Below the pieces are notes generated by a model. That model was not told the DNA's origin and ran no database searches. It was given only the letters and a program-made list of their open reading frames with translations. Shown piece after piece: positions 1 through 64,000 of a stretch of DNA of 64,000 bases. The DNA is taken from positions 126,480,001 through 126,544,000 of the forward strand of contig CM097885.1 in NCBI GenBank assembly GCA_044892525.1. The letters are read 5' to 3'. This DNA comes from Schmidtea polychroa. Taxonomy: Eukaryota. Each line of letters opens with the position of its first letter. The first letter of the stretch is position 1. The translations under genes and the position numbers were made by a program.

Positions 1-1453
1 AAAATCTCTATCGACAGTTTTGATATCGAGGTTGTTTCTTAATGGGTGGTGAAAATAGGCTTCCTTTAGTTTTTTGTTGACTGCTAGTTTTTATATTATA
101 GAAGTTATTATTTCATGGAAACGAAAATACCAAAATTGTGCTAACTATTTGTCTATGTTTAATGATGCCACAAATTGCATCAGCCATACACCATTGGAAC
201 GCGTAAACCATCGGCTATAGTAATTTTGATATTTAAACTTCAATTTTTGAGCCCCCTCCCCACAAAATACAATCTGACTAATTTTTATAGAATATTTGAT
301 TTTTTATGAAAAATTTGTATTTTTCAGATCCAATTTTATTTTTTGTTCAACCTTCCTAAGGCCGGCTCAAATTTCTTACACGGAAGGCCTCTTGGATTAA
401 ATTTGGATTAAACACTGTGCTATTGCTAGTTTAAGGGTTTTTAATCATTTTAACGTATAAAAATAAAATATATTCTATGAAATGAATATATTTTATTTTA
501 TAGAAAAGTAAATTGAACACACAAACACACTACATTGTAAAAGATGCATGTAAACTTAAAAATCGTTCATGGAATAAAGACTTCTAAAATGTCGAGACAA
601 TGTTGAATTCAGTTTTTTTTAAATATGAGTTGTTGATAATATAAAACAGACAGCAAATGGTGAAAATGAATTTCATTTTAAACGGTTATTGTGAATACCT
701 AAAAAGTACTAAGTATGGTGTGTATGTGCTTGACCAAATAACCCTAAAATATAGTGTGAAAGCAGGCTCTCAGGTGAATTTTACATGATTTCTATAACAT
801 TCTAGATTTAGTGGCTATTTGACAATGTTTGACAATATTAATATTTCTTGATCATTGAGTTGTCGAACCACTAATCGAATGTTTATTTAGGTTTAACTCG
901 TTTTTCCTCAATTTCCGAGTAAATAATAAAATGCCATACATGAAAAAATTGAATAATGAAAAATTTGAAGGTGAATATCGTAGCAATACGTAGTCGATTT
1001 TTTAATCCAACATATTGTTTTTGTAACCGTGGCTTTGTTAAAGTCAATTAAATCTAAAAATATAGAGGTAAAATAATGTCATTTTTATAATGGAAAATGC
1101 AAGAAATTTATTATGCCTTAATATAGAATTTATTTAATAAATAGAAAAAATATACTAAAATATTAAAACACTGAGATTGAAGTTCTTCAAAGGAGTGCAA
1201 ATGGTCATGTTTTTATCGCACTTGTTGATTGTGATGGTGATCTTATTAACATGACAAGAAACATTTCAATATATTCTAATGTGTAAGTCATTTATAATTA
1301 AACCTTTATTTAATTAATTACAATTTATCTAAATAGAATTTAACATTGACTAAAAATACAAAAATAAAAAATACAAAAAACTATCATAAAAAAAATAAAA
1401 TATTTAAATTATTGTTACAAAAAACGGATAGTAAAAAGTGGATTAAATATATT

Positions 1454-2254
1454 TTATTTAAACCAAGGATGATCTAATAACTTGTCAAAAAATAATCTGT
1501 CATTTGGTCGAAATTTAGTACATTCTGACACAAATAATGCAGCTGACTTAGAGCAATCTAAAATAGGAGGAATAACGCATTCCATTGTTTCTTCTTCAGT
1601 GTCAAATGCCATCTTAAATTCAAAACAACTGTATAACAAACATCCGAAATTAAATGTTAAACTTTGCTTAATGTTATATGAATGATCCAAAAAAGTCTCG
1701 GGACTTCTGAACCCAGTTGTACCTCGATTACTCATTGAAAATGGAGTGTGTGATTTATCATAAAGCATATATTCAAAATCAATTAGTTTAACTTCCAAAG
1801 TGCTTTTGTTAACCATTATATTTTCTGGTTTGATATCTAGATGATAGAATCCAATTTTTGACATTTCATGTACTATCGAAATTGTATTTTTTAAAATAAC
1901 TTTTAAATATTTTTCATCGTTTTCCTCTTCAATAAAATAAAATAAATCTAACCAATCTTTATCAAGAAATTCCATGACTACTGTTGACCACATATCTCCA
2001 TCGTGATAATCTAATAGTTTTGGAACATATTTATATTTTGTTAATCTTTTCAAAAAATATAATTCATTCGGAATATAGTTTTTGCATTCTTTATCATAAA
2101 CAAATGTGTTATAACTATGTTTTTTAGTAAATGATTTCAAAAGAACTTTCTTACCATCTTTATCTAAAGCTCGACAGACATTTCCTTTTACAGAGCTCCA
2201 AATTTCAAAGTAATCATAATAAGTTTGATTATATAAACTGTCAACTTTTTCCAT
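1454..2254 (-). CDS. Intronless PIM-like/CAMK-group Ser/Thr protein kinase (divergent)
   Basis: 266-aa ORF with VLLK, NELYFLK (alphaC Glu), HLDIKPENIMVN, VKLIDFE, GTTGFRSPE, FNFGCLLY and a C-terminal RL..DKLLDHPW; the motif order matches PIM-family kinases. Confidence 0.85.
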   Translation of the reverse strand: MEKVDSLYNQTYYDYFEIWSSVKGNVCRALDKDGKKVLLKSFTKKHSYNTFVYDKECKNYIPNELYFLKRLTKYKYVPKLLDYHDGDMWSTVVMEFLDKDWLDLFYFIEEENDEKYLKVILKNTISIVHEMSKIGFYHLDIKPENIMVNKSTLEVKLIDFEYMLYDKSHTPFSMSNRGTTGFRSPETFLDHSYNIKQSLTFNFGCLLYSCFEFKMAFDTEEETMECVIPPILDCSKSAALFVSECTKFRPNDRLFFDKLLDHPWFK

Positions 2255-2599
2255 TTTCTAAAATTCTTTTCTGATAAATCATATTGTTTTAGATACTTAA
2301 TTAAACATAGTTACGATAATTATTTTATTTTTCATGAATTTGATTGGATAAAAATTATTTATAAAGAATTTAATTAATTAGCAATTTTAAATTTTAATTG
2401 ATATTTTTAAAAAATTAAATGTATATATTCTATGATATATAAATGTATATATTCAATAAAATATTCAATATTGATATTTTTATTTAAAATATTTTAAAAT
2501 AAAACTGTAATTTTTAATCAATTGAAATGTCAACAATATAATTATAAGTATATATTTAAGAATTAAATATTAACTTTAAATAAATAGTTAAACATGGCA

Positions 2600-3250
2600 A
2601 TGATTTAATTAAACATTCTTTTCACAATATATTTCGACAGTTTTCCTGTCATCATCAGGTGGGATATAATAACAAATTTATTTATTAAAAAATAATTTTT
2701 TTATTATTTAATAAAAATATTTCATTCTTAAAAAATCATAATTAAATTATATATTATTTTTAAAAAATTTTATTAATTAATTTATTTCACAAACAGCAAT
2801 CAATATGTACAATATACAAATAATTATTTTAAAACGTTTAAAACACAAGTATTCACTGCATTCTGCACATTTATTTTTGGATTCAATGTCTTTATCAATA
2901 ACGCCTCACAAATTACACGTTCCCAATAATTATCGAAATTTTTTAACAAAATTTTAAAATCAGACATACCTATTTTACTCTTACAGCCCTTATTGTGCTC
3001 ACTAATATGGGTCAAAGCATTCGGTCTATAATGTTCTCGAGCTCGAAAACAGAGATGACGGGAAGTCTCTCCAATGTATGTGGCATTATACCCATTACAT
3101 GTAAACTGATAAACGAGATCGGAGCACAATTCGACCGGAGTTTTTTACTTATTAATAAACATATTTCGTGCTTTCCATGAAGTTGACACTATCCTATAGT
3201 TTAAATTCCCTAACTGCTTTCTTATCTTCACTTTATAATCCTTAAAACCT
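2600..3250 (-). mobile_element. Penelope-like retroelement 3' remnant (GIY-YIG endonuclease plus pLTR)
   Basis: ORF 2824-3129 contains LVYQFTC..YNATYIGETSRHL..R.REH ... ERVICEALLIKTLNPKIN, the PLE-type GIY-YIG domain. The upstream frame is broken by stops; a hammerhead follows downstream. Confidence 0.85.
2623..2661 (-). ncRNA. Minimal type I hammerhead ribozyme in a Penelope-like pLTR
   Basis: Minus strand reads CAC-CUGAUGA-U-GACAG(GAAAA)CUGUC-GAAA-UAUAU-U-GUG: intact core, 5-bp stem II, palindromic AUAUAU stem III, 3-bp stem I. It lies ~160 nt downstream of a GIY-YIG ORF. Confidence 0.75.
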
Positions 3251-3646
3251 TCTGAGTACTACATTACTTACACAAATTTAGGCTCATCATCCCTGCTCAC
3301 ACTATTTAATTTATTTAACTCATCAGATTCACACATCTCAACAAAATCACACAATTTATTTACTTCTTTTAACCACTCAAGGAATGGATTAATTTTGAAT
3401 TTTAGATCCAGTTATAAAAAGTAAAAAAAATGCGGTTAGGTTAGAAAAAAAAACAGCATACAAAATGATTTCAAATTTAATGTTTATTGGCATTACCAAC
3501 TTAAACAACAAATTTAGGAGGCAAATTTAAAATAATATCACGAGGGGTATTTATTTGCATTTTTAAAATATTTATCAATCTTTTTAATTTCAGCATTACT
3601 TCCACAGCGCAACAAAAAAAACCGAACGAAAAAGAAAGAGAAAAAT

Positions 3647-4530
3647 TATGGAAGAAAGAAGATTGTTCAACGAAAAGTGGATAGATGACTACTTTTTTGT
3701 TGAGGCAAATACTAAGGCTTAATCTGTCGGGAATTTGTACCTGTTTTCAAAGACTACAATTTGAAGAGGCATTATACGCAAAAACATGCTTGTAAATTTA
3801 ATTCATATCAAGGAATGTGTCGTAAAGACAAAATAGCAGAATTGAAAAAAAGTCTATCATCTCAACAAAGTATTTTTTTAAAAAATTACAACTCAAAAAG
3901 ATTCTACCGTAAAAGCTAGTTATGTGGTTTCAAATTTGATAGCACAAAACTCCAAACCATTTTCTGACGGTGAGTTTATTAAGCTATGCATGGAAAGCGT
4001 AGCAGATATAATTTGCCCTGATAAAAACGAAGAATTTTCTAAAATCAGTTTGTCTCACCAGACAATAGCCAGGCGAATTGAAGAAATCGGAAAATCTGTC
4101 GAAGCAGGTTTGGAGAGTAGAGCAGCTAATTTTAAATTTTATGCTTTGGCGATAGACGAAAGTACTGATGCTACTGACGCAGTTCAATTGGCAATTTTTA
4201 AATTCGTTAGATAAATGAGTTAAATTTGCGTCTTCAAGGTAAAGACCAACTTATAAATACAATGTTTCAAACCATATCAGCATTTGAAATGAAACTGAAA
4301 TTATGGCAATCACAAATTAAGGCAAACAATTTTATGCATTTCAACGCGTTGGCGAAATACGGTTCTCTGAACAACGAAATATATGTGACTTTGCTTTCAG
4401 ATTTGATACAGGAGTTTCAGAATAGGTTGCAAGATTTCCGGGAAAATGATCTACTTTTTGGTATATTTTCGACTCCTTTTTCAATTAAATAGAATGCATA
4501 GAATTACAATCTGACATTCAACTGTTGTAA
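3647..4530 (+). mobile_element. Decayed, internally deleted hAT transposase (SPIN/GTF2IRD2-like)
   Basis: FNEKWIDDYFFVE..YNLKRHY..KH, KPFSDGEFIK, ISLSHQTIARRI, ALAIDESTD..QLAIF, then a jump to LQGKDQLI..AFEMKLKLW; frameshifts and stops present. Confidence 0.85.
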
Positions 4531-5569
4531 GGGAGCATCCATTAAGGACGTCCCCTAAGAGGGAGGGGAGAGGGTCTCTACAGAGGCGACAATGGGGGAG
4601 GGGTCCAAGTGCTTATGACATCCTCAGACTAAACCTAATACCTACCCAATGACCATAGGAGGATGAGTAAACATTAGACTGAAATAATTTAGGCTACTAA
4701 TTAAAAGACAGATGCCTATATTAGCTTCATTAATTTTGTTTTAAAAAATGGATTCTCTTTTAAATTTGGACAATTTTTACTAAAGCTTTAACAATATTAT
4801 GTGTTACCAGCAACAAAATAATCTGCCTAATATTATAATTTTATGTTCATATCGTCTGAAAATAAGGGAGTTCTGTTTTCGGAGGGACGCACAATCTCTT
4901 TGGACAATAAACTCACCAACCGGCAAATGAAGATGACTGAATAAACATTGATTTAAAGATTAATAATATAAATAAAACCTACATATAATATCTATGTATG
5001 TGTATGTCATAGCCAAGTGACATTTAATTAAATCCATGACATTAAATAATGAACGGATAGAAAAATTATATGTTGGAAGAAAAATAAATATATGTACACA
5101 AGCACGGTTCACAAAATTTATGAGGTTGGTCGTATAAACTGCTGCTAGAATGAAGACATCTAGAATCTAGAAAACGTGATTGATAAGTTTGAATTCACAG
5201 AATTCTGTAACCCAATTGTGTAGTAAATTGAGTTATTTATCTGGCTGTTTGATGATATCTATTTATAGGGTTTTTAGATAAGGTTTTTGTAATTAGGTCA
5301 AAAATGTGTGTATGTGTATATTTTTGAGTTCATTCGGTATTATAAACGGAGCGACCTATTTATTTTACTGCTGAGGAAGGATTAGAAATTCTAGATTAGA
5401 TTAGGAGTGATCAAGATTTGATTTCTTTTATATAACAATTATATAGAGTTGAGAGAAAATTTACTTTTCAATTCATTATTTTGAAGATTAAAATTTTCGA
5501 TGCACTGCACTTGACTAAATAATAAATTCTTAAAACATGTATGTTCCTTTGCCTTGATTCCACCCATTA

Positions 5570-5896
5570 ATGAACTACATTTTATTCCAATGTTTATATT
5601 TTCCTATTATTATTTTAGATATAGTATTAATAGCTGATTTTGGTAATTACGAGACTTTTACTGGAGAAAATGAAGTCATTTTCTATACTGGGTTAAAAAA
5701 TTTATTGGATAATGTGAACCGAAATTTTACCTGTATGATGACACCTGTGATGAATTTGCAGAAAAATGTTAGTTGGAAATCTTTTGTTTCCAATCAAATA
5801 ACAAATGTAAATTTTTTTAATTGCTTTTTTTTAATAGAAGTTAAACCAAAATCAAATTATTTTGTAATCTTTGATCGGTTTTTAAGTAAATGTTAG
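5570..5896 (+). pseudogene. Possible protein kinase fragment
   Basis: Only VLIADFG (subdomain VII-like) is recognisable; the surrounding frames contain many stops. Confidence 0.3.
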
Positions 5897-7928
5897 ATAA
5901 AAATAGAAATATATTTATTAAATAATATAACCAATATTATTTAAAACAGGTTTCTAAAACTTTTCCTGTGATTGAACTTTGTTTATGTTAAATAGTTATT
6001 TTAAATTGTTAATAAATAACATTGAAAACGCGCCAGGAGCATCAGAATTTTCAATAGACTTAAATCTAAAATATAAATAACTTTCATCGTACTTCCGTTT
6101 TGATATTTATATAAGATTTTGTAGAAACCAATGTTTATATAATCTTCAATTGTATATGTGTATCAGCCCGATTACATTGCCTTTCTTTTGTTAAAGTTCT
6201 TGTCTTTAACCAAAATCGCTTGATAGTTGTTGAATTTTGTAATAAGAAAAACAATTTTGTCAAAATGTCATTTTTACACAAATTTAAACCATTTATATTT
6301 TCAACAGTAAATAGGCTTCATGTTATGTAAATAATTTACAAATAGTTTCGATTCAAATTCGATTAAATTTTAATGATTAAAACCACAATATGAAATAATA
6401 TTATCGAGGCTTTTATTTTTTTCATTTAGCCTCTTACTTATTGCACTTTGATGTATAAGATATCAATTTATATAGACCTACTTATATAAAGTTAAGAAGG
6501 AATTAGAAAAACGAATAATAAAACTTGGAAATTTCTTCAAATGTTTCACTCTGTTCAATCATAAAGAATGTATTTTTATTGCACTTTCTGAATTTTTTAT
6601 GATAATACTATTTTTACGATTAGATCCAAGAGAGTAAATAATAAATAATACACCAAAGGGCATAAATTATTGACGTTTATTTTCAAATTAAGGTTTAACA
6701 TAAAATATAATTAATTTAGATATAGAAAAAACATACCCAACCACTTGAACTAAATACAAAAATTATGCGAGACTGGCGTAAATATCCGCATAAAGGTATA
6801 GCGGGCAATTTCTGTTGTATCTAAAATTAATTTTTTTATCTTTTGTCATAATAAAAATATTTTTCAATTGTATTTATCAGTAAGAAAAAAAATACTTATT
6901 CGATAAAATATAAAATCATCTAAATGAACAGTTCTTAAATTTTGTGAGTGAAAATTGGTTGTTAGTCGACCTTTGACTGTAATTGAAATTGAATTTTCTT
7001 TGTGAATTTTTTTAAATTTTTTATTTATTCCTAATTTAGGTCAATATAATAATAATGGTTTTTACATCGGTGATGACTCAAAAATTACTCCAATGGGAAT
7101 CAGTGGGACACTCATTTCAAGATATTCCAGGAAGTGAAAATAAACAAGATCCATTGGAAATTCTTTGGACTAAGCTCAAATTTAGTGAGAAACCCATAAT
7201 TGGTGTAATTTTTGACGAGACTCTGGAGAAATCTGCTTCTTTTATTGTGCCTGTTGTATTTTATTTGCCAAAGAATCTGAAATTACTTTTGGGCTATTTA
7301 CTTAGTCGTTTGGGAGATTTTTAAAATATATTCTTTTTTTTAGATTTTTATTTTTATAATAGTAAAAAAAATTTTAAACCAGTGTTTACAATTCTTAGCA
7401 TTTGTGTTGCGAAAAGGGCATTCAATCTCTTGATATTGGTATTTCAGGATTAAGAAATAGTCATTTATCTTATTCAATATTGTTTATTTAAATTTTATAA
7501 TATTTGTGACGTATATCATAATTATTTTATATGTATACCAATATTCCAAATAATAAGCCACTCAGAAATATTTTATTTCTTTCGATATGACAAGTAAATA
7601 TTATCAGGTGTTCATTAAACGAAATTGATATTCAAAAGACGGCGTAAAACTCCAAATGAGGGCAGTTTGAAGTAAAGTAAAACTTCGAATGAACACCCAA
7701 TAGTTAGAAATAAATATAATTTAATAAGACAAACCTTAAATTTTAATATAGTTGAATAAATTCCCCAAAATTTGTTTAAAAAAAGAAAGCTTTAAGTTAA
7801 CCTACAACTTTTTTCAGAATATTTAATCTAGTTGAGTTTCAAGTATATTAAATAAAAATATATATTCTCACACTAACAAAAACTGAGTCAAGTTGTTGGA
7901 GAATTCTGATTAAAATTTTGGTTTAATA

Positions 7929-8147
7929 ACACTAGATTTACGGGTAAAAATAGCCGTAAAAATAAGTATACCTAATTCGATATGCGAAATGAGGGAGTAG
8001 GTAGAGAAGAGTAATTAATATTTACCTATATTTCATGACGTATCTAAAATCCAACATATGTATTCAAAAAATAATAAATCAGTATTATATATATGTAGTA
8101 ATAGAATTTTAAGTAAGTCAAATTGGCTCAGTCCGTAAATCTAGTGT
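7929..8147. mobile_element. MITE, superfamily unassigned
   Basis: Perfect 15-bp TIR ACACTAGATTTACGG (7929-7943) / CCGTAAATCTAGTGT (8133-8147), flanked by TAATA on both sides. Confidence 0.7.
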
Positions 8148-9869
8148 TAATAGTGAGCTAGCTATGCTAGGTGATGTTTGACCATAGGGTAAGATTGTAA
8201 GGTGACTTTAGAAATTTTTGAGTAGGGATCTCCTGTATTTCGGGCTCATAGAATAAACTAATTTACACATACTTTTCGATAATTTAAAACAGTTTCTTCC
8301 AAAATTTTGAGCATGGATCACCCTGTAATTTATCCATTAATTACTTCAATAGTTTAGGAGTTTTGAACATTATCATTCCCTAATAATTCTTGGCTGTTTG
8401 ACCCTGACTTTATTATCCACAGAATCGTTCATACATAGTCAATCGTAAATGGTAGTGTGGTTCAGATTTTCGACATCAGGAAACATACGCTTAGTGGTTT
8501 GTATGATATCAGATTGAATGTCGATTTTAGGTATATATTTTACAACTTGTACTATGAGTCTATTAATTAGTAAAATTGTTCGATTTCCCGACCGACTCGA
8601 CATGATACGTCGAACCCTAATGTTATGTAGGAACCGCAACTACAGCTGAGCCAAAAGCCCGTTGTAGCCGCAGATAAATTAGTTAAGTTAAGTTTAGCAC
8701 CAAGCATAGTTTCGTTAACTAATTTGGTCACCACGAAGTATTTTCAAGAATATACGCCATTTTGTTTACTTAACGTGGTTAACCGCCACTCCGGATTATT
8801 GTTCATTTTATTGCTTGCATTTTCAGGTTTTCGACTCCTATTAATACAGATGTCGATAGGTGTACGGCTGGCTGGGATCTCGAGTTACAAATTGATAACA
8901 ACGAAAATCTCGGTCAATGGTACGTTCTTAATCAAAATAGAACAAAACAAAATAGAATAAAACTTCCTTACTCGATAGTAATCTCACAAAAAATTTTATA
9001 CAACAAAAATTTGGCATACAAGATTGAATTGTGACTGAAATGCATAGGTATATATACCCTATTTTGGTGTGCAAGTATGTGTGTGCATTGATGCAGTAAA
9101 ACAAATTCGAATTATTCTAATTCTAAATAGTTTCGAATTTTAATTTTTATCGATTTTAATTGCGATTTTTGTGCAATTATTTTTGTTTTTATTTTTTAAA
9201 TTTTATTTTTGAATTATTTTTTATTAATTTTGCCTCCATGATGTATATAGGCAATTCCAAAACATACCATGCTATTTTAACTTATTTCTTATTTTAATTT
9301 CTTTTTATTATACTTCTTGCTCGTGTTTTTATTTTATTTTTTATTCGGATGTTTTATCATTGGGTATTGTATTTCTCTATTATATCTGTTTATTTTATGT
9401 TTATTGTATTTCATTTTAAATACTCTTACTGCTGATTATGCGTGTTGTGTATATTAGGATTCTCATCCGTTAACACATTAATATCTGTTTGCATATCACT
9501 AAATAATTCCATAAATTTTATTTAATAAATTATACACTCCAAACTTATCTTTTCTTTTGTTTCTCATTTAAAGAAATTTCAATCTTTCTTTTAAAATATT
9601 TTTCGATAAAAATATTTTTAAAAATACTAAATTTCAATCTTCTTTTTAAAATATTCTTCGATAAAAATATTTTAAAATTTAACACAATTTCTAATTAAAA
9701 CTTTTGGAATCTTTAATCTTCCTCAAAGTGTACCGACACACTTCGCCACAATCTTAACTTTGGGCCTTAAATTCAGTTTCACTCCAATAATAACAAATAA
9801 ATTATTTATCTATAAATAAGACATTGCTATTTTTTGAATATCTCTTTTTTATTGTTCTTTAACGAAATT

Positions 9870-10600
9870 TAGATGATAGAAATACACTTAGCACAAAAAC
9901 AGAAGTCTCCACTCGAAATTTTGGTTTAGAATTCTACTGCGAAAAAGTAATAGATTTCATAATGACATTACGCGTGAAATGTAGACATAATCGACGATGT
10001 TGAACTATGTCACAAAGACTATATTAAATTATTTAGAAGAGAGACACAGGTCAGTCTTTGATATGTATAAAGTTTGCCCGATTATCATATGCCAATTCAT
10101 AATCAGATCAAACTGATCACAAGATAACTTGAAACACCATGTTAAAAGACAAATTCTTATCGCGTAAAACTGTACAAGTCAACCTCTTATCATAGTACCA
10201 CTCTTATTGGTAATGCACTATTGATACCGGAAATATTTTGGTTTAGTCTCGAGAAATTAAATGATAAATAACCTGATTTTCACCCAATAACTATACCTTA
10301 ATTTTCGATGTCTTAGATTATACGAATAAAAGAAAAAAACCACCATTAGTTAAATGGAAATATACCTCGCAAATAAGTAAAATGCAAATAACGACTCAAT
10401 AACTCAAATTTTAAATGATTTTTTTCTTCAACACCGAAGAAAATAATAATAACTTAATAATAACTGACTATTAACTAAAGACAATGTTGTAATTGATACT
10501 ACAATTGATTCTATTCATATTGCTATATATTTTTTGTTAATTAATTTAATGACGCCACTCAATCACCGACATTTATAGTAGACACTAATACCTTAGGAGT
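9870..10600 (+). mobile_element. Highly decayed retrotransposon-like coding remnant
   Basis: Stop-riddled frame containing CTIDTG (~10220), resembling a retropepsin D-T-G motif; no other motif recognised. Confidence 0.3.
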
Positions 10601-11305
10601 GACAATAACAATGAAGGCTCACTCATGAGGGAAGAGCTAAGACTGAATTTGGGAAGAAGATAGGGCACGAATAAGCGATCTGACAATAATTGGGTCAACG
10701 AATAAAATAATACTAATAATATTATAATAATTTTAGCATCTAATAAATTTTCCTTTTTTTCCTAGGCGCTAGTGTGATCAGAACCTTCGACTTCACTACA
10801 GGGCTATGGCAGCACACATCTAATGCACAGTGCCAATGTTGCTTGCGACGGGTAATTAGTGATAATAAAACATTATGTGTTGGGTTAGGGTTGGCAAAAA
10901 TTGTTGATTATATAGAAAGTTTTGAACATAAATTTCTTTTCACATCCAATTTTTTTGTACTATTTATATATATGTTGGGCTGAGTCGGAAAATCAATTTG
11001 GGAAATTAGGAAAATAAAATAAGCAAGAGGCTAAAGAAAAACAAAATAAAATAAACAAATTACGAATAAAATAGAATAAGATATAAGAAAAACAATAATT
11101 AGGAAATAAGAATTAAAACAAAAATAAAAATAGAAAATTAAAATAGGACAATAGAAGAACGGATAAAATAACGTAAAATTCAATAAATAATAAGGAAATT
11201 AAAGAAATAAATAGAAAATATAATAAAAATAAAGAAAATAGGAAGAAATAACCAAAAACAAGAAAAATAAATTAAAGCAACAAAATTAAGCGGTACTCAA
11301 TTCTG

Positions 11306-11339
11306 ATTGGTCCGCACACACAGAAAATTAATATATAAA
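11306..11339 (+). promoter_or_regulatory. Candidate Pol II promoter (reverse CCAAT plus TATA) upstream of element A
   Basis: ATTGG at 11306-11310 and TATATAAA at 11332-11339, upstream of a GTAAGC donor-like site at 11568. Motif match only. Confidence 0.3.
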
Positions 11340-11361
11340 CACGCACAAAAATCATAAAATT

Positions 11362-11430
11362 ACTGTTAATCTAAACATTCTACAGGTAAGAGTACTTCTA
11401 AATAAGACTGTTAATCTAAACATTCTACAG
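11362..11430 (+). repeat. 24-nt perfect direct repeat enclosing a 45-nt GT..AG segment
   Basis: ACTGTTAATCTAAACATTCTACAG at 11362-11385 and 11407-11430; 11386-11430 begins GTAAG and ends CAG. Confidence 0.85.
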
Positions 11431-11778
11431 ACCTACAATAACCGACAAGGATAATCAACAATCAAAATCATTTTCTAGGAGCATTCAGAGATCGAAATCG
11501 AGACAACTAATTACCGAGAAAGTACCGAATCTATTTCCGACTCAGCCGACAACACTACAAGCATTACGTAAGCAGATTTTTGTTTGAAAGTAATAGTAAT
11601 CATGAGATGTTCGTAAAAGTAAAATTAAATGAATTATGATTTTTCTTTTCGGTTGATCCCTATAAATATTTTTCTATGATTTTAATGATTAAATAAATGT
11701 TTTAATGATAAATGCGTTGTTTTAGATATATTTATGAATTAGTCGGAAAGTCTATAATTTTATGATTGTGCATTTTAT

Positions 11779-11915
11779 GAGAAACGTGGAGTTGAGACGT
11801 TTCATGTCATGGTGTGAGGGGCCTTCGGGAGCTCAGCGGCGGACATGAAACGTTTCAATCACGCAGCTGACTTGGGCCGAAAAGTGGGGCTTCCTCACGG
11901 GTCCGTCGCTGAAGG
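11779..11915 (+). ncRNA. Conserved structured RNA module (5' module of element A), family unknown
   Basis: 17-bp helix 11792-11808/11842-11858, inner CC(UUCG)GG hairpin, and a 30-nt block 11886-11915 identical in copy B; copy B shows compensatory changes in the long helix. Confidence 0.7.
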
Positions 11916-13292
11916 TTCCTAACTTAGTTGAAACAGTGGACCATAGTTATGTGAGAGATTTCAATTAGAAAATTTAGCTACGTTCATGATTCACAGTGAT
12001 TGAGGCGGCCACCACCAATTTTTCGTATCTGGAAAACTGTTATCCACCATAAGTCTGATTTTTAGCGCTAGTTCAGGCGACCGTAATCTAGAAATTCAAG
12101 TTCTTCAACCCTCATCACATCTTGAGATTCAACCATCTACTCGATTTTTCCGAAAGAATCATCTTAATTCGAGCATTTTACTCCAATACCTGATAATTAG
12201 CTGATAGGGTAGTATGAACAATTCATAAGAAAAAATCAAAACACAAAACTTCCAATGTAACAACACTTTATTTTTGAAAACGCTAGTTAACCAAAATATA
12301 TTTACTTACCAAATATGACCGAAAATTAGCCGTCGGAGCAAGATTCATGGTCGTCTTTTAGATAAGTAGTCCGATTCCCTGTCGTAGAATATATCCAACC
12401 TTAGAGAAAGCCCCGCAGTCATAAATCCAAATTCTGCAGGCGAAAGCGAGTAAACGGAGATGAACTGACAAACACATAATGTTTCAGATATTGTCACCCG
12501 GTAGAATCTCATCCAACTACCCATGTGTGAATGCGAAATACAATTGATATCGACAGTAGACACAGATAAGCATCCATGAGAATAGCACAGGACTACCAGC
12601 TTATCATGATCAGCGAGAGTATTTGTTGTAATATGTGTGCGACATGAATTATTAGATAGACAGCAGCCGGTGAGTGGAATCGATAACTATCACCGTGCAG
12701 TACACCGAACCGACCAATAAATCACTGACTTTTATCATGGTGCGAAAGTGTCTCGTGACACTGATAATGAGTAACAAATTAATCCGCTAGTCGACTTGGG
12801 GGTCAACTTTCTACTGCAAATTATTCTTGTAATGTTCACGTTTTTGACCACAATAATAATAAATAAACTGCCCTGCGTATATTTAGATCCTCGGTACGAA
12901 AGATATTAAATGGGAGAAAGAAATGCCAGTTGGGGAATAATTCGTCTCGACTATGTTAACTATAATAGTCTTGGGTCGAGGTCTAATAATGAATTGAGGG
13001 CTTAAGGGGGAATTCGGTGAGTATTGAATTCATTAATAGTACAATTGCCACCCCGGTCACGGATTTTGCATTTGTCAATACAATCGTGCATAATTATGTA
13101 AATAAAATTATGTAATAAATCTAGCAGTAACGAATTATTTACCTGAGATTGTAAGTTTCTTACTTGTCAGTATGGTCTCTTTATTTTGTTGTAAGTATCA
13201 AATATGAATAAATAATCTGTAGAGTAGAGTGATGTCTTCATAAATGCCGTATATTTGTATATCAATTTTCTTTTCTTTTCTAGCTAATTGTC

Positions 13293-14042
13293 ATGCTACC
13301 GAATAATCGACCAGCATTACGTCCTTGTTTCTCCTGCGCCGATAAAAACTCTATTATCAAGGATCTGCAGGACCAGATCGGTCGATACAAGAAGAAGATC
13401 GACGAGCTGGAAGGCACATGGTTCAGCCCAGTGCAAATGAAGGAGGTTCGAAAGAAATTACATCGCAGTGAGCATTGTCGGGATGCCCTGATTTCTGAGA
13501 GCCGTTCCCAACGGAGCTTGATAAAGGAGCAATCTGAAGCGCTCCACAAAGTATATTTACAAGCAGCAACTACGAGGCAATTAGTCAGTATACCCATTCA
13601 CGAAGCGGACAATGTTTTCCCAATGCATCACGACACCTCGTTTAAGTCGTCACCTCCGGCCAAGAAGTCTTGTCGGGAATGTGTTGAAGCCGACCTCTCC
13701 CCCAGGCATCCAGATATCGTGTTACCCAAAATCAGTAAGGTGCCAATCGCCGGTACCTCTACCTCGGCGGTACCTCCGATTAGTCAGGTGGCACCAAAAC
13801 CCAAGCGACGGCAATTGTCGAGAGCCGATCGCAAGAGAAAACAGCGAGAGCGCGCGGCCGCCAAGCACAACGAACAGCCAGCGGAGAATCCTATTAGTGT
13901 TCAGCACCTTCCGACGACAATTGATCTGACCATTGGGGTCCCAGGGCGAATTATCTCCGCCGCTGGAGTGACCTGGGAGGAAAATGCCTCCGAATTCTTT
14001 GATTTGGAAGAGTTGTTGGCCGACACTGAGTGGGAAAAATGA
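13293..14042 (+). CDS. 249-aa protein of unknown family (CxxC, coiled coil, CxxC, basic NLS-like, acidic-aromatic C terminus)
   Basis: Open 249 codons; ~85% aa identity to the 62150 (-) ORF over residues 11-95, with many synonymous differences; Y-tract-TAG acceptor 9 nt before the ATG; AATAAA at 14164. Confidence 0.85.
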   Translation: MLPNNRPALRPCFSCADKNSIIKDLQDQIGRYKKKIDELEGTWFSPVQMKEVRKKLHRSEHCRDALISESRSQRSLIKEQSEALHKVYLQAATTRQLVSIPIHEADNVFPMHHDTSFKSSPPAKKSCRECVEADLSPRHPDIVLPKISKVPIAGTSTSAVPPISQVAPKPKRRQLSRADRKRKQRERAAAKHNEQPAENPISVQHLPTTIDLTIGVPGRIISAAGVTWEENASEFFDLEELLADTEWEK

Positions 14043-14323
14043 GAACTCTCTGTCCGTTCAACCCGCTTCGAAAGACGAATATCAATGTTTCTTTTCTTAT
14101 TTTCTCATCATTCATGTATAACTGTGCGTTGTAAATTATCTACGTTTTATCCCATTGTGAGGAAATAAATCATGTTTGTTACTAATGTTCTTATTAATTT
14201 TGTAAAGTTTATGACTTAGATTTTAGTCATTCTAATCAATATCAGTAGAAATCTTTACAGGATCTATAAGTATCTTCTAAGTCCTGGTTGTTAGTTTGAA
14301 CGAACGGTCTGATGATATGAGTA

Positions 14324-14590
14324 GACGTAAGTCCTTCTATCGGCAGTCAAGGGAAGGAAGTCGAGGCCTCAGTGAGGAGTAGTCCGAAGGTAGGGGCTCA
14401 CCTGCTTACTGGCGTTTCGCTGACATAGTACATTACCAACGTGAAGCGATTCACGGGTACTATGCTGGAATATAAGTTGTGCGGGGTACCGCTCGGAGTT
14501 ACCAAGGGAATGGATAAAACAGACAAAGTAGACCATCATCTCCTAGGCGAAAAGTCAAATGGTAGAGGTGAGTCCGAGTAGTGCCCCAGC
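14324..14590 (+). ncRNA. Conserved structured RNA module (3' module of element A), family unknown
   Basis: GAC(GUAA)GUC and GUGAA(GCGA)UUCAC GNRA hairpins; CAUAGUAC/GUACUAUG helix is CGUAGCAC/GUGCUAUG in copy B; the first 26 nt are identical in both copies. Confidence 0.65.
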
Positions 14591-15318
14591 ATATACTACC
14601 CAACAATACCAATGGTAATTAGTTACATGTATCATCATGATAAATTTAGATGTGAGTTTTTGTTGTAATTATCAAAATAATGTCATAATTAGAAATTTTA
14701 AACTACCCACTACCAGTACACCACACAAATTGTCCAATTAACTTACATAGTGCCGTTTCATATACATATGAAATAGCGACGAGATACACACTAACCATAT
14801 TAATTGGTGCAAAACCTATGTGAGAACATTTAGCTTCGTTGTAGATTCCACTCGCGTCCATTTTCAACTTCATTCGTGTAAAATACAGTGTAATAGAATA
14901 TATTTTCGTAGAAATTGAATTTCATTTTTTTTCACCAATTCATTTTACCCAGTCAAGTCAAGTAACTAGATAATGGCTTTGGAAATCGTAATGCAAGAAA
15001 AATTATATTTTGAAATATTTTTGATTTAAACTTAAGCCTATAAATAAAAGTATAAAAAGACAGAAATGGAATTAATTTTTAAATGGTAAAATAAAATATA
15101 TAATGAAATAAAACTTACATATTTGATATTTATTAGGAATTCTTATAAATTTATTTTCATGAGTATTTTGAATAAAAAAATTAATTGTTTTGTTTTGATA
15201 TGTTAACATAAATTTTTTAAAGTTTTAATTTTTATATTAAATAACAAATGGCGATTTATTAATATATATTTATTGTAGTCTTTAATTAATTTTATTGTGA
15301 TAAATATTTAGATATTTC

Positions 15319-18300
15319 ATGCCCTGCAAAAGAAGCCGTAGAAGTTCCAGCGTAAGTGATGAAAGTGTATCTATCACAGATTATAATGAAGATTCAATAC
15401 AGTCTGCTTCAAGTAGTATTTCTACAAGGAAAAGGCGCAAGACTATTGATTCTCGTTTAGAAGTAATTTTGAGAAAATTATTTAAATCAAATTAATTTTT
15501 AATTAAAATTAACTCTAAAATAGATTGGCCACTGTCAAGAAATTTTAGATAAATTGAGGAATGCCAAGGCTGAAGATGGTCACTTGATAGCTGATTCATT
15601 TATTAGATTACCGAACAAACGAACAGCATCTGATTATTATGAGATCATCGATACGCCAATTGACATTATCAAAATTCAGTCTCGCATTAAAAACGATGAA
15701 TATGAAAATTTCTTTGATTTTCAGATAGACATTGAACAATTAGTTGAAAATGCTAAAACATATCATTCACCTTCATCACTTGAATATCAAGATTCGATTC
15801 TATTGTGGAATGCATTTGAACAAGAAAAACGAAATATTTCCATAAAAGCTGATGTAAAGGCAGAAAGCAGTAATGATATTATTTCAAAGTAAGTTGAGAA
15901 CATTAATTAATTACTTAGGCGCTGAAGGTCGACCTAGACGTAGTAGAAAACGAATAGCTATATCTATTGATGATGGAATGAGTGATCAAATTTCTCTTAC
16001 AACTTCTGAAGATTCTAGAAATACGTCAGAAATTAGTAGCAACTTTTCCGAAAATCCACTTGAAGCTTATTTTACTTCCATCGTTACTCAAAAAACCGAA
16101 GATGGTAGAGATGTGGTTGGAGCTTTCACTTTTATACCATCAAAGACTGTGAGATTTGCTAATTAAATTAAATTACTTTCATAATAATGTTAAAAAACAG
16201 TTATAGTTATTGAAATTGCATTATTTACTTAAGTTTTTATTCTTATTTTTCCTTGTCATTATAAGAATAATCATTAAAAATTTATTTGTCCATTGATTTA
16301 AATTCTTTTTTTTTCAATGAAAATGGATCAAGAAATTACAATAAATAAATTAATTATTATCATAAAAGTAAGATGGATAAATTTTGGTCAGTAGATTAAA
16401 TATAAATGAAGGTTTATGAAAATTTAATTTTTTAATAATATCAGTGGCTAATTAGTATAATGAATATTTGCATTATTCCTCACACCAAGTTCTGTACCAA
16501 ATAATATTGAATAAATTAATTTATTTATATGAACACCTAGGTTAAGTTAATGAGAAAAAACATGAGAAAAAGTACTGAATTTTAAAAGCCTATAAAAGAT
16601 GAGTTTCTTGAAGCCTGGACAACTTCAATGTTTCAAGAAGGGACTTTTCCTTTTCATATGTCAATAGATTGTTAAAATTAAATCAATTTAAGGTGTTGTC
16701 AGTTAATTAACCCGATTGAAATTTTATAATGAGAAATTATGGTATTACATATGACAAATAATAGCCCGGATTATTTTTATTCATTTTTCGTAACAGGAAC
16801 TGTAAACATAAAACAATTTCATGTCTCATGACAAATTCCATCAAATACCCATTACTGTGGTAAATCTCGACTGACTTGATTCCGTTTCCTTTGCTATTCC
16901 TCAGACACATGTTAAAAATGTTAAAAATTGTCGCGTTATATTCGGGCTAATGCGGTAAATGTAATGATATATTATTGTCTGAAAATGAAGAGAAAGAAAA
17001 TTGAATAATTATATTTTCGCAGTAGTTACTTTTGAAACTTTTAATTTATATAATAATTTTATTAATTTAAAAAATTTGTTGTTTGCTAAATTCAATGTAT
17101 TAAATCAATGATGAGCAACATGTGGCGTAATAAGAAAATATATACAAAAAATAAACTGTTAAATAGTAACATTAGTTGTCAATCTATATATTTATAATAG
17201 ATATGTACAAGTATTTTTGTATTTTTGAAAACGATGTGACTCTGCATTCTTTTTTAAACTGTGGGTTTCCAGAGAACCGTAAATATTAAAACTATGAGTT
17301 AACATGCGCCGACCCACCGAGCTTGATGCGTTAAACAATGAGAGAAATTGAAACACTTATCTCTGTACCTCTTATGGCCATTGAGCAAAACAATCTTTAA
17401 ACCAAGAGAAACATATATGATGTCTAGTTGGTTCTACGTCTACTCTAATTACATTGCATCACCCGATATTCTGAATTAAATCAATACACCTGTTTGCAAT
17501 GAATAAAAGCATCTATTTAGTAACAAAGTAGGTATAATATTATTAAGAGAATGTATATGCGGCTCGAACGAAACAAACCAATTAAATTTCCAAAAAATAT
17601 TTTTTGTAGTTTTTGTCTTTTTAAAATTATGTATAAAATTATATACCAGGCGTATCCACAGTATCAAGAAGTTATAAAGGAACCAATCGATCTTAGAACA
17701 ATAGCAAAACGTATTAAATCAGGCGTTTATTTGAGTATTGACGATATCGAAAGCGATTTACAGTTAATGATAAAAAATGCGAAAATATTCAATGAACCCA
17801 AATCGGAAGTATTTCAAGTAAAAAATTTTTAAACCAAAATGTCAATTTGTACTCAATTGGATTTATGAAATTAGAATGCAGTGGAATTGCAGAAAATATT
17901 GAAAATGAAACGAACCGAAATGGAAACCGGGGTGAAAACTCAGAAAGCAAAACGGTACTAGTGTTAATTCACTAATTTGAAATATGAAAGTAAACTTATC
18001 TAGAGGACGTAAACGGAAGACTCCACTTAATTTGACGGAGAAATATGCAAATATGGAGTCACCAAAAGATAGCGATGAATTTGACAGCGAAGAACCAGAG
18101 GATAGTTTGGAAAATAGTGTTGATTATGACGAAGAGTTGAATATTCCTCCGGCTGATAGTCGATTTCCACAATGGCAGTTGTATAAAACCATTACCGGTA
18201 TTACTCTGAGTAACGGGAACAGCCTATGTGCTCCGTTTATGAAACTGCCATCTAAAAAGTATTTTAATTGGTTAATACAATATGTGATAAAATGAACTAG

Positions 18301-21300
18301 AATATATCCCGATTACTATTTGGAAATCCTTGAGCCTATGTCGCTATTAATGGTGAAAGCCAAAATAAAGGTTTCTATCAGATATTATAATAAAAAGTCT
18401 AATGCTTTGTTTTTTATATTATCAAGAAATCTCTCTATCAGGACGTCGAACAAACAGTAAAAGATATGGATCTCGTGTTCAACAATGCCCAACAGTTCAA
18501 TGTTGAAGATAGCTCTATCTACAAGGAATCTGTACGACTTCAAAATTTGGCCCATATGAAGAAAGAAGAATTGACAGGAACAGCGCCTCAGGTGAATTTA
18601 TTTGATATTTATTATTTTATTCAATATTTATATTATTTTGAAACCGTGACCAGAAAAATCCCGAATTTTAATTAAATATTTCACTAACGTTGATTTGTTC
18701 CACGAATCACTTGTGATTCAACAGCTTTGAGCAATGCGCATCATATGTGATAAACAGATCTAACTGAAAAATACTTTGTTTCAGTTTTTTTACCTTCCTC
18801 TCGCATACCTACTTCATAGGTAAATCAATCATTTTCAACAGTTTTTGTCCCGTTTAGTACATATGATTCAAATGGTTATACATCATATTTTATACATATA
18901 CATCTTTGAGCGTATTCTATGTCATATATTGACGCCAAAATGAAATATTATATTAATATTAATCCGTGTATCACATATGATACAAAAACATTAAACAGAA
19001 ACGGCCATGCATCACATGTGATGTGTAATCACTGAGCGAATCATATACGATAAGTAAAATGCACATTTTATGTATTTTATTAATATTAAACTGTTATTTC
19101 CTAACATATCCGATACACATATATATATATATAACATATATATAATCAATTTTTTTTACTATTTTCTAATCCTTCATGTTAAATATTACATTTTAATTTA
19201 GGATCATTTTACAAATCTTAGTTCCAAGTTTAAATCTAATTTGATATTAAAACTAAATGGCACATTTACTGATTTGATTTATTCATTTTATATTTTATAT
19301 ATTTTTAATCCACCTATTAAATAAAAACATTTTTTGAAATTTAGATCTTAGATTTCTTTTCACCTTAATATCAATTATTAGAATATAAGTTCTAATTGAA
19401 AAATACTTCAGTTTTTTGCCTTCTTGCACATACCTACTTCATAGGACATTTATAAAATCGATCATTTTCGACAGTTTTTGTTCCGCTTTCCAAACATCAA
19501 CAGCTCATCAATTTTACATTTATTCCTATAGCTAAGCTTCTAAATTGATCAATTTATTACAACTTTTAATTTCTTATTTTTGGAAACTAAATTAAAAAAA
19601 ATATTGGAAATAATTATGAATTTATAGTTGATAGCGAATTTTATCAGAACTTTATATTTTGCTTATAAAAACAGTTGAAAATAAATTTTCATTTCAATGA
19701 ATTAGGATGATTATATGGATGAGTTATTACCTTTGATCCCTCAATCGTTACCCGCTATTCTTCCAGAAATATTCAAGGTATATGGACATAATCTTTGTTG
19801 TCTTAAATTAATGTTTTAATGTCTACATATTTGTGAGAATAATATATAACTAAACACACTAGTTCGTCTTTAAATACTCATTCATAATTGGTTGTTTATA
19901 GTTTTCAAGCGAAAATTCCAATAAAAAACGACCGAGTAATAATTTCAACAAATTAAATCCCGTATTACCAACCACGCCAAATGCACCTCGTAGAACTAGA
20001 CCCCCAATGACTCCAGAAGAATTGAAACAGAAAAGAATTAATAATTTATTCCAATCAATTTATAGCTATCAAGAAGATAATCGATATCTCAGAGATATTT
20101 TCATGACTTTACCATCTCGGGAACAATATCCAGACTATTACAAAGTAATACCAGATCCAATAGATTTGACAATGATTCGTAAAAAAATTGATGAAAAGAA
20201 AGTAAACATTCTTTGAAAATTGACTTAGTTTAAACGCAATATATAGTATGAATCTCACATGGATTTAGTTGACGATTTGAAATTGATATTCAGTAATGCT
20301 AAACATTACAATGAACAAACGTCACAAGTATTCAAAGATGCAGTAACATTGGAGAAAATAATGAAAAAGAAAACCAAAAACATTGCAGCTGCATGTTCAA
20401 ACAGCTCACGGGGTTCTCGAAAAAAGTAAAGTTATAATTTCTTTGTTTTTATTACTTACAAATTGTAAGGAGTGAATCAAATGTCTGTATTCCTCCCGTG
20501 GCAATATCTCCCGTTTTTACACCTCCACTGAACGCTAACACTCCCCATTACCGAGTAAGAGAATTATTTCAAACTATCAAAGAATATCGCGATGTAAATG
20601 GCCGATTGTTATCTGAACCGTTTATTCGGTTACCATCAAAAACAGAAATGCCAGAATATTACGAATTTATCAAAAAGCCAATTGAACTACAAACAATACA
20701 ATATAGAATTAACAATGATCGTTATCAGACAGTTGAAGATCTTATGTCAGAATTCGTTCTCATGTTCGATAATGCATGCAAATTTAATGAACCAGATTCA
20801 CAAATTTACCGTGTATGTTATTGATTTCTCTGTTTCTCTTCGTTTTAATACCACATTAGGATGCTCTCATTCTACTAAGAGTTGCCTTAGAAAAAAAAGC
20901 TTTCCTAACAAAAGATGATAATTTATCTGAACCGCCAAATGTGCAAGATGTCTCCCATGAAATAATGTTCACTTTGTTTTCCCAATTTTACAACTATGTC
21001 GATGAAGACGGTCGATATTTGGTGGATTCATTGAATGATATTGATGGGGAACTGATAACTAGAAAAGCATTCGGAGAGAACGCATCTGCTCCCGTTGATT
21101 CGAATTTTGAGACTTGTAGATTGAATTTAGAGACAATTAAAAATGATCTCACTAAACGTCGATATAGAAGAATGGATCGATTACAGGAAGATGTTTTCTC
21201 GTTTTTGAAATTTGTTCGCAATGTTTCACCGTTGAATTCTCAGGTGATAATTGAATCTAAATATTTTAAATGAAATAATTATTGTTCATTCGATTTAAGG

Positions 21301-24300
21301 CCTACGAAGATGCTTATGAGCTACAGAAAATATTCATAACATTAAGAGATGTTCACTGTAAGCGAGGAGAGATTTTGTTAACTCCGGCCTTAAATTATAT
21401 CGAGCGATATCTGCATCAAGATATTGAAATTGAAAATAAAGAACGCAAGTTTCAGGAGGTTATCACAAAAGACAACAATGATAATCAATTTATTGAACAA
21501 GTAATTATATTTGGTTTATATTTTATTGTAATTAAATCAATTTTTTATTAATCAAATTATATCTTTACAATCTTTTATTTAACTTGCTCTGTCTGTTACA
21601 TTCAAATTGAATTTTTCAATAATTATTTCCTATTGCTATGTAAACATATTATTTCATTTGATATAAAAAAATTTTAACTTTTAAAATTGAGGTTAAAGTT
21701 TTGTAGATCCGAGTTTTACAGCATAGTTGAAATGACAAAAATGTAAAACCAAATTATGCTGCCTACTAACCTGCTACGACAAAAGGCTTATAGTAAAATT
21801 TTGGATATTAAATAATAGTGAACAACAATCGGTCAAATCAAATAAGTTAAAGATTATCTAAGCAGTGCTTCTCAAACTTTTCTGTGTCGCGGACCGGTTA
21901 TTTTTTCCTAATCCAAAAACATAAATTTTAATTAGTAATATTTATTAAAAAAGTAACAAATAAACAATATAAAAAAATTATTAACGAAATTAGGTTTCGT
22001 CTGCATGCAATAAATTGCAATTAATTCCTAAAAAATGCATCGAAAATTGCAATAAATAGAAGTTATCGAAAACACACGCTTAATAAAGCACTGATCTAAA
22101 TTATATTAACCGTAAATTTATACAAAACCTGCACAAAATACATAATTTAATGTTATTTATTCCGCTGATACGAGATTCTATTGTAATTCAACTTGTTGTA
22201 TATTTCATAAATCTCAAAATCCTAACAACATTAAACTTTTTACAGTTTCTCAATAACAATGTTTTCTTTTCTTATTTCATTATCTAAGATAAAAAATAAA
22301 TTTCTGAATTTTGATTCTTCATATCAAGGTTCCTCGAGCCTAAATATATATCTCGCAAAAATTTGGAATAAATTTAGAAAATTGAACATATTCTACTTCA
22401 TAATGAAAGACGAGCGACGGTTAAACTTCATTAAGTTTTATGACGTCAAGAACAGGCGAAGATTTTTATACCTAGAAGTTGGGTACAGCAATAAAAGTCT
22501 TTAACAAGTGCCAATATTTTTTAATGAGGGAGAAATACTATCTCTCATCCTGTGCGCATGAACGAGATATGGTAGATGGAATTGTTTTTACCTGATTCGC
22601 TGATATTTCTTTAATAACATTTTTTATTTATTAAATACCCAACCTAAAAATAAGCTAAGTGTTCCGTCGCTGAAAAAGTTTGATAAACCCTACTTTATAT
22701 TAAAATTATGTATGTGTTGATAGGTTTTAATAAATTCCATTTCCAGTAATTTTTCTGGCAATATTCTTTTAATTATTCTAATAATTGAAAAATCATAATT
22801 TTCCTTTCATTTGATTTTTCTTATTCGTTTTTTTTATTGTATAAATCAATATTTTTATTCGGTTCACATCGTTTGGCTCTGTGCTCGTGGGGGAGTTTTG
22901 AACCCACTTGTCTACACCTCTGATAGTAGACTCTAGTTTGTGCAAAATGTAACATTTATTCCCTGAAACAGTTATGTTTGTAATTGTGCATGCATTTTAA
23001 CACAAAGATTTTAATTGTAATTTATTTATCTATGACTTAGGCAGTTAATATTCAATTTATTAATTTTATTTCAGATGAAAAATGATAACAATTATAGGAT
23101 GCTTGATTCTGTAAACCGACAAGATAACAGTTTTGAAATTGGTGAATTTGTGCGAATTCAATGTCCTGGAAGTGCTTCACATAATATTGGAGAAATAACA
23201 GCGATTATGGTGCCGAACTCTGATGGAATTCACGCCGACGATAGCAATTCAGATGGCTGTATAATTAGAATAAAATGGTACTATCATCCTAGACAAACGA
23301 AACATAGACAAAGTCGACGATTCATTGACAATGAAGTGTTCCAAACATGTGTCTATGATTCTGTTCCTTTAAATCAAATCGTGAGCAAATGCTTGGTGTT
23401 ATATATTAAGGATTTCATTAAATACCTTTGCAAAGTAAGTTTTTGATTTTTTTACAAACTTTTCTATCATAGGCTAGTGTTAAATTAGTAGAGCACAATT
23501 TAAAATAATTTCAGTAGAACCAACGAAAATGATGTGATTTCTATGATAATTGTTAGAAGAATTATTTCAATTGTATTTGTGCGTTGTTTAAATATTTAAT
23601 ATTTTTGTGGGTGTTTTAATTTTTTTAATCATTAATTTACAGTTGGATTAGTTTAATTATAATTTGTTGTTTTGTTTAAATATTTGAAATTTTAGCATAC
23701 TTTTAAAAATCAAATTTTTAATTTTCAACATTATATATTTATGAGTTATCAAATCTCCCGAAAAATATATTTGAATTTTCGGATAAATGTTTGTTTAACC
23801 CTACACTGCATATTGTATCACTGGTGATATACAATTATCTTATTAGAATAAAAACTGTCTCGCTCTTGTTCTCGGTAAATGTTCAGTTTAAGTGAAAGTG
23901 TACAAAGTACTTAGACAACAATCAGTTATACGCTTTGAATTTTTTATATAAAAAGCGTAAGTTGAGTTAAATTTGTTTAATAATATACTACATTTTTTCC
24001 TATCAAATATAAAAAGTCATGCAGTGTAGGGTTAAATTAGTGGCGCACAATTTAAAAATATTTTAAAATCAGTGAAAAAAGTCTGATTTTCTTTGATAAT
24101 TATCTATTTCATAATATTCAAATTAATTTTGGTTGTTTAACCATTTAAAGTGCGGAATTAAATTTTATATAAAGTCAGGAATTAGTTCCTAATCGGATAT
24201 AATTGATGACAATTTTTAAATTATCACAAGTTTCTTTGTAATTAATCGCATCACACGCTTTATTTATGCAAAACCATTGTTTGTTAAACCATTTAACGTG

Positions 24301-27300
24301 TCCAATAACTTGAGATTGAGCCATGATTGAATTGGAAACATTGGATAATTGTTCAACGCTTTGGCTAGTAAAAATTTGAATTGTGTTGATCTTTTTAAGA
24401 GCTCGATTAAATAGAATATCATATTCATAAGTTAGCAAGTTTATCTTTTTATCGCTAATGTCATAAATGGTTTCAGATAATTTAATTCAGGTAAGTTCCT
24501 CTTTTGTCATTTCATGATTTACAGCAATTAAATCGTTGATTTGCAATCGTTTTGATAAACTTTGAAAAATTGAATTAATGTCAATTAGAAATTTTCCATT
24601 AATAATTTGCAACGATCTTGTTGAGTCACGCAGATACAAAACACATGTCTACTTTCAAATATTACCTTCGATATATTGCTCATTGAAATACGACATCAAA
24701 CATTCATTATCTTCCATATTTCACTAAAGCCGAAAATTCAAAAATTTACATAAAAGATATCTTTTAAACAAAAATTCCTCGAACCAAACTCGAATTACCA
24801 GAATTAAAATCAATTTTCTAAATCCAAATTAATATCAAAATCTACAATAAAAAAAATAGCAACCTACTTCTCGCGCACACTAACAAGAATCGGTTTAACC
24901 ATACCGCGCGCACAGACGCGATGCCAAAAGCACCAAACAAACTGCCAGTCAGAGGTAAATGCTATTCCCCCTCTNNNNNNNNNNNNNNNNNNNNNNNNNN
25001 NNNNNNNNNNNNNNNNNNNNNNNNNNNNNNNNNNNNNNNNNNNNNNNNNNNNNNNNNNNNNNNNNNNNNNNNNNNNNNNNNNNNNNNNNNNNNNNNNNNN
25101 NNNNNNNNNNNNTGCTTTATCAATGTAGTATTGATTCATTTAGACAGGAATTTATGTTTATATAATATGTTTATAATCATTTTCTCCTGCATCTTTATTC
25201 ACTTTCTGAATTAAATTCAAAAATCTCCGTAAGCCAGTAACTAGAGTTGCAAGTATCTCTAGTAGTTGGCCACCATACACTGTAGGGGAAAGTACCTTTA
25301 AGTTTATATATAATGTAGTTCAATTTCTCCAATTCTTAAATATCCGTCTCTAATTCTTTAAAAGTTGTTCTATTATTTTATTATATAACCATTTTCGTAG
25401 AAATGCTAATATAAAATGGAAATATATTTTTAGAAATTTAAAGACAGTGACATTTATATATGCGAATCCAAATATTCTGTGATCGATAATCGTTTCAAAA
25501 AATTAAAGGTTGGATTAAATCTAGTTGCTGAATCTAAATAAAAAGAGAATTTAGAATTTGACTTACAAGAATAATGCAATAAAAGATCATTTTATTATCC
25601 GTGAAGATCCATTAGTTCTCCAGCGTACATATTCAACAGTTGCTACTGAAACTGTAAAACACGAATCGAATGAATTTATGTTTGTTTTGGAGAATACCAA
25701 AGAAGTCTGCCAATTCAATATATTAAAAAATTAGAAATTAATATTGTAATTAGAGTGTTCTTCAAGAAGATCGATCAGGAACTGAGAGTTGTGTATACTA
25801 TGATCAATATATATGTGACAATGGTTTCAGCGTCAAAGTTGGTGAGTAATTATCATTAACAATAATGCATGAATATCTAACCTCGAATAGGAGATTATGT
25901 TTATGTGAAGGATTCGTCAAGCAAATTACAAATAGTTAGAATTGATCAATTATGGAAGAATGTGTTGTTAGTAAAGAATTTTTACATTATTAAATTTTTA
26001 ATAAATTATTAAATTAAAAAAAAATTTAATTGAAAATTTTTATCCAATAAACGAATAAACGAATGAATAAATAGATTTTTGTTAAGTTGCCTATATATTG
26101 CTACGCGATAAAGACAGTAAATATAAAATTTGACAATCATTTAATTTTAATTGACAATATAACATTTTTTAAATTTCAATATTATCTTAAAATGAATTTT
26201 TTCCTATTGTGTGATAGAAATTATCCCATTTCTAAACTGCTACAGTATAAGTTATAATATATTTAATATTATTATTGATTTATATTGTGTCATAACAGTA
26301 ACTTGATTTGATATCATTTTTTCAAAGGATTCTTATTTATTTGTATATTAAATTTAATTACTTGATTAAGCTTTAACCCTTTCCAGCCCAAATTTTTTCA
26401 AAACAAAAAAAAATATATGCAGTAAGTAGGTACCAAAACTACTTATTTTATCATAAAAATATTTTACTTCATTTTTTTTGTTGCCCCCTTAGAAAAAATC
26501 AGTATGATTCCATTTGGCAACATTGGGCACATAGGTACCATACGTAAGATGGATAGATGGTAAAAATAAAATGCATTTTTCTTTGTTGTTACTAGTTTTT
26601 ATTGTGATATATTTTAAAACAATTTTTTTCTTTTGCAAGACAAAGTGCAACTTTACATTTATCACATTGCGTTCTCGAGTATGATGTTTTACATAATCGG
26701 CAGCGCTGTTTTTGTTCCACATGACTTGGCCAATGTCCTATGCCATCGTACTGAACATCTACAGTAGGAGTTATTGTTGTTACACGTTGTTTTTTTGGTA
26801 TACTGGGAACCGTATCTGAAGGTCTTCCTCGTTTTCGTTCTGTAGACTTGCCAACTAACAACAGGCCATTCGCAATTTCTGCTTGAAATTTTATAAGTGG
26901 CATATGTTTATTGCCATTCTGTTGGCAGTGTCGTCTATACAAAAGCCAAGAATTAACGATACAAATATTTATGAAGTTAAATATTATTCGTAAATATAAC
27001 CTTTTGCCCTTTATATTTATACGCTAGAGTTCTACGAGCATATCGTGAAGATCGACACCTCCCATAAACATATTGTATTCTTTTACAATGGCTGGTCGTT
27101 GGATGTGTACATATTTTTTGGAAGCTAATGACCATCTTTTGATGGTATCAAATGGTAAATGCCCTACATAGTTCGATGCCAAATGAACTGGTTTGTTATC
27201 TAGCCATTTTGTCACAGTAATGTTATTTGTAACGTCTGTTCTGAAGTCAAACGATCCTCTGCCTCGTCGTTTTAGAATGGAGTCCGCTTCTAAATCTATG

Positions 27301-30300
27301 CCAAGCATACGGCATACACGCACTGTACCAGTAGCCAAAAAACTTTTTTCATTCAGTGCAACTAATAATTTATGAGATGTGAATCAGTTGTCCATGAACA
27401 CTTTGAAATTTTTATTTGGTTCTAAATTTTCCAACAAGCGAAGAACAATGTGGCCACTTATACCCAAAGTACTCTCAGTTTTTGCGGTTCCTTTTCCAAC
27501 ATAAATTTCGTAGTCATATATGATACCACTTGCCCCTGCACGGGCAAATACTTTGATGCCCCACTTGTGGGGTTTATTCCTTATATATTGTTTCAGAGAG
27601 TTTTTACCTTTGAAAGGTATCAATATTTCGTCAATTGAATTGAATTCTTCAGGTTCAATCTTACCCATATTATACTTCACCTGGTTTAGAAATGGCCTAA
27701 TTTTAAACAATTTGTCGTGGGCTGGATCGATTCTTGCAAGGGCTTTGTTGTTATCATTGAAGTGTAAAAATGTTCTAAGTTTATCGAATCTATTACGAGG
27801 CATAACACTTGCTATTTTGTCATACCTAGTTTCAGCCATCCAATACATCCGATAACTAGGAACTTTTATTATTCCACTAAGTACCTGAATTCCTATAAAT
27901 TGTTCTATTTCATTCGGACTTGTATTAATTGATGTACCTGATTTTTGTACAGAATATAAATTTGTTTGCTCGGCAATGTTGTGTATAATGTCATTGTCAA
28001 TAAACATTTTAAAATACTGATACACTGATTTATCATCGTGTGGTGGATTTGAAAAATTTAAATTAAAATTTGTATCCACCGTATCGATTTCTTTTTTACG
28101 CCATGAACATGGTCGAACAGAATGTGCAGGTACATTTGGAGTAATATTTTCTAGGTCACTTTCACTTTCTTCTTCCTGGTTCGAAATATCTTCTTCGTCG
28201 GAATCGTTACCACTTGTAGTTGGTCGCTGCTCATCTATCGGCTCAGAGAAATGTTGCTGCAATAAGTCCTCTTCTAGATCATCATCTGACATTTCACTAC
28301 CAGAATCCTGAATCATACGATAAGCTTCTTCAGATGTAAGGGTGTTTAGATTTATCCTTTTATTGAAAGACATCTGAAAAAAAATTATTTCAAACGATAA
28401 ATATAAGAACAGAAGCAAATAGGTGAACCTAAATTAAATCTCAGACAAATTCAGGCATTTAGTGAGTAATATAATCTATAAAAACTTAAAGTTTACCAGA
28501 ATTATAGTTCAACATAAGAAGTAGGCCAAGTGCCCAAAGATTCCAATTGGAATCACAAATTCAATAGGTTATAAAATTATTATAAACATATATTTACCTT
28601 TTGTTCTTGCAATATCACAAACACTAAGCTTTTCTTGAAGTAAATCAATTTTTATTTTAGATAAATAATAACGAAACCACTTATAAAACAACACTTTTTC
28701 TTCGATGTGCGCAACATATAGGTTATGTGAGAGCAGGCTTACAAATGTCGTTACTTTTCTGACAGCTGATACAAATTTAGTGAGATAAAAATTGTGCCAA
28801 CTGTTAAAAACATATCTTACTATAGTTCTCACTAGTTACTGCCAACCGTTTTGGTAGTAGAGAGAAAAAAACTGAGTTTTTAACTAATGATTCCATTTGG
28901 AATCACTGGGCTGGAAAGGGTTAATAAATGTACGTTCATTAAATTTCAATTAGGCATCAACTTAAAGCACGTAGAATAATTAAAATTTGTCGAATAACTA
29001 TTTGAGTGCATGATATTTATTATTATTATTTAGTAATGTTTGATTATTATTTTTATTATTTAATTTGATCATTATTTTTAATAATGTTTTATCACTTTAT
29101 TATTTATTATGCTTATTAATTATTATTTTTAAACAATTAAATGATAATTTAAGCTTTTTGCTGCGAAAAATATATTTAATAAAAATGAAAAATTGCAATG
29201 TTTACTTAAGTTTTTATTCCTTTTTTTTCTCTGTCATTATAAGAATAATCATTCAAAATTTAATTTTTTATCTGTCGATTGATTTAAATTCTTTTTTTTC
29301 CACTGAAAATGGATCAAGAAATTACAATAAATAAATTAATTATTACCATAAAAGTAAGATGGATAAATTTTGGTCAGTAGATTAAATATAAATTAAGGTT
29401 TATGAAAATTTAATTAATTGAATTTAATTTTTTAATAATATCAGTGGCTAATTAGTATAATGAATATTTGCATTATTCCTCACACCAAGTTCTGTACCAA
29501 ATAATATTAAATAAATTAATTTATTTATATGAACACCTAGGTTAAGTTAATGAGAAAAAACATGGGAAAAAGTACTGAATTTTAAAAGCCTATAATAGAT
29601 GAGTTTCTTGAAGCCTGGACAACTTCAATGTTTCCAGAAGGGATATTTCCTTCTCATATGTCAATAGATCGTTAAAATTAAATCAATTTAAGGTGTTTGT
29701 CAGTTAATTAACCCGATTGAAATTTTATAATGAGAAATTATGGTATTACATATGACAAATAATAGCCCGGATTATTTTTATTCATTTTTCGTAACAGGAA
29801 CTGTAAACATAAAACAATTTCATGTCTCATGACAAATTCCATCAAATACCCATTACTGTGGTAAATCTCGACTGACTTTATATTAGTATTTTTTTAATTT
29901 AAAATGATCATTTTTTTAAAATAATGTTTTATTACTATTTATAATCTATTATTTATTATTATTATTATTATTTCTTGGTAGCATCATAAATTAATAGTTC
30001 AACAAGTAAATGATAAAATAATATTTTCAGTATATTATTTTATTCTTTATTTTATTCGTTGACTCAAATTAAATTGACTTATCACGATTACTTATTTTAC
30101 ATTTTTAAGAACTGGTTGAAATTGCAAATAATATTAGATAAAAATAACATATTAAATATTTGGCAATGAAATCTCAATCATAGTAAATGTATAAGATTTT
30201 AATAAAAATGATCACCTTGATATAAAAAATGTTTATACACTTAGTAGACAATGCATAAATTTGTTGAAACCGATTTGTGAAAGTATTGAAATTTTACTAA

Positions 30301-33300
30301 ATGATCTCATTGTTATTTAAATTACATAAAAGCTTATTTTTTCACACATGTATTTAACACATTGACGGACAGTAGAAACAAGTGACATTTGAAAATTGAC
30401 ACTATATGACGGCTATAGACGCAAGTGTCCGTCAACGTGTTAATAAACTTTGTTCTGCTCCCATATATTGTTCATTAACTATTGTTCTGAGTTGCAAATC
30501 TTCTACTAGAATATTTACTAATAGCTTAATACATATCAAATATAGATGTTTAGGAATACAGTTCTTTGTTGCTTATTTATAAGCAATAATCAATCATTGA
30601 TGTACTATTTATTCAATTCTACATTTAATATATTTAATATAAAAACACAATGGTAAAATATGGTAGTAAAAACATTATTTTTTGTGTGGTATATGAATAC
30701 AGTAGAACCCCAATTATCTGGTAATTACACAATAATTATATAATAAATTAATTTTTGTGAAAACTAATACGCTTATGTTGCAGACAAAATGTTGCATATT
30801 TCTCGGGACCTTGGTTTATTAAGGCCATGAATGTCGAACATATGCCCACGAAAGTATTTTATCGAAAAGAGGTATTTCTTAGTTCGCTGGATGGTGCTAC
30901 ACATTTACTTTCTACGATTATTGGAAAATGTGTGATATTATCGTTTTCGGACTATTGCAAATGTATTGAATTGTTGTTTTGAAAGGTTAATGTTTTGACA
31001 TGTGTATAAACTTAGATCGGCCCACTGAATACGCTGAGGACAACATGTATGTTTGCGAATTTAAATATTTTAGTGAAGAAAAAGTTGCTAAAAAATTAAA
31101 GAAAGGTCTTAAAGTAAATATTCTAATCATTGATTATCCTTGACTAATTTCTATGAAGAAAGCACAATTATCGACAAAAGCATTGGACGATGAGATATAT
31201 TTTTTCAAGCGGGAATTAGTCCCTAATAGGGTATAATTGATGATAATTTTTAAATTATCACAGGTTAACTATATATATAACAGGAAGCATCGCCTCTGCT
31301 ATATAAATGTAGTACTGATTCATTAAGACAGGAATATATTACTCAAATGATATACATGAATCAAGTTCCATTGTCCATCTCAAATCCGCAAATATCTCAA
31401 GCTGAAGAAGAGACTAAGGATACTTCTGTTTCACTCGATGAATCTCAATGTAATGTATCTGTGACATCATCTAGCAATAACGGAAGTGTGAGACGATCAG
31501 GAAAGAAGGTATAATTTTATGAAAATTGAAATAATTGCATTTAAAAAATATAAATATATAATTTCTGGGGTTTTGGGACAAGTTATTGATAATTTTCACA
31601 TATCCCGTGCGGAATTTTTTAAAAATCCATACTAAAAATTATATACAAAATATAACATATAATTTATTTATTTAATTATTCACATTCGTAGATGTAGTTT
31701 AAATGAATATTTATCGATTAGTAGCCAATTTTTTCATTATCGATTAGTAGCCAATCCTCTACATTTCTTATACAAATAGTGGGTTACTTTTTTTGGTGAC
31801 CCACACAGATTTTTGTTTTAATTGGTGAGTCTATGGCGTAATCAAAATTTTGAAGTTTAATTTTTAATACACCATTTTTGAATTTACTCATCATTCTAAA
31901 CAACTTGAGATATTTTCACTCAAACGATGTATCCACAGTCATAACAACTTAACCCTTTGACCACTGTCGGGATATATATGTCCAAGTCAAATTTAAAAAA
32001 AATATAGGTGCCTTGTCCCACTCGTGTTTATAGTATTTGTTCTGCCGGCTAGCAAACTTAACATTTTATTTCATTCGTTGTCACAGTTTACAGCATGTGC
32101 TTTGTGAAATAGTGGTTATAATACCTACATTATTGTTTATTTTGGGAAGTATTTATATCAAAGGGTAAGCACATTTATTTTTTTGTGTATATGTTTATAT
32201 TTTTTTATAAAACTGCATGCAATAATAGTTTTTGCCTTACATTTAGTTAGTTGGACATATATGTCCCGCACTCAAATTTCAAATTTGCAGCATTGGAAAA
32301 ATTTGAAATCAACATTACACGTTTTAAACAAAGCTATATAGCTGATTTCTATCGTTAAAGTTACAGAAATTTCATTTTTTAAAATTCGTCGTGAAAGGGT
32401 TAAACAGCGCCTTTTTTAAACAACTTTTACATACAAAATATGTACACCAAAGAGAGGAGAACAGCACTGTCAATATATTTTATACGATTAAACCGATACC
32501 AGCTTATTTGCAATAATCTAAAAATAACGCCAAAAGATTACCGCTTCTCTAAAGTACTCAGAAGCTTTATCACAAACTCACCAGAATATATGATTATCAA
32601 TGTGTTTTTCAACTTTGTCGTCATGAATTTCCAATATATTTTATCAATTATACCGATAAATTGACATTTTTAAAATTTCTATAATTTTCATTTTTATTGA
32701 TTATTTTGTGAATTTACAAAATGACTTTTTAATACAATTAATTGTACTTTAATTGTCGAAAATTTCGTTCTCAGAAAAAACTTAGGAAACCTCCATCTGG
32801 ATATGTACTTTATGCAGGCGAGGTTAGGAAAAAATTACTAAAAGAAAAGCCTGAAGCTCAATTTGGTGATATAAGTAAAGAAGTCGGTCAAATGGTTAGT
32901 TACATTTCAATACTATGGAAATAAATAAAATTCAGTGGAGAAGTATGAACCAATCTGAAAAAGATGTATTCGAGCGTCGAGCATTAGAAATTAAGTATGC
33001 AATGGAAAAAGAAAATGCTTTAGCTAAAAACCTTTTCCCGGGAAATCCTACACAACAGCAACCACAACAACCGCAACCACAACAACAACAGCAGATGCAA
33101 AATGTTCCTCAACAAATGTACGTTACAACGACGCATGCACAAAATCAAAGGAGTTTTATCCAAATACCTCAAAATGGTCAATCGATAATTACAACAGGCA
33201 GTAATCCACACCCAAATCAACCTGCGCCAATACATTATTTCCAAGCTTCCAATGGACAAGTGCTCCAATTTATATCATCTAATGTACAGCAAGCGGGAGG

Positions 33301-34512
33301 ATCAAATGGTGTGCAATTTACCCCAAATTCTGGTTCTGATCAACAATTACAAATGATTCAACAGCCAAATCAAAATTCACAGCAGGTTCACATAAAAATT
33401 AATCACTGAAACATTGAAATTTATTCCCACTTTGATTTCGACAGGTTATTTATCAATTAGCTTCACAAAACCAAAGCAATAGCCAACAAATTATTAATAA
33501 TCCCACTCAATTCAACAACTCTCAATATATGATGCCTCAAAACAAAATGAGTCCATTCTCATCGCCACAATTATCGAATCCCCAACAGCCTGGGCAAATG
33601 GCAAATATCGGTGGATTACCAATGAGTCAGGTTCCTCAAAACCCAGGATTTTCAAATTTCAATCCGAATCCACCGACCCAATCACCAAATTACAATTTGA
33701 CACAAAGTTTGTTCAATTATTTTATTTTTATTTTACTCTTACGATTGTGATAAAATTGATTTTGAGAACATTTTATTGATTAAAATTTTTTTTATCAAAC
33801 TAATTTATAATTTTTCTTTTGTTTGATTATAAAATTTGGAATTTATTTAACACGCTCTTTTAAACAATTTTAAATCGAAAAATCATTGATGACCAATTAA
33901 CAGTGAATATATATATAGACTGTAGTGGAAATTAATTGCGTTAACCGAGAAATTCCGGATAGAAAATCCTGTGGAAATTTCATGATTTCTGCTTTATAAC
34001 AATTAAGATAAGGAATTATAATTTTCCAACAATAATTAAAATGCTTCATTTAATTAACCGAAATATAATGTCAACATTTAGCTCAACCTGTTCCTGAAAT
34101 CAATCAACCATCCGCTAATTTTGTATCCGTTCCATCTCGCAGTGCCCGAGTTTTGCATTCGGAAATATATCAAAAGTAGTTTGCTTATTTTTTCAATTTT
34201 GTGTGATAAATACTCTTTAGATATATTGAAAAACTACGCAAGAATTCTGCTTATCTTAGTGATTGGAAGCAACAATTAGAATTTTCGAAAGAAAGTGTTC
34301 TTAATGCCCAAGGTAGCAATAAGCAAACATATATCAACAAGTTGTGTCAAGATGTTGCTCCCGCATTTTTGGATTCGACAATGTTGGTGGACAAGGATGG
34401 AAAAAGATTGTCTCAAGATGTAATCATCGATAGTTTGTTTAAACTTCGAGATCATTTATTACATGATGCTATGAATATTCGGACAAAAGTTCTTGGTCTT
34501 GAGGAATTATAA
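15319..34512 (+). CDS. PBRM1: Polybromo-1 (BAF180), multi-exon: 6 bromodomains, 2 BAH, HMG box, conserved C terminus
   Basis: Start MPCKRSRRSSSVS at 15319. Bromodomain exons at ~15524-15888, 17650-17817, 18004-18591, 19902-20425, 20470-21500; BAH1 at 23075-23433 and 25434-25508; BAH2 at ~25755-25962 and 30784-31230; HMG at 32775-33000. C terminus RVLHSEIYQKYIEKL..SDWKQQL..KLRDHLLHDAMNIR, TAA at 34510-34512. Most introns are 30-60 nt GT-AG; some exon borders are approximate. Confidence 0.95.
16212..16877 (+). repeat. ~670-bp intronic block duplicated at 29189-29878
   Basis: Near-identical sequence from AATTGCA..TTTACTTAAG to AAATCTCGACTGACTT in both places. Confidence 0.9.
21862..22690. mobile_element. 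hAT-derived non-autonomous element (approximate)
   Basis: Left end CAGTGCTTCTCAAACTTTT; right end AAAAAGTTTGATAAACCCT is an imperfect inverse. TSD not confirmed. Confidence 0.4.
23799..24031. mobile_element. piggyBac-type MITE (233 bp)
   Basis: TTAA-CCCTACACTGCAT ... ATGCAGTGTAGGG-TTAA: perfect 13-bp TIR and TTAA TSD. Confidence 0.85.
24175..24720 (-). pseudogene. Decayed ORF ending in a cold-shock-domain-like fragment
   Basis: MAQSQVIGHVKWFN; a shifted frame then gives NGF before INK, resembling the Y-box CSD VLGTVKWFNxxNGYGFINR. The upstream frame contains stops. Confidence 0.4.
24975..25112. other. Assembly gap (138 N)
   Basis: Run of n in the sequence. Confidence 1.
26377..28920 (-). 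mobile_element. Full-length piggyBac transposon (2544 bp) in a PBRM1 intron, antisense to the host gene
   Basis: TTAA-CCCTTTCCAGCCCA (26377-26390) ... TGGGCTGGAAAGGG-TTAA (28907-28920); internal transposase frame; GATTCCA(T/A)TTGG subterminal motifs at ~26506, ~28539 and ~28889. Confidence 0.95.
26592..28373 (-). pseudogene. piggyBac transposase (PGBD2/3-like), 593 codons, two in-frame stops
   Basis: One frame throughout: SIDE, FMDN*FTS (TGA 27384-27386), GGVDLHD, VEL*RI (TAG 27024-27026) and a C-terminal Cys-rich CRLC..CDKC..LC..NCF. Confidence 0.9.
29189..29878 (+). repeat. Second copy of the 16212-16877 block
   Basis: Direct near-identity with 16212-16877. Confidence 0.9.
30358..30439. 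mobile_element. 82-bp TTAA-flanked mini-MITE
   Basis: TTAA-CACATTGACGGACA ... TGTCCGTCAACGTG-TTAA (one mismatch in the TIR). Confidence 0.75.
31953..32399. mobile_element. piggyBac-type MITE (447 bp)
   Basis: TTAA-CCCTTTGAC ... GTGAAAGGG-TTAA; internal inverted GGGATATATATGTCC / GGACATATATGTCCC. Confidence 0.75.
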
Positions 34513-36499
34513 AACATACTTTTTTAATTTATTATTTGTACTTTTAATATAAATATATGTGCACTTTTGTATTGATATTTATTTAATATTTTAATAAAAT
34601 ATATCAATTTGTACTTTTATTTGTATTCGCGTTTTGTTGTATAATTTATTTGCTTGTTATTTTAGTAATATATTTAAATATCTTCATAATGTAATGAGAA
34701 TGTTATTGTTAACCGATTAAATGGAATTAGTGAACAACACTTTAATTATTCACATTATACAACGGTTTAGAAATTATTTCTAATAATATAAAATTAGAAG
34801 AATAAAAATTTTTAATGCTTATATGACGCTATTTTTATTTAAATTAAAAAGCCAATATTAATATTTGTATGTATGATATACGGAACCAGTATATCAAATC
34901 GAATCAACACCAATGAAACCGCCTAAAGATACATAAATTTGGCTGGAGAAGGCAAGATTCTAACAATATTGAAAAACAAGACACTAATAACGAGTCGCAG
35001 ATTGGCAAAGAATGTCAAAGTAGAATGTGCCTTCGGCATAAAAGCTAGTCTAAAAAAGACATCCTTCAAAGAAATCAAGACAAACTAATTCGCCAAAATC
35101 TGAGATCATATAGAGAATAATTGGGATTTGTTAATCAAGCAAAAGCCAACAGAAATAAAAGAGTGTATGAGCAATCTCCAAGATAATGCGATTTGGTAAC
35201 TAAAACCATCAGATTAATTAGACGATACGGGAGATTGATGATGAAAGGGCAGATCTCAAAATCACTATACGATTACCTAGTAAGGAACAAGAAATCCTGA
35301 CAAATAAATGAACTAATAACAATGATAAACGAGACAATAATAGAAGAAGCCCGAGCAAATAGCAAAGATGAAATAATAGATCTGGTCATGATATATAATA
35401 AACATATCTTACAATTGGATAACGACACCTTAAGCGAATTAGGTATATGGGATGATGAACAAACGATAAAAATCATGCTGATGGATGAGCCATTGACCAA
35501 AAAATACTCTTAACATAAAGATGTTTGATATATTGTGGTTTATTAGTGGTTGATTTCCCGACTGGATCTTGTACATCAGAAATGGAAAATGGAATGGATA
35601 TAAAGATCAAATAACTAATATTGCAGGATGACAATAAATTTGAAAAATTTGAGATGAATAGAAACAAATGTAAACAGAAATCAAATCTAGTAGCAAGCTG
35701 TAGAAAATGAAGCGTCAAGGAGAAATCACCGGAGCAGATAAGGAGGAAAGCAGTAAGAATCATTACAGTATTAAAACAAAATATTATTATAATTTATTAA
35801 TATTCTTACAAATATTTTCTAAATGATAGTGATAAAGTTTACATTTTATTCTCTGAGTTTTTCAGATCTATGGAATTTATGCTCGTTGGATGGTTATTTT
35901 ATTTTTTATGTGTAATTTTTATGAGTTCCTACAACTAATCTCGCGAGATGTGGCTTTGGTTTCCGGTTTTTTTATTATTTATTGGTTTCTTTATGATCTT
36001 TTTGAAAATATGGCGTCCTAACAGTATAGTTAGCAAATATCCTGTCTAGGGAAGTTCGACTTTAGAATTTCACTCTCAGTAAATGATCACATTTTTTTAC
36101 GAATATACTCACAACGAGAACTATCCCACATACACACTAACAATTACTACAAAAAATTTTCGAAACGAAAAAAAGAGTAGATCCTTGCTCAAATTTATGA
36201 AATTGACGGTAATTAACATCAATTAAGGAGGACCATAATTAAGAATGAACAAATAGCGAAAAAATGAATGCGTAATAATAAATCAACGTAAGACCTTCTA
36301 CAGGCAGCTATGAACCCGAAAATGAGAGTGCAATAAGCAGTTATATCAGTGGAGCTCATCTGCTCATTGATTTTCAACCTCTGTGTATATTACCACCATA
36401 GTTTCTGCCATGGATACACGGATGCCAAAAGTAAAATAGTCATGAAGGCGTTTAACGAATAATCGACGATAAATCTAACAGTTACCCTAGAGAAGTAAA

Positions 36500-37650
36500 A
36501 TAACAAATTCCTTAAGAGCCAAAAATACCTAAAACCCAGGAGAATAATAGAAATCCACCAACACTGGCTAAAAGATCACGAACTAAAAGATGTAATGAAA
36601 AAACTAGACACCAGAAAATGCGAACGAACACCATGGGAAAGAATCGGGAACGAAGTAAATAAGAAATTGGAGATGAAAGACGGAATGTTCGAAAAGAATG
36701 ACATTGAAGAAACAGACGAGATAGTGATAGAAATTCAAGACGATCTGTCACCCTATGAAACCGAGGATGCAAAATCAATGTCAGTTGAAGATGAGGATGA
36801 TAAAATGGAAATACAACAAATCTGTGCGTTACAAAGACATGAATTATGTCCTGCAGAAATGGAAAGGAAGAAATAGCAAAAACTTTCAGAAGCCACAGAA
36901 AATAGAAAATGTTAAGAATTCGGTGAGATCTTAAGATCAAGCTCAAGAAATCAATGATGATTAGCAATGGACATCGTAAGGCAAAAATATCAACAACTTG
37001 AGAGTATTATTCAAAGAGATTGAAGAATATCGACGGAAAGTAATTTAGAATCCAAAGAAAATTGATCAAGTAATTTAAAAATGGAAAAATCGAGAATGGG
37101 CACAAATTAGTCCGGGGAAAATATAAAATCAAAGTCGAATGTCCGGATCAAACAATCGAAGAGTTGGATGTACACCCAACAGCGAAAACAATAGAATTAA
37201 GAAGTTTTATTTCATCTACAAATCCATGGTCGATCACTAGATAACTATTTAGATGTTGGAGTTACACTCATGGTATTGAACGAAACCAACACATTAATAA
37301 TAGATGAAACGTTGGGAAGGCCACTTTAAAGAAAAACCAGAAAAAAAGAAGCAGTTAAAGGAAGCCTGAGCATACCAAGCTTAAATAAGGAATCAGAAAA
37401 ATTACCAGAACCAAAAACCAAAATAACTATTCTAGAAGATAGTGAATATGAGAATGAACCAGCATCACTATTTCTAGTCAAACTATCGACCAAGGGTGGA
37501 CAATGGAGAACAGTACAATTATCAACAAGTCAAAATTGAGTTGAAAAGTGGAGTGAACTAGAGCGGATAAACAATACCACAGAAACAGAGACAAGCAATA
37601 CTCTCTCCAATTAATAAAGGGATGACAGAAACGAAAGCAGTCAAGAGTTA
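36500..37650 (+). mobile_element. Decayed gag/protease-like remnant
   Basis: Purine-rich broken ORFs; YLDVGVTLMVL (~37250) resembles a degenerate retropepsin LDTG motif. Confidence 0.3.
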
Positions 37651-38846
37651 GCCTTGTGATCATATTTCTTGGTTCTTGATTTGAGAGGGTCTTAACATTG
37701 ATCTTTGTATGGAATCTGACTTATGCTCTGTGATAATTCCGCGTGTAAACAGACTGATTAAGACTCTTCGAATCTTAAACACTTATATAAAATAAGTGTT
37801 ATTCATTTGGACGTCTCTGTCACTGAAAATTATACATTTTTTCTTATATTTAAATTGACTTGAGATTGTCGATTAAATTAGAAAATTCATTCGTCTAGTG
37901 CCACATGTATCAATTACATTATACACTCAACATCCATCGGTTATAGTACCCTCGTTAGAGTTCGTTGCTATTTCTCAGAATATTACGAAACATAAGATCA
38001 TGTTGAGGATACCTAAATAATAAAATTAAACAGTTATTATTAAAGCGAACAAATTAACAAGGGAAAAACCTGCATAATAAATAGCAAGTTACTCCAGAAT
38101 TCTAAAATGTTGCGAAGAAATTGAAAAATGAATAGGAAATGACAAAAATAAATAAAATTACACAATAAAACTAATTAATTAACAAGTTCAAATTGAAAAG
38201 AGAAAACAAACGACAAAATGAAGATGGAATTACTTTTTCTCGTGAGCTTAATTGAGATAACAAATAAACCACCGGAGAAGTCGGACAAATAAAAATACCG
38301 AATAAGACCGAATAAGTTCAAAATTTTACAAGACACAATTAATTAAATAACCAAAAACAATTATTTTAAAACATTGTTAAAAATAGAAACATAAAATAAT
38401 CATAAAGCTCTTGCAATTTTCTAAATTTATCATCCTCTCGACACACAGAGACCAATAGAGCAAAATACAGACAAGGACTTATTTGTTTTTTAAAGAGGAA
38501 TAAAAATGTCGGTCAAGAATCTATTTTGGGCTTAGCTGTTACAAGAAGTGACTTCACTGAGGTCGTAGTCAATTGTCTCTTCCATAATATTGAACACATA
38601 ATATTTAGATTTCCGGTTTTAACAATATAATTCCAGTAAATTGTTATCATGATTTTACATTTTTTCATGTTTTTTTTATTACTTAAAAAAACAACTTGTT
38701 TAAATATTCGTTAATTGTATAAAAAAAATATTTGAATTGAAGAATTATTTATCTAATTTGTGTATATTACATTTATTTTTGAAAATACAAAATATTTTAA
38801 CTTATTTCATTTTTGATATCTAATAATTTTTATTGAAGAATTTAGA

Positions 38847-39350
38847 ATGCTTAAAGTAGCTTTAATTCAAAATATCGTTTCTTCTCGCAAAGCTTATAAG
38901 ATGTCTAAAGTTGAATTGAAAATTAAATTAGTCTCACAAAGAGGAGTTAAATTAGTCTGCTTACCAGAATGCTTCAACTGCCCATTTGGAAGTGAAGGTC
39001 TTATGCAGCGAAGTGAATATATTCACAATGGAGAAACTTGTCAAATGCAGTCTAAAATGTCAAAAGAATGCGCCATTTCGATAAATGGTGAATCCCTTAT
39101 CGAACTTAGGTCGAATAAAATTTACAATTCGTCAATGGTTTTAATCCGATTGATAGCACTAGACAAACTGATCCATCTTAATTTGTCGAATCTGGAATAG
39201 AAGCTATTATATAAGATGATGTAACAAAGAGATCTTTATCAAATGAAATGTGGTTGGAATTTGTACTAGATACGCCATGTCGATTGCACACTCTTCTGAA
39301 AAGAAATGATTTTGAAGGCTATGGTTTTAATTCACGTTCGGAAGCCAATA
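38847..39350 (+). pseudogene. Nitrilase-family (omega-amidase NIT2-like) pseudogene, no introns seen
   Basis: LKVALIQ..GVKLVCLPECFNCPFG..GETCQ..SKMSKECAI..G.SLIE...KIYNS, KLIHL, then stops and frameshifts with a VGIC remnant. Confidence 0.75.
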
Positions 39351-40839
39351 AACTCGGTTAATTTATCGGTCACGTCGAAGCGAATTCTCCAGCATTCCAA
39401 TCTGGATTGTTAACAAACAATTCTTTCATTGGAGCAAACAGCTTTAATGTTCGTGACGAAAACCATCAACAAGTTATTAAAAGCATTAATGAAAATCCTT
39501 CATCAGCCACTCCGCAGATGAATACAATTATGGTAGAGCAAACAAGATTGTAATTAAGAAAGATGTGAATCGAACTAATTCACATGAACCATTAATGTTA
39601 TCACCTGCAACTGCAGCCATATCCAGTCCTTCCAATGACGATAATTCCTCATTAACTAAGAAGGACCAAACCACAACAATGTCACTGTATAAATCAACAG
39701 CTGTTTGAGTCGATCTTTGTTTACTGTATTGATGAGAACAAATTGAGAAGATTCTAAGAAATTCCAAATACTTCTTTTATTGCGTATTAGATTTAAAATT
39801 TCATTTGATAGAAATATGCCGCCTAGCGGCTCACTATATTGTTGTTAATTTCTCAAGACACCTTTCGAGTCACATCAATAATTAGCAATATTTATTTTTG
39901 CCGACAATCCCAAAAAACAACTCAACGATAATGAATGATAAAATTATGCCCTACAGAATTTTTACTAAAACAATATGTATAATGATTTTAGTCATTCAGC
40001 GTTATTTCTTTTTCTCATCTGTTTATCGCTGAGAGTAATCCTTCTCGTGTATCTATTTCGCTTACTTCTTGATCAGTGAGCAAGGAATTTGTACATGGGA
40101 TCTCTCATTTACCTTTATAGTCGATTAAGAACTTCATATCAAACTAACCATTCCTCATCTCATCTGTAATTTATCAGAATATATAAACAAATTTCAGGTT
40201 TTCAGATTCTAACTGATTCAGACCATTGTTTGAGACACCCTATAAAAACCAATGAAAGACCTTCAATCTTTCACATTGAACTCAAAGAGCATTTATCTAA
40301 ACTCTAAATCAGTTTGTAGAGTACAGACATCAATTAGTGGTAACTATCTCCTCGATGGATCAAATATTGTATTTTCGTGGTATCTATGGAAACGAATTCA
40401 TCATTTAAATTATAATCGATCCTAGAAGTCAAAGTTGACTGAGGCCAAAGAATCAAATTAAATACATTGCTTGATGCTATCGCAAAATTAAAATGAACAC
40501 GTTGCTGATCCTTATGCAGTTACGACGCATTAAAATTAATTCAAAACTCTCTGGTTTAAGCCCAACAATAGCTATTGGGTCTAAACTATACCCATACACA
40601 TTGAAATTTATCATATACAACATAGTCTTAACTTTAAAGTTATTTTTCATTTAATTTATTTTGTTTTTAAAATCAAAATAACTAGATACTAAGAAAAAAG
40701 TAAGTTAATACTTCTTAAGAAATAAATTTTTTACCGTCTTTTAAGTTATTGATTATTTAAAACTTTTGCTTGTTTGAATAATCACACTTGTTTAATAAAC
40801 AGTTATTTTAAGGTTTCTATATTAATTAATCAGAATTTG

Positions 40840-43800
40840 ATGGAAGGTAAATCGTCATTTTAATTTTGTCAAATATTTACTTTTACTTTAAGACGTATAT
40901 TGGGAATGTTTTTTTAATAATGCTGGTATAAGCGGTAAAGCTTCTAAAGATTATGCTTCTCTATTTGTTAAAAATAAAATATCACAACCTATTTTAATGC
41001 ACATCAATGATAATCATTTAAAATCAATGGGAATTGAAGCTATAGGAGATGTTATAAGAATATTAAAATACATTAAGGACTTTCCACAAGTAAAATAGTT
41101 ATTTCATTTAACTTATTAATTATATAGACAGAACAAGTATCCAAGACAATCTCAGAAAATACAGGTATTTTTCATTTTCATATGATTCTAAATAAATAAC
41201 TATATTTTTATGAATTTTATCTAAAAATTAAAATTAAGTCTTTGTACAATAATAATTTTTTAACGTCTTTATTGAATTAGCAGTTATTTTAAAAGAAATA
41301 AAATATTATTCAGTGATTAAGTGAATGATTATATAATCAGTTTAAACTTATGTAGTCAGCTAAACCTGAAAATAATCAAATATAGTTTTTGTTTATAATC
41401 GGGACAACATGGTTTATAAATCAATTTTTTTTGTTTTTTTGTTATATTTTATTAGAATCAAATAATTTTAATATAATAATCAATTTTTGGAAAAATTATT
41501 CAAATTCACATTTATCTGACACTTAATTGGCCTATTTCTGTCAATAAGTTATATGATCAGACTTTGAAATTAGTTATAAAATATCAATAACGAATATTCA
41601 AACAATAAGTTGAGCCCATCCAATAAAGTCGGCCTAAAAGAAATTATTAACCGATTAATTTTTTAGAATAATTAAATTATTGATTCATTTAAATGTATTT
41701 GTTAACCACTGTACTAATTTATCTACTTAAAAAAGACTATGTAATTAAAAGCACGCAAAAATTCAGATTAATAAACTTATGTACATGTGTATATTCCCAA
41801 ATATTTATATAATGATTAATTCTATGAATCACATAATCCGCCATTATCAGTACCTCAATTGGAATAATAAATTTACCGAGATTTTCTGTATTTACATATA
41901 TAAATGTAGAAGACTATTATATTTTAAGATCAAGGTCATCGAAGCCGGGAATAAAATTCTGGTTCTTGCACGGAGTAAATAATAATTATTGTTTTCCAAA
42001 TAATTATAGTTTTGTTAATAATTTTCAGTTTTTCGGTGTACAGTAACATTTTTTATTTACAAAGTGCTTTTTAGTAACAATTTCCTTTTGTCGATATTCA
42101 TTTTTAATATTTTTTACAAAAATACATTTCATCTAAAAACTAAAAAATTATAGCAAATGACCAAAACAAATCAATAATGGAAAGGAATTATAATTTAAAA
42201 ATTGTTTTTATCTTTATTACTTTTATTTTATGAAAAATATTAATAAAATTAAACAAGAAATTTAAATCATAGTTTTGATTTATCCTATCCAATATGAGTT
42301 TGAATAACTATATAGATCAGTGTTTCCCAACCTTCTTTATATAATGCCCCACCGTATTACTTTCAAAAGTCATGCCCCACCAGCCCCTTTAAAGTAGTTG
42401 TCAAACTTCGATAATCAGTATTGTCATAATGCAAAAATAACGGTCGATGAAATTGCTGTATACGTTGTTTTATGTAGTCGTGAATGAGCATATTATATTA
42501 AACAAATATATATGGAATAGTTGATAATTGCTAACGTGTCTGAAGCGCGGTGCTCCACCTCTGAGGCGTGATGCCCACTGTGGAAACACTAGTATGGATT
42601 ATTATAACAAAAGATCTTGGCGAGGCAAATCATTTTTTTTGTGAAAATATGAGTATTAAACGTTGTAAGTGTTACACACAAGGGCGCATGTGCTCTATAA
42701 TTTTATACTGACAGTAGTGACAGTCATTCGCCATAATACGGACTGTTTGTTTCGCAGTTTAACTAAAAATTGAACTTTTATCTGTATTTTGCGATGACTG
42801 TTTTTCTAGGTCATTGGTTCCCAAACTTATTTGATCTACCACCCCCCTTTCCACAAAAAATATTAATCAGCGCCCCCTGAATTTTTTTCAATTTTAATAG
42901 CATTTAAGCAGAAATATATATTAGTTGCATATGCTAAAAGAATCTGATTGATCAGAAAAGGAAAGTGATTCCTAGATGGGGAATAATTAATAAATATGGA
43001 AAGTGATTATCAAGATAGGTAATGATGGTACTAATAAGGAAGTTAGTGATTAGTAAAAAAGGAGGTTATATAATATATAAATATCTCTTTCGACGCTCAA
43101 TCGTACTGAGAAAGTTAGGACAAGTATCGATGAACCAGCCATTTGCTCCAATAGCGTTATATAACAGAAACTTGATTGCGTACGGCGTGCGGGCTATCCT
43201 ACGAAACCTATGTTAATTATTTTAAGTTTTTATACTATCATACAGGATAGAAATATAAACTAATTATTCGTTATTGTGTAGTAGGTAGGTTTTAATTTTA
43301 GTGAAATTTAAAATATAAAGTAAATGAAATTACAAATCTACCATTGCCCTCTTAGCCCACGTCAACGCCCTCATTTTTTTCTGGGCCCTTTAACGCCCCC
43401 CCCCCCCTCTAGGTCTTAAACGTCCACAAGGGGCGTGATCTAGATAATAACTGATTTTCTTATCATTTTTTTATAAACACTTGTTAATAAAGAGATAATC
43501 CGTGTTTATCACCTAGTGTTCATATTTTAATACGCTTTATATGTGTGGCTCGTACAAAAATTTTAAATTTGAAGTTAGTCCTTCCTCAAAAAAGGTTGCT
43601 AGATTTAAATTATTTATATACCAACGTAAAATAATTAGGCATATTTATATTTAGAAAGACATGTAGAAGTTCATCCAATCCGAGAGCCCTCTAAACAAGA
43701 TTATACTCAAAAGATTTCAAGTAAATTTTGGGTTGAGTATCTAAGAATTTAAAATAAATTCAGTGTCGACTAAATATGAAAAAATTCCCGGATGTGAACT

Positions 43801-46800
43801 TCCTGTAGCGACTAGGCGTGTGGTGAATCCAGAAATCGAAGGTCGTTATAAAATAACATTACCGAATAAATTAACGTCTTTAAAAAATAATCAACTTACT
43901 ACGCAATCTTCAAGTATGAAATGTTCGTCAGCAACCAATTTGGTTCAGTATAAAGATATAAATAAACCGATTGATATACCCAATCGTACGGTTATACTTT
44001 CTGATACTTCCAAATCTGAAGTCAAACAAAATCCATCGATTCTAAAACGATTGGGTGAATCTCTTGAAAAATATGAAAAACTCACTAACCCAGCAAATCA
44101 CTATAATTCTATCGATACAGAAATACCGACAAAGAAACCGAAAGTTCAAATTGTAAATAATAAGACAATTTTAAAACGCTTTTTCCATGCCAGCTTATCA
44201 AAAGATTCTCATACAAAAATTTCTTTGTCGGAAAAATTGCCATCGAAAAATATAATCCAGGTAATTTACATGATTATAAATTAAGCTCCCAAACAAATTT
44301 AAGGTTTTACAAAACTCTAGAGAGGGTAAATACATAATGTCTGTGTATTAATACTATATTCAGATCAAAGATTACAAAAAAGTCCATTTCCTCATTGTGA
44401 CTTACGTGGCCAGTTTTTTTACCTGATAAGGTTTCAAGGCGTTACTGGCTTTTAATTTTACTAATGGTTCCTATTATATATGAAATATGTTAATCTAAAA
44501 TTAGAATTATTAAGATATTTACAATTTGCCTCAAAATATATTATATCAAAGTTTAATGCAAACTAGTCTATTTTCTTGACATTAAAAATTAACTTATTAA
44601 CTTTTTAAAATCTTTTCTTTTTGTAGACTAAATCAATTTTTACACGAATTTTCAGCGGGATTTTCAAGTATTTAAAACATTTAAAAGGAGTAATGTTGAA
44701 AATTCATGTTAAACATAATAAAAGAAATAAAAAATAATTTGAAATGGGGAATATTTTCAAAAAAAATAAGAATATGTTGGGGTTATGGAAAATATGTGAA
44801 ATAAAAAATTACAAATTATGAAAATTAATTAAAAATTTGGAAAAGGTAAAAATCAATATTTTTCGATGGGGGAGTGTAGGGTTTCCATTTTACTCGAGTA
44901 GTCGAGTACCTCTTTTTAATTAACCGGTTACTCGAGTACTCGAAATAATTTCTAGGAAAAATAATTTCTTAACAAAAGATTATCAAAAATACTTATTTAT
45001 TTAAAAACAAAAACAGTTCATTATAACAAGTATAACATAATATAAAATTAAATTAATCCATTAAAAATTAGAAAAACATTTTAGTCAAAACAAAAATACT
45101 TTTTAGTCAAAATATTAATTATTTAAATATCTATACATTTTGATTGAAATAATATTTCAAAAATACGAGAGCATTTAACGTATTTACGCCTAGTCGACTT
45201 CGTATTTTTGTTATTTTGTTTCCTTATACCGAGAATACTCTTTCGCAAGAGGTTGCATTAGAGGTCATCGTTAATGCATTATATATAAGCAATCGATATC
45301 GTCACTTTTTCCCTCTATTTCCTTGAAGATTTTTAAATTCTCTTTCAATGTTAAATTCATTTTCTTTAACTTGCATAGGTCTAGCCAAACTTTGAATACA
45401 ATTTTGTAAATTTTCGTATTCCGTTAATTCATCTTCTTCTAAATGTATTATTTCAGTTTCTAAATCTTCTGCAACTTCACGATTTTCAAATTCATTGTGG
45501 GGAAACAATCTTAGAAATAGTTGCTTGGCATAATTTTTAAGGCTAGATTTAGATGAATAATTTAAAAACTCATTCTCGTTTGGTTTAACGTAAGTTCCTT
45601 GATGTAAAAATATAAGTTGGGACACCATATCTCTATTTCTACGTTTCCCAATTTCATTTTTTAATATTTCTAATAAATTTAGTTATAGTTCAGTTTTTAT
45701 ATTCTTAAGTTTCTTCATAACATATAAGATTGTCCCTTCTGCTGTTATTAAGTTAGCATCTTTTTTGCTAAGTTCTTGAACTGCTAACATTGCAGGTTCA
45801 AGCGTGATTGATATGCGTTTTAGAACAAGAATATATTTTTTATCAAACTTTTTCAAACCAAGTTCTTCTAAGGCATTATTTACACATTCAATTAACTTTA
45901 AAAATCTATTTACAGCCGTTGCCAATGTATTCCAACGAGTTTTTACATCTAAAATTAATCTTAAGTTCTTGCCTTCTTTTTGCCGTACATGCTTTAATAG
46001 AATTTCGGCCATCTTATTTGTTATAGAAACACTAAACAAGTTTTATGAATTATGTTAAATCAATCTTTCAACAGATGGCGAATCAGTGTTTATATATTAT
46101 GAAAATTCGATACCCTTTTTAATCGTAGTTTTTTAGTATGGTCTCATTTATATGCATCAAGGTTAAGTTATATTTTACGAAAAAAATTGTTTTATTAAAA
46201 CTCGAGTACTCGATTCCATTAACCGAGTATTCGAAAACTCGATAAATTGGCGAATTTGTCGAGTAACCGAGTACTCGGAATGGAAACCCTGGGGGAGTGG
46301 TTAACCGATGACAAATGGTATTTTGAAGATGAATAAAATAATTTTAAATAGATTAGAGGTCTATTGAAAGGCCAGTCGCCAAAAAAACGAATTAGTCCAG
46401 TTTTAACGCAAGCCCATAATTCAGGGAGTGTCCAACTAAACATCAACCTAATGGATACATAAATTTTAGTTTATTGCCAAAACAATTGTAACTGAACAAT
46501 AAATTGTTTACTCGTTTACAAAATTAGGATTAGAAGGGAAGTTAGTCTTGGAGAAAATAATATAAAAGTGCGGCCAAATAATAACAAAGTACCAGTTGGT
46601 CGAAAGTAAAAATTGTCAGTTAAAATGAATTAAATAAAGACAGTTAACGAGACGAGCACTAATTCAAATAAGAGAAATAAATATTGCGTTTTAATTTTGA
46701 GGGTGAACCCATTCATATAACAGTTTAACTAAATTGAACAAAGATCTTGTTGGGATTTGAGTTTTATTCCTTTGATGCTGAACACGAGGAATCGGATCGA

Positions 46801-49800
46801 AATTTAGTTCTATCTACAAACATTAAAATATTATAAGAACTTCTTACAAAACATTTAAATGTCCCAACAAATATAATATACAAATATTTTTGCTTATAAG
46901 TTGTCAGTATCATTTATTTACATAGTTTCTTGTCATGTCTGATTGATTGCCGATAAAAATCCTGAATATAAAACTCAAATATATTGATTAAAATATATTG
47001 ATTAAAATAAGTATTTTACGTGTTACTTAATTTTAGAGATATGTAATTCTCGACTTTATTTCGTTCTCGAGAAATCGAGTTTAATTTACTGTTCTCCAGA
47101 ATTCTCAAGAAAACAAACTTTACAAAAAAACCATTTTTTTATTTTATAAATTCATTATTAATTGATTACTATCAAAAATGTAAAAAACGATTTTTTTTTA
47201 ATGATATCAAACCAGTGTAAAAACGATTTATTTTTAATGATATCAAAACGATGTAAAAAATGATGTAAAATACGATTTATTTTTTAATGATATCAAAACG
47301 ATGTAAAAAACGATTTGTTTTATAATGATTTAAAAACGATGTAAAAAACGATTTATATTTTAATGATTTAAAAACGATGTAAAAACGATTTATATTTTAA
47401 TGATTTAAAAACAATGTAAAAGACGATTTGTTTTATAATGATTTAAAAACGATGTCAAAATCGATTTACATTTTAATGATTTAAAAACGATGTAAGAAAC
47501 GATTTACATTTTAATGATATTAAATCAATGTAAAAAACGATGTATTTTTCAATGATTTAAAAACGATGTAAAAATCGATTTACATTTAAATGGTTTAAAA
47601 ACGATGTAAGAAACGATTTATCGTATAATGATATCGAACCGATGTAAAAAACGATGTATTTTTTAATGATATCAAACCAATGTAAAAAACGATGTATTTT
47701 TTAATGATATCAAACCAATGTAAGAAACGATGTATTTTTTAATGATTTAAAAACGATGTAAAAGACGATTTATTTTATAATGATTTAAAAGTGATCTAAA
47801 AAACGATTTACATTTTAATGATATTAAACCAATGTAAAAAACGACCGGTGATAATCTACCAATTTTAGCATTACGCTAGCTCCATCGCCTGTTATTGCCA
47901 CAATATCTTTTGCCCCAAACACCTTGAGTTTATCTTCAACCATTTGTAATAATATATTTGTAAATAATAAGTAAGTAAATAATAAGTAATAATATATTTG
48001 TAATAACTACCAATAATTCTAACTAAGCCTAGGTTGTCAGAATCTCCACTATAATAAATATGGATACTCAAATATCCACGTTTTCCTAGCACTTGTTCAT
48101 TTTTCAATAGACATACTAGTTTTCTTGTTCTGCAATTTTATTTTAATGATGGTATCGGCTTTAATTTCTTCACAAAATTAGCTAATTAGTTTCATTATAT
48201 CCATCTTTGGCGGCCAGTTTAATAACAATTTCCTTTAAATTTGGACGAGTGATACGAAAGAGTTTATCAATGTTCGACGTTGTTACTTTTAATCCGGTTT
48301 ATGATGCAGTTTTTCCTCGATTTAATTGGTTTTCCTTTACTGTTCGACTCATTGAATGTAAATTTTCATAATTTCAATGCAAACATGTAGAAGAGTTTTT
48401 TCATGACATTTGTTTGCAGCAAATATTGCACGTCGCTGTATCCTTGTTTTCCTCTTTAAAATACTTCCAACAATCGCTATAGTTGTTGTTCATTTTAAGA
48501 GTCTAAAAATATATTTCTATTAAATAATTGAAATCGACCTTAGAAAACACCATAAAGAAAACTGCATTAATACGATAGTAGACAACGTTAGAAAATTTTT
48601 ACTTATGTAATTAATTGATTATTAATTTATTTAAACAAAAAACATGTCAAAATTCATAATTATTAATGCGTTAAGTGAGAAAATAATGTTATTCTTTAAA
48701 TTCTCGAGAATCGAGAAAAAATATTGGTCGAGAATTCTCGAGAATAATCTTTACTTTATTTCTGTTTACGTTTTTCCCAAAAATATTAGATTACATGGAA
48801 ACTTCTTGTTTTAATAATGTTGAGGTTGTCAGTGAAATGTGAACTACACGTTTACCTCGGTAATACGGTGGGTATGATTCCAGACCATCGGCGCAATGCG
48901 AGTCACTTGCTTTTTTTCACTCGCTACAACATATAAACACCTTAAAACTTGTTTACACTATCATTTATTATTTGTGCTATAGCGCTAGGCTAAAAATAAC
49001 AGCTAAAAACTTTATTAATATCATTGAAGGAAGGTTGAGACTCATCATCTGACCCTTCAACGAATCTAATTATCTTGCTTGGTGGAGAGTCTACCATTGA
49101 TGTTGATGATTGATGAGGTGATATTGGCTGTTGAATGATAGGATTTGAAGGTGCGGGTTGTTGCGGCACTGGCTTAAAGTAAGATGTCTATGACGTTTGC
49201 TTCATTCAGCATCTCTTTCTCTCAAGGAATTCCAGTGTAGCTAGTGATGTCGTTTAGCAATTTTTCCCAACTTTCGAATTTCTCTTAATATAAATGCGTA
49301 ATAACACAATTGTAACACTATTAAATTTTGCGGTCAAATGGAGAGTGATGCGCGTGTTATGAATGCTGCATTCAAACTGAACTCCGCGTGGAAAATTTGT
49401 TGATTAAAAGCTGTACAGTGCATGGTTGCTGTAAGAACAAGACAAGCGCCGTAAAACGATTCATACCTATATACAATTATACAATTACTTATCTAACTCC
49501 GACTATATAAAATTCTAGACTATATAAACTTTTATTGATCAGAACAATTGATTACAAATTAACAACAGTACAAAATAATTCAATGCTGCAACAGTGGTTA
49601 TTGAGTGCTTATTACAACCTTCCGAGAGGAATAGCACTATTATTTATGATTTAGAATTTATGACCACCTAGTTACTACTTTTGGTTTCGATATTCAGCAG
49701 AGTCGATCTGAATTTGCAATAATTTTTTTTTGATTTCCTTTTTATAAGTGTCGTTTAATTCAAATTGTGTTTCGCTTTCATACTCTATTATTCAACGACA

Positions 49801-52800
49801 CTTACAGGTTATTTGCTGTTGAAGTATCATTTGCTTTTCCAATTTTCAAACAAGCTGTCTAGATTTTTATTATTTTCCTTTTTAAATTATTACTTAGTAA
49901 ATAGTAATGACCTTATTTCATTCTTGTTATTTTCTTTTTCTCCTGAGAATTTTGGAACAGCATTCTCTGTTTTTCTTTTCATTTTCCAATAAATTTACTC
50001 ATATGATTTCTTTTTATCATTAAGGTATAAAAAAAATTATCTTAAAATTTTACAAGTGAAACAGTAAATGTTTAGAAAAGTTTATACAAGAATACAATTA
50101 AATCTTTAGTAGTAAAAAATATTTGTTCCATTTTTATATCATTTTTGTTTGGACATGAATAATGATTGCAATATATGAATTGCTAATTGATGATTTATTT
50201 CAATTTATAAACTTATAAACAATATTTTGTTTGCTGAAAATTGAATATTCATAAAAAATGTATATACAATTGAAAGTAGTCAAATACTCAAGATAAAATG
50301 CTGCTGAAACGTCGTAGAACGCATAATAAAAATAAATGCAAAGAAATATACATTGGAATCAACCTTAGAATTTTGTATCAAAGAATTAATGAGTATCTGG
50401 ATTCTAGTGTAAAATTATAGGTAAGCAAACATTTTTAACAATGTCATCCAAAAAATTAAAAAATATCAATTAAAACTGTAGTCAATGGCAACCTGATTAT
50501 CAAAGAGGCAATTCTCATCAGAGATGAATATCCAACTACTAACTATGAACAAGCACAAAGGCCATCGTCAGCTGATTATTGTTTGACTTTTTTGAAATAT
50601 TTTATTTCTGCCATGAGTGAAATGATTGTCTTTATTTCACAATTCTATAAATGAATTGCTTGAAGTTATTTTCAAAAGCCATTTTCACTATAGTTTCGAG
50701 ATAGGTATTGAGTACAAACTATTTCATAAGTAACATTAGTAGTATGTTGTAAGGACTCCAATAAACTTTCAAGGTCATCGCAATGTTAAAGTCAATAAAT
50801 GAATTTTAATTTTTTTTAATTTATTACATTTTTTAAAGAAGCGTCATTGAAATATTGGTTTTACGATATATTTCGACAGATTTCTTTCCAGGTAGGGTAG
50901 AATAAATATAGAAATTATAGATTTTATAAAAAAATTGATAAAAAAATATAATTAAATAAATTTATTCATAAAATCTATAATTTGAGTAATTCTATCATAC
51001 CTGACAATGATAGTAAAACTGTCGAAATTTTTCGTAAGATGAATGTTCGAGTGGCGCTTTCTTATAATTAAATTGTTGTCATGTACGTTAATTTATACAT
51101 TAAATTTTATTATTTTTTTAATTTATTTCAATATTATCTTTATAATTATTTTTAGATTAATTATTCGATTATTATTTTATTTAATTTTAAATTTGATTAT
51201 TTTATTATAGTTTTTTCTTATTTTAATTGTATTATTTAATTATTAATTCTAAATTATTTATTTCTTATTACTATTTATTTATTTTTATTTAAATTCTTTT
51301 TAATTTTATAAATTATTTATTTAATTTTAATTTATTTCCTCTTTATTATTAATATTATTTCTATTATTATTTTTACTTTTTGACTAATCGGTCTACATAC
51401 CAAGGAATTACATATATCGAATTTCTAACCAACCAAAATTGAGTAAGGAGTATGAAATTTTAGAATCAAACATGTAACAAACGCACAAACCAATCAGAAT
51501 AAAGAAAGGGTAAAAAATAATTAAACAATTTATAACACCTTAGTACTTATAATATTTTAAACATTTTATTCGAACATCAAATTAATAAATTATTTCAAAT
51601 TGCAATAATTCAATAAAATATTTCAACGAACTGCATTAAATTAATAAATTGCTTCAGTTAATAGTAACAAAAACTGTTAAAATAATAAAATGTTGGAACA
51701 AATTGATAAATTATTTCAAAAAATACAAAGCAATAAATTATTTCACCAGAATAATAAAATATTACATTGAATTGCAACAAATATTAAATTATTTCAGTAA
51801 AACAAACATTAAATTACCTCATAGTTATGAAGTATTTCATCAAGTTGCAACAAAGTTATTAAATATTTCAATAAATGCCAAATTATGAATTACTTCAATG
51901 AGTTGAGGACAAATAATAGAATAACTTTATTCGTATCAAAATTCAAAGTGATTTTTCTATTTTCTATTAATAATTAAAATAAATTTTGTTTCTAATTCAT
52001 TACAATAAAACTTATTGGCAAAACTTTTATGAAAAAATGCCGGTTTAAACCGCAATAAATTAATCCTCGTCGCTCGTTGATGGGTTTCAATTCTGTATGA
52101 GTGATTTAATTGTATTAACTTATAATGTCCATGATATTTTGGCAACAGAGATGAATCTTGCACCAAACTGCTACAAAATTTGAAAAAGCCTTAAGAATAT
52201 ACAATTTGCTAGTTGTGGCAGTCGTGCTATCTACCAATTCTATAGTCAGAGATGAATTGGTCAATTCGTCTTTTGAGGGTAGATTGTTTTTCAATTGCTC
52301 TGTGGTTATCAAGCTCGTGTAATTGCCCCGTAAGAGACAATCAGATACGATATTATCACGACCTTGAATAAATTTAATTTTGCAATCAAAAATCGGATAT
52401 AAATTCCTTTTCTGATTAGTCATTGGTGTCTAGCGGATGATTTGGTCATCATTGGCGAGTAAGTCAATGGTCTGTGTACAGTAGTGTACAGAGGTTTTAA
52501 TTCTAATGCGCTGGTACTGTGGATGTGGAAGGCTATTGAGTACTTACTAAAAAAAGCATATTGATTGATTGATGTGCAGATTTTGAATTTCAAGTCGACG
52601 GAAAAATTCTGAAAAATATTTGTGATTGTCGCTTGAGCCGGATCATATGACGACGTCATCTACCTATACTGCCACATGAGGAAGGTCTACTAAAAGTTTG
52701 TTCAGGATTTCGCAATCCAAAAGACATCAGGAGATATCCAAATAATTTTAAATCTAAAATGAAAATAACATTGTGTGATGTCACCACACTTCCGTTTAGG

Positions 52801-54172
52801 TAGTCTTGTCTGAGGTTTGCTGACGAACCCATTTCCAAATGCAACTCTTGGGCTGTGGTTTTTACGTTATTGATTTTTGTCTCGGCATTACCGTCCAACA
52901 TCTCAGACCGCCTTGTTGAAACAAGATGAATGTTCACGATTACTAAATGCTCCATATCGTTCGTAGTTGCTGTCGCTAAAATTTGTTTTATGGAATTTGC
53001 TAGGCTATCCATAAATATTTTTCGAATAACTTTCTGGTTCCATGTATTCGCAGTCGAATGATTTTTTGAGAAACTGATGGGGGGTACCATGTGCTGAGTT
53101 TGGTTTTATCTGTCGAATACTGGCACTAGATTAGGAAGTTTTTTTGAAATAACTGTTTTCAACTTGAAACAAGAGTCGCTCGATATCATTGCATTCAATA
53201 TTGCCCATGAGAGTTCTGGTAATAATTGTTGAAGTTTGTTAATAGGTGATTGAATTCATGTGATTGTGTTGACTTGATGCTGAAGGTTTTGCTTCGAAAA
53301 CTCCAAACCAACAATTTGGCGATCCTGCTTTATCCAAGAATGGCGGAAATTTTGTATCTGGTATCGTCAGCGAGGATACAGATTCTTCTAATTTTATTCG
53401 AGTTCTTTTGACACCATTTTAACGAATAGCGAGAACAGGTAATGGAATAACTTTATTCGTATCAAAATTCAAATTGTAATTTTTCAATTCCAATTAATAA
53501 TTAAAACAAATTATGTTTCTGATTGGTTAAACACGATACAGAAAATATTTATTTTATGTATAGTACAGAATTAAATTTCATCATGTTGCAGCGAATAAAT
53601 ATATTTTAGATGAAAAATGGAAAGTTAACACGTGAAACACAAACAACGCAACATTTTAAATTAATATCCATCTTATAGAGAATAAATAAAATATAAGATG
53701 TTGTAATGGTAAAAATTAAAATAGTTTATTAATCTCCGAATAAGACATTATCATCTTCAAAATAAACAGGGTGGTTTTCATTAGCATGCTATTTTTTATA
53801 ATGTTATTATAATTTAAGTGGCAGTCAAAGTTCATTTAAAATCTTTCTTGTTTAATCAAAACGATTAACCATTAGCAATCTCAAATTTTCTATCACTACT
53901 TCCATTTATTTCTGCATTTTTTTCATCAATCCATCGACGATTTGGAACAATAGGATATGATTTTAAAAGAAAGCTTGAAAGGATGGAGATTCCCTTATTC
54001 CAATACGAAGCGGAAGTTTTGTTGTTAAGAATGCAGATACAGGAAAATGAATGCCCTACCAATGAGGAGGGAGAGATGAATGCGGTAGAATAGAATAATT
54101 TAATGATTAATAAAATTAAATTTGAAAAATAATAAATGAATAGAACAAAACTTATATTAAAATATAACAAAG

Positions 54173-54222
<50 letters not shown>

Positions 54223-57200
54223 TATATAATAGAATAAAAATAAATCAAAATGGAATAAAAGTTAGTCCTCCAATAGGAAGAAACTCTCAATGAGGAAGCA
54301 TGAGTCTTCGTCTACACCCCGAGGGGGTCGTTTTTCGAATCTTTTAAAACTGTGGGAGGAGTCCACGCAGGCAAAAGTTCACTTCAGAATCGAATGAGGT
54401 GGCGCAGGTAGAGAAACCCTAAGAAAGTCCTACACTAAATTTAATTATAAAAAAGATAAACTGATCATATGAGGGGGTTAAACTTTACTATTGAATTCTA
54501 CATTAAAGATAAAATTAAATTAAGTAAACATATATAAAAATTAATTTCGACATCAAACAAAAACAAAATAGAACGACAGACAAACAGCATAAATAAAATA
54601 ATTAAGACTACGAGAAAGATTTATTTTTTAAGTTATATTTCCACAATAATATTATTATTATTTTATTTTTATTATTATAATCGCTAGCATTGTTGTTGTA
54701 TTCTCATATTACTAAAGTGCTATTATTTTCAAAGGGTTTTCAGAATAATAATATTATTATTATTATCATTGCTTTTGTTATTATAAGGAGTTTGTTACAC
54801 ATAAGATTATTACACATAAAACTGAGAAAGTAAAACTAAAAGTTCAACAAATTTTCAGTAGGAATATAGCCAGTATCAATCTCTTTCGTAAATTGTCCAA
54901 ATAACAAAATTAAAAATAAAATACAATAGGAAAAGTTCCAAATATAAATAGAAGTTGTAAATTTTATTTCAAATGACGGTTGATTTTTGATATCATAAAA
55001 CCCAACACTTTTAATATTTTGTTCATTTGTTGTTGAGAAGTTGTTGGTGCTGCAGCTTTACCAAAAATGCATTCATTTTACGCAATATTTTTTAGGTTTC
55101 GTTGCAAAAGCTGCTTTTAATATAGAACTTTCTTCCAATCCAATTTGGTAAAATGCACTGCTAAGAAATAGCGTTGTAAAATATTCTGTGCTACTAATAC
55201 TATCTTAGGTTTCTTTAACATTAGGAATTGGAAATGTGGGTCTTTTAGATGATTAATAATAATCTGAAATCAAGAAAAAGTTTTATATTTTTTCACTATC
55301 CTTTTTTTAATGAATACTAACGGCATGTTCCACGGAAATGTATATTTTTTATTATCCCATACTCTTTTCATTTCTTCAATACATTCTTCTAGGATTCATA
55401 TTAATAGGGGTGCACGAAGTTAGTATTATCTCGTGCGTTACCAGCTGCGTTTTTTAATAATACAACAATACAATATATATATAGTTTGATTTAAATATAT
55501 ACTGCATGTTTACAATAACATTACCTTTATTAGTTGCAAGAAATTATTAAAAACACGAATTATACTGGTAAAGGTACCGTGAACCTGTACACTATAGTTT
55601 GAATATAAACTGTCAAATTACGGACGAATATTGAAAATAGGTTATGTAACTTGTTATCTTAATGTAAGATATTTATTTATGCGTCGTACGAACTAAACAC
55701 TTTGAAAACAAAATTCTCAATGATGAATTGCTTAACACAATTTATAAAATGTAGCAAGCAATAGAAAAGAGAATGCAAAAGACAATAAAATTCGTGTATT
55801 CCCTTAATTATATTTAAGTTTTGTATCTACATGTACAAAGTATATAAAATACACTGTAAAATTTGAACTTTTTTTAAATTATAAAATTATTTTGAAATTC
55901 GTGTTAGATCGAATAAATCGTGCAAAAAATTAGTAATTGTTCTTTTTTATGGACCGTGTTATTTCATTACATACATTAAATTTTTTATCGTTATTATTTA
56001 TTAAATATTATTTAATTGTTTACTAAATACATAATTCTCAAAATAAAAATTGAACTTTATACTTGAGCATTTTCGTCTGATATGACCTCTTAACAGGCAT
56101 AGCATACAATATTCCTTTTTTCTTGTATTCTGCCTCCATAAAATTGATTTCTATCTTATCATTCAGTTGTCGTACTTTTTCATATACTCGAGTTATGAGA
56201 AATTTGTTAATATTTTCTCGAGAATCTTCAAGAAATAAAATACTGAACTTTCAATTAGAATTTTTTTTAATATAACAAAAAGTAAAACATAAGAAACACT
56301 TAATTTTGTTAAAAAAATAACAAAAATAATTCATTGTAACTTGAAAATAATTTAACAAAAAAATTAATAAAATAATTAAATATTAATATTGCTTATATTT
56401 TGAGAAATAATTCTTCAAAAAACATAAACAATTCAATGACTTGTCAGATTATCATCCTCTATTTTTTGATGTGAAATTACTAGATATCGAAAAATTCTTT
56501 TTGTTTTATGTTGATGTTGCTCTAACCGTGCATAAAGCATTTTTAAGTTGCTCTAAATTATTTGGAAGGTTTCCAGTAGCTTCATATTTATTTCTTTCAA
56601 TAAAGCGCGAAATTCATCATCAATTATGATTTGAGTAGGTTTGAGTGCTTGAAGGATAGAATCTTCTAACTTCCTCTTAAGATATAAACTATTAGTTTCT
56701 TCATTAACTATTTCAAGTTCGTTATCATTATTATAGCATTCATTAATTTCAGTTTCTGGACAAATATTTTCAGTATCATTGTTATTTTTGTTATAAAAAA
56801 TTCATCTCTTTCTAATTGTAAACTATTTGGATCTTATGGAAATCTTATCAAAGATACCATATCTGGATCTCTTCTCATTTCTAAAAGCACAATTGTAGTG
56901 AGAGTATTAAATAAAAATTTTAAAATACCTTCAGCCGTTAAAAGGTTTGTGTTGAGGTCTCAATATTTGAGATGGTCAACTTTACTAGTTCTTATATAAA
57001 TAAAACACAAGTCTCAATATAAATATTTATTATTAATAAAATTTACCTAGAATAAACAATTTCAGCTCTTGAATAATTTACACAATTGACTCAAATAATT
57101 AACACTTGATGATTTCTTTACTTTAATTACTTCCTTCGAACTGCTTGCCAAATAATGTGTTTTTGTTATTATGTTATATAGTGATTGTGTATGTACGATT

Positions 57201-60200
57201 ACTGCAATATTAAAGTACTGTTTCGTGTTTTATATTCTCCGTATTAACCTTCGAATAGTCGTAAGAACGCTAATTTTTGGGCGATTGTACTAAATATTGT
57301 TAGGGTATATATACTGTTTTTTAAACTTAATAAATAAAATATTTTATTTCTGGCCTATACGCACGGAATATTAATATATTAATTATATTTGTTTTCATAT
57401 TATATTGCATGTTATATATCTAATATATCGTACAATTAATTTTCTATTGCGTGTTATATTTTAATATAATATTAATATCTTATATACTATTATATATTAG
57501 AGATATATTTTGTACTTTTAATGGTAATGATTTTTTATACTAATGGTTTATTTAAATTTTATAATATTATATTTAGTTAATAGCAATGTTTTATTCATGT
57601 AGTCCCTTTTTATTTAAATGTTAAGTATGTAATAAAATATAATTTTTTAATAATACAACAATACAAAACCATATCTGTACATTGTATTAAAGAATAAAAT
57701 TTGCTAGATGAGATATATCACAAAGGATGATCAATTGTTAGCTAGATTTATACAATAAAAGTTAACCAATACAATATACACAGAATAAAGAAATTTATAA
57801 CATAAAGGAGCCAGTTGTCATAAAAATAAAAATAGAAATAGTCATGATAGACATAAAATATGAAACCGTCACATAAATAAAATAGTCAATGTTGCTAGAC
57901 TTGATAGCATGGGGTATAATTGATTGTTTCTGGACGAATATTGCCTGGATTGTATTGTTTACCAATGATTCACTTTATTGCCTTTCTTCGGCACATATAT
58001 TAACCCTATATTTTATGGGTCCTGTCTTATAGTATTTGTTGAGGGTGAATGTAATGATGGGCCTACCCTCATCATCCAACATTTTCATCGTGTCGACTAA
58101 GTGCCTCGACTGCAAGTTTAACTGGTTTCATGCTTGAATAATTTCTAAATATCTTCATTATTATAATCACTCATTATGAGGCTGAAATTACAATATATTT
58201 AATTTATTATATAAAAAATGTTAAATTTAATGAACTTTACCAGAACTTCAACTTCAAATACTGGTTTATAATTTCACAGAATAAGTCGAACAAATTTTTT
58301 TATCATATACAATAATATATTATATTACAAAGCCTGTACGGAGAAGAAAAAGTATTAATTTTTTATATTTCGAATTTAAAGATGTGTGTATAAAATATAA
58401 ATTGTTATTAAAGACTTTGCTTACAATATATATTATTAAAACATCAACAAAAATTTTACATCAAATTAATAAAAATGACATATTGAGATTGACCGAATAA
58501 TAATATTTCATTTGTCACATCTCTTTACCCAGGAAACCAAAATATTGAAAATCGATATTGCGAAATAAAGTTCTAGTGTCCGACCCTACAACCCAAAATC
58601 GCAATATTCACGTGGATTGTCGGCGTTCAAATTTATTAGGTCGGTCAAAATCAAAAGAAACAATTTCCATATGAAGTCTTTTTCTAGTTGTTGAATAAGA
58701 TGACTAAAGTTTTTTATTGTAATTCATGTGTTCATTAGGGGGTTATTTTTAAAAAATCATTATAAGTTCAAAGGACTTTTCAATACCCGAAATTCGCAGG
58801 GCATTGCCACATTTTTAATGTTTTTGTTATGTACAGTTTCAGTTAATTTTGTTCGTGTAAATTTAAAAAAAGTTCTCGAGAATGAGAAATTCAAAAAGTG
58901 CAAATTCTCAGGAATTCTCGAGCACAACCTGTAATCATAAACTAAATGATTTTGTTGTGTACCACCATCATGCCGTCGCTGTTGTGGTTCATAAGGACAT
59001 CGAGGTTGGTAATTGTACTAAGGTCTTGCATGACATTCTATTCGATTATTTTGTTCAAAGTTTGAATGTTGTTGCATAGCTTTTATTTTTTAAACATTAA
59101 TTTCTTTCACTTCTTTGCGAACTTTTTCGTCTATTTTAAACCGTTCTTTATTGCCATCGAAATTGGTCTAATTCATTTTTTATCTCTTATCATTTCTTTA
59201 TTATCCAATGAATTCAGCAATAAAAATAATTTGAATGACTTTTTGTGATATCGATTTTCTTCAACAGTTCTTCAATCTTTATTGATCTCTACTGATTGAT
59301 CTTTATTATATTTCAAAGCTGAAGAAAGATATTCTTTAAGTGTAGTATTCTTCCGAAATGCAAATAATAATGTTTCTTATATTGAATTTTTCTTCTCTGA
59401 TTGCTCAAAAATTTTAAAAACATTAGATAAAGATGCTTTTTACTAAAGTTTAGAGTATAAATCACAGGAAATCATTATAAGTTCAAAGGACTTTTCAAAT
59501 TCTTTGACAAATTCATTTATTATCATCGATTCTTAAGACGTCTGATTAAAACAATTACTCGGAGTCGCCATATTAGAACGAGTAAGAACATTCATTGATT
59601 ATAATTATTTTTACAGCATAACCTTTGGAAACTTAAAAAATTGCTTGATCTGAGGATTCTGAGTTTGAAAATTCTGACTTATTTAAATTATTTATAAATT
59701 AGATATAGTTTGATATAGGTCGTGAAATAGTAGTATCAGTAATTGTACTGCTCTGCATTTAGATAATAAAAAAGTTCTCAGCGTTTTTATTCTACTATTT
59801 TATATTCTAAAATCCAGTACAATATCGTACGTTATAATTTTACCTATCAAATGTTTGTCACATAATCAATAACATGGAAATTATCAAAATAATATTTTTT
59901 AATTAAAATCAACTACAATATTAGAAATTTTTTATTAAATTTATTTTTCTTAGACTAACAAAGGTAATGTATTTTTACGATTGGGTAATCAAGATGATGA
60001 GGATGATAATGTGGATTTTGAAGAATCAGTAAATGAAAATCCACCGAGTCTTCCTTATATCGGAGTATTTAAATTACCTAATGAAACGAAAATGTAACTT
60101 GAATAAGTTATATAAATGTTATATAAACATTAATATTCTGCAGTAAAGGTGATGAAATAAAAGTACGTAGTGGGCATACAACAGAAAGTATTAGGAAAGT

Positions 60201-60336
60201 TGAAGCAACTAGTACTACATCAAATTTTCAGTCTATTCGTATTGAGGCCAATTCTAATAAAATGCAGTCGAGTAATTCATTTAATTTTATATTGTATTAA
60301 ATGTTTCTAGTTAAGGATCGTCTTGGTCGTAGATAA
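40840..60336 (+). CDS. C19orf47-like SAM-domain protein, multi-exon
   Basis: Exons: 40840-40846; 40893-41089 (WECFFNNAGI..YASLFVKNKI..LKSMGIEAIGDVIRILKY); ~41131-41164; ~43655-43730; ~43764-44260 (RRVVNPEIEGRYKITLP, SILKRLG); 59954-60093 (VFLRLG..LPYIGVFK); 60144-60271; 60311-60336 (IKDRLGRR*). These motifs match human C19orf47 in order, and splice phases agree across 44261-59953. Confidence 0.75.
42318..42590. mobile_element. hAT-type MITE
   Basis: CAGTGTTTCCCAACC at the left and GTGGAAACACTAG at the right; internal ATGCCCCAC-like repeats. Confidence 0.45.
44877..46291 (-). mobile_element. hAT element, internally deleted (C-terminal transposase half)
   Basis: TIR TAGGGTTTCCATT / AATGGAAACCCTG with perfect 8-bp TSD GGGGAGTG (44869-44876, 46292-46299); ILDVKTRWNT motif; dimerisation domain LYNAL..TSCERVFS..KIRSRL..FLKYYF in a shifted frame; CTCGAG subterminal repeats. 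Confidence 0.92.
47034..48753 (-). mobile_element. hAT element, internally deleted (N-terminal BED-finger half)
   Basis: Imperfect TIR TAGAGAT..ATTCTCGA; 7/8 TSD CTTAATTT / CTTTATTT; CWKYF..ATCNICCKQ..SST BED finger, IKLAAKDG, NLGLVRIIGS; CTCGAG subterminal repeats. Confidence 0.75.
47175..47845. repeat. Minisatellite, ~38-bp unit, ~17 copies
   Basis: Unit like AAAACGATGTAAAAACGATTTACATTTTAATGATTTA; AATGAT recurs about every 38 nt. Confidence 0.9.
50862..51036. mobile_element. Inverted pair of degenerate Penelope pLTR/hammerhead remnants
   Basis: Plus copy TAC-CTGACAA-T-GATAG(TAAAA)CTGTC-GAAA-TTTTT-C-GTA at 50998-51036; minus copy TAC-CTG..CTGTC-GAAA-TATAT-C-GTA at ~50862-50895. Both share CTGTCGAAA with 2623-2661. 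Confidence 0.6.
51580..51900. repeat. Imperfect tandem repeat of an AAATTATTTCA core
   Basis: About ten spaced AA(A/T)TATTTCA-like cores next to the gypsy remnant. Confidence 0.55.
51918..53525 (-). mobile_element. Internally deleted Ty3/gypsy LTR retrotransposon
   Basis: Gag FPPFLDK..PNCWFGVFEA (~53300); RT YLLMSFGLRNPEQTFSR; RNase H YTTVHRPLTY and IKFIQGRDNIVSDCLLR; ~85-bp direct repeats GAATAACTTTATTCGTATCAAAATTCAAA.. at 51919 and 53447 (LTR remnants). Confidence 0.8.
54175..54217. repeat. (TA)n microsatellite
   Basis: Pure TA run of about 21 units. Confidence 0.95.
54990..55400 (-). mobile_element. Ty3/gypsy reverse transcriptase fragment
   Basis: PWNMPLVFIKK..FLDFR, FPIPNVKE, YFTTLFLSSAFYQI..E.S..KAAFAT..Y across frameshifts. 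Confidence 0.75.
56164..58931 (-). mobile_element. Decayed hAT element (boundaries approximate)
   Basis: Dimerisation-domain remnant YEATG..NLEQLKNALCTVRATS..RIFS..SLNCLCFLKNYF (~56390-56600); CTCGAG subterminal repeats near 56190-56225 and 58875-58925. Confidence 0.6.
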
Positions 60337-60854
60337 TTATTGTTTTTATTTTAATATAATTTTCGGTGATTTTTGAAATTAATTATTAGTATTCATAAAA
60401 TTTTCGTAATAATATCTATAACTTGACATTTACTGACAACGGTTTCTTATTGGTTAATAATAATGATAATACTATAATTTTTCTTGATAAAAAAGTCTAA
60501 ATATCAAATGGTTTGTAATCAACATAATATAAACTGGCTATTTTCTTAAAAGATCAAAGAAACGGTATTTTATTTGAGAGATTGAGTACAGAAAATAAAT
60601 TCTACTCAAAAATTGTGGTCCAAAAATAGATATCGGAATATATTGCTTATACATAGGTATTTTTATTCATTTTTACTAAAAAGCAACTAAACGAAATTTT
60701 TGTACAATTGTACTTTAATACAATTTAGCTATACAGTAGATAAAACATGCAAAATGAGTATGAAAGATGTTTTTGAGGCATTAGGGTAGCTCCTCCAATG
60801 TTTAGCAAACAAATGATGCGAGAATTGCATTTGTTCCTCGTGTTGGCGGGTGAC

Positions 60855-61114
60855 TACCCGGATGACCCCCTTCATTACCGCTTTCAGTCCAGAGGATGAA
60901 TGCCCCATATCGATTACGCTCGTCTTGATTCTGGTCATTGCCGAGCAGGACCCGTACATAATCTACCCTCCAACATAGCACCCGTGAATCGCTTCACGTT
61001 GGAACTGTGCTACGCCGGCGAGACGCCAGTAGGCAGGTGAGCCATCTCCTTCGGACTACTCCCTACTGAAGCCTCGACTTCCTAACCCTGACTGCCGATA
61101 GAAGGACTTACGTC
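60855..61114 (-). ncRNA. 3' structured RNA module, copy B
   Basis: Reverse complement aligns to 14324-14590 with the hairpins preserved. Confidence 0.65.
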
Positions 61115-61406
61115 ATTTCATTTTGTCACCCATCGCAAGATTTCTAGCTGGAATTACCAATTGACCAATATTCCTCATTTTTCCGAAAAACTCTCAATGC
61201 TATTTACAAGTTCATATTATTTTCTAAGTTCAACACACAAGATAACGCATACATAAACGAAAAACTTTTATTATTAAATTTACTACACAAACACCTAGAG
61301 GATTTATACAAGGAATTTTACACGAACTGAATAACACCAAGGTAGAAAACGACAACAGAAAAGTTCGATCCGCTACGGAGAAGGAGGCCATTCTCCGGGG
61401 AAATCC

Positions 61407-62150
61407 TCATCTCTCCCACTCCGAGTCGGCGAGTAACTCGTCCAGATTAAAGAACTCGGCGGCGTTTTCCTCCCACATCGCCCCGGCGGCGGAGATAACT
61501 CGCCCGGAGATCCCGGTTGTTGGGACGACCACCGTTAGATCACTATTGTTGCTGACTGGAGCGATGATTGACGATGTACACTACTTGACAGACGCCCGTT
61601 CCCGTTGTTTCCGTTTGCGTTCGGCCCGAGACAGCTGTCGACGCTTAGGCTTTGAGGAGGTGATCGTTTGTATGGTTGATGAGGACGTGAGATTTAGCTG
61701 GACCTTACTGGTTCCGGTGAATACAATCTCTGGGTCTTTAGGAGAGAGCTCGGATTCTACACATCCATGGCAAGACTTCGCGAGTGGAGACGAAAACTTG
61801 ACAGAAGTATCATGGTGCGCTGGGAAGAGATTGCCGGCTTCGTCAATTGGGATCTTCGCTATTTTTCTAGTGGTCGCCGCTTGTATGTATAGTTTATGCA
61901 GTGCTTCCGACTGCTCTTTTATCAGGCTCCTCTGTGCTCGACTTTCGGAAATGAGAGCATCACGACAGTGCTCGCTTCGATACAATTTCTTTTGGGTCTC
62001 CTTCATTTGCGTGGGACTAAACCATGTCCCCTCCAACTCATCGATCTTCCTTTTGTACTTTCCAATTTGCGCTTGTAGATCCCTGATAACTGAATTCTTG
62101 TCCGAGCAAGAAAAGCAAGGTTTAAGAATGTTGTTGGTACTTGAAGACAT
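61407..62150 (-). CDS. Paralog of the 13293 ORF; 189 aa to an in-frame TAG, 247 codons if read through
   Basis: TAG at 61581-61583; the same frame continues to ..SGRVISAAGAMWEENAAEFFNLDELLADSEWER* (TGA 61407-61409), matching the C terminus of copy A. Confidence 0.8.
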
Positions 62151-63695
62151 CTTGAATAGCTATGAAGAGGAAATGCGAATAAAATCAAACTAAGTCAAAT
62201 GTGAGACATCATCATCTAGTCACACTCATACCATACTGATCATAGATTATCATACTGACAAAACGAGTTTATTAGCCTGAAGAGATTTCGTTACCCTACA
62301 GATCTTGTACGCTTGGGGTCATTATTTATACGAGAGTGGATCATTCATGCAAGATTTTACCGAAGGAAAGTAAGGTATTATCCTGGATAAGGGAAATTAC
62401 AGGTTGATGAAATTACAATTTAATCAATTTACCTGAAAACAGTACCTAACATTTAAAGAGAGTTTAAATTAAATTATAGATTTACCCCAAGACAAATAAT
62501 TTGGATGTGTAGATCTTATGCATGGATAGGCGATTTATCTTTAAATTAATTATTCAACATAAATAAGACTCTATCAATTGCTCTGCAATTATTTGTTTGC
62601 GATAAGTAAAAGTTTGTTAATTAATTTGCACTTGTTTAGTTGTGAGAAAATCAAAATGATTAAAACAAAGTTGAATATTTAAATGAATTTAACCACGTGT
62701 ACCCAAAATGTCTGTCTGGCCGCTATCTATCATTTCTGATCGGTGAGAAAATCGGGTGACTGTCAGTAGTATGTTTCAGTGAATTATGTTTCAGCTGACG
62801 CGTCAGGTTGGATTTCCTGTGATTAACAGTCTGTATAATCTACATATTGCGAGTAGCCTCTGTGATTATTCTAAAGCGCATGGCGCATGAAAATTTTCTC
62901 TCACCTACTTCTACTTAGTCATAATCGCTGACTGATGTCTTCATGCTCTATGCCATGCCGGTGTATGCATGCAGGTGTATTTTCCCTTATGACATATTAC
63001 ATCACTGACGAACCATGTATCTACCTCAAATGCTGCTGGTTATCTCTCATGGATATTTTGGAAAAACCGGATTTCTACATCATCAATGTTGGAATTAATT
63101 CACGATCCCTCAAATAGGATTTACTAGCTCGTCTCGTGGTCCTCCATCGCTATCAATGTACGCCTGCTACTGCTGTCAAATTGGAGATTTATTACTTATC
63201 CCAATGCTGGATTTTCCACCCGACGGGATGTGGACATTTTATGGTTTACTGGGTAAACAATTATTCTAATAAATTATGTTTTAGGGAAATACATTTTTAC
63301 TGATTGGAGTTATTCGCTTTTATTTTTAATGATTACTTAAACCTATTTAATTACGTGATTTCATACAATTTCATCTTTGAGAGGACATATAGCCGATGGG
63401 AATAGCGATTTCGCAAAAATCGTTAGTCGAAAATTTCAAGATTAAATTTCTAGCGAATTCGAGAACTATGACAACTATGGCATACATAGCACTACCAAGG
63501 TTGGACGGTTTTTTAACGAAAGACTTGCCTAGATCTACTGGATGATAAAGAAGAATTTTAACTTGATCAGACGCTGTTATAATACGCTAGTGCGACACCC
63601 TCAATCACTGCGCGAACATATCAAAATTTCTCCTATTGATCGATTCATTCTCCTATCCTACTTCCTCGTATGAATTTTCATAGAATTTAGTCACT

Positions 63696-63835
63696 CCTTC
63701 AGCGACGGACCCGTGAGGAAGCCCCCACATTACGGCCCGAATCAGCTGCGTGATTGAAAAGACCCCATGTCCACCGGCTGAGCTCCCGAAGGCACCTCAC
63801 ACCATGACATAGAGTATCTCAACACCACGTTTCTC
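63696..63835 (-). ncRNA. 5' structured RNA module, copy B
   Basis: Reverse complement aligns to 11779-11915; identical 30-nt block; long helix kept by compensatory changes. Confidence 0.7.
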
Positions 63836-64000
63836 CAAAATTTTAAATATCATAAAATCAACAAATAGTAAAAATTCCTTTCATTCAAATAAAATATTTA
63901 TTACCAATTTACTAAAACATTTAATTAAGTAAAACCTTCAAATCAAACGAAAAGAGAAAAATGATTATTAAATTTAGACTACTATAAATTCATAAATATA

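What the first reader, a model, noticed from the sequence alone, without database searches (positions are those of the whole stretch)
11620..14590. Unclassified ~3 kb element: two structured RNA modules bracketing one small ORF (copy A)
Seen: copy A (+) and copy B (60855-64000, -) are colinear. Three islands are strongly conserved (5' RNA module, ORF, 3' RNA module), while the 1.4-1.5 kb spacer keeps only short motifs (CAGTGATTGAGG 11994/63599, ATCCATGAGA 12572/63045). No RT, transposase, recombinase, TIR, LTR or TSD is visible. Inference: selection acted on both RNA folds and the protein as one unit, which fits a non-autonomous RNA-mediated element, a satellite/viroid-like or viral endogenised unit, or a protein-plus-ncRNA gene family. 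I cannot match it to a described family.
Basis: partly seen in the sequence, partly recalled or inferred. Interest (0 to 1): 0.92.

Follow-up and report, generated by a model that had tools for sequence, protein, structure and literature searches.

The report
Orphan gene flanked by structured RNAs
Two diverged copies of a 2.8 kb unit in an AT-rich animal genome each carry a folded leader RNA, a probable intron, a small arginine-rich protein gene and a folded trailer RNA; nothing in the unit matches any catalogued RNA, protein or mobile-element family.

Summary
Copy A (+, 11757-14590) and copy B (-, 60848-63858) share only three islands: a 5' RNA module (84% identity), an ORF (67% nt, 68% aa) and a 3' RNA module (86%). 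Synonymous sites between the ORFs are saturated, so the modules are under strong constraint and the loss of similarity in the spacer is expected.

Both modules fold better on the ORF-sense strand, and every substitution in a predicted stem keeps the pair. A covariance model found a third, solo 3' module at 36285-36429, which raises double-sided compensatory pairs to 12.

The spacer looks like a 5'-UTR intron. The acceptor AG lies exactly 9 nt before the ATG in both copies, and a conserved block ends in a shared GT.

The protein has a helical hairpin, an arginine-rich motif and an acidic tail. Its only relatives among ~15 billion proteins are about 15 chimeric gene models fused to unrelated host genes.

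The unit is a GC island (ORF GC3 0.55 against 0.20-0.32 for neighbours). Searches found no RT, ribozyme, LTR, TIR, TSD or viral relative.

Best reading: a spliced RNA-protein-RNA unit of a dispersed, compositionally foreign family, probably selfish. How it is copied is unknown.

The parts
11757..11777 (+). Copy A: short conserved AT-rich stretch just upstream of the 5' module (possible core promoter, TATA-like)
   Evidence: The blastn match starts at 11757. TATA-like letters lie about 25-30 nt before the first conserved base of the module. Further upstream the similarity is not significant.
11778..11918 (+). Copy A: 5' RNA module, non-coding, two domains (long hairpin with a UUCG-capped apex, plus a second hairpin)
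   Evidence: MFE -60.9 kcal/mol, z -3.6, against -42.6 on the opposite strand. 48 consensus pairs, 2 compensatory and 4 wobble changes, 0 broken. Stops in all six frames and 1-nt indels between copies. No Rfam family.
11961..12005 (+). Copy A: conserved block after the module, ending in the shared 12-mer that holds a GT (candidate 5' splice site at 11996; an alternative GT lies at 11951)
   Evidence: Local alignment z 5.4, 0 of 300 shuffles. Sequence read.
11996..13283 (+). Copy A: spacer, a putative 5'-UTR intron (polypyrimidine tract and AG at 13282-13283, 9 nt before the ATG)
   Evidence: No nucleotide or protein similarity to the spacer of B. No excess RNA structure. The acceptor region is conserved (z 3.2) and the AG-to-ATG distance is identical in both copies. 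GC 36% against 25-28% in the flanks.
13293..14042 (+). Copy A: intact ORF of 249 aa (helical hairpin, arginine-rich motif, acidic tail)
   Evidence: AF2 helices at 15-40, 46-98 and 177-192. Family relatives. GC3 0.54.
14043..14323 (+). Copy A: non-conserved AT-rich linker between the stop codon and the 3' module (contains an AATAAA)
   Evidence: z -0.4 against shuffles. GC 31%. Sequence.
14324..14590 (+). Copy A: 3' RNA module (core 14324-14472, extension closed by a long-range stem); it begins with 5'-splice-site-like letters
   Evidence: 66 consensus pairs, 6 compensatory, 8 one-sided, 0 broken. Sense strand -49.6 against -34.9 kcal/mol. CM R2 177 bits. No Rfam family.
63693..63858 (-). Copy B: 5' RNA module with its short conserved upstream stretch
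   Evidence: No Rfam family.
63599..63639 (-). Copy B: conserved block ending in the shared 12-mer with a GT (candidate donor at 63608; alternative at 63661)
62160..63608 (-). Copy B: spacer, a putative 5'-UTR intron (AG at 62161-62160, 9 nt before the ATG)
61407..62150 (-). Copy B: ORF in one frame throughout, broken by one in-frame stop (no frameshift)
   Evidence: dN/dS about 0.2-0.3 in the C-terminal part. GC3 0.55.
60848..61114 (-). Copy B: 3' RNA module (core 60966-61114 plus extension)
   Evidence: No Rfam family.
36285..36429 (+). Copy C: solo, diverged 3' module core (about 60% identity) with no ORF and no 5' module nearby
   Evidence: CM R2 30.6 bits, E 4e-6, full length. With it, 12 pairs show double-sided change and helices 4, 6 and 7 are 94-98% paired. 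No ORF, no 5' module, no other similarity.

Best explanation
Each copy is a compact, spliced, RNA polymerase II-type transcription unit. It belongs to a dispersed multi-copy family that is compositionally foreign to this genome.

Proposed anatomy: the transcript starts at or just before the 5' module, which forms a folded, non-coding leader exon of roughly 170-220 nt. The 1.3-1.45 kb 'spacer' is an intron of the 5' UTR. The second exon encodes a protein of about 250 aa with a helical hairpin (likely the oligomerisation part), an arginine-rich motif of the kind that grips structured RNA, and an acidic aromatic tail. About 280 nt behind the stop codon lies a 270-nt multi-helix RNA domain.

Proposed mechanism (inferred, not shown): the arginine-rich protein recognises the folded modules of its own transcript. 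This would form a self-contained ribonucleoprotein that controls the export, stability, packaging or copying of that RNA, which is the logic of Rev/RRE or of retrotransposon ORF1 proteins.

The unit has no polymerase or integrase of its own. If it is mobile it must be non-autonomous. It may equally be a domesticated descendant of such an element.

Shown: the three conserved islands, strand-specific folds with covariation, purifying selection on the protein, the splice-signal geometry, the foreign composition and the dispersed relatives.
Inferred: transcription start, splicing, protein-RNA recognition and selfishness.
For: - Three islands only, with saturated synonymous sites (pS 0.80-0.95) and pN 0.18-0.21.
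- Modules at 84-86% identity are more conserved than the coding sequence.
- The folds favour the ORF-sense strand (-60.9/-59.3 against -42.6/-30.3 kcal/mol, and -49.6/-55.0 against -34.9/-38.9). They contain many G-U pairs, which would be A-C mismatches on the other strand.
- No substitution breaks a pair between A and B. There are 8 compensatory pairs, rising to 12 in the 3' core once copy C is added, against 1-6 in slid controls.
- The modules are non-coding.
- The acceptor AG lies exactly 9 nt before the ATG in both copies after a polypyrimidine tract, and that region is conserved (z 3.2). A conserved block (z 5.4) ends in a shared GT.
- Gene models of relatives also join upstream exons a few codons before the same ATG.
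- Protein architecture comes from AF2 and the family alignment. W43, P46, L66, E69, R71, Q73 and R74 are invariant in 12 sequences, followed by an arginine-rich stretch and an acidic tail.
- All relatives are chimeric models fused to about 13 different host domains. They fall into several subfamilies, with 65-96% identity within a subfamily.
- ORF GC3 is 0.54-0.55 against 0.20-0.32 for all other ORFs in the window. The unit is a GC island bounded by the two modules.
Against: - No transcript data exist, so the start site, the splice sites and whether the 3' module is part of the mRNA are all unproven. An AATAAA lies between the stop codon and the 3' module in both copies, although that is near chance expectation in DNA this AT-rich.
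- No termini, target-site duplications, poly(A) tail or partner element were found, so mobility is not shown.
- A short conserved stretch upstream of the module (from 11757) fits DNA-level duplication as well.
- A and B are each other's closest relatives (80% in the core) and lie 47 kb apart, as local gene duplicates would.
- Copy C shows that the 3' module can stand alone.
- The spacer GC of 36% is unexplained for an old intron.
- Thermodynamic z-scores of the 3' module are modest (-1.5 and -2.1).
- Covariation rests on only two or three sequences.
Confidence: 0.4

Rival explanations
1. An ordinary, lineage-specific host gene family (local inverted duplicates A and B). Its mRNAs carry conserved cis-regulatory RNA structures in the 5' leader and the 3' UTR. 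It is not mobile and not of foreign origin.
For: Intron-like spacer with a conserved acceptor position. Purifying selection on the protein. A and B are nearest relatives of each other and lie 47 kb apart. A short conserved stretch sits upstream of the putative start. No transposon hallmarks.
Against: GC3 is 0.55 against 0.20-0.32 for neighbouring genes even though synonymous sites have fully turned over. Spacer GC is above background. No stand-alone annotated homologue exists among about 15 billion proteins; there are only chimeric models next to many different host genes. A solo 3' module lies elsewhere in the window.
Confidence: 0.3
2. Internal or terminal fragments of a known retrotransposon class (LINE, SINE, LTR, DIRS or Penelope-like). 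Under this reading the ORF is an ORF1/gag-like gene and the 3' module is the RT-recognition tail shared with a partner element. Copy C would be a 5'-truncated copy.
For: The solo 3' module (copy C) lies at the end of an A-rich, strand-asymmetric stretch, as 5'-truncated LINE copies do. Conserved 3' stem-loops with compensatory change are typical of stringent LINE/SINE tails (established knowledge). The relatives are dispersed.
Against: No RT, EN, RNase H, integrase, YR or GIY-YIG signal appears in the unit, in its spacers or around copy C. No LTR, TIR, TSD, poly(A) or simple-repeat tail. No hammerhead or HDV-like ribozyme and no R2 or UnaL2 element hit. The ORF lies downstream of a 1.4 kb non-coding stretch that carries splice signals, which is not an ORF1-ORF2 layout.
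Confidence: 0.12
3. Endogenised copies of an exogenous virus-like or viroid-like agent (for example a delta-like agent or a small nuclear-replicating virus). The UTR structures and a coiled-coil/arginine-rich nucleoprotein would have been captured twice, independently.
For: Foreign composition of both ORFs despite saturated divergence. Coiled-coil plus arginine-rich architecture next to highly structured RNA. In copy B one in-frame stop is followed by a still-conserved in-frame tail.
Against: No ribozyme hit. No delta-antigen or other viral hit in Pfam, PDB sequences, BFVD or PDB folds. No relative in IMG/VR. The 1.4 kb non-coding, non-conserved spacer with a positionally conserved acceptor is unlike a compact viral genome. 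The intact ORF sits next to an unconstrained spacer, which is unlike a decaying endogenous viral element. Relatives sit at many loci.
Confidence: 0.08
4. The two modules are independent small non-coding RNA genes that merely sit next to an orphan ORF.
For: The 3' module occurs alone (copy C). The linker between the stop codon and the 3' module is unconstrained and contains an AATAAA.
Against: The same order, orientation and spacing of all three parts is kept in two copies whose neutral sites are saturated. No Rfam family matches. No conserved upstream promoter block or downstream T-run is evident.
Confidence: 0.05

Closest known systems
Rev / Rev-response-element type systems of complex retroviruses (also Rem, Rex, Rec)
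   Same: A small protein with a helical oligomerisation hairpin, an arginine-rich RNA-binding helix and an acidic/hydrophobic C-terminal motif, encoded by a spliced message of a unit that also carries a large structured cis RNA and an intron.
   Different: No sequence or fold homology. The only Pfam REV signal is a sub-threshold match to the arginine run of one relative. No LTRs and no gag/pol/env. The modules lie in the leader and trailer, not inside the intron. Binding was not tested.
Non-LTR retrotransposon RNAs with structured ends and an ORF1 protein (R2 with its 5' ribozyme and 3' UTR; ORF1-only 'half' elements; SINE/LINE shared 3' tails)
   Same: Sense-strand structured RNA at both ends of a unit, a coiled-coil basic protein with no enzymatic domain, dispersed copies and a solo 3' end copy.
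   Different: No RT/EN anywhere, no ribozyme or R2/UnaL2 Rfam hit, no tail or TSD, an intron-like spacer upstream of the ORF, and no partner element identified.
Delta-like agents (Kolmioviridae) and other viroid-like RNAs that encode one small protein
   Same: One protein of about 200-250 aa with an N-terminal coiled coil and arginine-rich motifs beside highly structured RNA. In copy B a stop is followed by a conserved in-frame extension.
   Different: It is a DNA copy of about 2.8 kb with an intron-like spacer. There are no self-cleaving ribozyme hits and no delta-antigen hit in Pfam or PDB. No rod-like self-complementarity was seen. The protein I had in mind, the delta antigen, did not come back from any search.
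Penelope-like elements (retroelements that keep introns)
   Same: A possible RNA-mediated element that retains a spliceosomal intron.
   Different: No RT, no GIY-YIG, no hammerhead-bearing terminal repeats.
Domesticated capsid-like genes that bind their own mRNA UTRs (Arc, dArc1, PEG10)
   Same: A protein proposed to recognise structured UTRs of its own message. Some relatives carry a PPPY motif.
   Different: No Gag/capsid fold or Pfam hit.

Membership tests
Ribozyme-bearing elements (HDV-like ribozyme of R2/RTE-type LINEs; hammerhead of retrozymes and Penelope-like elements; delta-like agents) | A self-cleaving ribozyme motif in the terminal RNA | tested here: not met
   Rfam 15 cmscan found nothing at gathering score in the whole window. 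At E up to 5-10 on each module of A, B and C alone, no ribozyme family appeared. Pseudoknotted ribozymes can be missed by covariance models.
Delta-like agents (Kolmioviridae) | A protein homologous to the delta antigen | tested here: not met
   No such hit in Pfam at E up to 10, in a PDB profile search at E up to 10, or in BFVD/PDB fold searches.
Delta-like agents / viroid-like RNAs | A circular, rod-like RNA genome | not testable with these tools
   Only genomic DNA is at hand. The spacer shows no excess folding.
LTR, DIRS and Penelope-like retrotransposons | Coding capacity for RT (with RNase H, integrase, tyrosine recombinase or GIY-YIG) | tested here: not met
   Apart from the 249-aa ORF itself, no ORF in the unit exceeds 105 aa. 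The spacers share no protein similarity. Pfam was not run on the spacer pieces themselves.
LTR, DIRS and Penelope-like retrotransposons; DNA transposons | Terminal repeats (LTR, split direct repeats, TIR) and target-site duplication | tested here: not met
   The repeat finder on 10500-15600 returned only AT-rich chance pairs and the internal hairpin. The ends of the unit are not known precisely.
LINE/SINE (non-LTR) | A 3' poly(A) or simple-repeat tail, with RT/EN in the autonomous partner | tested here: not met
   No tail after any of the three 3' modules. No RT-like Pfam hit around copy C.
LINE/SINE (non-LTR) | A 3' structured tail shared with a partner LINE family | tested here: inconclusive
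   A solo 3' module exists, but no LINE carrying it lies in the window. The genome at large could not be searched.
Rev/RRE-type regulatory pair | An arginine-rich motif and oligomerisation helices in the protein; a structured cis RNA in an intron-containing transcript | tested here: inconclusive
   The architecture is present. Homology is absent. Binding and export were not tested.
Spliceosomal-intron-containing nuclear gene | A GT donor, a polypyrimidine tract and an AG acceptor at conserved positions | tested here: met
   The AG lies 9 nt before the ATG in both copies, and a conserved block ends in a GT. Use of these sites in RNA is not testable here.
Any described non-coding RNA family (Rfam 15) | A score at or above the family gathering threshold | tested here: not met
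   The best hits are generic hairpin matches far below threshold.
Any described protein family (Pfam, PHROGs, PDB) | A significant profile or fold match | tested here: not met

The most novel reading that the evidence does not exclude
A previously undescribed class of selfish genetic unit in animals. It would be a polymerase-less 'RNP cassette' made of an arginine-rich, oligomerising protein and two cognate structured RNA domains at the ends of its own intron-containing transcript. It would persist and spread through the genome by borrowing a copying machinery supplied in trans.
Probability: 0.2. Interest if true: 0.85.

Novelty: new variant of a known kind. Interest (0 to 1): 0.62.

Why it matters
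If the reading holds, the window contains two new structured RNA families supported by covariation, each with UUCG and GNRA-type loops. It also contains a protein family that is invisible in current annotation, where it appears only as mis-fused gene models.

Practical consequences:
- It flags a source of chimeric gene predictions in the genomes that carry the family.
- It gives covariance models and a protein profile that can be used to census the family.
- It offers a compact natural case for how an arginine-rich protein and its own folded RNA evolve together.
- If the unit proves mobile, it would not fit any current transposon class.

Tried and rejected
- Rfam, whole window at gathering score and each module at a permissive E-value: nothing.
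- tRNA/tmRNA scan: none.
- Pfam, PHROGs, PDB sequence profile, AF2 with Foldseek against BFVD and PDB: no informative hit. The top BFVD hit is a mycobacteriophage helical protein with TM 0.23.
- Word-indexed protein search with ORF A: none. The profile search was swamped by host domains of the chimeras.
- Fetching DNA of relatives: not on record. All relatives are UniParc-only. I therefore could not test whether relatives carry the RNA modules.
- Scans of viral, metagenome and prokaryote genome collections with module DNA patterns and protein patterns: no relative. The three metagenome matches to a 20-mer are GC-rich bacterial coding sequences, so they are chance.
- Coding potential of the spacers: none shared.
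- RNA structure in the spacers: none.
- Terminal repeats, TSDs and tandem repeats: none.
- Third ORF or third 5' module near copy C: none.
- RT relics near copy C: none.
- 5'-3' module duplex prediction: uninformative.
- Two literature searches: no description of such a unit.
- Identification of the source organism: not possible with these tools.
- Rejected reading: the 5' hairpin as a microRNA precursor. The stem varies with compensation while the loop and flanks are invariant.
Full report
**Setting.** The window is AT-rich animal DNA (25-31% GC in most 2 kb bins). A polybromo-like gene with bromodomain and BAH exons runs from about 15.3 to 34.5 kb on the + strand, and a piggyBac-type transposase ORF sits in one of its introns. 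Copy A lies just upstream of that gene and copy B lies at the right edge of the window. The source organism could not be identified.

**Observation.** blastn of 11000-15500 against the window returns exactly three colinear minus-strand matches:
- 5' module, 11757-11915 / 63858-63696, 84% identity;
- ORF, 13323-14043 / 62120-61406, 67%;
- 3' module, 14324-14469 / 61114-60969, 86%.

A full-length alignment has no other 30-nt stretch at or above 70% identity. Exact 23- and 26-mers from the modules occur only at these two places, with 0 expected. The finding is confirmed.

**Divergence.** Between the two ORFs the proportion of synonymous differences is 0.80 overall and 0.95 in the first 100 codons, which is saturated. 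The non-synonymous proportion is 0.21. Any unconstrained sequence is therefore expected to be unalignable, and the spacer needs no special explanation. The 84-86% identity of the modules does: they are more constrained than the protein. Copy B's reading frame holds one in-frame stop and no frameshift. The part behind the stop stays in frame and has dN/dS of about 0.2-0.3, so the stop is either recent or tolerated.

**RNA modules.**
- Both are non-coding, with stops in all frames and 1-nt indels between copies in the 5' module.
- Both fold much better on the ORF-sense strand. The 5' module gives -60.9 and -59.3 kcal/mol against -42.6 and -30.3. The 3' core gives -49.6 and -55.0 against -34.9 and -38.9.
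- The consensus folds contain many G-U pairs. This argues for RNA rather than a DNA cruciform.
- In the 5' module (48 pairs) all six varying pairs stay paired, two through changes on both sides.
- In the 3' module (66 pairs, including a long-range stem that closes a variable extension) 14 pairs vary, six on both sides, and none breaks.
- Loops include UUCG and GNRA-type tetraloops.
- With only two sequences this is suggestive, not proof. Thermodynamic z-scores are strong only for the 5' hairpin (z -3.6).

**A third copy.** A covariance model of the 3' core found a full-length match at 36285-36429 (+), 30.6 bits, E 4e-6. It is only about 60% identical to A.
- Adding it raises the pairs with double-sided change to 12, against 1-6 in slid controls. 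Helices 4, 6 and 7 are 94-98% paired. The alignment is model-fitted, which favours the structure.
- The small first hairpin is not kept in copy C, but its letters are. In all three copies the module starts with letters that match a 5' splice site, so that stretch is more likely a sequence signal than a stem.
- Copy C has no family ORF, no 5' module and no other similarity to A or B.
- It lies 1.8 kb behind the polybromo stop codon, in an A-rich stretch with no Pfam signal.
- A three-sequence model found no further copies in the window.

**The spacer.** It shows no shared coding potential and no excess structure.
- Both spacers end in a polypyrimidine tract and an AG exactly 9 nt before the ATG (A 13282-13283, B 62161-62160). 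The last 112 nt are more alike than shuffles (z 3.2).
- After the 5' module a 45-nt block is significantly conserved (A 11961-12005; z 5.4).
- Stronger-looking GT sites lie 35-36 nt after the module in both copies (A 11951, B 63661).
- Gene models of relatives also join foreign upstream exons a few codons before the same start codon.
- I read the spacer as a 5'-UTR intron. Which donor is used needs RNA data.

**The protein.** ORF A (249 aa) has no Pfam, PHROG or PDB match.
- AlphaFold2 (12-sequence alignment, mean pLDDT 66) predicts helices at 15-40 and 46-98 (pLDDT above 90 in the core), a disordered linker, a helix over the arginine-rich stretch (177-192) and a disordered acidic tail. Fold searches were uninformative.
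- An exhaustive HMMER search of 1.84 billion cluster representatives found 10 relatives (E 2e-8 to 1e-4). Later searches added five more.
- All relatives are UniParc-only entries. All are chimeric gene models in which the family ORF is fused to an unrelated host domain: neurotransmitter transporter, subtilase, glycine-cleavage P protein, ribosomal L21, CRAL-TRIO, actin, tyrosine phosphatase, DAD, MCM, sedlin, aminopeptidase, ankyrin or LSM14.
- The family shares invariant columns W43, P46, L66, E69, R71, Q73 and R74 (numbering of ORF A, 12 sequences). These are followed by an arginine-rich run and an acidic aromatic tail.
- A and B are 80% identical in the core and 28-41% identical to the others. 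The others form at least three subfamilies with 65-96% identity inside them and different neighbours.
- No DNA of any relative could be fetched, so whether they carry the modules is unknown.

**Composition.** The ORFs have GC3 of 0.54-0.55. Every other ORF in the window, host or transposon, has 0.20-0.32. The whole unit, from the 5' module to the end of the 3' module, is a GC island: modules 51-57%, ORF 50%, spacer 35-36%, linker 31-35%, flanks 25-28%. Because synonymous sites have turned over completely, this composition is being maintained or was acquired elsewhere. It is not what the local mutational regime gives.

**What it is not.**
- No known RNA family and no ribozyme.
- No tRNA-like gene.
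- No RT, transposase or recombinase.
- No LTR, TIR, TSD or tail.
- No relatives in IMG/VR, JGI metagenomes or prokaryote genomes.

**Interpretation.** The anatomy is that of a spliced gene: folded leader exon, 5'-UTR intron, one coding exon and a folded trailer. I hold this at roughly 0.7.

The function is inferred. A protein with an oligomerising helical hairpin and an arginine-rich helix, co-conserved with two structured RNAs on its own transcript, most simply binds those RNAs.

Several points lean towards a selfish, mobile-element-like origin over an ordinary host gene family (0.4 against 0.3): the foreign composition, the dispersed relatives next to many different genes, the absence of any stand-alone annotation, and the solo 3' module. 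Other points keep the question open: the lack of termini, the proximity and relatedness of A and B, and the short conserved stretch upstream.

The fragment-of-a-known-retrotransposon rival stands at 0.12 and the viral or viroid-like rival at 0.08. They have little positive support.

1. The printed output gives codon counts on either side of copy B's stop. This indirectly shows the place of the stop. I give no place in this report.
3. In my reasoning I briefly recalled fragments of known sequences from memory (a ribozyme and a human protein N-terminus).

Noticed in passing
window 36285-36429 (+): A solo, diverged copy of the 3' RNA module core. Its structure is largely kept through compensatory changes. 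It has no ORF or 5' module nearby and lies 1.8 kb behind the polybromo stop codon.
   Followed up: yes
window 14324-14331, 61107-61114 (-), 36285-36292: All three 3' modules begin with letters that match a consensus 5' splice site. The small hairpin predicted there is not kept in copy C, so this may be a U1/splice-donor signal.
   Followed up: partly
window 14800-15320: The first coding exon of the polybromo-like gene (ATG at 15319) has an acceptor-like AG 7 nt before the ATG, and a likely non-coding first exon lies near 14.85 kb. Copy A's 3' module therefore ends under 300 nt upstream of the neighbour's probable promoter, on the same strand.
   Followed up: no
window 34900-38000 (+): An A-rich, strongly strand-asymmetric stretch (AT skew +0.25) around copy C with many short open frames. 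No Pfam hit. It may be a decayed retroelement.
   Followed up: partly
window 1454-2254 (-): An intact single-exon 266-aa protein kinase ORF (Pkinase E 2.5e-26) with very low GC (27%, GC3 0.20). It is not on record as a called gene.
   Followed up: partly
window 26592-28418 (-): A piggyBac-type transposase (DDE_Tnp_1_7, E 2.5e-45) in two ORF pieces, inside an intron of the polybromo-like gene.
   Followed up: partly
window 11362-11385 and 11407-11430: A perfect 24-nt direct repeat, 45 nt apart, about 350 nt upstream of copy A.
   Followed up: no
window 13293-14042 and 61407-62150 (-): Two CxxC pairs (near the N-terminus and in mid-protein) are kept in both window ORFs but are absent from the other subfamilies. 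This may be a lineage-specific zinc site.
   Followed up: no
window 24975-25112: A run of 138 N (assembly gap or masked). Left untouched.
   Followed up: no
L001 204-223, L002 329-348, L003 5725-5744: Exact 20-25 nt matches to the invariant 3' tail of the 5' module in GC-rich bacterial metagenome contigs. They fall inside protein-coding sequence, so they are chance matches and not relatives.
   Followed up: yes

What the first reader, a model, noticed from the sequence alone, without database searches (positions are those of the whole stretch)
11779..11915. 5' RNA module with compensatory covariation and a probable pseudoknot or switch
Seen: A forms a 17-bp helix UUGAGACGUUUCAUGUC/GACAUGAAACGUUUCAA, extended by CGUG/CACG. 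In B the central GUUUC/GAAAC becomes ACUCU/GGGGU (two U-A to C-G changes, one G-C to A-U). The loop holds UGAG..CC(UUCG)GG..CUCA. The invariant 30-mer GGGGCUUCCUCACGGGUCCGUCGCUGAAGG can pair back in two ways: GUCCGUCGCUGA with UCAGCGGCGGAC (12 bp) and CCUCAC with GUGAGG, competing with the inner hairpin. The UUCG loop argues for the + strand. Inference: a functional RNA (ribozyme, packaging/replication signal or IRES-like) of unknown class.
Basis: partly seen in the sequence, partly recalled or inferred. Interest (0 to 1): 0.85.

Follow-up and report, generated by a model that had tools for sequence, protein, structure and literature searches.

The report
Structured RNA leader of unknown element
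The flagged 137 bases are a real, selectively maintained RNA fold that matches no catalogued RNA family and sits at the head of a small repeated unit (folded RNA, helical arginine-rich protein gene, second folded RNA) that looks compositionally foreign to its AT-rich host genome.

Summary
Copy A (11779-11915, +) and copy B (63835-63696, -) share a long hairpin. Its centre differs between the copies, but pairing is kept by paired and wobble changes. No Rfam family matches. No HDV-like or hammerhead architecture is shared by both copies, and the conservation pattern is the reverse of a microRNA precursor.

The module is the first of three conserved blocks in a unit of about 2.9 kb:
- the 5' module;
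- a 249-codon ORF 1.4 kb downstream, with amino-acid changes held down while silent sites are saturated, and GC3 of 0.5-0.8 against 0.16-0.32 in host genes;
- a second structured RNA about 285 nt past the stop codon, which also has a third copy without an ORF at 36281-36437.

The ORF has no Pfam, PDB or fold relative. Its only relatives are parts of chimeric predicted proteins fused to eleven different host domains, so the family is dispersed.

Best reading: a cis-acting structured 5' leader of this unit's transcript, probably able to adopt two alternative folds. The pseudoknot is possible but no better supported than a plain second hairpin. Ribozyme and IRES roles are unsupported or untested. 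Only two copies could be compared, so the mechanism is inferred.

The parts
11779..11915 (+). 5' RNA module, copy A: hairpin 1 (11785-11863, with an apical C(UUCG)G sub-hairpin) followed by hairpin 2 (11864-11911). The tail 11886-11915 is invariant between copies.
   Evidence: Covariance model R1 scores it 157 bits.
63696..63835 (-). 5' RNA module, copy B. About 88% identical to A over the module. All stem differences keep pairing.
   Evidence: R1 scores it 164 bits.
11636..11778 (+). AT-rich upstream stretch with blocks shared with copy B (11636-11657, 11689-11708) and a TATAAT at 11753-11758. Candidate promoter. Copy B's equivalent runs to the window edge, so the 5' limit of the unit is unknown.
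   Evidence: alignment. (11618-11789 against 63983-63825, 62% identity, E 3e-8 under permissive scoring). The promoter role is inferred.
11994..12005 (+). Conserved 12-mer, the only invariant island in the otherwise unalignable interval (copy B: 63599-63610, -). It pairs 10 bp with 11853-11862, the 3' strand of the basal stem of hairpin 1, and contains a GU that could be a splice donor.
   Evidence: About 2% of shuffled 12-mers or of other 12-mers from the interval pair as well. Duplex -18.1 kcal/mol against -16.5 for the basal stem.
11916..13283 (+). Non-conserved interval (36% GC), ending in a pyrimidine tract and a TAG 3'-splice-site-like signal 9 nt before the ORF's ATG. Read here as an intron. 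Copy B's equivalent is 62160-63695 (-).
   Evidence: No Pfam domain in its ORFs.
13293..14042 (+). ORF of copy A, 249 codons, intact. Predicted helical hairpin (residues 16-98), a disordered middle, an arginine/lysine-rich helix (177-192) and an acidic tail.
61407..62150 (-). ORF of copy B. Broken once, by one in-frame stop. The codons after it stay open and conserved.
14324..14480 (+). 3' RNA module, copy A. It starts with a 5'-splice-site-like GUAAGU and has three supported helices, one capped by a GCGA tetraloop.
60958..61114 (-). 3' RNA module, copy B (86% identical to A).
36281..36437 (+). Third, diverged copy of the 3' module (40% GC). No ORF or 5' module is nearby. It lies about 770 nt past the stop of ORF 35322-35513, which I take, without any domain match, to be the last exon of the bromodomain/BAH gene.
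   Evidence: Model R2 scores it 31 bits, E 5e-8. It aligns from the same first bases as A and B. No ORF relative nearby.

Best explanation
The module is the structured 5' leader of the primary transcript of a small repeated unit.

Proposed sequence of events:
1. The unit is transcribed from the AT-rich region just upstream.
2. The first 137 nt fold into two adjacent hairpins.
3. The leader is joined by splicing to an acceptor 9 nt before the start codon of a 249-residue protein made of a helical hairpin and an arginine-rich helix.

The stem of hairpin 1 needs only to pair, so it covaries. The apical loop, the 3' strand of the basal stem and the 30-nt tail are frozen in sequence. I read that as each having to satisfy more than one partner:
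- The tail can pair either within hairpin 2 or with the loop of hairpin 1.
- The 3' strand of the basal stem can pair either with its own 5' strand or with a conserved 12-mer 80 nt downstream, which contains a donor-like GU.

So the leader most likely acts as a two-state cis element. It would set how much transcript is spliced and translated, and how much is kept unspliced or bound by protein. The unit's own arginine-rich protein is the obvious candidate ligand.

Shown: the fold, the strand, the selection, the unit's anatomy and the acceptor-like signal. Inferred: transcription start, the splicing itself, which donor is used, the switching and the protein binding.
For: Fold and strand.

Strong constraint on the RNA
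- The two ORFs are saturated at silent sites (pS 0.85) and differ at 18% of replacement sites.
- The interval between module and ORF cannot be aligned.
- The module nevertheless stays 84-88% identical, with a 30-nt invariant run.

Position at the head of the unit
- Conservation starts sharply at 11779, below shared AT-rich blocks and a TATAAT.

Splicing
- Both copies have a pyrimidine tract plus TAG exactly 9 nt before the ATG.
- In relatives, the predicted junctions with foreign exons lie 4-5 codons before the family's first Met. The ORF exon therefore takes an upstream exon, and the module region is the only conserved sequence upstream.
- Two invariant donor-like sites exist: AUG|GU at 11811/11812 in the apical loop, whose AUG would be in frame with the ORF in both copies (worked out by hand), and the GU in the 12-mer.

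Dual pairing
-. Each partner of the invariant tail changed only by a wobble-preserving transition.

The unit is a dispersed, compositionally foreign family
- GC3 is 0.51-0.78 against 0.16-0.32 in host genes.
- Relatives are fused to eleven different host domains.
Against: - Only two copies exist, so no helix except hairpin 1 has a double compensatory change, and the formal shuffle control is powerless.
- There is no expression data, so transcription start, splicing and donor choice are all unobserved.
- None of the candidate donors is a strong match to the usual consensus (my recollection of that consensus, not a tool result).
- If the host trans-splices, the acceptor before the ATG would not need the module at all. 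Three genes here have an AG 3-9 nt before their ATG.
- The 10-bp match of the 12-mer has about a 2% chance expectation, and both partners are invariant, so it is suggestive only.
- A poly(A)-signal-like hexamer about 125 nt past the stop in both copies suggests that the 3' module may lie outside the mRNA, so the 'one RNA with two structured ends' picture is not secure.
Confidence: 0.5

Rival explanations
1. A stand-alone small non-coding RNA gene of about 137 nt, snRNA-like or spliced-leader-RNA-like, with a 33-nt 5' part ending in AUG followed by GU and a structured remainder. It would have been duplicated together with the neighbouring ORF, or work with its protein as an RNP.
For: - Conservation begins and ends sharply, at 11779 and 11915.
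- The size and the layout (short 5' segment, GU, stem-loops) resemble the SL RNAs described in PMC7986045.
- Acceptor-like AGs lie 3-9 nt before the ATG of three genes in the window, and introns are 49-61 nt, as in some trans-splicing animals.
- The 3' module can occur without the ORF, so structured-RNA blocks here can be autonomous.
Against: - There is no Sm-type site inside the conserved module. The nearest matches to the motifs quoted in PMC7986045 lie 70-100 nt downstream, at non-homologous places in A and B.
- The 33-nt 5' part differs at 7 positions between the copies, whereas spliced leaders are near-identical multicopy genes.
- Only two copies are found, and both keep the same distance and orientation to the ORF.
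- B has a T4 run inside the module, which argues against Pol III.
- No Rfam snRNA or SL family matches.
- It does not resemble the Hydra, Ciona, Schistosoma or C. elegans leaders printed in PMC7986045.
Confidence: 0.2
2. An IRES-like or other translation-control structure. After splicing, the folded leader would sit directly upstream of the start codon and recruit or block ribosomes.
For: - A leader of -61 kcal/mol with upstream AUGs (11804, 11809) would strongly hinder scanning, so some special mode of initiation or repression is plausible.
- The acceptor lies only 9 nt before the ATG.
Against: - No similarity to any Rfam IRES family.
- If the apical-loop donor is the one used, most of the structure would be intronic and absent from the mRNA.
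- Nothing here tests translation.
Confidence: 0.1
3. A self-cleaving ribozyme that trims the 5' end of a retroelement RNA out of a read-through transcript, as HDV-like ribozymes do for R2 and L1Tc.
For: - The position at the 5' side of a repeated unit.
- A possible loop-to-tail pseudoknot.
- Such ribozymes are known at the 5' ends of non-LTR elements (PMC3185411, PMC3774820).
Against: - No ribozyme family matches in Rfam even at E up to 10.
- My topology scan found no nested double pseudoknot present in both copies (A-only hits used non-conserved flanks; B had none) and no hammerhead core.
- The unit has no reverse transcriptase and no poly(A) or target-duplication signs.
- Sequence similarity continues upstream of the module, which is unexpected if the RNA were cut there.
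Confidence: 0.05
4. Not an RNA signal at all: a DNA palindrome kept by replication template switching, or a microRNA precursor hairpin.
For: - Template switching can create matched changes on both arms of an inverted repeat in one event (my recollection of the literature on this mechanism, not a tool result).
- Rfam gives weak hairpin-shaped matches to two mir families.
Against: - B's new arm sequences are not perfect complements. They pair through G-U, which only helps at the RNA level and on one strand.
- The mir matches score 15-21 bits against thresholds of 50-55.
- The stem varies while the 33-nt loop is invariant, the opposite of microRNA precursors.
- The second hairpin and the 30-nt tail are conserved too.
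Confidence: 0.03

Closest known systems
Structured 5' leaders of retroviruses and LTR retroelements (hairpin-rich leader with the major splice donor in a hairpin, alternative conformations, binding by the element's own basic protein)
   Same: - A GC-rich multi-hairpin leader at the head of a repeated unit.
- A donor-like site inside a hairpin loop.
- An acceptor just before a downstream ORF.
- Mutually exclusive pairings.
- An encoded protein with a multimerising helix and an arginine-rich helix. Some relatives carry a PPPY motif (P0003 and P0004).
   Different: - No LTRs or other terminal repeats.
- No reverse transcriptase, protease or integrase anywhere in the unit.
- A primer-binding site was not tested.
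- No sequence or fold similarity of the protein to any Gag.
HDV-like self-cleaving ribozymes at the 5' ends of non-LTR retrotransposons (R2, L1Tc; PMC3774820, PMC3185411)
   Same: The 5' position in a repeated unit, GC-rich compact structure and a possible pseudoknot.
   Different: The defining nested double pseudoknot is not found in both copies, there is no Rfam hit, and the unit has no retrotransposon ORF2.
Spliced-leader RNAs (PMC7986045)
   Same: A length of about 100-140 nt, a short 5' segment ending in AUG followed by GU, stem-loops downstream, and the donor region held in a stem-loop.
   Different: No Sm site in the conserved part, two diverged copies instead of a homogeneous array, fixed linkage to an ORF, and no match to the published leaders.
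Pre-mRNA structures that hide or expose a 5' splice site (general class of splice-site-sequestering hairpins)
   Same: Two invariant donor-like GU sites each lie in a segment that can be either paired or free, depending on which of two helices forms.
   Different: No evidence yet that either site is used. Such elements are usually gene-specific, not part of a dispersed family that also has a second structured RNA at its 3' side.

Membership tests
Any Rfam 15 family | Score at or above the family's gathering threshold | tested here: not met
   No match in the whole window at gathering thresholds. Nothing at E up to 1 in 11000-15400. At E up to 10 only sub-threshold hairpin-like matches appear.
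HDV-like ribozyme | Nested double pseudoknot (P1, P2, P3, P1.1, P4 in the canonical order), conserved between copies | tested here: not met
   My topology scan (descriptor recalled from memory, so a lead rather than a curated test) found hits in A only, all using non-conserved flanks, and none in B. Rfam's HDV-type models give no hit.
Hammerhead ribozyme | Conserved catalytic core flanked by three helices | tested here: not met
   No core motif in either 5' module on either strand. No Rfam hammerhead hit at E up to 10.
microRNA precursor | Long stem with conserved arms and a free-to-vary loop; score above the family threshold | tested here: not met
   The stem centre varies and the 33-nt loop is invariant. 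The mir-5697 and mir-196 matches score 20.6 and 15.1 bits against thresholds of 50 and 55.4.
Spliced-leader RNA | Short 5' exon followed directly by a GU donor | tested here: inconclusive
   An invariant AUG|GU lies at 11811/11812 and at the same place in B. Its use is unknown.
Spliced-leader RNA | Sm-binding site between stem-loops, 20-60 nt after the donor (criteria in PMC7986045) | tested here: not met
   No U-run motif inside the conserved module. The nearest look-alikes are 70-100 nt past the module's end and not at homologous positions.
Spliced-leader RNA | The leader is found on the 5' ends of many unrelated mRNAs | not testable with these tools
Non-LTR or LTR retrotransposon | Reverse transcriptase ORF; terminal repeats, or a poly(A) tail with target duplication | tested here: not met
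   No Pfam domain in the unit's ORFs. No terminal direct or inverted repeats of note. No A-tail after the 3' module.
Delta-agent-like element (small helical, basic antigen plus ribozymes on a rod-like RNA) | Rod-like self-complementarity of the whole unit; antigen-family protein match; HDV-type ribozymes | tested here: not met
   No long-range inverted complementarity across 11500-15300. No Pfam match of the ORF to any family at E up to 1 beyond generic coiled-coil noise. No HDV-type fold. The unit is DNA with an intron-like interval.
The unnamed ORF family itself (window ORFs plus P0001-P0013) | Core of about 75 residues with invariant W, P, L, E, R, Q, R, Q positions, followed by an arginine-rich run | tested here: met
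   phmmer E from 7e-8 to 9e-4 against nine cluster representatives. The alignment shows the invariant columns. tblastn hits only the two window ORFs.

The most novel reading that the evidence does not exclude
The unit is a member of an undescribed kind of mobile or virus-derived genetic element. It would have a structured 5' RNA, a single small protein (multimerising helical hairpin, arginine-rich RNA-binding helix, and a PPPY budding-type motif in some relatives) and a separate structured 3' RNA. It has no polymerase or transposase of its own. It would spread as an RNA-protein particle at the expense of other machinery, landing next to or inside host genes, where its acceptor and donor sites splice it into host transcripts. 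The 5' module would then be its packaging and expression switch.
Probability: 0.15. Interest if true: 0.85.

Novelty: new variant of a known kind. Interest (0 to 1): 0.6.

Why it matters
Structured RNAs backed by compensatory change and absent from Rfam are uncommon in animal nuclear genomes. Here there are two in one unit, bracketing a protein family that no database names.

If the unit is mobile, it would be a very small element whose only gene looks like a minimal RNA-binding, self-associating protein. That bears on how non-autonomous elements get packaged and expressed, and on how they create chimeric host transcripts. All 13 relatives retrieved are predicted proteins: eleven carry a foreign host domain, one has a long N-terminal extension with no domain match, and one is a 94-residue fragment.

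If it is instead a host gene family, the leader is a clean candidate for a splice or translation switch with two mutually exclusive helices, testable with existing transcriptome data.

Either way, the covariance models R1 and R2 give a way to find all copies in the source genome and its relatives.

Tried and rejected
Searches for more copies
- Exact-pattern scans of viral contigs with three invariant stretches found nothing.
- The one metagenome scan returned a single high-GC bacterial contig (L001) that shares 25 bases inside a transporter gene. I read this as chance.
- A protein-pattern scan of viral contigs found none.
- Exact look-ups of the window ORF, of two relatives and of a neighbouring kinase gave nothing on record.
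- Kinase homologues used as a route to syntenic loci gave only contigs of 3 kb or less.
- The relatives exist only as UniParc entries without DNA.

What the ORF is
- Pfam, PDB by sequence, an AlphaFold model and Foldseek against viral and PDB libraries gave nothing beyond generic helices.

Hypotheses tested and dropped
- A rod-like delta-agent layout is rejected.
- 5'-3' cyclisation between the two modules: duplex energies are no better than shuffles (A z about -2, B about 0).
- tRNA-like parts: none.
- Further copies of the 5' module in the window: none.
- Remnants of the ORF near the third 3' module: none.

Literature
- Full-text search for the invariant RNA strings and for the peptide motifs gave no papers.

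Host organism: not established.

- While brainstorming I recalled from memory, in my own reasoning, pieces of a human RNase P RNA, a group II intron domain V, a rotifer spliced leader and several short consensus motifs (splice sites, promoter boxes, snRNA ends).
- In the script I did use a 7-nt hammerhead core pattern and an HDV-like helix-order descriptor from memory. Those results are marked as leads, and Rfam's curated models are cited as the proper test.
- In one search my helix for the 6-bp pairing was one base out of register.

Full report
**What is there**

The window is AT-rich (29% GC). It carries ordinary animal genes:
- a 266-residue protein kinase (1454-2254, -);
- a bromodomain/BAH gene running from 15319 to at least 33400 (+), possibly to about 35500, with a piggyBac-type transposase ORF in one intron;
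- a CN-hydrolase gene.

Introns that I could place are 49 and 61 nt long.

The flagged stretch 11779-11915 (58% GC) has one relative in the window, on the other strand at 63835-63696.

**Check of the observation**

In copy A, 11791-11808 pairs with 11842-11859 over 18 contiguous pairs, extended by CGUG/CACG.
- No dinucleotide shuffle out of 2000 reaches 17 pairs.
- The fold energy of -60.9 kcal/mol has z = -4.6.

In copy B the middle of this helix is different on both strands and still pairs.
- There are two U-A to C-G changes and two changes to G-U.
- There is one G-C to A-U change that needs a one-base shift around an inserted U. Read without that shift, the two pairs there are broken in B.
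- In the consensus nested fold all 96 sequence-by-pair cells are standard pairs, against 38-46% when the partners are slid by 1-3 columns.

With two sequences the shuffle control has no power (107 of 500), so the argument is qualitative. Every substitution that falls in a stem keeps the pair.

Six wobble pairs in A and ten in B would be mismatches on the opposite strand, which folds to only -42.6 kcal/mol.

**The pseudoknot and the switch**

The minimum-energy fold is two plain hairpins: 11785-11863 and 11864-11911.

However, three of its bases belong to hairpin 1, leaving nine free pairs.
- In B the nine free pairs survive, with one C-to-U wobble and a one-base bulge.
- The duplex energy drops from -24.5 to -15.9 kcal/mol. 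Hairpin 2, with which the pairing competes, is worth -21.1 in A and -24.0 in B and also carries one wobble-preserving change.
- A 12-bp helix appears in 9% of shuffles.

The two alternatives are therefore equally compatible with the data and neither is proven. The tail is completely invariant while each of its two possible partners changed only by a pair-preserving transition. That is what a sequence serving two pairings would show, but it is weak evidence.

I found a second candidate of the same kind.
- The only invariant island in the otherwise unalignable 1.4 kb downstream is a 12-mer at 11994-12005 (63610-63599 in B).
- It pairs over 10 bp with 11853-11862, the 3' strand of the base of hairpin 1.
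- Its energy is like that of the basal stem itself (-18.1 against -16.5 kcal/mol).
- About 2% of shuffled or neighbouring 12-mers do as well.

**Surroundings**

A self-comparison shows that A and B share three blocks in the same order and spacing:
- the 5' module (84% identity over 163 nt);
- an ORF (13293-14042 in A; 62150-61407 in B; 67% nucleotide and 68% protein identity);
- a second non-coding block (14324-14469 against 61114-60969, 86% identity).

Weak similarity (62%) runs at least 160 nt upstream of the module, to the window edge in B. It includes two AT-rich blocks and, in A, a TATAAT 21 nt before 11779.

The ORF is intact in A. In B it carries one in-frame stop, and the codons after the stop are still open and conserved.

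Between A and B, 85% of silent sites differ (saturated) but only 18% of replacement sites do. The protein is under purifying selection and the copies are old relative to neutral decay. That makes the 84-88% identity of the two non-coding blocks a sign of strong constraint.

The ORFs have GC3 of 0.51-0.78, while nine other ORFs in the window have 0.16-0.32. The unalignable interval is only 35-36% GC. The high GC is therefore a property of the conserved blocks, not of the region.

I infer that most of the A-B divergence arose under a different mutational or selective regime from that of the host genes. This fits two lineages of a mobile or foreign element better than an old local duplication, although selection on silent sites is not excluded.

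**The protein**

It has no Pfam family, no PDB relative by sequence and no structural relative in the viral or PDB libraries.

The model (mean pLDDT 64, above 90 in the core) is a helical hairpin (residues 16-39 and 46-98), a disordered middle, a basic helix (177-192) and a disordered acidic tail.

A full HMMER scan of 1.84 billion representatives found nine relatives at E from 7e-8 to 9e-4. A profile search added four.
- All are UniParc-only entries from one accession range.
- Eleven are chimeric predictions in which the roughly 150-residue core is fused to a different host domain: an SLC6-like transporter (read from the sequence), subtilase, glycine-cleavage P protein, CRAL-TRIO, bL21m, actin, tyrosine phosphatase, MCM, sedlin, aminopeptidase N and LSM14.
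- Of the other two, P0007 has a long N-terminal extension with no domain match, and P0009 is a 94-residue fragment.
- The core parts are 17-90% identical to one another and fall into at least three groups.
- Two cores that are 90% identical sit next to different host genes.

The family is thus dispersed through at least one related genome.

Where a host part is fused upstream, the junction lies 4-5 codons before the family's first Met. In both window copies a pyrimidine tract and TAG lie exactly 9 nt before the ATG. The ORF exon therefore begins with an acceptor.

**The 3' module**

It begins in all copies with a GUAAGU 5'-splice-site look-alike and folds on the same strand into three main helices, one capped by a GCGA loop.

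A covariance model built from A and B finds a third, much more diverged copy at 36281-36437 (31 bits, E 5e-8).
- It aligns from the very same first bases.
- No ORF relative or 5' module is near it.

Across the three copies, 12 pairs have changes on both sides, and helices 4, 6 and 7 are 94-98% paired, against 36-44% for slid partners. That alignment is fitted to the model, so it leans that way.

This RNA is at least as well supported as the flagged one. It can exist apart from the ORF. All three copies lie a few hundred bases downstream of a stop codon on the same strand. A poly(A)-signal-like hexamer about 125 nt after the stop in A and B leaves open whether the module is part of the mRNA.

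**What it is not**

- Rfam: no hit at gathering thresholds in the window, none at E up to 1 in 11000-15400, and only sub-threshold hairpin matches at E up to 10.
- No HDV-like nested pseudoknot or hammerhead core is common to both copies (the descriptors came from memory, so Rfam is the firmer test).
- No tRNA-like element.
- No terminal repeats and no rod-like self-complementarity.
- No reverse transcriptase or transposase in the unit.
- No specific pairing between the 5' and 3' modules beyond shuffles.
- The microRNA reading fails because the stem varies while the loop is frozen.

**Most likely working**

The only conserved sequence upstream of an ORF exon that starts with an acceptor is the module and the 12-mer. 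The module starts sharply below promoter-like blocks.

I therefore read it as the leader of the unit's primary transcript, joined by splicing to the ORF. Two invariant donor-like sites are candidates:
- AUG|GU in the apical loop of hairpin 1 (11811/11812). Counting by hand, its AUG would be in frame with the ORF through the 9-nt exon start in both copies.
- The GU inside the 12-mer.

Each lies in a segment that can be free or paired depending on which of two helices forms. The frozen loop, basal 3' strand and tail would be explained by dual pairing and/or by recognition by a protein, for which the unit's own arginine-rich protein is the natural candidate.

All of this paragraph is inference. 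I put 0.5 on 'cis-acting leader of this unit's transcript' and less on the two-state detail.

The main rival (0.2) is a free-standing small RNA of about 137 nt, possibly spliced-leader-like. It gains some colour from AGs 3-9 nt before three start codons and from the short introns. It loses from the lack of an Sm site, from the divergence of the putative leader, and from its fixed linkage to the ORF.

**Limits**

No DNA of any relative could be obtained. All structural inference for the 5' module rests on two copies. The host organism was not identified. No expression data were available.

The details are in the section Tried and rejected; none of those letters was used as evidence.

Noticed in passing
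window 14324-14480 (+), 60958-61114 (-), 36281-36437 (+): A second unclassified structured RNA (the '3' module'). It has three copies, 12 pairs with double compensatory changes, a GCGA tetraloop and a sharp common start at a GUAAGU splice-donor look-alike. The third copy has no ORF or 5' module nearby.
   Followed up: partly
window 61407-62150 (-): Copy B's ORF has one in-frame stop, yet the remaining codons stay open and conserved (pN 0.19). Either the stop is very recent or it is read through.
   Followed up: partly
L001 200-224 (metagenome contig Ga0137796_10042547): A 25-base exact identity between the invariant tail of the module and the coding sequence of what looks like a solute-binding protein gene in a high-GC bacterial contig. 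I expected about 0.01-0.02 such matches by chance. There is no similarity beyond the 25 bases, so I treat it as coincidence.
   Followed up: partly
window 13282-13283, 15310-15311, 2258-2259 (-): Three genes (the unit's ORF, the bromodomain gene and the kinase) each have a pyrimidine-rich run and an AG only 3-9 nt before the ATG. Placed introns are 49 and 61 nt. Together these hint at a host that trans-splices or has very short 5' UTR exons. The organism was not identified.
   Followed up: partly
window 11724-11748, 15259-15283, 63975-64000 (-): A similar AT-rich motif (ATATTTAT followed by GTAGTC-like bases) lies upstream of both units and just upstream of the bromodomain gene's first coding exon. 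It could be a shared promoter motif or AT-rich chance.
   Followed up: no
window 16213-16880 and 29190-29881: A 692-nt direct repeat (93% identical) inside the bromodomain/BAH gene. It brackets the region that holds the piggyBac-type transposase ORF (27384-28418, -, Pfam DDE_Tnp_1_7, E 2.5e-45).
   Followed up: no
window 47155-47844: A tandem array with a period of roughly 115-120 nt and 78-83% identity between units (self-BLAST).
   Followed up: no
window 36440-38000 (+): A purine-rich stretch (AT skew 0.25, GC 34%) directly after the third 3' module, with short lysine/glutamate-rich ORFs and no Pfam match. It may be a decayed coding sequence.
   Followed up: partly
window 24975-25112: A run of 138 N (assembly gap or mask) inside the bromodomain/BAH gene. 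Left as it is.
   Followed up: no
P0003 and P0004 (relatives of the ORF): Two relatives carry a PPPY motif followed by a conserved acidic/aromatic stretch after the arginine-rich run. PPxY motifs recruit budding machinery in many viral matrix and Gag proteins (my recollection). The window copies lack it.
   Followed up: no

Follow-up and report, generated by a model that had tools for sequence, protein, structure and literature searches.

Among retroviruses, HIV Rev, HTLV Rex and HERV-K Rec combine a basic helix and oligomerisation with a response element that is present only in unspliced RNA, while MMTV sag is an ORF within the U3 part of the LTR, upstream of the main LTR start site, that encodes a membrane superantigen. 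Solo LTRs of retroelements are usually regarded as non-coding remnants that lend at most a promoter. Foamy-virus Tas (Bel-1), according to a published account, is a small element-encoded protein with a C-terminal acidic activation domain; it is made early from a spliced mRNA, targets promoters of its own element and is expressed mainly from an internal promoter (PMC13220597). Burro/GYPSM1 elements, in the parts of their description covered here, are giant gypsy-like LTR retrotransposons of planarians with a high copy number, a total length of about 30 kb and a polyprotein of 4,873 aa; these parts deal with internal and accessory ORFs, without an LTR-internal ORF, introns or RNA modules (PMC6431247). 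The literature covered yielded no description of an LTR-internal ORF for Burro or other retrotransposons, although the primary Burro descriptions and their supplements may annotate one. Within that literature, the kind of element reported below is known, and its LTR-internal gene is the part for which we found no description.

In the 64,000-nt stretch of Schmidtea polychroa DNA that we analysed (the window), the ORF under study lies wholly within a solo LTR of a Burro-like Ty3/gypsy element of about 30 kb (Table 1). The original prediction had placed the ORF in an element with two structured RNA modules, which holds, but had missed that the sequence is the LTR of a giant retroelement and that a spliced transcript is predicted for the ORF itself. 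The LTR of the second copy in the window (copy B) starts about 666 nt past the window end, and its partner LTR, 26.8 kb away, carries an open ORF. Two full-length elements of 30,191 and 30,340 bp, each flanked by 4-bp target-site duplications, contain the ORF in each LTR; their LTRs measure 4.15 kb and are 99.9% identical, and the window solo LTR matches them at 70-85% in conserved blocks. Examination of 73 LTRs identified 27 solo LTRs with a 4-bp duplication and 11 that adjoin internal sequence, while 35 fitted neither pattern used. We regard the anatomy itself as very probable: a Burro-like element with a conserved protein gene inside its LTR.

Table 1. Positions in the window of the solo LTR, the parts of its gene, the RNA modules and the second ORF copy.
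Feature	Position	Strand	Remarks
Left 4-bp target-site duplication, TATA	10969..10972	+	
Solo LTR, 3,619 bp, TGTTGGG...CCCAGCA	10973..14591	+	Ends and blocks as in both LTRs of full-length elements
Inferred U3	10973..11360	+	A-rich tract, reverse CCAAT box, TATA box; block conserved across subfamilies
Reverse CCAAT box, CTGATTGG	11303-11310	+	
TATA box	11332-11338	+	29 nt after CCAAT start in most copies
Predicted exon 1, about 25 nt	11361..11385	+	Recurs as last ~24 nt of mini-intron
Predicted 45-nt GT-AG mini-intron	11386..11430	+	
Predicted non-coding exon 2	11431..11567	+	Almost ATG-free
Predicted intron 2, 1,716 nt	11568..13283	+	GTAAGC ... pyrimidine tract CTAG
RNA module 1, two-armed stem-loop	11775..11915	+	Inside predicted intron 2
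Copy A ORF	13293..14042	+	249 aa
ORF domains	(residues)		CxxC, helix 13-39, GTWFSP kink, helix 46-98, PxHH, CxxC
ORF domains, C-terminal half	(residues)		Low-complexity linker, basic helix 177-192, acidic amphipathic tail 226-249
Predicted poly(A) signal, AATAAA	14164..14169	+	
RNA module 2	14320..14480	+	Past poly(A) signal, upstream of primer-binding site of full-length elements; inferred U5
Right 4-bp target-site duplication, TATA	14592..14595	+	
Copy B, 3' LTR of longer element extending beyond window	60837..64000	-	
Copy B ORF	61406..62150	-	Second CxxC is CHGC; in-frame stop at 61581-61583

Between the LTRs of the full-length elements we found a 4,732-codon polyprotein (stop to stop), four downstream accessory ORFs and one upstream. 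The Pfam order along the polyprotein is Retrotrans_gag, zf-CCHC, Monjiviricetes_fusion (E 2.6e-70), RVP, RVT_1, RT_RNaseH, rve and Ank. Burro, as described in part, has the same layout, with gag and CCHC knuckles, a fusion glycoprotein placed in frame ahead of PR-RT-RH-IN, and ankyrin repeats, and likewise MATH/TRAF in an accessory ORF, the TRAF ORF here lying downstream of the polyprotein; the Burro-like assignment rests on this published description of layout (PMC6431247). One accessory ORF of 478 aa contains RING and MATH (Pfam), and a RING ORF follows the 5' LTR of the full-length element. In contrast to the described Burro cargo, neither BIR nor BCL2-like domains were detected by a single-sequence Pfam scan of the element ORFs at E 0.01. 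The primer-binding site is that of tRNA-Pro and is matched by genomic tRNA-Pro genes. It begins 7 nt after the 5' LTR, and in neither of the two full-length elements inspected did a purine-rich polypurine tract stand out just upstream of the 3' LTR (L034:950-987, G000:C1). A tandem tRNA-Pro(TGG) array with a 475-bp unit was also seen at L201 (G000:C1:130.90-130.95 Mb), and its pattern has 1,555 matches genome-wide. Evenly spaced runs of 3-4 ORF matches occur at G000:C1:72.64-72.70 Mb, C158 and C1:145.06-145.16 Mb; in the one run examined (L181-L184), the LTR and internal region are repeated head to tail.

A second element family encodes an LTR protein of 253 aa with 40% identity overall and 56% in the core. 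Between the two families gag, env, PR, RT and IN are 91-98% identical (fusion protein, 91%), and the other accessory ORFs, at 35-72%, have diverged about as much as the LTR protein.

All motifs attributed to the ORF beforehand are present in the 249-aa frame of copy A: CFSC (C12, C15), the DLQDQIGRYKKKIDELEG...SEALHK segment, CREC (C127, C130), KPKRRQLSRADRKRKQRER and the tail WEENASEFFDLEELLADTEWEK. Copies A and B share 157 of 249 residues over the whole protein and 72 of 85 in residues 11-95, where 51 synonymous and 16 non-synonymous differences (pS 0.92, pN 0.08) agree with the proposed identity of about 85% and mostly conservative or synonymous changes. Copy B had been presented as a similar protein with CHGC as its second motif, which is correct, but its in-frame stop at codon 190, which leaves 189 aa as it stands and removes the tail, went unmentioned. 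The ORF is not single-copy: a genome-wide search with it returned 6,285 first-look candidates, all 150 of those scored matched, and many of these 150 form pairs 20-27 kb apart. The 135 loci searched gave 129 full-length matches and 6 split by frameshifts, and an internal stop was found in 18 of the 129.

For the analysis of selection, 102 distinct copies were codon-aligned after duplicates and copies with unclear ends had been dropped, and Nei-Gojobori dN/dS was calculated from at most 400 pairs per bin; the pairs are not independent, and saturated pairs were not used. Over the whole ORF dN/dS was 0.165, 0.137 and 0.090 at pS 0.15-0.3, 0.3-0.5 and 0.5-0.74, respectively, and 0.32 and 0.23 among near-identical copies. 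The purifying selection proposed originally, for which dN/dS across copies had been suggested as a check, is thus seen at about 0.09-0.17 between subfamilies and not near 1. Residues 11-95 gave 0.072 and 0.035 in the two unsaturated bins, and at pS >0.15 the basic patch ranged over 0.10-0.13, the tail over 0.06-0.16 and the two linkers over 0.25-0.43. Constraint is focused on the helical core, basic patch and tail, and is relaxed in the two linkers. These data bear on the notion that the open frame is a by-product of RNA structure or composition, with no protein made. Expression of the ORF does rest on sequence prediction, but synonymous sites are saturated with the amino acids retained, the positions of acceptor, ATG, stop and poly(A) signal are conserved, and protein similarity outlasts a DNA similarity that is largely lost, and we consider such a by-product scarcely credible.

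In four young clusters, private changes had a dN/dS of 0.31 (0.13-0.50), a value biased downward by unsampled replication rounds and by the choice of top-scoring copies, and shared changes one of 0.19 (Fisher p = 0.03). Eleven presumed LTR pairs differed by 6 non-synonymous changes, 1 stop and 3 synonymous changes; a twelfth pair (L069/L072, 60 kb apart, 7 synonymous and 4 non-synonymous differences) was excluded as possibly not one element, and its inclusion gives 10 non-synonymous, 1 stop and 10 synonymous. Small as the numbers are, the LTR-pair differences look neutral after insertion, and the simplest and most likely reading of these comparisons is that selection acts during replication and is followed by drift once a copy has inserted. 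Alternatively, the ORF could be a host-domesticated multicopy gene, with solo LTRs kept intact by selection on the animal and a protein that benefits the host. The fact that 111 of the 129 full-length matches lack an internal stop, the solo state with target-site duplications of at least 27 of the 73 examined LTRs and the private dN/dS below 1 would all suit domestication; however, the copies had been selected for their resemblance to an open ORF, searches from distant queries turn up many broken copies, the LTR-pair differences include a stop and are mostly non-synonymous (only 10 changes), and shared changes are more constrained than private ones. Domestication therefore appears very improbable. 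Strong selection on a protein that probably acts in trans, in a high-copy element, may point to a cis preference or to spread of the element by infecting new cells; the fusion protein is 91% identical between the two families.

AlphaFold2 predicted confident helices at residues 13-39 and 46-98 with the GTWFSP kink between them, a further helix that covers the basic patch (177-192) and, in the tail, short helices of low confidence; the remainder was modelled as disordered (pTM 0.42 and 0.34 for the models). The coiled-coil or heptad segment noticed earlier corresponds to the predicted long amphipathic helices, the basic patch to a conserved basic helix (dN/dS about 0.1), and the acidic tail to a conserved acidic-hydrophobic stretch with a net charge of -8 over the last 24 aa. 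The two CxxC motifs of the original prediction proved partly general: all four cysteines are retained in 102 of 102 close copies, but the second CxxC becomes CxxH in the 253-aa family and both pairs are absent from distant relatives. Because of this last absence we rejected the idea that the two CxxC form a zinc-binding core that defines the protein. Over 65 sequences W43, P46, E69 and H113 are invariant, and R58, R63, D64, R71, Q73, R74 and Q80 nearly so. In the tail, R-I/V-I-x-x-x-G and D-L/I-D/E-E-L/M-L-A-D-x-E recur across both families, the pattern hydrophobic-D-hydrophobic-D/E-E-hydrophobic-L-A-D-x-E being common to both, and acidic-aromatic C-terminal stretches occur in distant relatives also. 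The aromatic WEEN..FF of the tail is lost in the second family, whose last 28 residues have a net charge of -5. The basic patch was not recognisable in the most distant genomic copy examined, which is a broken copy. An LIR, the LC3-binding motif, was considered for SEFFDL and dropped, the aromatic residue not being retained in the second family.

The description of the protein as an orphan is upheld by the searches made. Pfam, run singly and per member, gave only generic coiled coils below cut-off as its best matches and no confident host or transposable-element family; a word-indexed homologue search with the single protein confirmed 0 of 941 candidates; a profile search of PDB sequences returned nothing at E 1. 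The Foldseek search proposed originally, run on the AlphaFold model against PDB and BFVD, found nothing at E 0.001, the model being low in tertiary information. VIA-align wide retrieved generic coiled coils alone (best Z 6.5), ESM Atlas was uninformative (best 0.83), and 0 of 38 candidates in viral contigs were confirmed. Distant relatives, with 26-38% identity over the N-terminal core, were found among public gene models (9 in one search, 12 in another) and among old genomic copies. The Pfam families listed for 10 of the 12 public models are all those of unrelated host proteins; in models P0001-P0013, judged by their Pfam accessions, the distant ORF is joined to transporter, convertase, phosphatase, actin, MCM and other proteins. 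Most simply, these public gene models would be chimeras in which LTR exons have been absorbed into gene predictions, and in practical terms such exons appear to contaminate host gene models.

Compared with 62 LTRs of other subfamilies, the window LTR has only four conserved blocks: the promoter region, module 1, the ORF and module 2. The arrangement of motifs around them predicts a spliced gene whose transcription start site would lie at the end of U3. The mini-intron starts about 54 nt past the TATA box. Of 64 copies, 19 could not be parsed, and among the other 45 a mini-intron of 45-52 nt was detected in 32; read by eye, it is precisely absent in five copies (L081, L087, L102, L125 and L130). 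Exon 2 measures 140-250 nt across copies and ends at a GTAAG donor; a GTAAG/GTAAA donor is present in 45 of the 64 copies examined. Over 32 copies exon 2 contains a single ATG in 4,790 nt, compared with 20.1 +/- 3.6 in dinucleotide shuffles, a figure that is no p-value because the copies are related. At the other end of intron 2, whose stretch between module 1 and the acceptor is unconserved between subfamilies, a pyrimidine tract with YAG lies at most 12 nt from the ATG in 103 of 113 copies (2% in the control). An AATAAA follows 118-158 nt past the stop in 93 of 105 copies, compared with 1.7% in neighbouring 40-nt windows. One LTR of the second family has the same order of CCAAT, TATA, mini-intron, donor and acceptor, and no canonical AATAAA was evident after its stop. 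Contigs of four runs, compared with the window copy, contained no joint at the predicted splice sites; in the presumed-RNA run X1 the introns and U3 were covered in a DNA-like pattern, and this run is therefore uninformative on expression either way. Together, the conserved sequence signals predict that a single LTR contains both ends of a complete spliced transcript, and the default product of the LTR promoter would be exon 1-exon 2-ORF-poly(A). MMTV sag and other LTR-overlapping retroviral ORFs are similar in that the coding sequence lies inside the LTR and is duplicated at the provirus ends. The ORF here differs from sag in lying downstream of the predicted start site, and for that reason one solo LTR would hold the complete spliced unit.

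Several smaller observations concern the leader. Exon 1 is repeated exactly at the 3' end of the mini-intron (window 11361-11430), and in each subfamily, as in the second family, a change in one repeat copy is matched in the other. The spliced 5' end could anneal to the second repeat during strand transfer and so restore the mini-intron; precise loss of the mini-intron in a few copies is compatible both with reverse transcription of a spliced RNA and with a deletion between the two repeats. In exon 2, a conserved TCGACTCAGCC-type motif (11536-11555) is almost the reverse complement of the first LTR bases, TGTTGGGCTGAGTCGG (10973-10990), and resembles part of the primer-binding site, and the motif and the LTR start may engage in long-range pairing in genomic RNA.

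Both of the structured RNA modules proposed originally covary. In module 1, 16 of 49 pairs changed on both sides and 97% of cells were paired (31 sequences), and among 500 shuffles 0-1 reached the observed value on four of five measures and 273 on the fifth. Module 2 had compensatory changes in 7 of the 32 pairs of the four helices that were in correct register (49 sequences). The structures were derived from the same alignments, hence slid controls favour them. Rfam gave no convincing match and no ribozyme family on 11000-15500; a mir-5697 match (E 1.4, 20.6 bits against a cut-off of 50) was dismissed as chance. Run against 12 loci, the module-1 model detected homologues in two, L197 and L200 (E 6e-11 for L200); the LTRs of the second family gave no match.

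The position of the modules raises the question of a switch similar to that of Rev or Rex, in which the early spliced product would bind module 1 (or 2) through its arginine-rich helix, oligomerise, and promote intron retention, poly(A) read-through or export of full-length RNA. The likeness to Rev, Rex and Rec is one of analogy: the protein has a basic helix and predicted oligomerising helices, and the covarying module 1 lies in a predicted intron. Because module 1 is intronic and module 2 is past the poly(A) signal, both would mark unspliced or read-through RNA only. The element must avoid splicing and polyadenylation at its 5' LTR, and loss of intron 2 was seen in none of 117 copies. Strong conservation of the basic helix KPKRRQLSRAERKRKQRER (dN/dS about 0.1) also accords with such a switch, as does the failure of the module-1 model to match the LTRs of the second family, whose protein has diverged too. 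However, retroviral packaging and reverse-transcription signals normally reside in intronic and U5 structures, and since the modules occupy these usual positions no new binder is needed. The protein, for which no homology to Rev, Rex or Rec was found, has an acidic tail that by eye fits the spacing of a leucine-rich export signal poorly, leaving no clear export signal, and its patch, in which Lys is as frequent as Arg, has the look of a nuclear localisation signal. We therefore consider a Rev/Rex-like switch unlikely. The simpler reading, because both modules are outside the ORF's predicted mRNA, is that they are packaging or reverse-transcription (priming) signals on the full-length RNA; judged from sequence, this is more likely, with a response-element role possible.

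The combination of a basic helix with helices prone to oligomerise and an acidic amphipathic motif at the C terminus fits a Tas-type activator best, and we tentatively favour, at a little short of even confidence, the reading that the ORF product is the element's own early trans-activator, selected during replication of the element. The LTR promoter would by default produce a short spliced mRNA encoding the protein, which would enter the nucleus via its basic helix and self-associate through its N-terminal helices, probably zinc-capped in the families that retain the cysteines. Either by itself or by way of a host factor, the protein would then dock on the LTR promoter, and its acidic tail would recruit co-activators. 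Transcription would rise as a result, including read-through into full-length RNA, in which intron 2 and the two RNA modules are retained. Selection would most likely operate during replication of the element and not on resident solo LTRs. In its mode of action the protein would resemble foamy-virus Tas without apparent homology: composition and conservation of the tail are consistent with an acidic activation domain as in Tas, and early spliced origin and promoter action are parts of a putative analogy with the portion of the Tas literature covered. No sequence or fold similarity to Tas was found in Pfam, PDB or BFVD, and, whereas the Tas gene is described there as having an internal promoter, the gene here is predicted to have promoter, introns and poly(A) signal inside the LTR.

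Several observations count for a trans-activator, namely the location in both LTRs, the conserved promoter, donor, acceptor and poly(A) motifs, the pattern of selection, and the recurrence of the tail motif in both families. The LTR protein has diverged with its LTR while gag, env, PR, RT and IN were conserved, as expected if it is matched to its own cis-elements; such fast divergence is not specific to a promoter-matched protein, because the other accessory ORFs have diverged to a similar degree. Against a trans-activator, no DNA-binding fold is recognisable and the model consists of bare helices, WEEN..FF is not kept in the second family, and the basic patch cannot be recognised in the most distant copy; selection confined to replication has against it a private dN/dS that is still below 1.

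The protein could also be host-manipulating or structural cargo, acting on apoptosis, ubiquitin, chromatin or silencing pathways or as a nucleic-acid chaperone in particles, with no direct regulation of the LTR. In the parts of the literature covered, Burro carries abundant cargo linked to apoptosis and ubiquitin (PMC6431247), protection of stem cells is reported for a Burro1 RING-BIR protein (summarised in PMC13465017), and Burro is a target of PIWI silencing (PMC8532177), which makes an anti-silencing role plausible. TRAF, RING and ankyrin are found in the element here, and a short conserved amphipathic tail past a disordered linker could be any protein-docking motif. Yet recognisable cargo genes have host homologues and this ORF protein has none, and its predicted position as first product of the LTR promoter suits a regulator; we judge a cargo role distinctly unlikely.

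The short spliced mRNA would be the default product, and replication needs RNA that retains intron 2 and reads through the 5' poly(A) signal, which creates an early/late problem. Complex retroviruses solve this problem with regulators made from spliced mRNAs. A bolder proposal, possible but doubtful, is that every LTR is a complete spliced gene for a new class of viral regulator, so that a retrovirus-type early/late switch would have evolved independently here. Such a proposal, at the same guarded level, would comprise a regulator with cognate RNA or promoter elements, thousands of solo LTRs supplying the regulator in trans, and a duplicated 25-nt exon 1 that lets the spliced leader and mini-intron be rebuilt at each reverse transcription.

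In each solo LTR here, the conserved ORF of 249 aa is predicted to be accompanied by a promoter, two introns and a poly(A) signal. Since the LTR is predicted to be self-contained, loss of the element by recombination would leave behind a gene able to function, perhaps at thousands of places. Were the protein an early regulator, a Ty3/gypsy element would be using the regulatory logic of complex retroviruses, and this would offer a direct handle on how Burro, which is a PIWI target and is reported, in the sources covered, to aid planarian stem cells, controls its own expression.

Elsewhere in the window, a single-frame protein kinase ORF (1454-2254, minus strand) and a remnant of a piggyBac-type (DDE_Tnp_1_7) transposase (26592-28373, minus strand) were present and are unrelated to the finding. 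The end of the solo LTR lies about 730 bp upstream of the start of a polybromo-like gene in the same orientation (window 14591-15319). This gene (MPCKRSRRSSS..., with bromodomain-like exons) was identified by eye, and the solo LTR could influence it.

Follow-up and report, generated by a model that had tools for sequence, protein, structure and literature searches.

A conserved RNA fold at the LTR ends of Burro-like giant retrotransposons, predicted to hold the primer tRNA-Pro at a second site

Abstract

Following up an RNA feature predicted in a 64-kb window (the whole stretch of DNA under analysis), we found that the flagged module forms the end of an LTR of a Burro-like giant gypsy element, where it is probably a folded U5 portion of the RNA 5' leader that would help to start reverse transcription by gripping the primer tRNA at a second site. 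The original prediction of a replication or RT-recognition signal is supported by this LTR-end position adjoining a primer-binding site (PBS) for tRNA-Pro, by the retention of the module in an RT-less partner element, and by additional complements to arms of the primer tRNA. The helices of the module are conserved between divergent Burro families, both autonomous and non-autonomous, and a covariance model of 160 nt identifies their LTR ends.

The module is also the first cis-acting candidate for how replication begins in these giant env-bearing elements.

Background

The value of extra contacts between the primer tRNA and its template is still debated for HIV-1 and Ty1, a debate that persists because the evidence comes from a few mutants. 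In the elements described here, thousands of natural copies would record selection on primer contact, with changes clustering where G-U pairing with an unchanging tRNA tolerates them. Burro/GYPSM1 are giant gypsy-like LTR retrotransposons of planarians, of ~30 kb (PMC6431247), and Burro expression after PIWI loss is described in planarians in an excerpt of PMC8532177. The Burro section of PMC6431247 is silent on LTR RNA structure, PBS, LTR-encoded open reading frames (ORFs) and non-autonomous partners.

Host element and solo LTRs of the window

The flagged module (14324-14591) corresponds to the final ~270 bases of a plus-strand solo LTR of 3,619 bp (10973-14591), which has TG...CA ends, belongs to a Burro-like giant gypsy element and is bounded by a TATA target-site duplication (10969-10972 and 14592-14595). 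Such duplications, of 4 bp, were found around 10 of 11 other LTR copies with both ends, the eleventh running on into a PBS; LTR copies start with TGTTGGG and share the same CA end, beyond which their flanks are unrelated. The window carries a second solo LTR (copy B) on the minus strand, with its module at 60841-61118 and its segment complementary to the tRNA D arm (the D-arm box, see below) at 60887-60901. The two LTRs are inverted repeats with a common upstream block, ORF and module. The motifs quoted in the original prediction were recovered in both copies where it had placed them, as was the AATAAA at 14164. Its description of a two-copy feature was too narrow, however: the covariance model finds three module copies within the window, the third being a decayed plus-strand copy from a different LTR family (36281-36440, whose row was itself among those used to build the model), and thousands more lie elsewhere in the genome.

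Other features of the window include, on the minus strand, a PiggyBac-type DDE transposase ORF (27384-28433) and a protein kinase ORF (1454-2257), and on the plus strand a bromodomain exon of a neighbouring host gene (15524-15892), all three assigned with Pfam, as well as a 38-bp tandem array (47156-47914) and a direct duplication of roughly 700 bp whose copies (16213-16880 and 29190-29929) are 13 kb apart.

Genome-wide, the LTR-encoded ORF was found in pairs ~26 kb apart, one of which encloses a frame of 4,732 codons encoding gag, CCHC, viral fusion glycoprotein, protease (PR), RT, RNase H (RH), integrase (IN) and ankyrin domains, with a RING/MATH ORF 3' of this frame in the full-length element examined. 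The Ty3/gypsy order PR-RT-RH-IN between paired LTRs is present in full-length elements. By size, frame and domain content set against the published description, the host element is Burro-like. Both reach ~30 kb with thousands of copies and one huge frame (roughly 4,800 aa in Burro), and both combine gag, CCHC knuckles, an env-like fusion domain before PR, RT, RH and IN, ankyrin, and a MATH/RING accessory ORF (PMC6431247). The host element differs from Burro in that the copy examined has MATH in an ORF of its own, 3' of the long frame, and in that BIR and BCL2 gave no Pfam hit.

In 14 of 17 parsed cases, the LTR end is followed, 6-9 nt 3' of its CA, by a PBS complementary to tRNA-Pro(TGG) over 17-22 nt; in full-length elements this PBS, of about 18 nt, matches the tRNA 3' end. 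Searches for a PBS at ≤4 nt from the LTR end and for a purine tract before the LTR retrieved no shared flank, and no polypurine tract precedes the 3' LTR in the full-length copies examined, a purine run being present in one other copy. The bases before the 3' LTRs are kept between families even though they form no purine tract. With 6-9 nt also separating PBS and LTR end, these elements may prime their plus strand and process their ends in an unusual way. The tRNA-Pro(TGG) genes are arranged in a tandem array with a 475-bp period (G000:C1, about 130.9 Mb), and the tRNA-Pro 3' pattern has 1,555 matches genome-wide.

Genomic distribution and families

A 16-mer of the module core has 3,405 exact matches in the genome (control, 0), and a further genome search returned at least 40 matches among 1,358 candidates. 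Sixty of the first 100 listed matches of the core 16-mer were retrieved for alignment; the copies sort into the window's family (I), family II and family III, with more divergent copies in the flanks, and 9 of 56 representatives were left out of the representative alignment. When the window LTR is compared with five other LTRs of family I, identity is 85-93% in the core and 65-76% in the ORF, the spacer being not alignable; U3 identities, inflated by A-rich gapped matches, were set aside.

Family II is non-autonomous, consisting of a 15.6-kb element with a 1.55-kb LTR, the same PBS and an 877-aa gag-like ORF, but no RT. Elements of this family have near-identical LTR pairs, their gag-like ORF lies late in the element, and they contain no pol. 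Family III includes a 34-kb autonomous element whose pol and gag are respectively 57% and 35% identical to those of family I. A further family III element, of about 21 kb, shows no RT motif in its long ORF. The LTR-end pattern of family III has 2,329 matches, and the same PBS follows in 15 of the first 100 listed.

In four full-length elements, the covariance model gave one match per LTR and none in the internal regions. A three-part module pattern matched 0 stretches in the viral contigs searched; its single metagenome match, located in prokaryotic coding sequence, was discarded as a chance occurrence.

Fold of the 3' module

The plus strand of the module folds better than its shuffles (z -2.79, 2 of 200), whereas folding of the minus strand is shuffle-like (z -0.42, 66 of 200). 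Together with conserved G-U pairs, this asymmetry points to a plus-strand RNA. The fold that we propose, given on the plus strand, begins with a P1 domain (14324-14348), in which a GAC/GUC helix surrounds a short inner helix and a conserved pyrimidine-rich loop. It continues with a P3/P4 arm (14363-14418), made of a 13-bp long-range helix, a conserved internal loop and an apical hairpin, and with a P6/P7 arm (14420-14468), made of a 12-bp helix, a conserved 8-nt 5' bulge and a 6-bp hairpin. A terminal stem (14478-14591, arms 14489-14496 and 14574-14581) closes the module at the CA of the LTR.

Over an alignment of 67 rows, the 42-pair structure has 91.7% of its cells paired and double changes at 28 of 42 pairs, compared with 35-44% paired for slid controls. 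P3 is 90.0% paired (98.0% within the window's family) with double changes at 11 of 13 pairs; the terminal stem is 86-90% paired, with five same-branch compensations in one 8-bp segment and none in the other two. Since these 67 rows had been selected on an anchor motif, the pair count was repeated on 46 profile-found rows below 90% identity. There, 90.5% of cells were paired, and the covariation for which the original prediction had looked to larger alignments is present (double changes at 24 of 30 pairs), 0 of 500 shuffles reaching the observed values on all five measures. Because the helices were traced by eye on the very sequences being scored, the slid control flatters the structure, and counting changes on a tree is fairer: for 50 family I rows, 24 same-branch double changes fall on paired columns and 20 of them keep the pair, against a null with a mean of 8.2 and a maximum of 21 among 2,000. 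Double changes between families mostly represent a few events inherited by many rows. The fold itself is common to two autonomous families, whose pol is 57% identical, and to their non-autonomous partner. RNAalifold recovered only 19 pairs from the first alignment, without P6, a shortfall that comes from gap placement between families.

The helices proposed at the outset fared unevenly, about half of the hairpins proving wrong. GUGAA/UUCAC nested in CAUAGUAC/GUACUAUG holds, with 91.6% and 94.6% of cells paired and double changes at 10 of 13 pairs (67 rows). Its loop is a GNRA in 35 of 40 window-family rows and in 0 of 27 rows of other families, these family labels, like those of the word, box and D-arm placement counts below, being drawn from simple patterns that misplace a few rows. 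The GAC(GUAA)GUC hairpin did not survive: 38 of 67 rows cannot form its middle pair, and GAC pairs instead with a GUC 20 nt further on in all 67, a long-range helix that is 93.5% paired, with double changes, in the 46-row set not chosen by motif. The GGCG(UCU)CGCY hairpin is only 72.8% paired and its bases belong to long-range helices. As the GUAA and GGCG hairpins thus give way to long-range helices, the characterisation as rich in GNRA hairpins is largely wrong. The two GUAGU motifs do stand where they were reported, and in the fold they are helix arms or junctions.

Several candidate features were abandoned. An "invariant loop" was dropped once the exact motif was found in only 67 of 88 anchor-free hits, the first alignment having been selected on that motif. 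Inspection by eye showed no conservation of a pseudoknot in the 5' module, of helices joining the 5' module to the 3' one, of a palindrome for dimerisation or of a tetraloop receptor, and all four were dropped. The P3/P4 loop (14397-14404) is the complement of the consensus 5' splice site, U1-like on the plus strand and a strong donor on the minus strand, a character that is less marked in family III.

A catalytic domain had also been proposed. That the 3' module is a ribozyme, alone or with a second structured module located 5' in the LTR (see below), is very improbable in our view. Its multi-helix fold with conserved unpaired bases would suit such a function, the two modules are only about 290 nt apart in family II, and the 5' module recalls by eye what we take to be the P4-P6 layout of a group I intron. 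But the Rfam scan suggested with the prediction returned no matching family (no gathering-score match in the window, none at E ≤ 1 for the module, and two chance-level hits in the LTR), a hammerhead-like CUGANGA occurs upstream in only 18 of 157 copies, 12 of 49 copies have GAAA 3' of the D-arm box, and the 3' module is retained in family III, which has no 5' module. Cleavage in U5 would moreover be expected to remove the R region, which is required for strand transfer in retroviral replication. Likenesses to RNase P, HDV, twister and group II domain V, which were scored by Rfam only, were dropped by eye as not conserved.

Complementarity to the primer tRNA

Duplex folding with the primer tRNA set its D arm on the CAUC segment of the module, defining a D-arm box (14534-14548, plus strand), whose 15 nt are complementary to nt 10-25 of tRNA-Pro if one tRNA base bulges out. 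Of the CAUC..GAAA..AAUG segment originally singled out, the CAUC part thus gained a meaning as the D-arm complement, but GAAA is present in only 12 of 49 copies and AAUG in 6 of 49. The best D-arm match occupies the same location in nearly all family I rows. Opposite tRNA nt 11-23, only 15 of 600 cells are mismatched, the 585 that pair comprising 515 Watson-Crick and 70 wobble pairs; the box ends, opposite nt 10, 24 and 25, are often mismatched. The median score of the box is 15.0 against a shuffled-tRNA mean of 8.7, and 0 of 300 shuffles reach 15.0, in a null computed on every third row (17 of 50).

Variation in the box falls mostly where G-U pairing tolerates it. On the tree, 25 of 36 changes in the box keep pairing, and transitions amount to 3.1 per column opposite G/U and 0.75 opposite A/C, compared with 5.1 in the flanking loop columns. 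Considering all changes, 36 events in 12 box columns, set against 9.4 per flanking loop column, mean that the box changes a third as often. The box is not predicted to be clearly more open than its surroundings, with an unpaired probability of 0.47 versus 0.41 for its domain (44 of 49 rows).

Other families display other contacts. The exact ACCCCTA, a 7-nt complement of the D loop, is found in 30 of 45 family II/other rows (twice in 20 of them) and in 0 of 23 family III rows. GAACCC, complementary to the T arm, is absent from all 49 rows of the window's family; 22 of 23 family III rows and 31 of 45 family II/other rows have it after P1. No tRNA contact is common to all families, and the T-arm match alone is weak, 22 of 500 shuffles reaching it. 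At the sequence level, complementarity to the primer outside the PBS is kept in evolution for the D-arm box and, more weakly, for the T-arm box.

These complements could instead be fossils of RT copying into the primer, or chance, with conservation reflecting DNA-level needs or shared descent. The boxes do lie on the PBS strand, as copied tRNA would, and one pol coding site in the 30 kb of the element pairs with the D-arm box about as well as the tRNA does (-17.2 versus -17.4 kcal/mol). Such an explanation is nonetheless extremely improbable, given that changes in the box are three times rarer than in the loop columns beside it and mostly preserve pairing, and that the G-U pairs and folding asymmetry described above point to plus-strand RNA. 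Capture of tRNA sequence may still be how the boxes originated.

The most conserved part of the module, P1-P7, is not explained by tRNA pairing. An alternative that we regard as unlikely but worth serious attention is that Gag/NC reads the module chiefly as a signal for packaging or dimerisation and that the complementarity to the tRNA is secondary. This core is common to every family, including the RT-less partner that bears gag, and its conserved bulges and internal loops would resemble protein-binding sites. However, most packaging signals of retroviruses are found 3' of the PBS, inspection by eye showed no palindrome shared between the families, and the wobble-biased tRNA complement would be left unexplained. 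A packaging role is compatible with primer docking, and the invariant core may also serve packaging.

Architecture of the LTR outside the 3' module

A likely promoter is located on the plus strand at 11305-11390, ~330-410 nt into the LTR, with an inverted CCAAT box (11305), a TATA box (11332) and a 5' splice-site motif (11383-11390). The inverted CCAAT (GATTGG) recurs at LTR position 309-367 in 21 of 24 representatives, an AG/GTAAG donor motif lies 3' of the TATA box in 14 of the 20 representatives shown, and a TATA box with a downstream donor-like motif is likewise present in families II and III. From these motifs we infer that R-U5 comprises everything from ~11360 on, namely the 5' module, the ORF, both plus-strand AATAAA motifs (11692-11697, upstream of the 5' module, and 14164-14169) and the 3' module. 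The first AATAAA is weak evidence on its own because the region is A+T-rich. Within the likely R region, 11538-11552 is a 15-nt near-perfect complement of the first 15 bases of the LTR. The read-through RNA originally envisaged fits this layout, but the promoter motifs suggest that the module would be carried in a 5' leader started in the 5' LTR rather than in a 3' tail.

The 5' module (11775-11925, plus strand) is a second conserved structured module (fold z -3.26), common with the non-autonomous family. Its alignment of 29 rows has 31 predicted pairs, 12 of them with double changes, and its profile matches upstream of 29 of 60 sampled 3' modules, with no match in family III. It also occurs in the window at 63695-63838 and terminates in a donor-like motif; it is common to families I and II, a different GC-rich block being found instead in family III, and in most family I copies a 10-nt segment of it repeats part of the PBS exactly. 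In family II LTRs, the interval separating the two modules is occupied by a tandem repeat of three to four units that have a conserved GATCCCTGC core (about 36180 in the window).

The LTR-encoded ORF of ~250 aa (13293-14042, plus strand) is preceded by a splice-acceptor-like AG at 13282-13283 and combines a coiled-coil-like start, an Arg-rich stretch and an acidic end; no homologue was detected at E ≤ 0.001 among proteins of 138-441 aa. Its counterpart in copy B lies at about 61408-62150 on the minus strand, it is open in most of the best 150 of 6,291 candidates, and family III LTRs contain a related ORF plus a second one.

This anatomy raises the alternative that the module governs RNA processing or export, by repressing 5'-LTR polyadenylation or splicing or as a Rev/Rex-like response element for the Arg-rich LTR protein. 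The module does sit 3' of an AATAAA, in an LTR with a donor, an acceptor and two AATAAA motifs. P1 of the window's family includes a donor-like GUAAGU word, the P3/P4 loop is the complement of a consensus donor, and the Arg-rich stretch of the ORF product may liken it to Rev. Against this, the donor-like word is missing in family III, family II keeps the module without the LTR ORF, that ORF has no homologue among the proteins of 138-441 aa, and the module, being present in both LTRs, cannot alone tell the 5' from the 3' LTR. We therefore judge a processing or export role to be distinctly unlikely as the main function, though it is not exclusive of primer docking.

Discussion

We favour a reading in which the module docks the primer. 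Transcription would start near 11360 in the 5' LTR, as its motifs suggest, and read through both AATAAA sites, so that genomic RNA would carry the module in its 5' leader and RNAs terminated at either of these sites would lack it. At the foot of the terminal stem, the PBS would bind the 3' 18 nt of the tRNA, and nt 10-25 of the tRNA would pair with the D-arm box about 45-60 nt upstream of the PBS. In families without the long D-arm box, annealing to the PBS would free a T-arm strand for pairing with the GAACCC linker after P1. P1-P7 is a predicted protein-recognition scaffold, for Gag/NC or RT, that would give RT-less partners access to the machinery of autonomous elements. Solo LTRs, those of the window included, have the module without a PBS, and there it is likely inert.

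A bolder version, speculative and in our opinion doubtful as a whole, would see here a new fold ending a ~3-kb R-U5 leader with its own spliced gene, which would capture and open most of the primer tRNA through interchangeable D- and T-arm boxes that lineages swap, and would license RT-less partners. Its thousands of natural copies would then form a covariation record of how RNA docks the primer in an animal retroelement. The host element and the principle of extra primer contacts are already known. The fold, the long U5 D-arm box, its wobble-biased evolution and the sharing with RT-less elements were not found in the literature searched; the original 2018 Burro description lies outside that coverage and may already mention the PBS or LTR ORFs.

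Comparison with known systems

The Ty1 boxes reportedly pair with the D and T arms of the primer tRNA. The sources compared here are used in excerpt, and in one of them Ty1 contacts tRNAiMet outside the PBS through Box 0, 1 and 2.1 (PMC3592414). The module resembles Ty1 in having primer-complementary segments outside the PBS, within a structured leader; Ty1 differs by its 10-nt PBS and by boxes located downstream, inside GAG, whereas the PBS here is ~18 nt long and the boxes lie upstream, in U5 (PMC3592414). According to the same excerpt, one proposed Ty1 box was not confirmed in particles, which counts against the docking reading (PMC3592414).

In retroviruses, an excerpt of PMC3185550 describes the PAS and A-rich loop of HIV-1 and a U5-T-loop contact in avian sarcoma virus. 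As in these viruses, an 18-nt PBS at the foot of a U5 stem is accompanied here by additional contacts, and the GAACCC of the module would match the freed T-arm strand, as the HIV-1 PAS does (PMC3185550). The viral contacts span 4-8 nt and involve the T arm or anticodon, whereas the main contact here is ~15 nt long and involves the D arm (PMC3185550). Set beside the HIV-1 and avian leaders, the R-U5 of the window element would measure ~3.2 kb. MLV is likewise primed by tRNA-Pro, with no extra contacts described in that excerpt (PMC3185550). An excerpt of PMC4558846 presents the logic of U3-R-U5 and the argument that concerns packaging of non-autonomous elements.

Closest in lineage, Drosophila Gypsy (PMC1635307) and yeast Ty3 (PMC3592414) have two-part primer sites, as excerpted. 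Like the elements described here, both are of the gypsy group and use more than one primer-binding segment (PMC1635307; PMC3592414), but their second sites are located at the 3' end of the genome, whereas that of the module lies in U5, about 50 nt from the PBS (PMC1635307; PMC3592414).

What the first reader, a model, noticed from the sequence alone, without database searches (positions are those of the whole stretch)
60855..64000. Copy B of the unclassified RNA-module/ORF element
Seen: same order and strand relationship of 5' module (63696-63835), acceptor and ORF (61407-62162), AATAAA (61267-61272) and 3' module (60855-61114). AT-rich similarity continues to the window edge, so the true 5' end lies beyond 64000. 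Its divergence from copy A supplies the covariation and synonymous-change evidence for function.
Basis: seen in the sequence. Interest (0 to 1): 0.8.

Follow-up and report, generated by a model that had tools for sequence, protein, structure and literature searches.

The report
Unclassified gene flanked by structured RNAs
The flagged stretch is a real second, inverted copy of a roughly 3-kb unit in which a small helical, arginine-rich protein gene sits between two GC-rich folded RNA segments that are better conserved than the protein; it matches no described RNA, protein, transposon or virus family, and its function and mobility are unproven.

Summary
Observation confirmed. Copy B (minus strand, about 60850 to at least 63993) mirrors copy A (plus strand, about 11602-14592). 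Both have a 5' RNA module, about 1.4-1.5 kb of unalignable spacer, a splice acceptor 9 nt before the ATG, a roughly 250-codon ORF, about 285 nt of spacer with one AATAAA, and a roughly 270-nt 3' RNA module.

The module cores differ at only 12-14% of sites. Four-fold degenerate ORF sites are saturated (72% differ) and pN is 0.18, so the protein is under purifying selection and the modules are under stronger constraint still. The modules fold much better on the ORF's sense strand, carry UUCG and GNRA loops, and show some pair-preserving substitutions. With two sequences this covariation is only suggestive.

The unit is compositionally foreign: ORF 50% GC and GC3 0.51-0.54, against 27-34% GC for host exons and GC3 0.20 for a host kinase. 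B's ORF has one premature stop and no frameshift; A's is intact.

Rfam, Pfam, PDB sequence and fold searches, and viral folds gave nothing. An exhaustive HMMER search found nine weak relatives, all fused into gene models with unrelated host genes, so the family looks dispersed.

Best reading (confidence about 0.4): a dispersed, possibly mobile or virus-derived gene unit whose RNA ends are cis-acting signals. No LTRs, inverted terminal repeats, reverse transcriptase or transposase were found.

The parts
63849..64000 (-). Copy B: AT-rich upstream region, cut by the window end. Weak colinear similarity to A 11602-11766. A TATA-like run lies about 20-30 nt before the module in both copies.
   Evidence: local score 32 against 19.8 +/- 4.4 for composition-matched segments, P about 0.01.
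63696..63838 (-). Copy B: 5' RNA module, 57% GC. A long bulged hairpin with a UUCG-capped apex is followed by a second bulged hairpin.
   Evidence: 88% identical to A 11779-11916. Sense-strand MFE -59.3 kcal/mol (z -2.9) against antisense -30.3 (z 0.07). All varying pairs of the joint structure stay paired, two by double change. No Rfam family.
62162..63695 (-). Copy B: non-conserved spacer, a putative intron or outron, 35% GC. The only colinear match to A is a conserved 12-mer at 63599-63610.
   Evidence: No nucleotide or translated similarity to A's spacer. No Pfam hit for its small ORFs.
62151..62161 (-). Copy B: splice acceptor (pyrimidine run plus AG at 62160-62161) and 9-nt leader before the ATG.
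   Evidence: Read. The same layout occurs in A. Gene models of distant relatives read in frame from upstream exons into the family's own start methionine.
61407..62150 (-). Copy B: ORF region homologous to A's 249-aa ORF. It is broken by one premature in-frame stop and has no frameshift.
   Evidence: 159 of 248 aligned codons identical, pN 0.18 against pS 0.85. The part after the stop still shows pN 0.24 below pS 0.64. GC 50%.
61117..61406 (-). Copy B: 3' spacer with one AATAAA (61267-61272), 135 nt after the stop codon.
   Evidence: Not alignable to A beyond chance. The AATAAA count is at chance level.
60850..61116 (-). Copy B: 3' RNA module, 54% GC. The core (60969-61116) has two hairpins, the second capped by a GNRA loop. 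The distal part (60850-60968) is closed by a long-range helix.
   Evidence: Core 86% identical to A 14324-14469 with no indels. Not coding in any frame. Sense MFE -55 against antisense -39.1 kcal/mol. The long-range helix is kept through changes on both sides although the distal part is 47% different.
11602..11778 (+). Copy A: AT-rich upstream region weakly similar to B's.
11779..11916 (+). Copy A: 5' RNA module.
   Evidence: (MFE -60.9 kcal/mol, z -3.7).
11917..13283 (+). Copy A: non-conserved spacer, a putative intron or outron, ending in the acceptor AG at 13282-13283.
13293..14042 (+). Copy A: intact 249-aa ORF. Predicted helices at residues 16-39 and 46-98, a disordered middle, a basic arginine/lysine-rich helix at 177-192 and an acidic tail.
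14043..14321 (+). Copy A: 3' spacer with one AATAAA (14164-14169), 122 nt after the stop codon.
14322..14592 (+). Copy A: 3' RNA module (core 14322-14472, distal part to about 14592).

Best explanation
Copies A and B are two old lineages of a dispersed, compositionally foreign gene unit of about 3 kb. The most likely origin is a non-autonomous mobile element or a virus-derived gene family, not a locally duplicated host gene. The unit is transcribed on the ORF's strand. Its RNA starts at or near the structured 5' module and probably runs through the 3' module. The ORF exon is joined through an acceptor 9 nt before the ATG, either by cis-splicing from an upstream donor or by trans-splicing. The ORF encodes a small protein with a helical hairpin or coiled coil plus an arginine-rich basic helix, which is the build of an oligomeric RNA-binding protein. 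The two modules are the cis-acting parts: folded RNAs that assemble the transcript into a particle, or direct its processing, stability or copying. They would be bound by the encoded protein or by a factor supplied in trans. Shown: the common architecture, purifying selection on the protein, stronger constraint on the modules, strand-specific folding, foreign composition, and relatives dispersed next to unrelated genes in other AT-rich genome(s). Inferred: that the modules and the ORF share one transcript, that the protein binds the modules, and any mobility.
For: Architecture is shared, with similar spacing on both sides of the ORF although the spacers are unalignable. Selection: pN 0.18 against pS 0.85; four-fold sites 72% different; module cores only 12-14% different, below codon position 2 at 20%. 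RNA level and strand: sense folds are 15-29 kcal/mol more stable than antisense, with z -3.7 and -2.9 for the 5' module. G-U pairs and pair-preserving changes are seen. The modules are not coding. Foreign composition: ORF 50% GC, GC3 0.51-0.54, modules 51-57% GC, against host exons at 27-34% GC and a host kinase with GC3 0.20. Synonymous sites that are saturated yet still GC-rich argue against long residence under the host's AT-biased mutation. Dispersal: all nine HMMER relatives share the core (10 invariant columns, among them a Trp-Pro pair, a Gln-Arg pair and a Pro-His pair, plus a near-invariant Gly-Thr before the Trp and an arginine-rich run in most members). Eight of the nine are fused in gene models to unrelated host genes (SLC6 transporter, furin-like protease, tyrosine phosphatase, mitoribosomal L21, glycine dehydrogenase, CRAL-TRIO, actin) and none to a transposon domain. 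One copy (B) carries a premature stop, as decaying insertions do. The predicted protein is two long helices at pLDDT above 90 plus a basic helix.
Against: Only two copies are available, and they lie 46 kb apart, which also fits an old local inverted duplication. No terminal repeats, target-site duplication, poly(A) tail, reverse transcriptase, transposase or capsid gene were found. A conserved acceptor, hence probably an intron, is unexpected for an RNA-copied element. No DNA of the distant relatives could be fetched, so it is unknown whether they carry the modules. Covariation is statistically weak with two sequences. The AATAAA between the ORF and the 3' module could end the mRNA before the 3' module. 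High GC could also be held by selection on RNA structure or expression.
Confidence: 0.4

Rival explanations
1. A lineage-specific host gene family, here an old inverted duplicate pair. Its mRNAs carry strongly structured 5' and 3' untranslated regions for post-transcriptional control, for example autoregulation by the encoded protein, processing of the long hairpin by a double-strand RNA nuclease, or control of polyadenylation.
For: Two copies lie within 46 kb. The gene structure is conserved, with an acceptor 9 nt before the ATG. There is long-term purifying selection. No transposon hallmarks were found. The long hairpin of the 5' module is pri-miRNA-like in size, although the best Rfam miRNA score is far below threshold (20.6 bits against 50).
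Against: GC3 of 0.51-0.54 at saturated synonymous sites, in a genome whose own genes have GC3 near 0.20, is hard to keep in place. Relatives sit next to many unrelated genes. One copy has a premature stop.
Confidence: 0.3
2. The modules are independent small non-coding RNA genes that merely neighbour the ORF gene, and the trio was duplicated together.
For: The modules are more conserved than the ORF. TATA-like runs precede the 5' module. An AATAAA lies between the ORF and the 3' module.
Against: Order, strand and spacing are kept over a divergence that erased everything else. No known RNA family matches. No T-run terminator follows the 5' module. All three parts share the same atypical GC content.
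Confidence: 0.12
3. Both copies are internal fragments of an ordinary LTR or non-LTR retrotransposon, for example a gag-like or ORF1-like gene with its untranslated regions.
For: A small coiled-coil plus basic protein is the general build of many first-ORF proteins of non-LTR elements (established knowledge). Composition is foreign.
Against: For the complete copy A there are no LTRs, no reverse transcriptase, integrase or protease ORFs within several kb, and no 3' poly(A) or microsatellite tail. No Pfam Gag, ORF1 or zinc-knuckle domain is found. None of the relatives is fused to a retroelement domain. An acceptor just before the ATG implies an intron.
Confidence: 0.08
4. The module similarity reflects recent gene conversion between the two copies and not selection on RNA.
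For: The copies are linked at 46 kb, and the identity steps between modules and spacers are sharp.
Against: Conversion would have to hit exactly the two folded segments and skip the ORF between them. Module differences are spread along the modules, are rarer at paired than at unpaired positions (11 of 98 against 11 of 53 in the 5' module) and tend to keep pairs.
Confidence: 0.05

Closest known systems
ORF1-only non-autonomous derivatives of LINEs (HAL1 type) and LINE first-ORF proteins in general
   Same: A small protein with a long coiled-coil-like helix and a basic region, encoded on an RNA whose ends carry the cis signals. No polymerase of its own.
   Different: No RRM, C-terminal domain, zinc knuckle or esterase domain. 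No poly(A) tail or target-site duplication. An acceptor, hence probably an intron, before the ATG. No partner element known. No sequence or fold match.
Penelope-like elements and retrozymes
   Same: Elements of invertebrate genomes that can keep introns and carry conserved structured or catalytic RNA in their terminal regions.
   Different: No hammerhead or other known ribozyme at E up to 10. No reverse transcriptase or GIY-YIG nuclease. No terminal repeats.
Arginine-rich protein plus structured RNA target pairs of viruses. I had in mind the delta antigen with the delta agent RNA, and Rev-type proteins with their response elements.
   Same: A short oligomerising helical protein with an arginine-rich helix, together with highly constrained folded RNA on the same transcript.
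   Different: Neither came back as a hit: no Pfam delta-antigen match, no HDV-like ribozyme in Rfam, and no viral fold match below E 0.01. The unit is genomic DNA with AT-rich spacers and a splice acceptor.
mRNAs controlled by conserved hairpins in their own untranslated regions (I had in mind the DGCR8 5' hairpins)
   Same: A long conserved hairpin in the first, non-coding part of a protein-coding transcript.
   Different: Here there are two multi-hairpin modules at both ends, dispersed relatives and foreign composition. No miRNA family matches above threshold.

Membership tests
LTR retrotransposon | Long terminal direct repeats flanking the unit | tested here: not met
   Copy A: no direct repeat of 35 nt or more other than AT-rich chance matches within 6000-20000. 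Copy B cannot be tested on its 5' side, which is cut by the window end.
LTR retrotransposon | gag-pol coding capacity (protease, reverse transcriptase, integrase) | tested here: not met
   Pfam finds none in the ORF, in the spacer ORFs or in neighbouring ORFs, which are host bromodomain/BAH exons.
Non-LTR retrotransposon / SINE-like retroposon | Reverse transcriptase ORF, or a 3' end shared with a LINE partner, and a poly(A) or simple-repeat tail | tested here: not met
   No reverse transcriptase. No A-run or microsatellite after either 3' module. A partner LINE could not be searched for.
Non-LTR retrotransposon / SINE-like retroposon | Target-site duplication | tested here: inconclusive
   The ends of the unit are not defined to the base. 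No obvious short repeat at the limits of similarity.
Penelope-like element / retrozyme | Hammerhead ribozyme in the terminal repeats | tested here: not met
   cmscan at E up to 10 over both copies gives no ribozyme family.
Delta-like agent (Ribozyviria) | HDV-type ribozyme and delta-antigen homologue | tested here: not met
   No Rfam HDV-like hit. No Pfam, PDB or viral fold hit for the protein.
Cut-and-paste DNA transposon | Terminal inverted repeats and a transposase, or ends shared with an autonomous partner | tested here: not met
   No inverted repeats at the ends of A beyond 17-nt, 76% chance matches. The only transposase in the window is an unrelated piggyBac-like ORF at 27384-28418.
Helitron | 5' TC, and a short 3' hairpin followed by CTRR | tested here: inconclusive
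   No conserved CTRR after the 3' module in the two copies. The exact ends are unknown.
Any Rfam 15 family (4227 models) | Score at or above the gathering threshold | tested here: not met
   No hits in the whole window at gathering level. Only chance-level hits at E 1-8 within the two copies.
Any Pfam-A family / solved structure | Significant sequence or fold match of the ORF product | tested here: not met
   Pfam best E 0.006, below cut-off, generic coiled coil. PDB phmmer best E 0.24. Profile hits come only from the fused host parts. Foldseek PDB best E 3.8. BFVD best E 0.018 with TM 0.2.

The most novel reading that the evidence does not exclude
The unit is a member of an undescribed class of selfish or virus-derived genetic element of AT-rich animal genomes. 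It would be a small arginine-rich coiled-coil protein gene bracketed by two highly constrained folded RNAs, possibly new catalytic, packaging or copying signals, that persists and spreads as a ribonucleoprotein without encoding any polymerase or recombinase.
Probability: 0.2. Interest if true: 0.8.

Novelty: new variant of a known kind. Interest (0 to 1): 0.55.

Why it matters
If the modules and the ORF act together, this is a compact natural pairing of a small RNA-binding-type protein with two RNA folds constrained more tightly than the protein itself, and none of the three is in any reference library. That would add new structured RNA families. It would add a new protein family that is currently hidden inside chimeric gene models, and would flag those models as mis-annotated. 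It might add a new type of dispersed element whose way of spreading is not explained by known machinery. If it proves to be a host gene family instead, it is still an unusually clear case of untranslated-region structure under stronger selection than the coding sequence.

Tried and rejected
- **Known RNA families.** Rfam at gathering level over the whole window, and at E up to 10 over both copies, gave nothing.
- **Known protein families.** Pfam, PHROGs, PDB sequence and PDB profile gave nothing real. The profile hits came from host parts fused to the relatives.
- **Word-indexed protein searches.** These found no relatives of the window ORF, and only UniParc-only entries for a relative.
- **DNA of relatives.** Exact-protein look-ups failed for the window proteins and for the relatives. 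Pattern and protein scans of viral, metagenome and prokaryote-genome collections found nothing ([error], 69, 70, 71). No third copy of the modules could therefore be obtained.
- **Organism.** It could not be named. The kinase search gave an 85% identical UniParc-only protein in the same accession range as the ORF relatives, and Logan/ENA contigs without names. A paper search for the run accession found nothing.
- **Second conserved gene in the spacer.** Translated comparison of the pieces found none.
- **Modules as exons.** Rejected: stops in all frames, indels not in threes, differences not periodic.
- **Long-range pairing between the 5' and 3' modules.** No better than shuffles.
- **5' and 3' modules as diverged repeats of each other.** Not significant at sequence level. 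Only a shared 8-mer in the same structural position and a similar hairpin build.
- **Literature.** One keyword search returned only general LINE and Penelope papers.

1. None was put into a tool, a note or this report, and nothing rests on them.
2. Before I judged that the unit might be virus-like, I worked out the place of the break in B's ORF in my reasoning. The length of B's first open ORF segment, which implies that place, appears in the tool's ORF list, in my script output and in notebook entry 1. The coordinates of that segment were also used as a query reference. I have not repeated the place here.
Full report
**Setting**

The window is AT-rich (about 27% GC in most 2-kb bins). It carries ordinary animal-type genes:
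- bromodomain and BAH exons of a polybromo-like gene at 15.5-23.4 kb, and a nitrilase-family exon at 38.8 kb;
- a single-exon protein kinase at 1454-2254 and a piggyBac-like transposase ORF at 27384-28418.

CpG is not depleted (observed/expected 1.06). One N run lies at 24975-25112 and was left alone. The organism could not be named with the tools at hand.

Yes. BLAST of 60001-64000 against the rest of the window gives exactly three matches. All are inverted and colinear with 11757-14469:

| Part | Copy B | Copy A | Identity |
|---|---|---|---|
| 5' module | 63858-63696 | 11757-11915 | 84% |
| ORF | 62120-61406 | 13323-14043 | 67% |
| 3' module core | 61114-60969 | 14324-14469 | 86% |

Alignments extend the 3' module with weaker similarity to about 60850 / 14592. 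A covariance model of the 5' module finds only these two sites in 64 kb (181.6 and 178.4 bits; the next hit is 13.8 bits and is the hairpin read backwards).

Between the 5' module and the ORF (about 1.4 kb in A, 1.5 kb in B), and between the ORF and the 3' module (about 280-290 nt), the copies are unalignable at both nucleotide and translated level. The spacings are nevertheless alike.

Both copies have a pyrimidine run plus AG followed by a 9-nt leader and the ATG.

Upstream of the 5' module a weak AT-rich similarity reaches B 63993. It scores above composition-matched segments of the same window (P about 0.01), so B very probably continues beyond the window.

**The ORF**

Copy A encodes an intact 249-aa protein. 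Copy B's homologous frame has one premature in-frame stop, no frameshift and one in-frame two-codon length difference. It ends at the same terminal stop.

| Measure | Value |
|---|---|
| Identical residues over aligned codons | 159 of 248 |
| p-distance, codon position 1 | 0.27 |
| p-distance, codon position 2 | 0.20 |
| p-distance, codon position 3 | 0.57 |
| p-distance, four-fold sites (saturation) | 0.72 |
| pN, Nei-Gojobori | 0.18 |
| pS, Nei-Gojobori | 0.85 |

The segment after B's premature stop still has pN 0.24 below pS 0.64. The stop is therefore recent relative to the divergence, or is tolerated.

AlphaFold with the small family alignment predicts:
- two long helices, residues 16-39 and 46-98, the latter at pLDDT 95-97;
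- a disordered middle;
- a basic helix at residues 177-192.

Nothing matches in Pfam, PHROGs, PDB by sequence or fold, or viral predicted folds.

**Relatives**

The word-indexed search found none. The exhaustive HMMER search of 1.84 billion representatives found nine (E 7e-8 to 9e-4).

They share a clear core:
- ten invariant columns, among them a Trp-Pro pair (with a near-invariant Gly-Thr before the Trp), a Gln-Arg pair and a Pro-His pair;
- an arginine-rich run further on in most members.

Eight of the nine are chimeric gene models in which this core is joined to an unrelated host protein. The host proteins are an SLC6 transporter, a furin-like protease, a tyrosine phosphatase, mitoribosomal L21, glycine dehydrogenase, a CRAL-TRIO protein and actin. 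None is joined to a transposon domain.

In seven of the nine the family part begins at its own methionine; the other two are a model that reads straight through from host sequence and a fragment that starts inside the core. In two of the models the upstream exon reads in frame into that methionine. That is what a gene finder does with an acceptor just before the ATG.

All nine exist only as UniParc entries in one narrow accession range. The closest relatives of the window's kinase fall in the same range. The family is therefore dispersed in at least one related AT-rich genome. No DNA for them could be obtained.

**The RNA modules**

The modules are not coding: stops occur in every frame, indels of 1-2 nt are present, and there is no three-base periodicity of differences.

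They fold well on the ORF's sense strand and poorly on the other strand:

| Segment | Sense MFE (kcal/mol) | Antisense MFE (kcal/mol) | z-score, sense / antisense |
|---|---|---|---|
| A 5' module | -60.9 | -42.9 | -3.7 / -2.4 |
| B 5' module | -59.3 | -30.3 | -2.9 / 0.07 |
| A 3' core | -49.6 | -34.9 | -1.9 / 0.02 |
| B 3' core | -55.0 | -39.1 | -1.9 / -0.6 |

- **5' module.** It is a long bulged hairpin whose apex carries a C(UUCG)G loop, followed by a second bulged hairpin.
- **3' module.** It has a small stem, a long hairpin, and a second hairpin with an asymmetric internal loop and a GNRA-capped apex. A distal domain is closed by a helix of about 20 bp.

On the joint RNAalifold structures every varying pair listed keeps a standard pair:
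- 5' module: 48 pairs, 6 varying, 2 by double change.
- 3' module: 66 pairs, 6 with double change. These include the long-range helix, although the sequence it encloses is 47% different.

This count leans towards the structure because the structure was derived from the same two sequences. When the fold of one copy alone is tested in the other, the excess of kept pairs is modest (P 0.015, 0.14, 0.15 and 0.03). I therefore rate covariation as suggestive.

The stronger argument is rate. The module cores differ at 11.9% and 13.7% of sites while four-fold sites are saturated. The modules are the most constrained parts of the unit, more so than second codon positions.

**Composition**

| Part | GC |
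|---|---|
| Host exons | 27-34% |
| Host kinase, GC3 | 0.20 |
| Unit ORF | 50% |
| Unit ORF, GC3 | 0.51-0.54 |
| Modules | 51-57% |
| 5' spacers | 35-36% |

Two copies whose synonymous sites have fully diverged, yet are both still GC-rich in such a genome, are more easily explained in one of two ways. They may be two lineages that diverged while being selected elsewhere and arrived later. Or their composition is held by selection. Long neutral residence explains them less well.

**What it is not**

- For copy A, which lies wholly inside the window, there are no flanking direct or inverted repeats beyond AT-rich chance matches.
- Nearby there is no reverse transcriptase, integrase, protease, transposase or capsid-like ORF.
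- There is no A-run or microsatellite at the 3' end.
- No known ribozyme, miRNA, snRNA, rRNA fragment or viral RNA element is detected.
- The 5' and 3' modules are not significantly similar to each other in sequence, and they do not pair with each other better than shuffles.

**Most likely mechanism**

My preferred reading (confidence about 0.4) is a dispersed, foreign-composition gene unit, that is, a non-autonomous mobile element or a virus-derived family. Its transcript carries two cis-acting folded RNAs and encodes a small oligomeric arginine-rich protein that probably binds them.

- **Shown:** architecture, selection, strand-specific structure, composition, and dispersed relatives.
- **Inferred:** a common transcript, protein-RNA binding, and mobility.

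The main rival (about 0.3) is a lineage-specific host gene family with regulatory structured untranslated regions. The linkage of the two copies and the conserved acceptor favour it. The composition and the dispersed relatives count against it.

Minor rivals:
- separate small-RNA genes beside the ORF;
- fragments of an ordinary retrotransposon;
- gene conversion.

**Caveats on the transcript model**

- The donor next to the 5' module is weak and sits 2 nt apart in the two copies. The acceptor could instead serve an upstream donor or trans-splicing.
- The single AATAAA in each 3' spacer is at chance frequency (3.3 per kb per strand), though it lies at similar distances from the stop codon (122 and 135 nt).
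- If that AATAAA is used, the 3' module would lie outside the mRNA.
- Both 3' modules begin with a perfect 5'-splice-site-like heptamer. I note this without interpreting it.

**Novelty and score**

No reference library holds either RNA module or the protein, and the combination does not fit a described class. However, with two copies, no transcript data and no DNA from relatives, the claim of a new class is not established.

I file it as a new variant of a known general kind: a dispersed gene unit with cis-acting structured RNA ends and a small RNA-binding-type protein. Interest is 0.55.

The most novel reading not excluded is a new polymerase-less ribonucleoprotein-type element. I give it about 0.2 probability.

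These are listed in Tried and rejected. I worked out the place of B's break in my reasoning, and it is implied in early tool and script outputs, in query references and in one notebook entry. It is not repeated in this report.

Noticed in passing
window 11994-12005 (+) and 63599-63610 (-): The 12-mer CAGTGATTGAGG is conserved about 80 nt downstream of the 5' module in both copies, inside otherwise unalignable spacer. Eight of its bases are complementary to the 3' strand of the module's long hairpin, so it could form an alternative pairing.
   Followed up: partly
window 11895-11911 and 14451-14467 (+); 63696-63716 and 60967-60987 (-): The 8-mer TCACGGGT sits in the same structural place (3' strand of a small apical hairpin plus the junction) in the second hairpin of both the 5' and the 3' module, in both copies. 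These two hairpins share a build with a 5'-side internal loop and a capped apex. Overall 5'/3' sequence similarity is not significant.
   Followed up: partly
window 14324-14331 (+) and 61107-61114 (-): Both 3' modules begin with ACGTAAGT, a consensus-like 5' splice site or U1-binding sequence, about 150 nt downstream of the AATAAA.
   Followed up: no
window 61546-62193 (+): A 215-aa ORF lies on the strand opposite B's ORF, and a 105-aa ORF lies opposite A's. The antisense frame shares its wobble positions with the sense frame, so it looks conserved, but it has no family match. It is most likely a by-product of codon composition.
   Followed up: partly
window 16274-16880 and 29260-29881 (+): A repeat of about 610 bp, 94-99% identical, 13 kb apart. 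One copy is inside the polybromo-like gene and the other lies next to the piggyBac-like ORF. Possibly a transposon end or a miniature derivative.
   Followed up: no
window 27384-28418 (-): A piggyBac-type (DDE_Tnp_1_7) transposase ORF covering profile positions 3-213 of 349. It is unrelated to the finding.
   Followed up: no
window 1454-2254 (-): A single-exon protein kinase with GC3 0.20. It belongs to a family of paralogues at 45-50% identity, with one 85% identical UniParc-only relative.
   Followed up: partly
window 47156-47914: A tandem array of about 20 copies of a 38-nt unit.
   Followed up: no
window 10985-11280 and 11281-11600 (+): An A-rich low-complexity tract (18% GC) lies just upstream of copy A. 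It is followed by a 33% GC stretch holding a 24-nt direct duplication that brackets a GTAAG-type donor-like site. This stretch may belong to the unit's 5' part or to another transcript.
   Followed up: no
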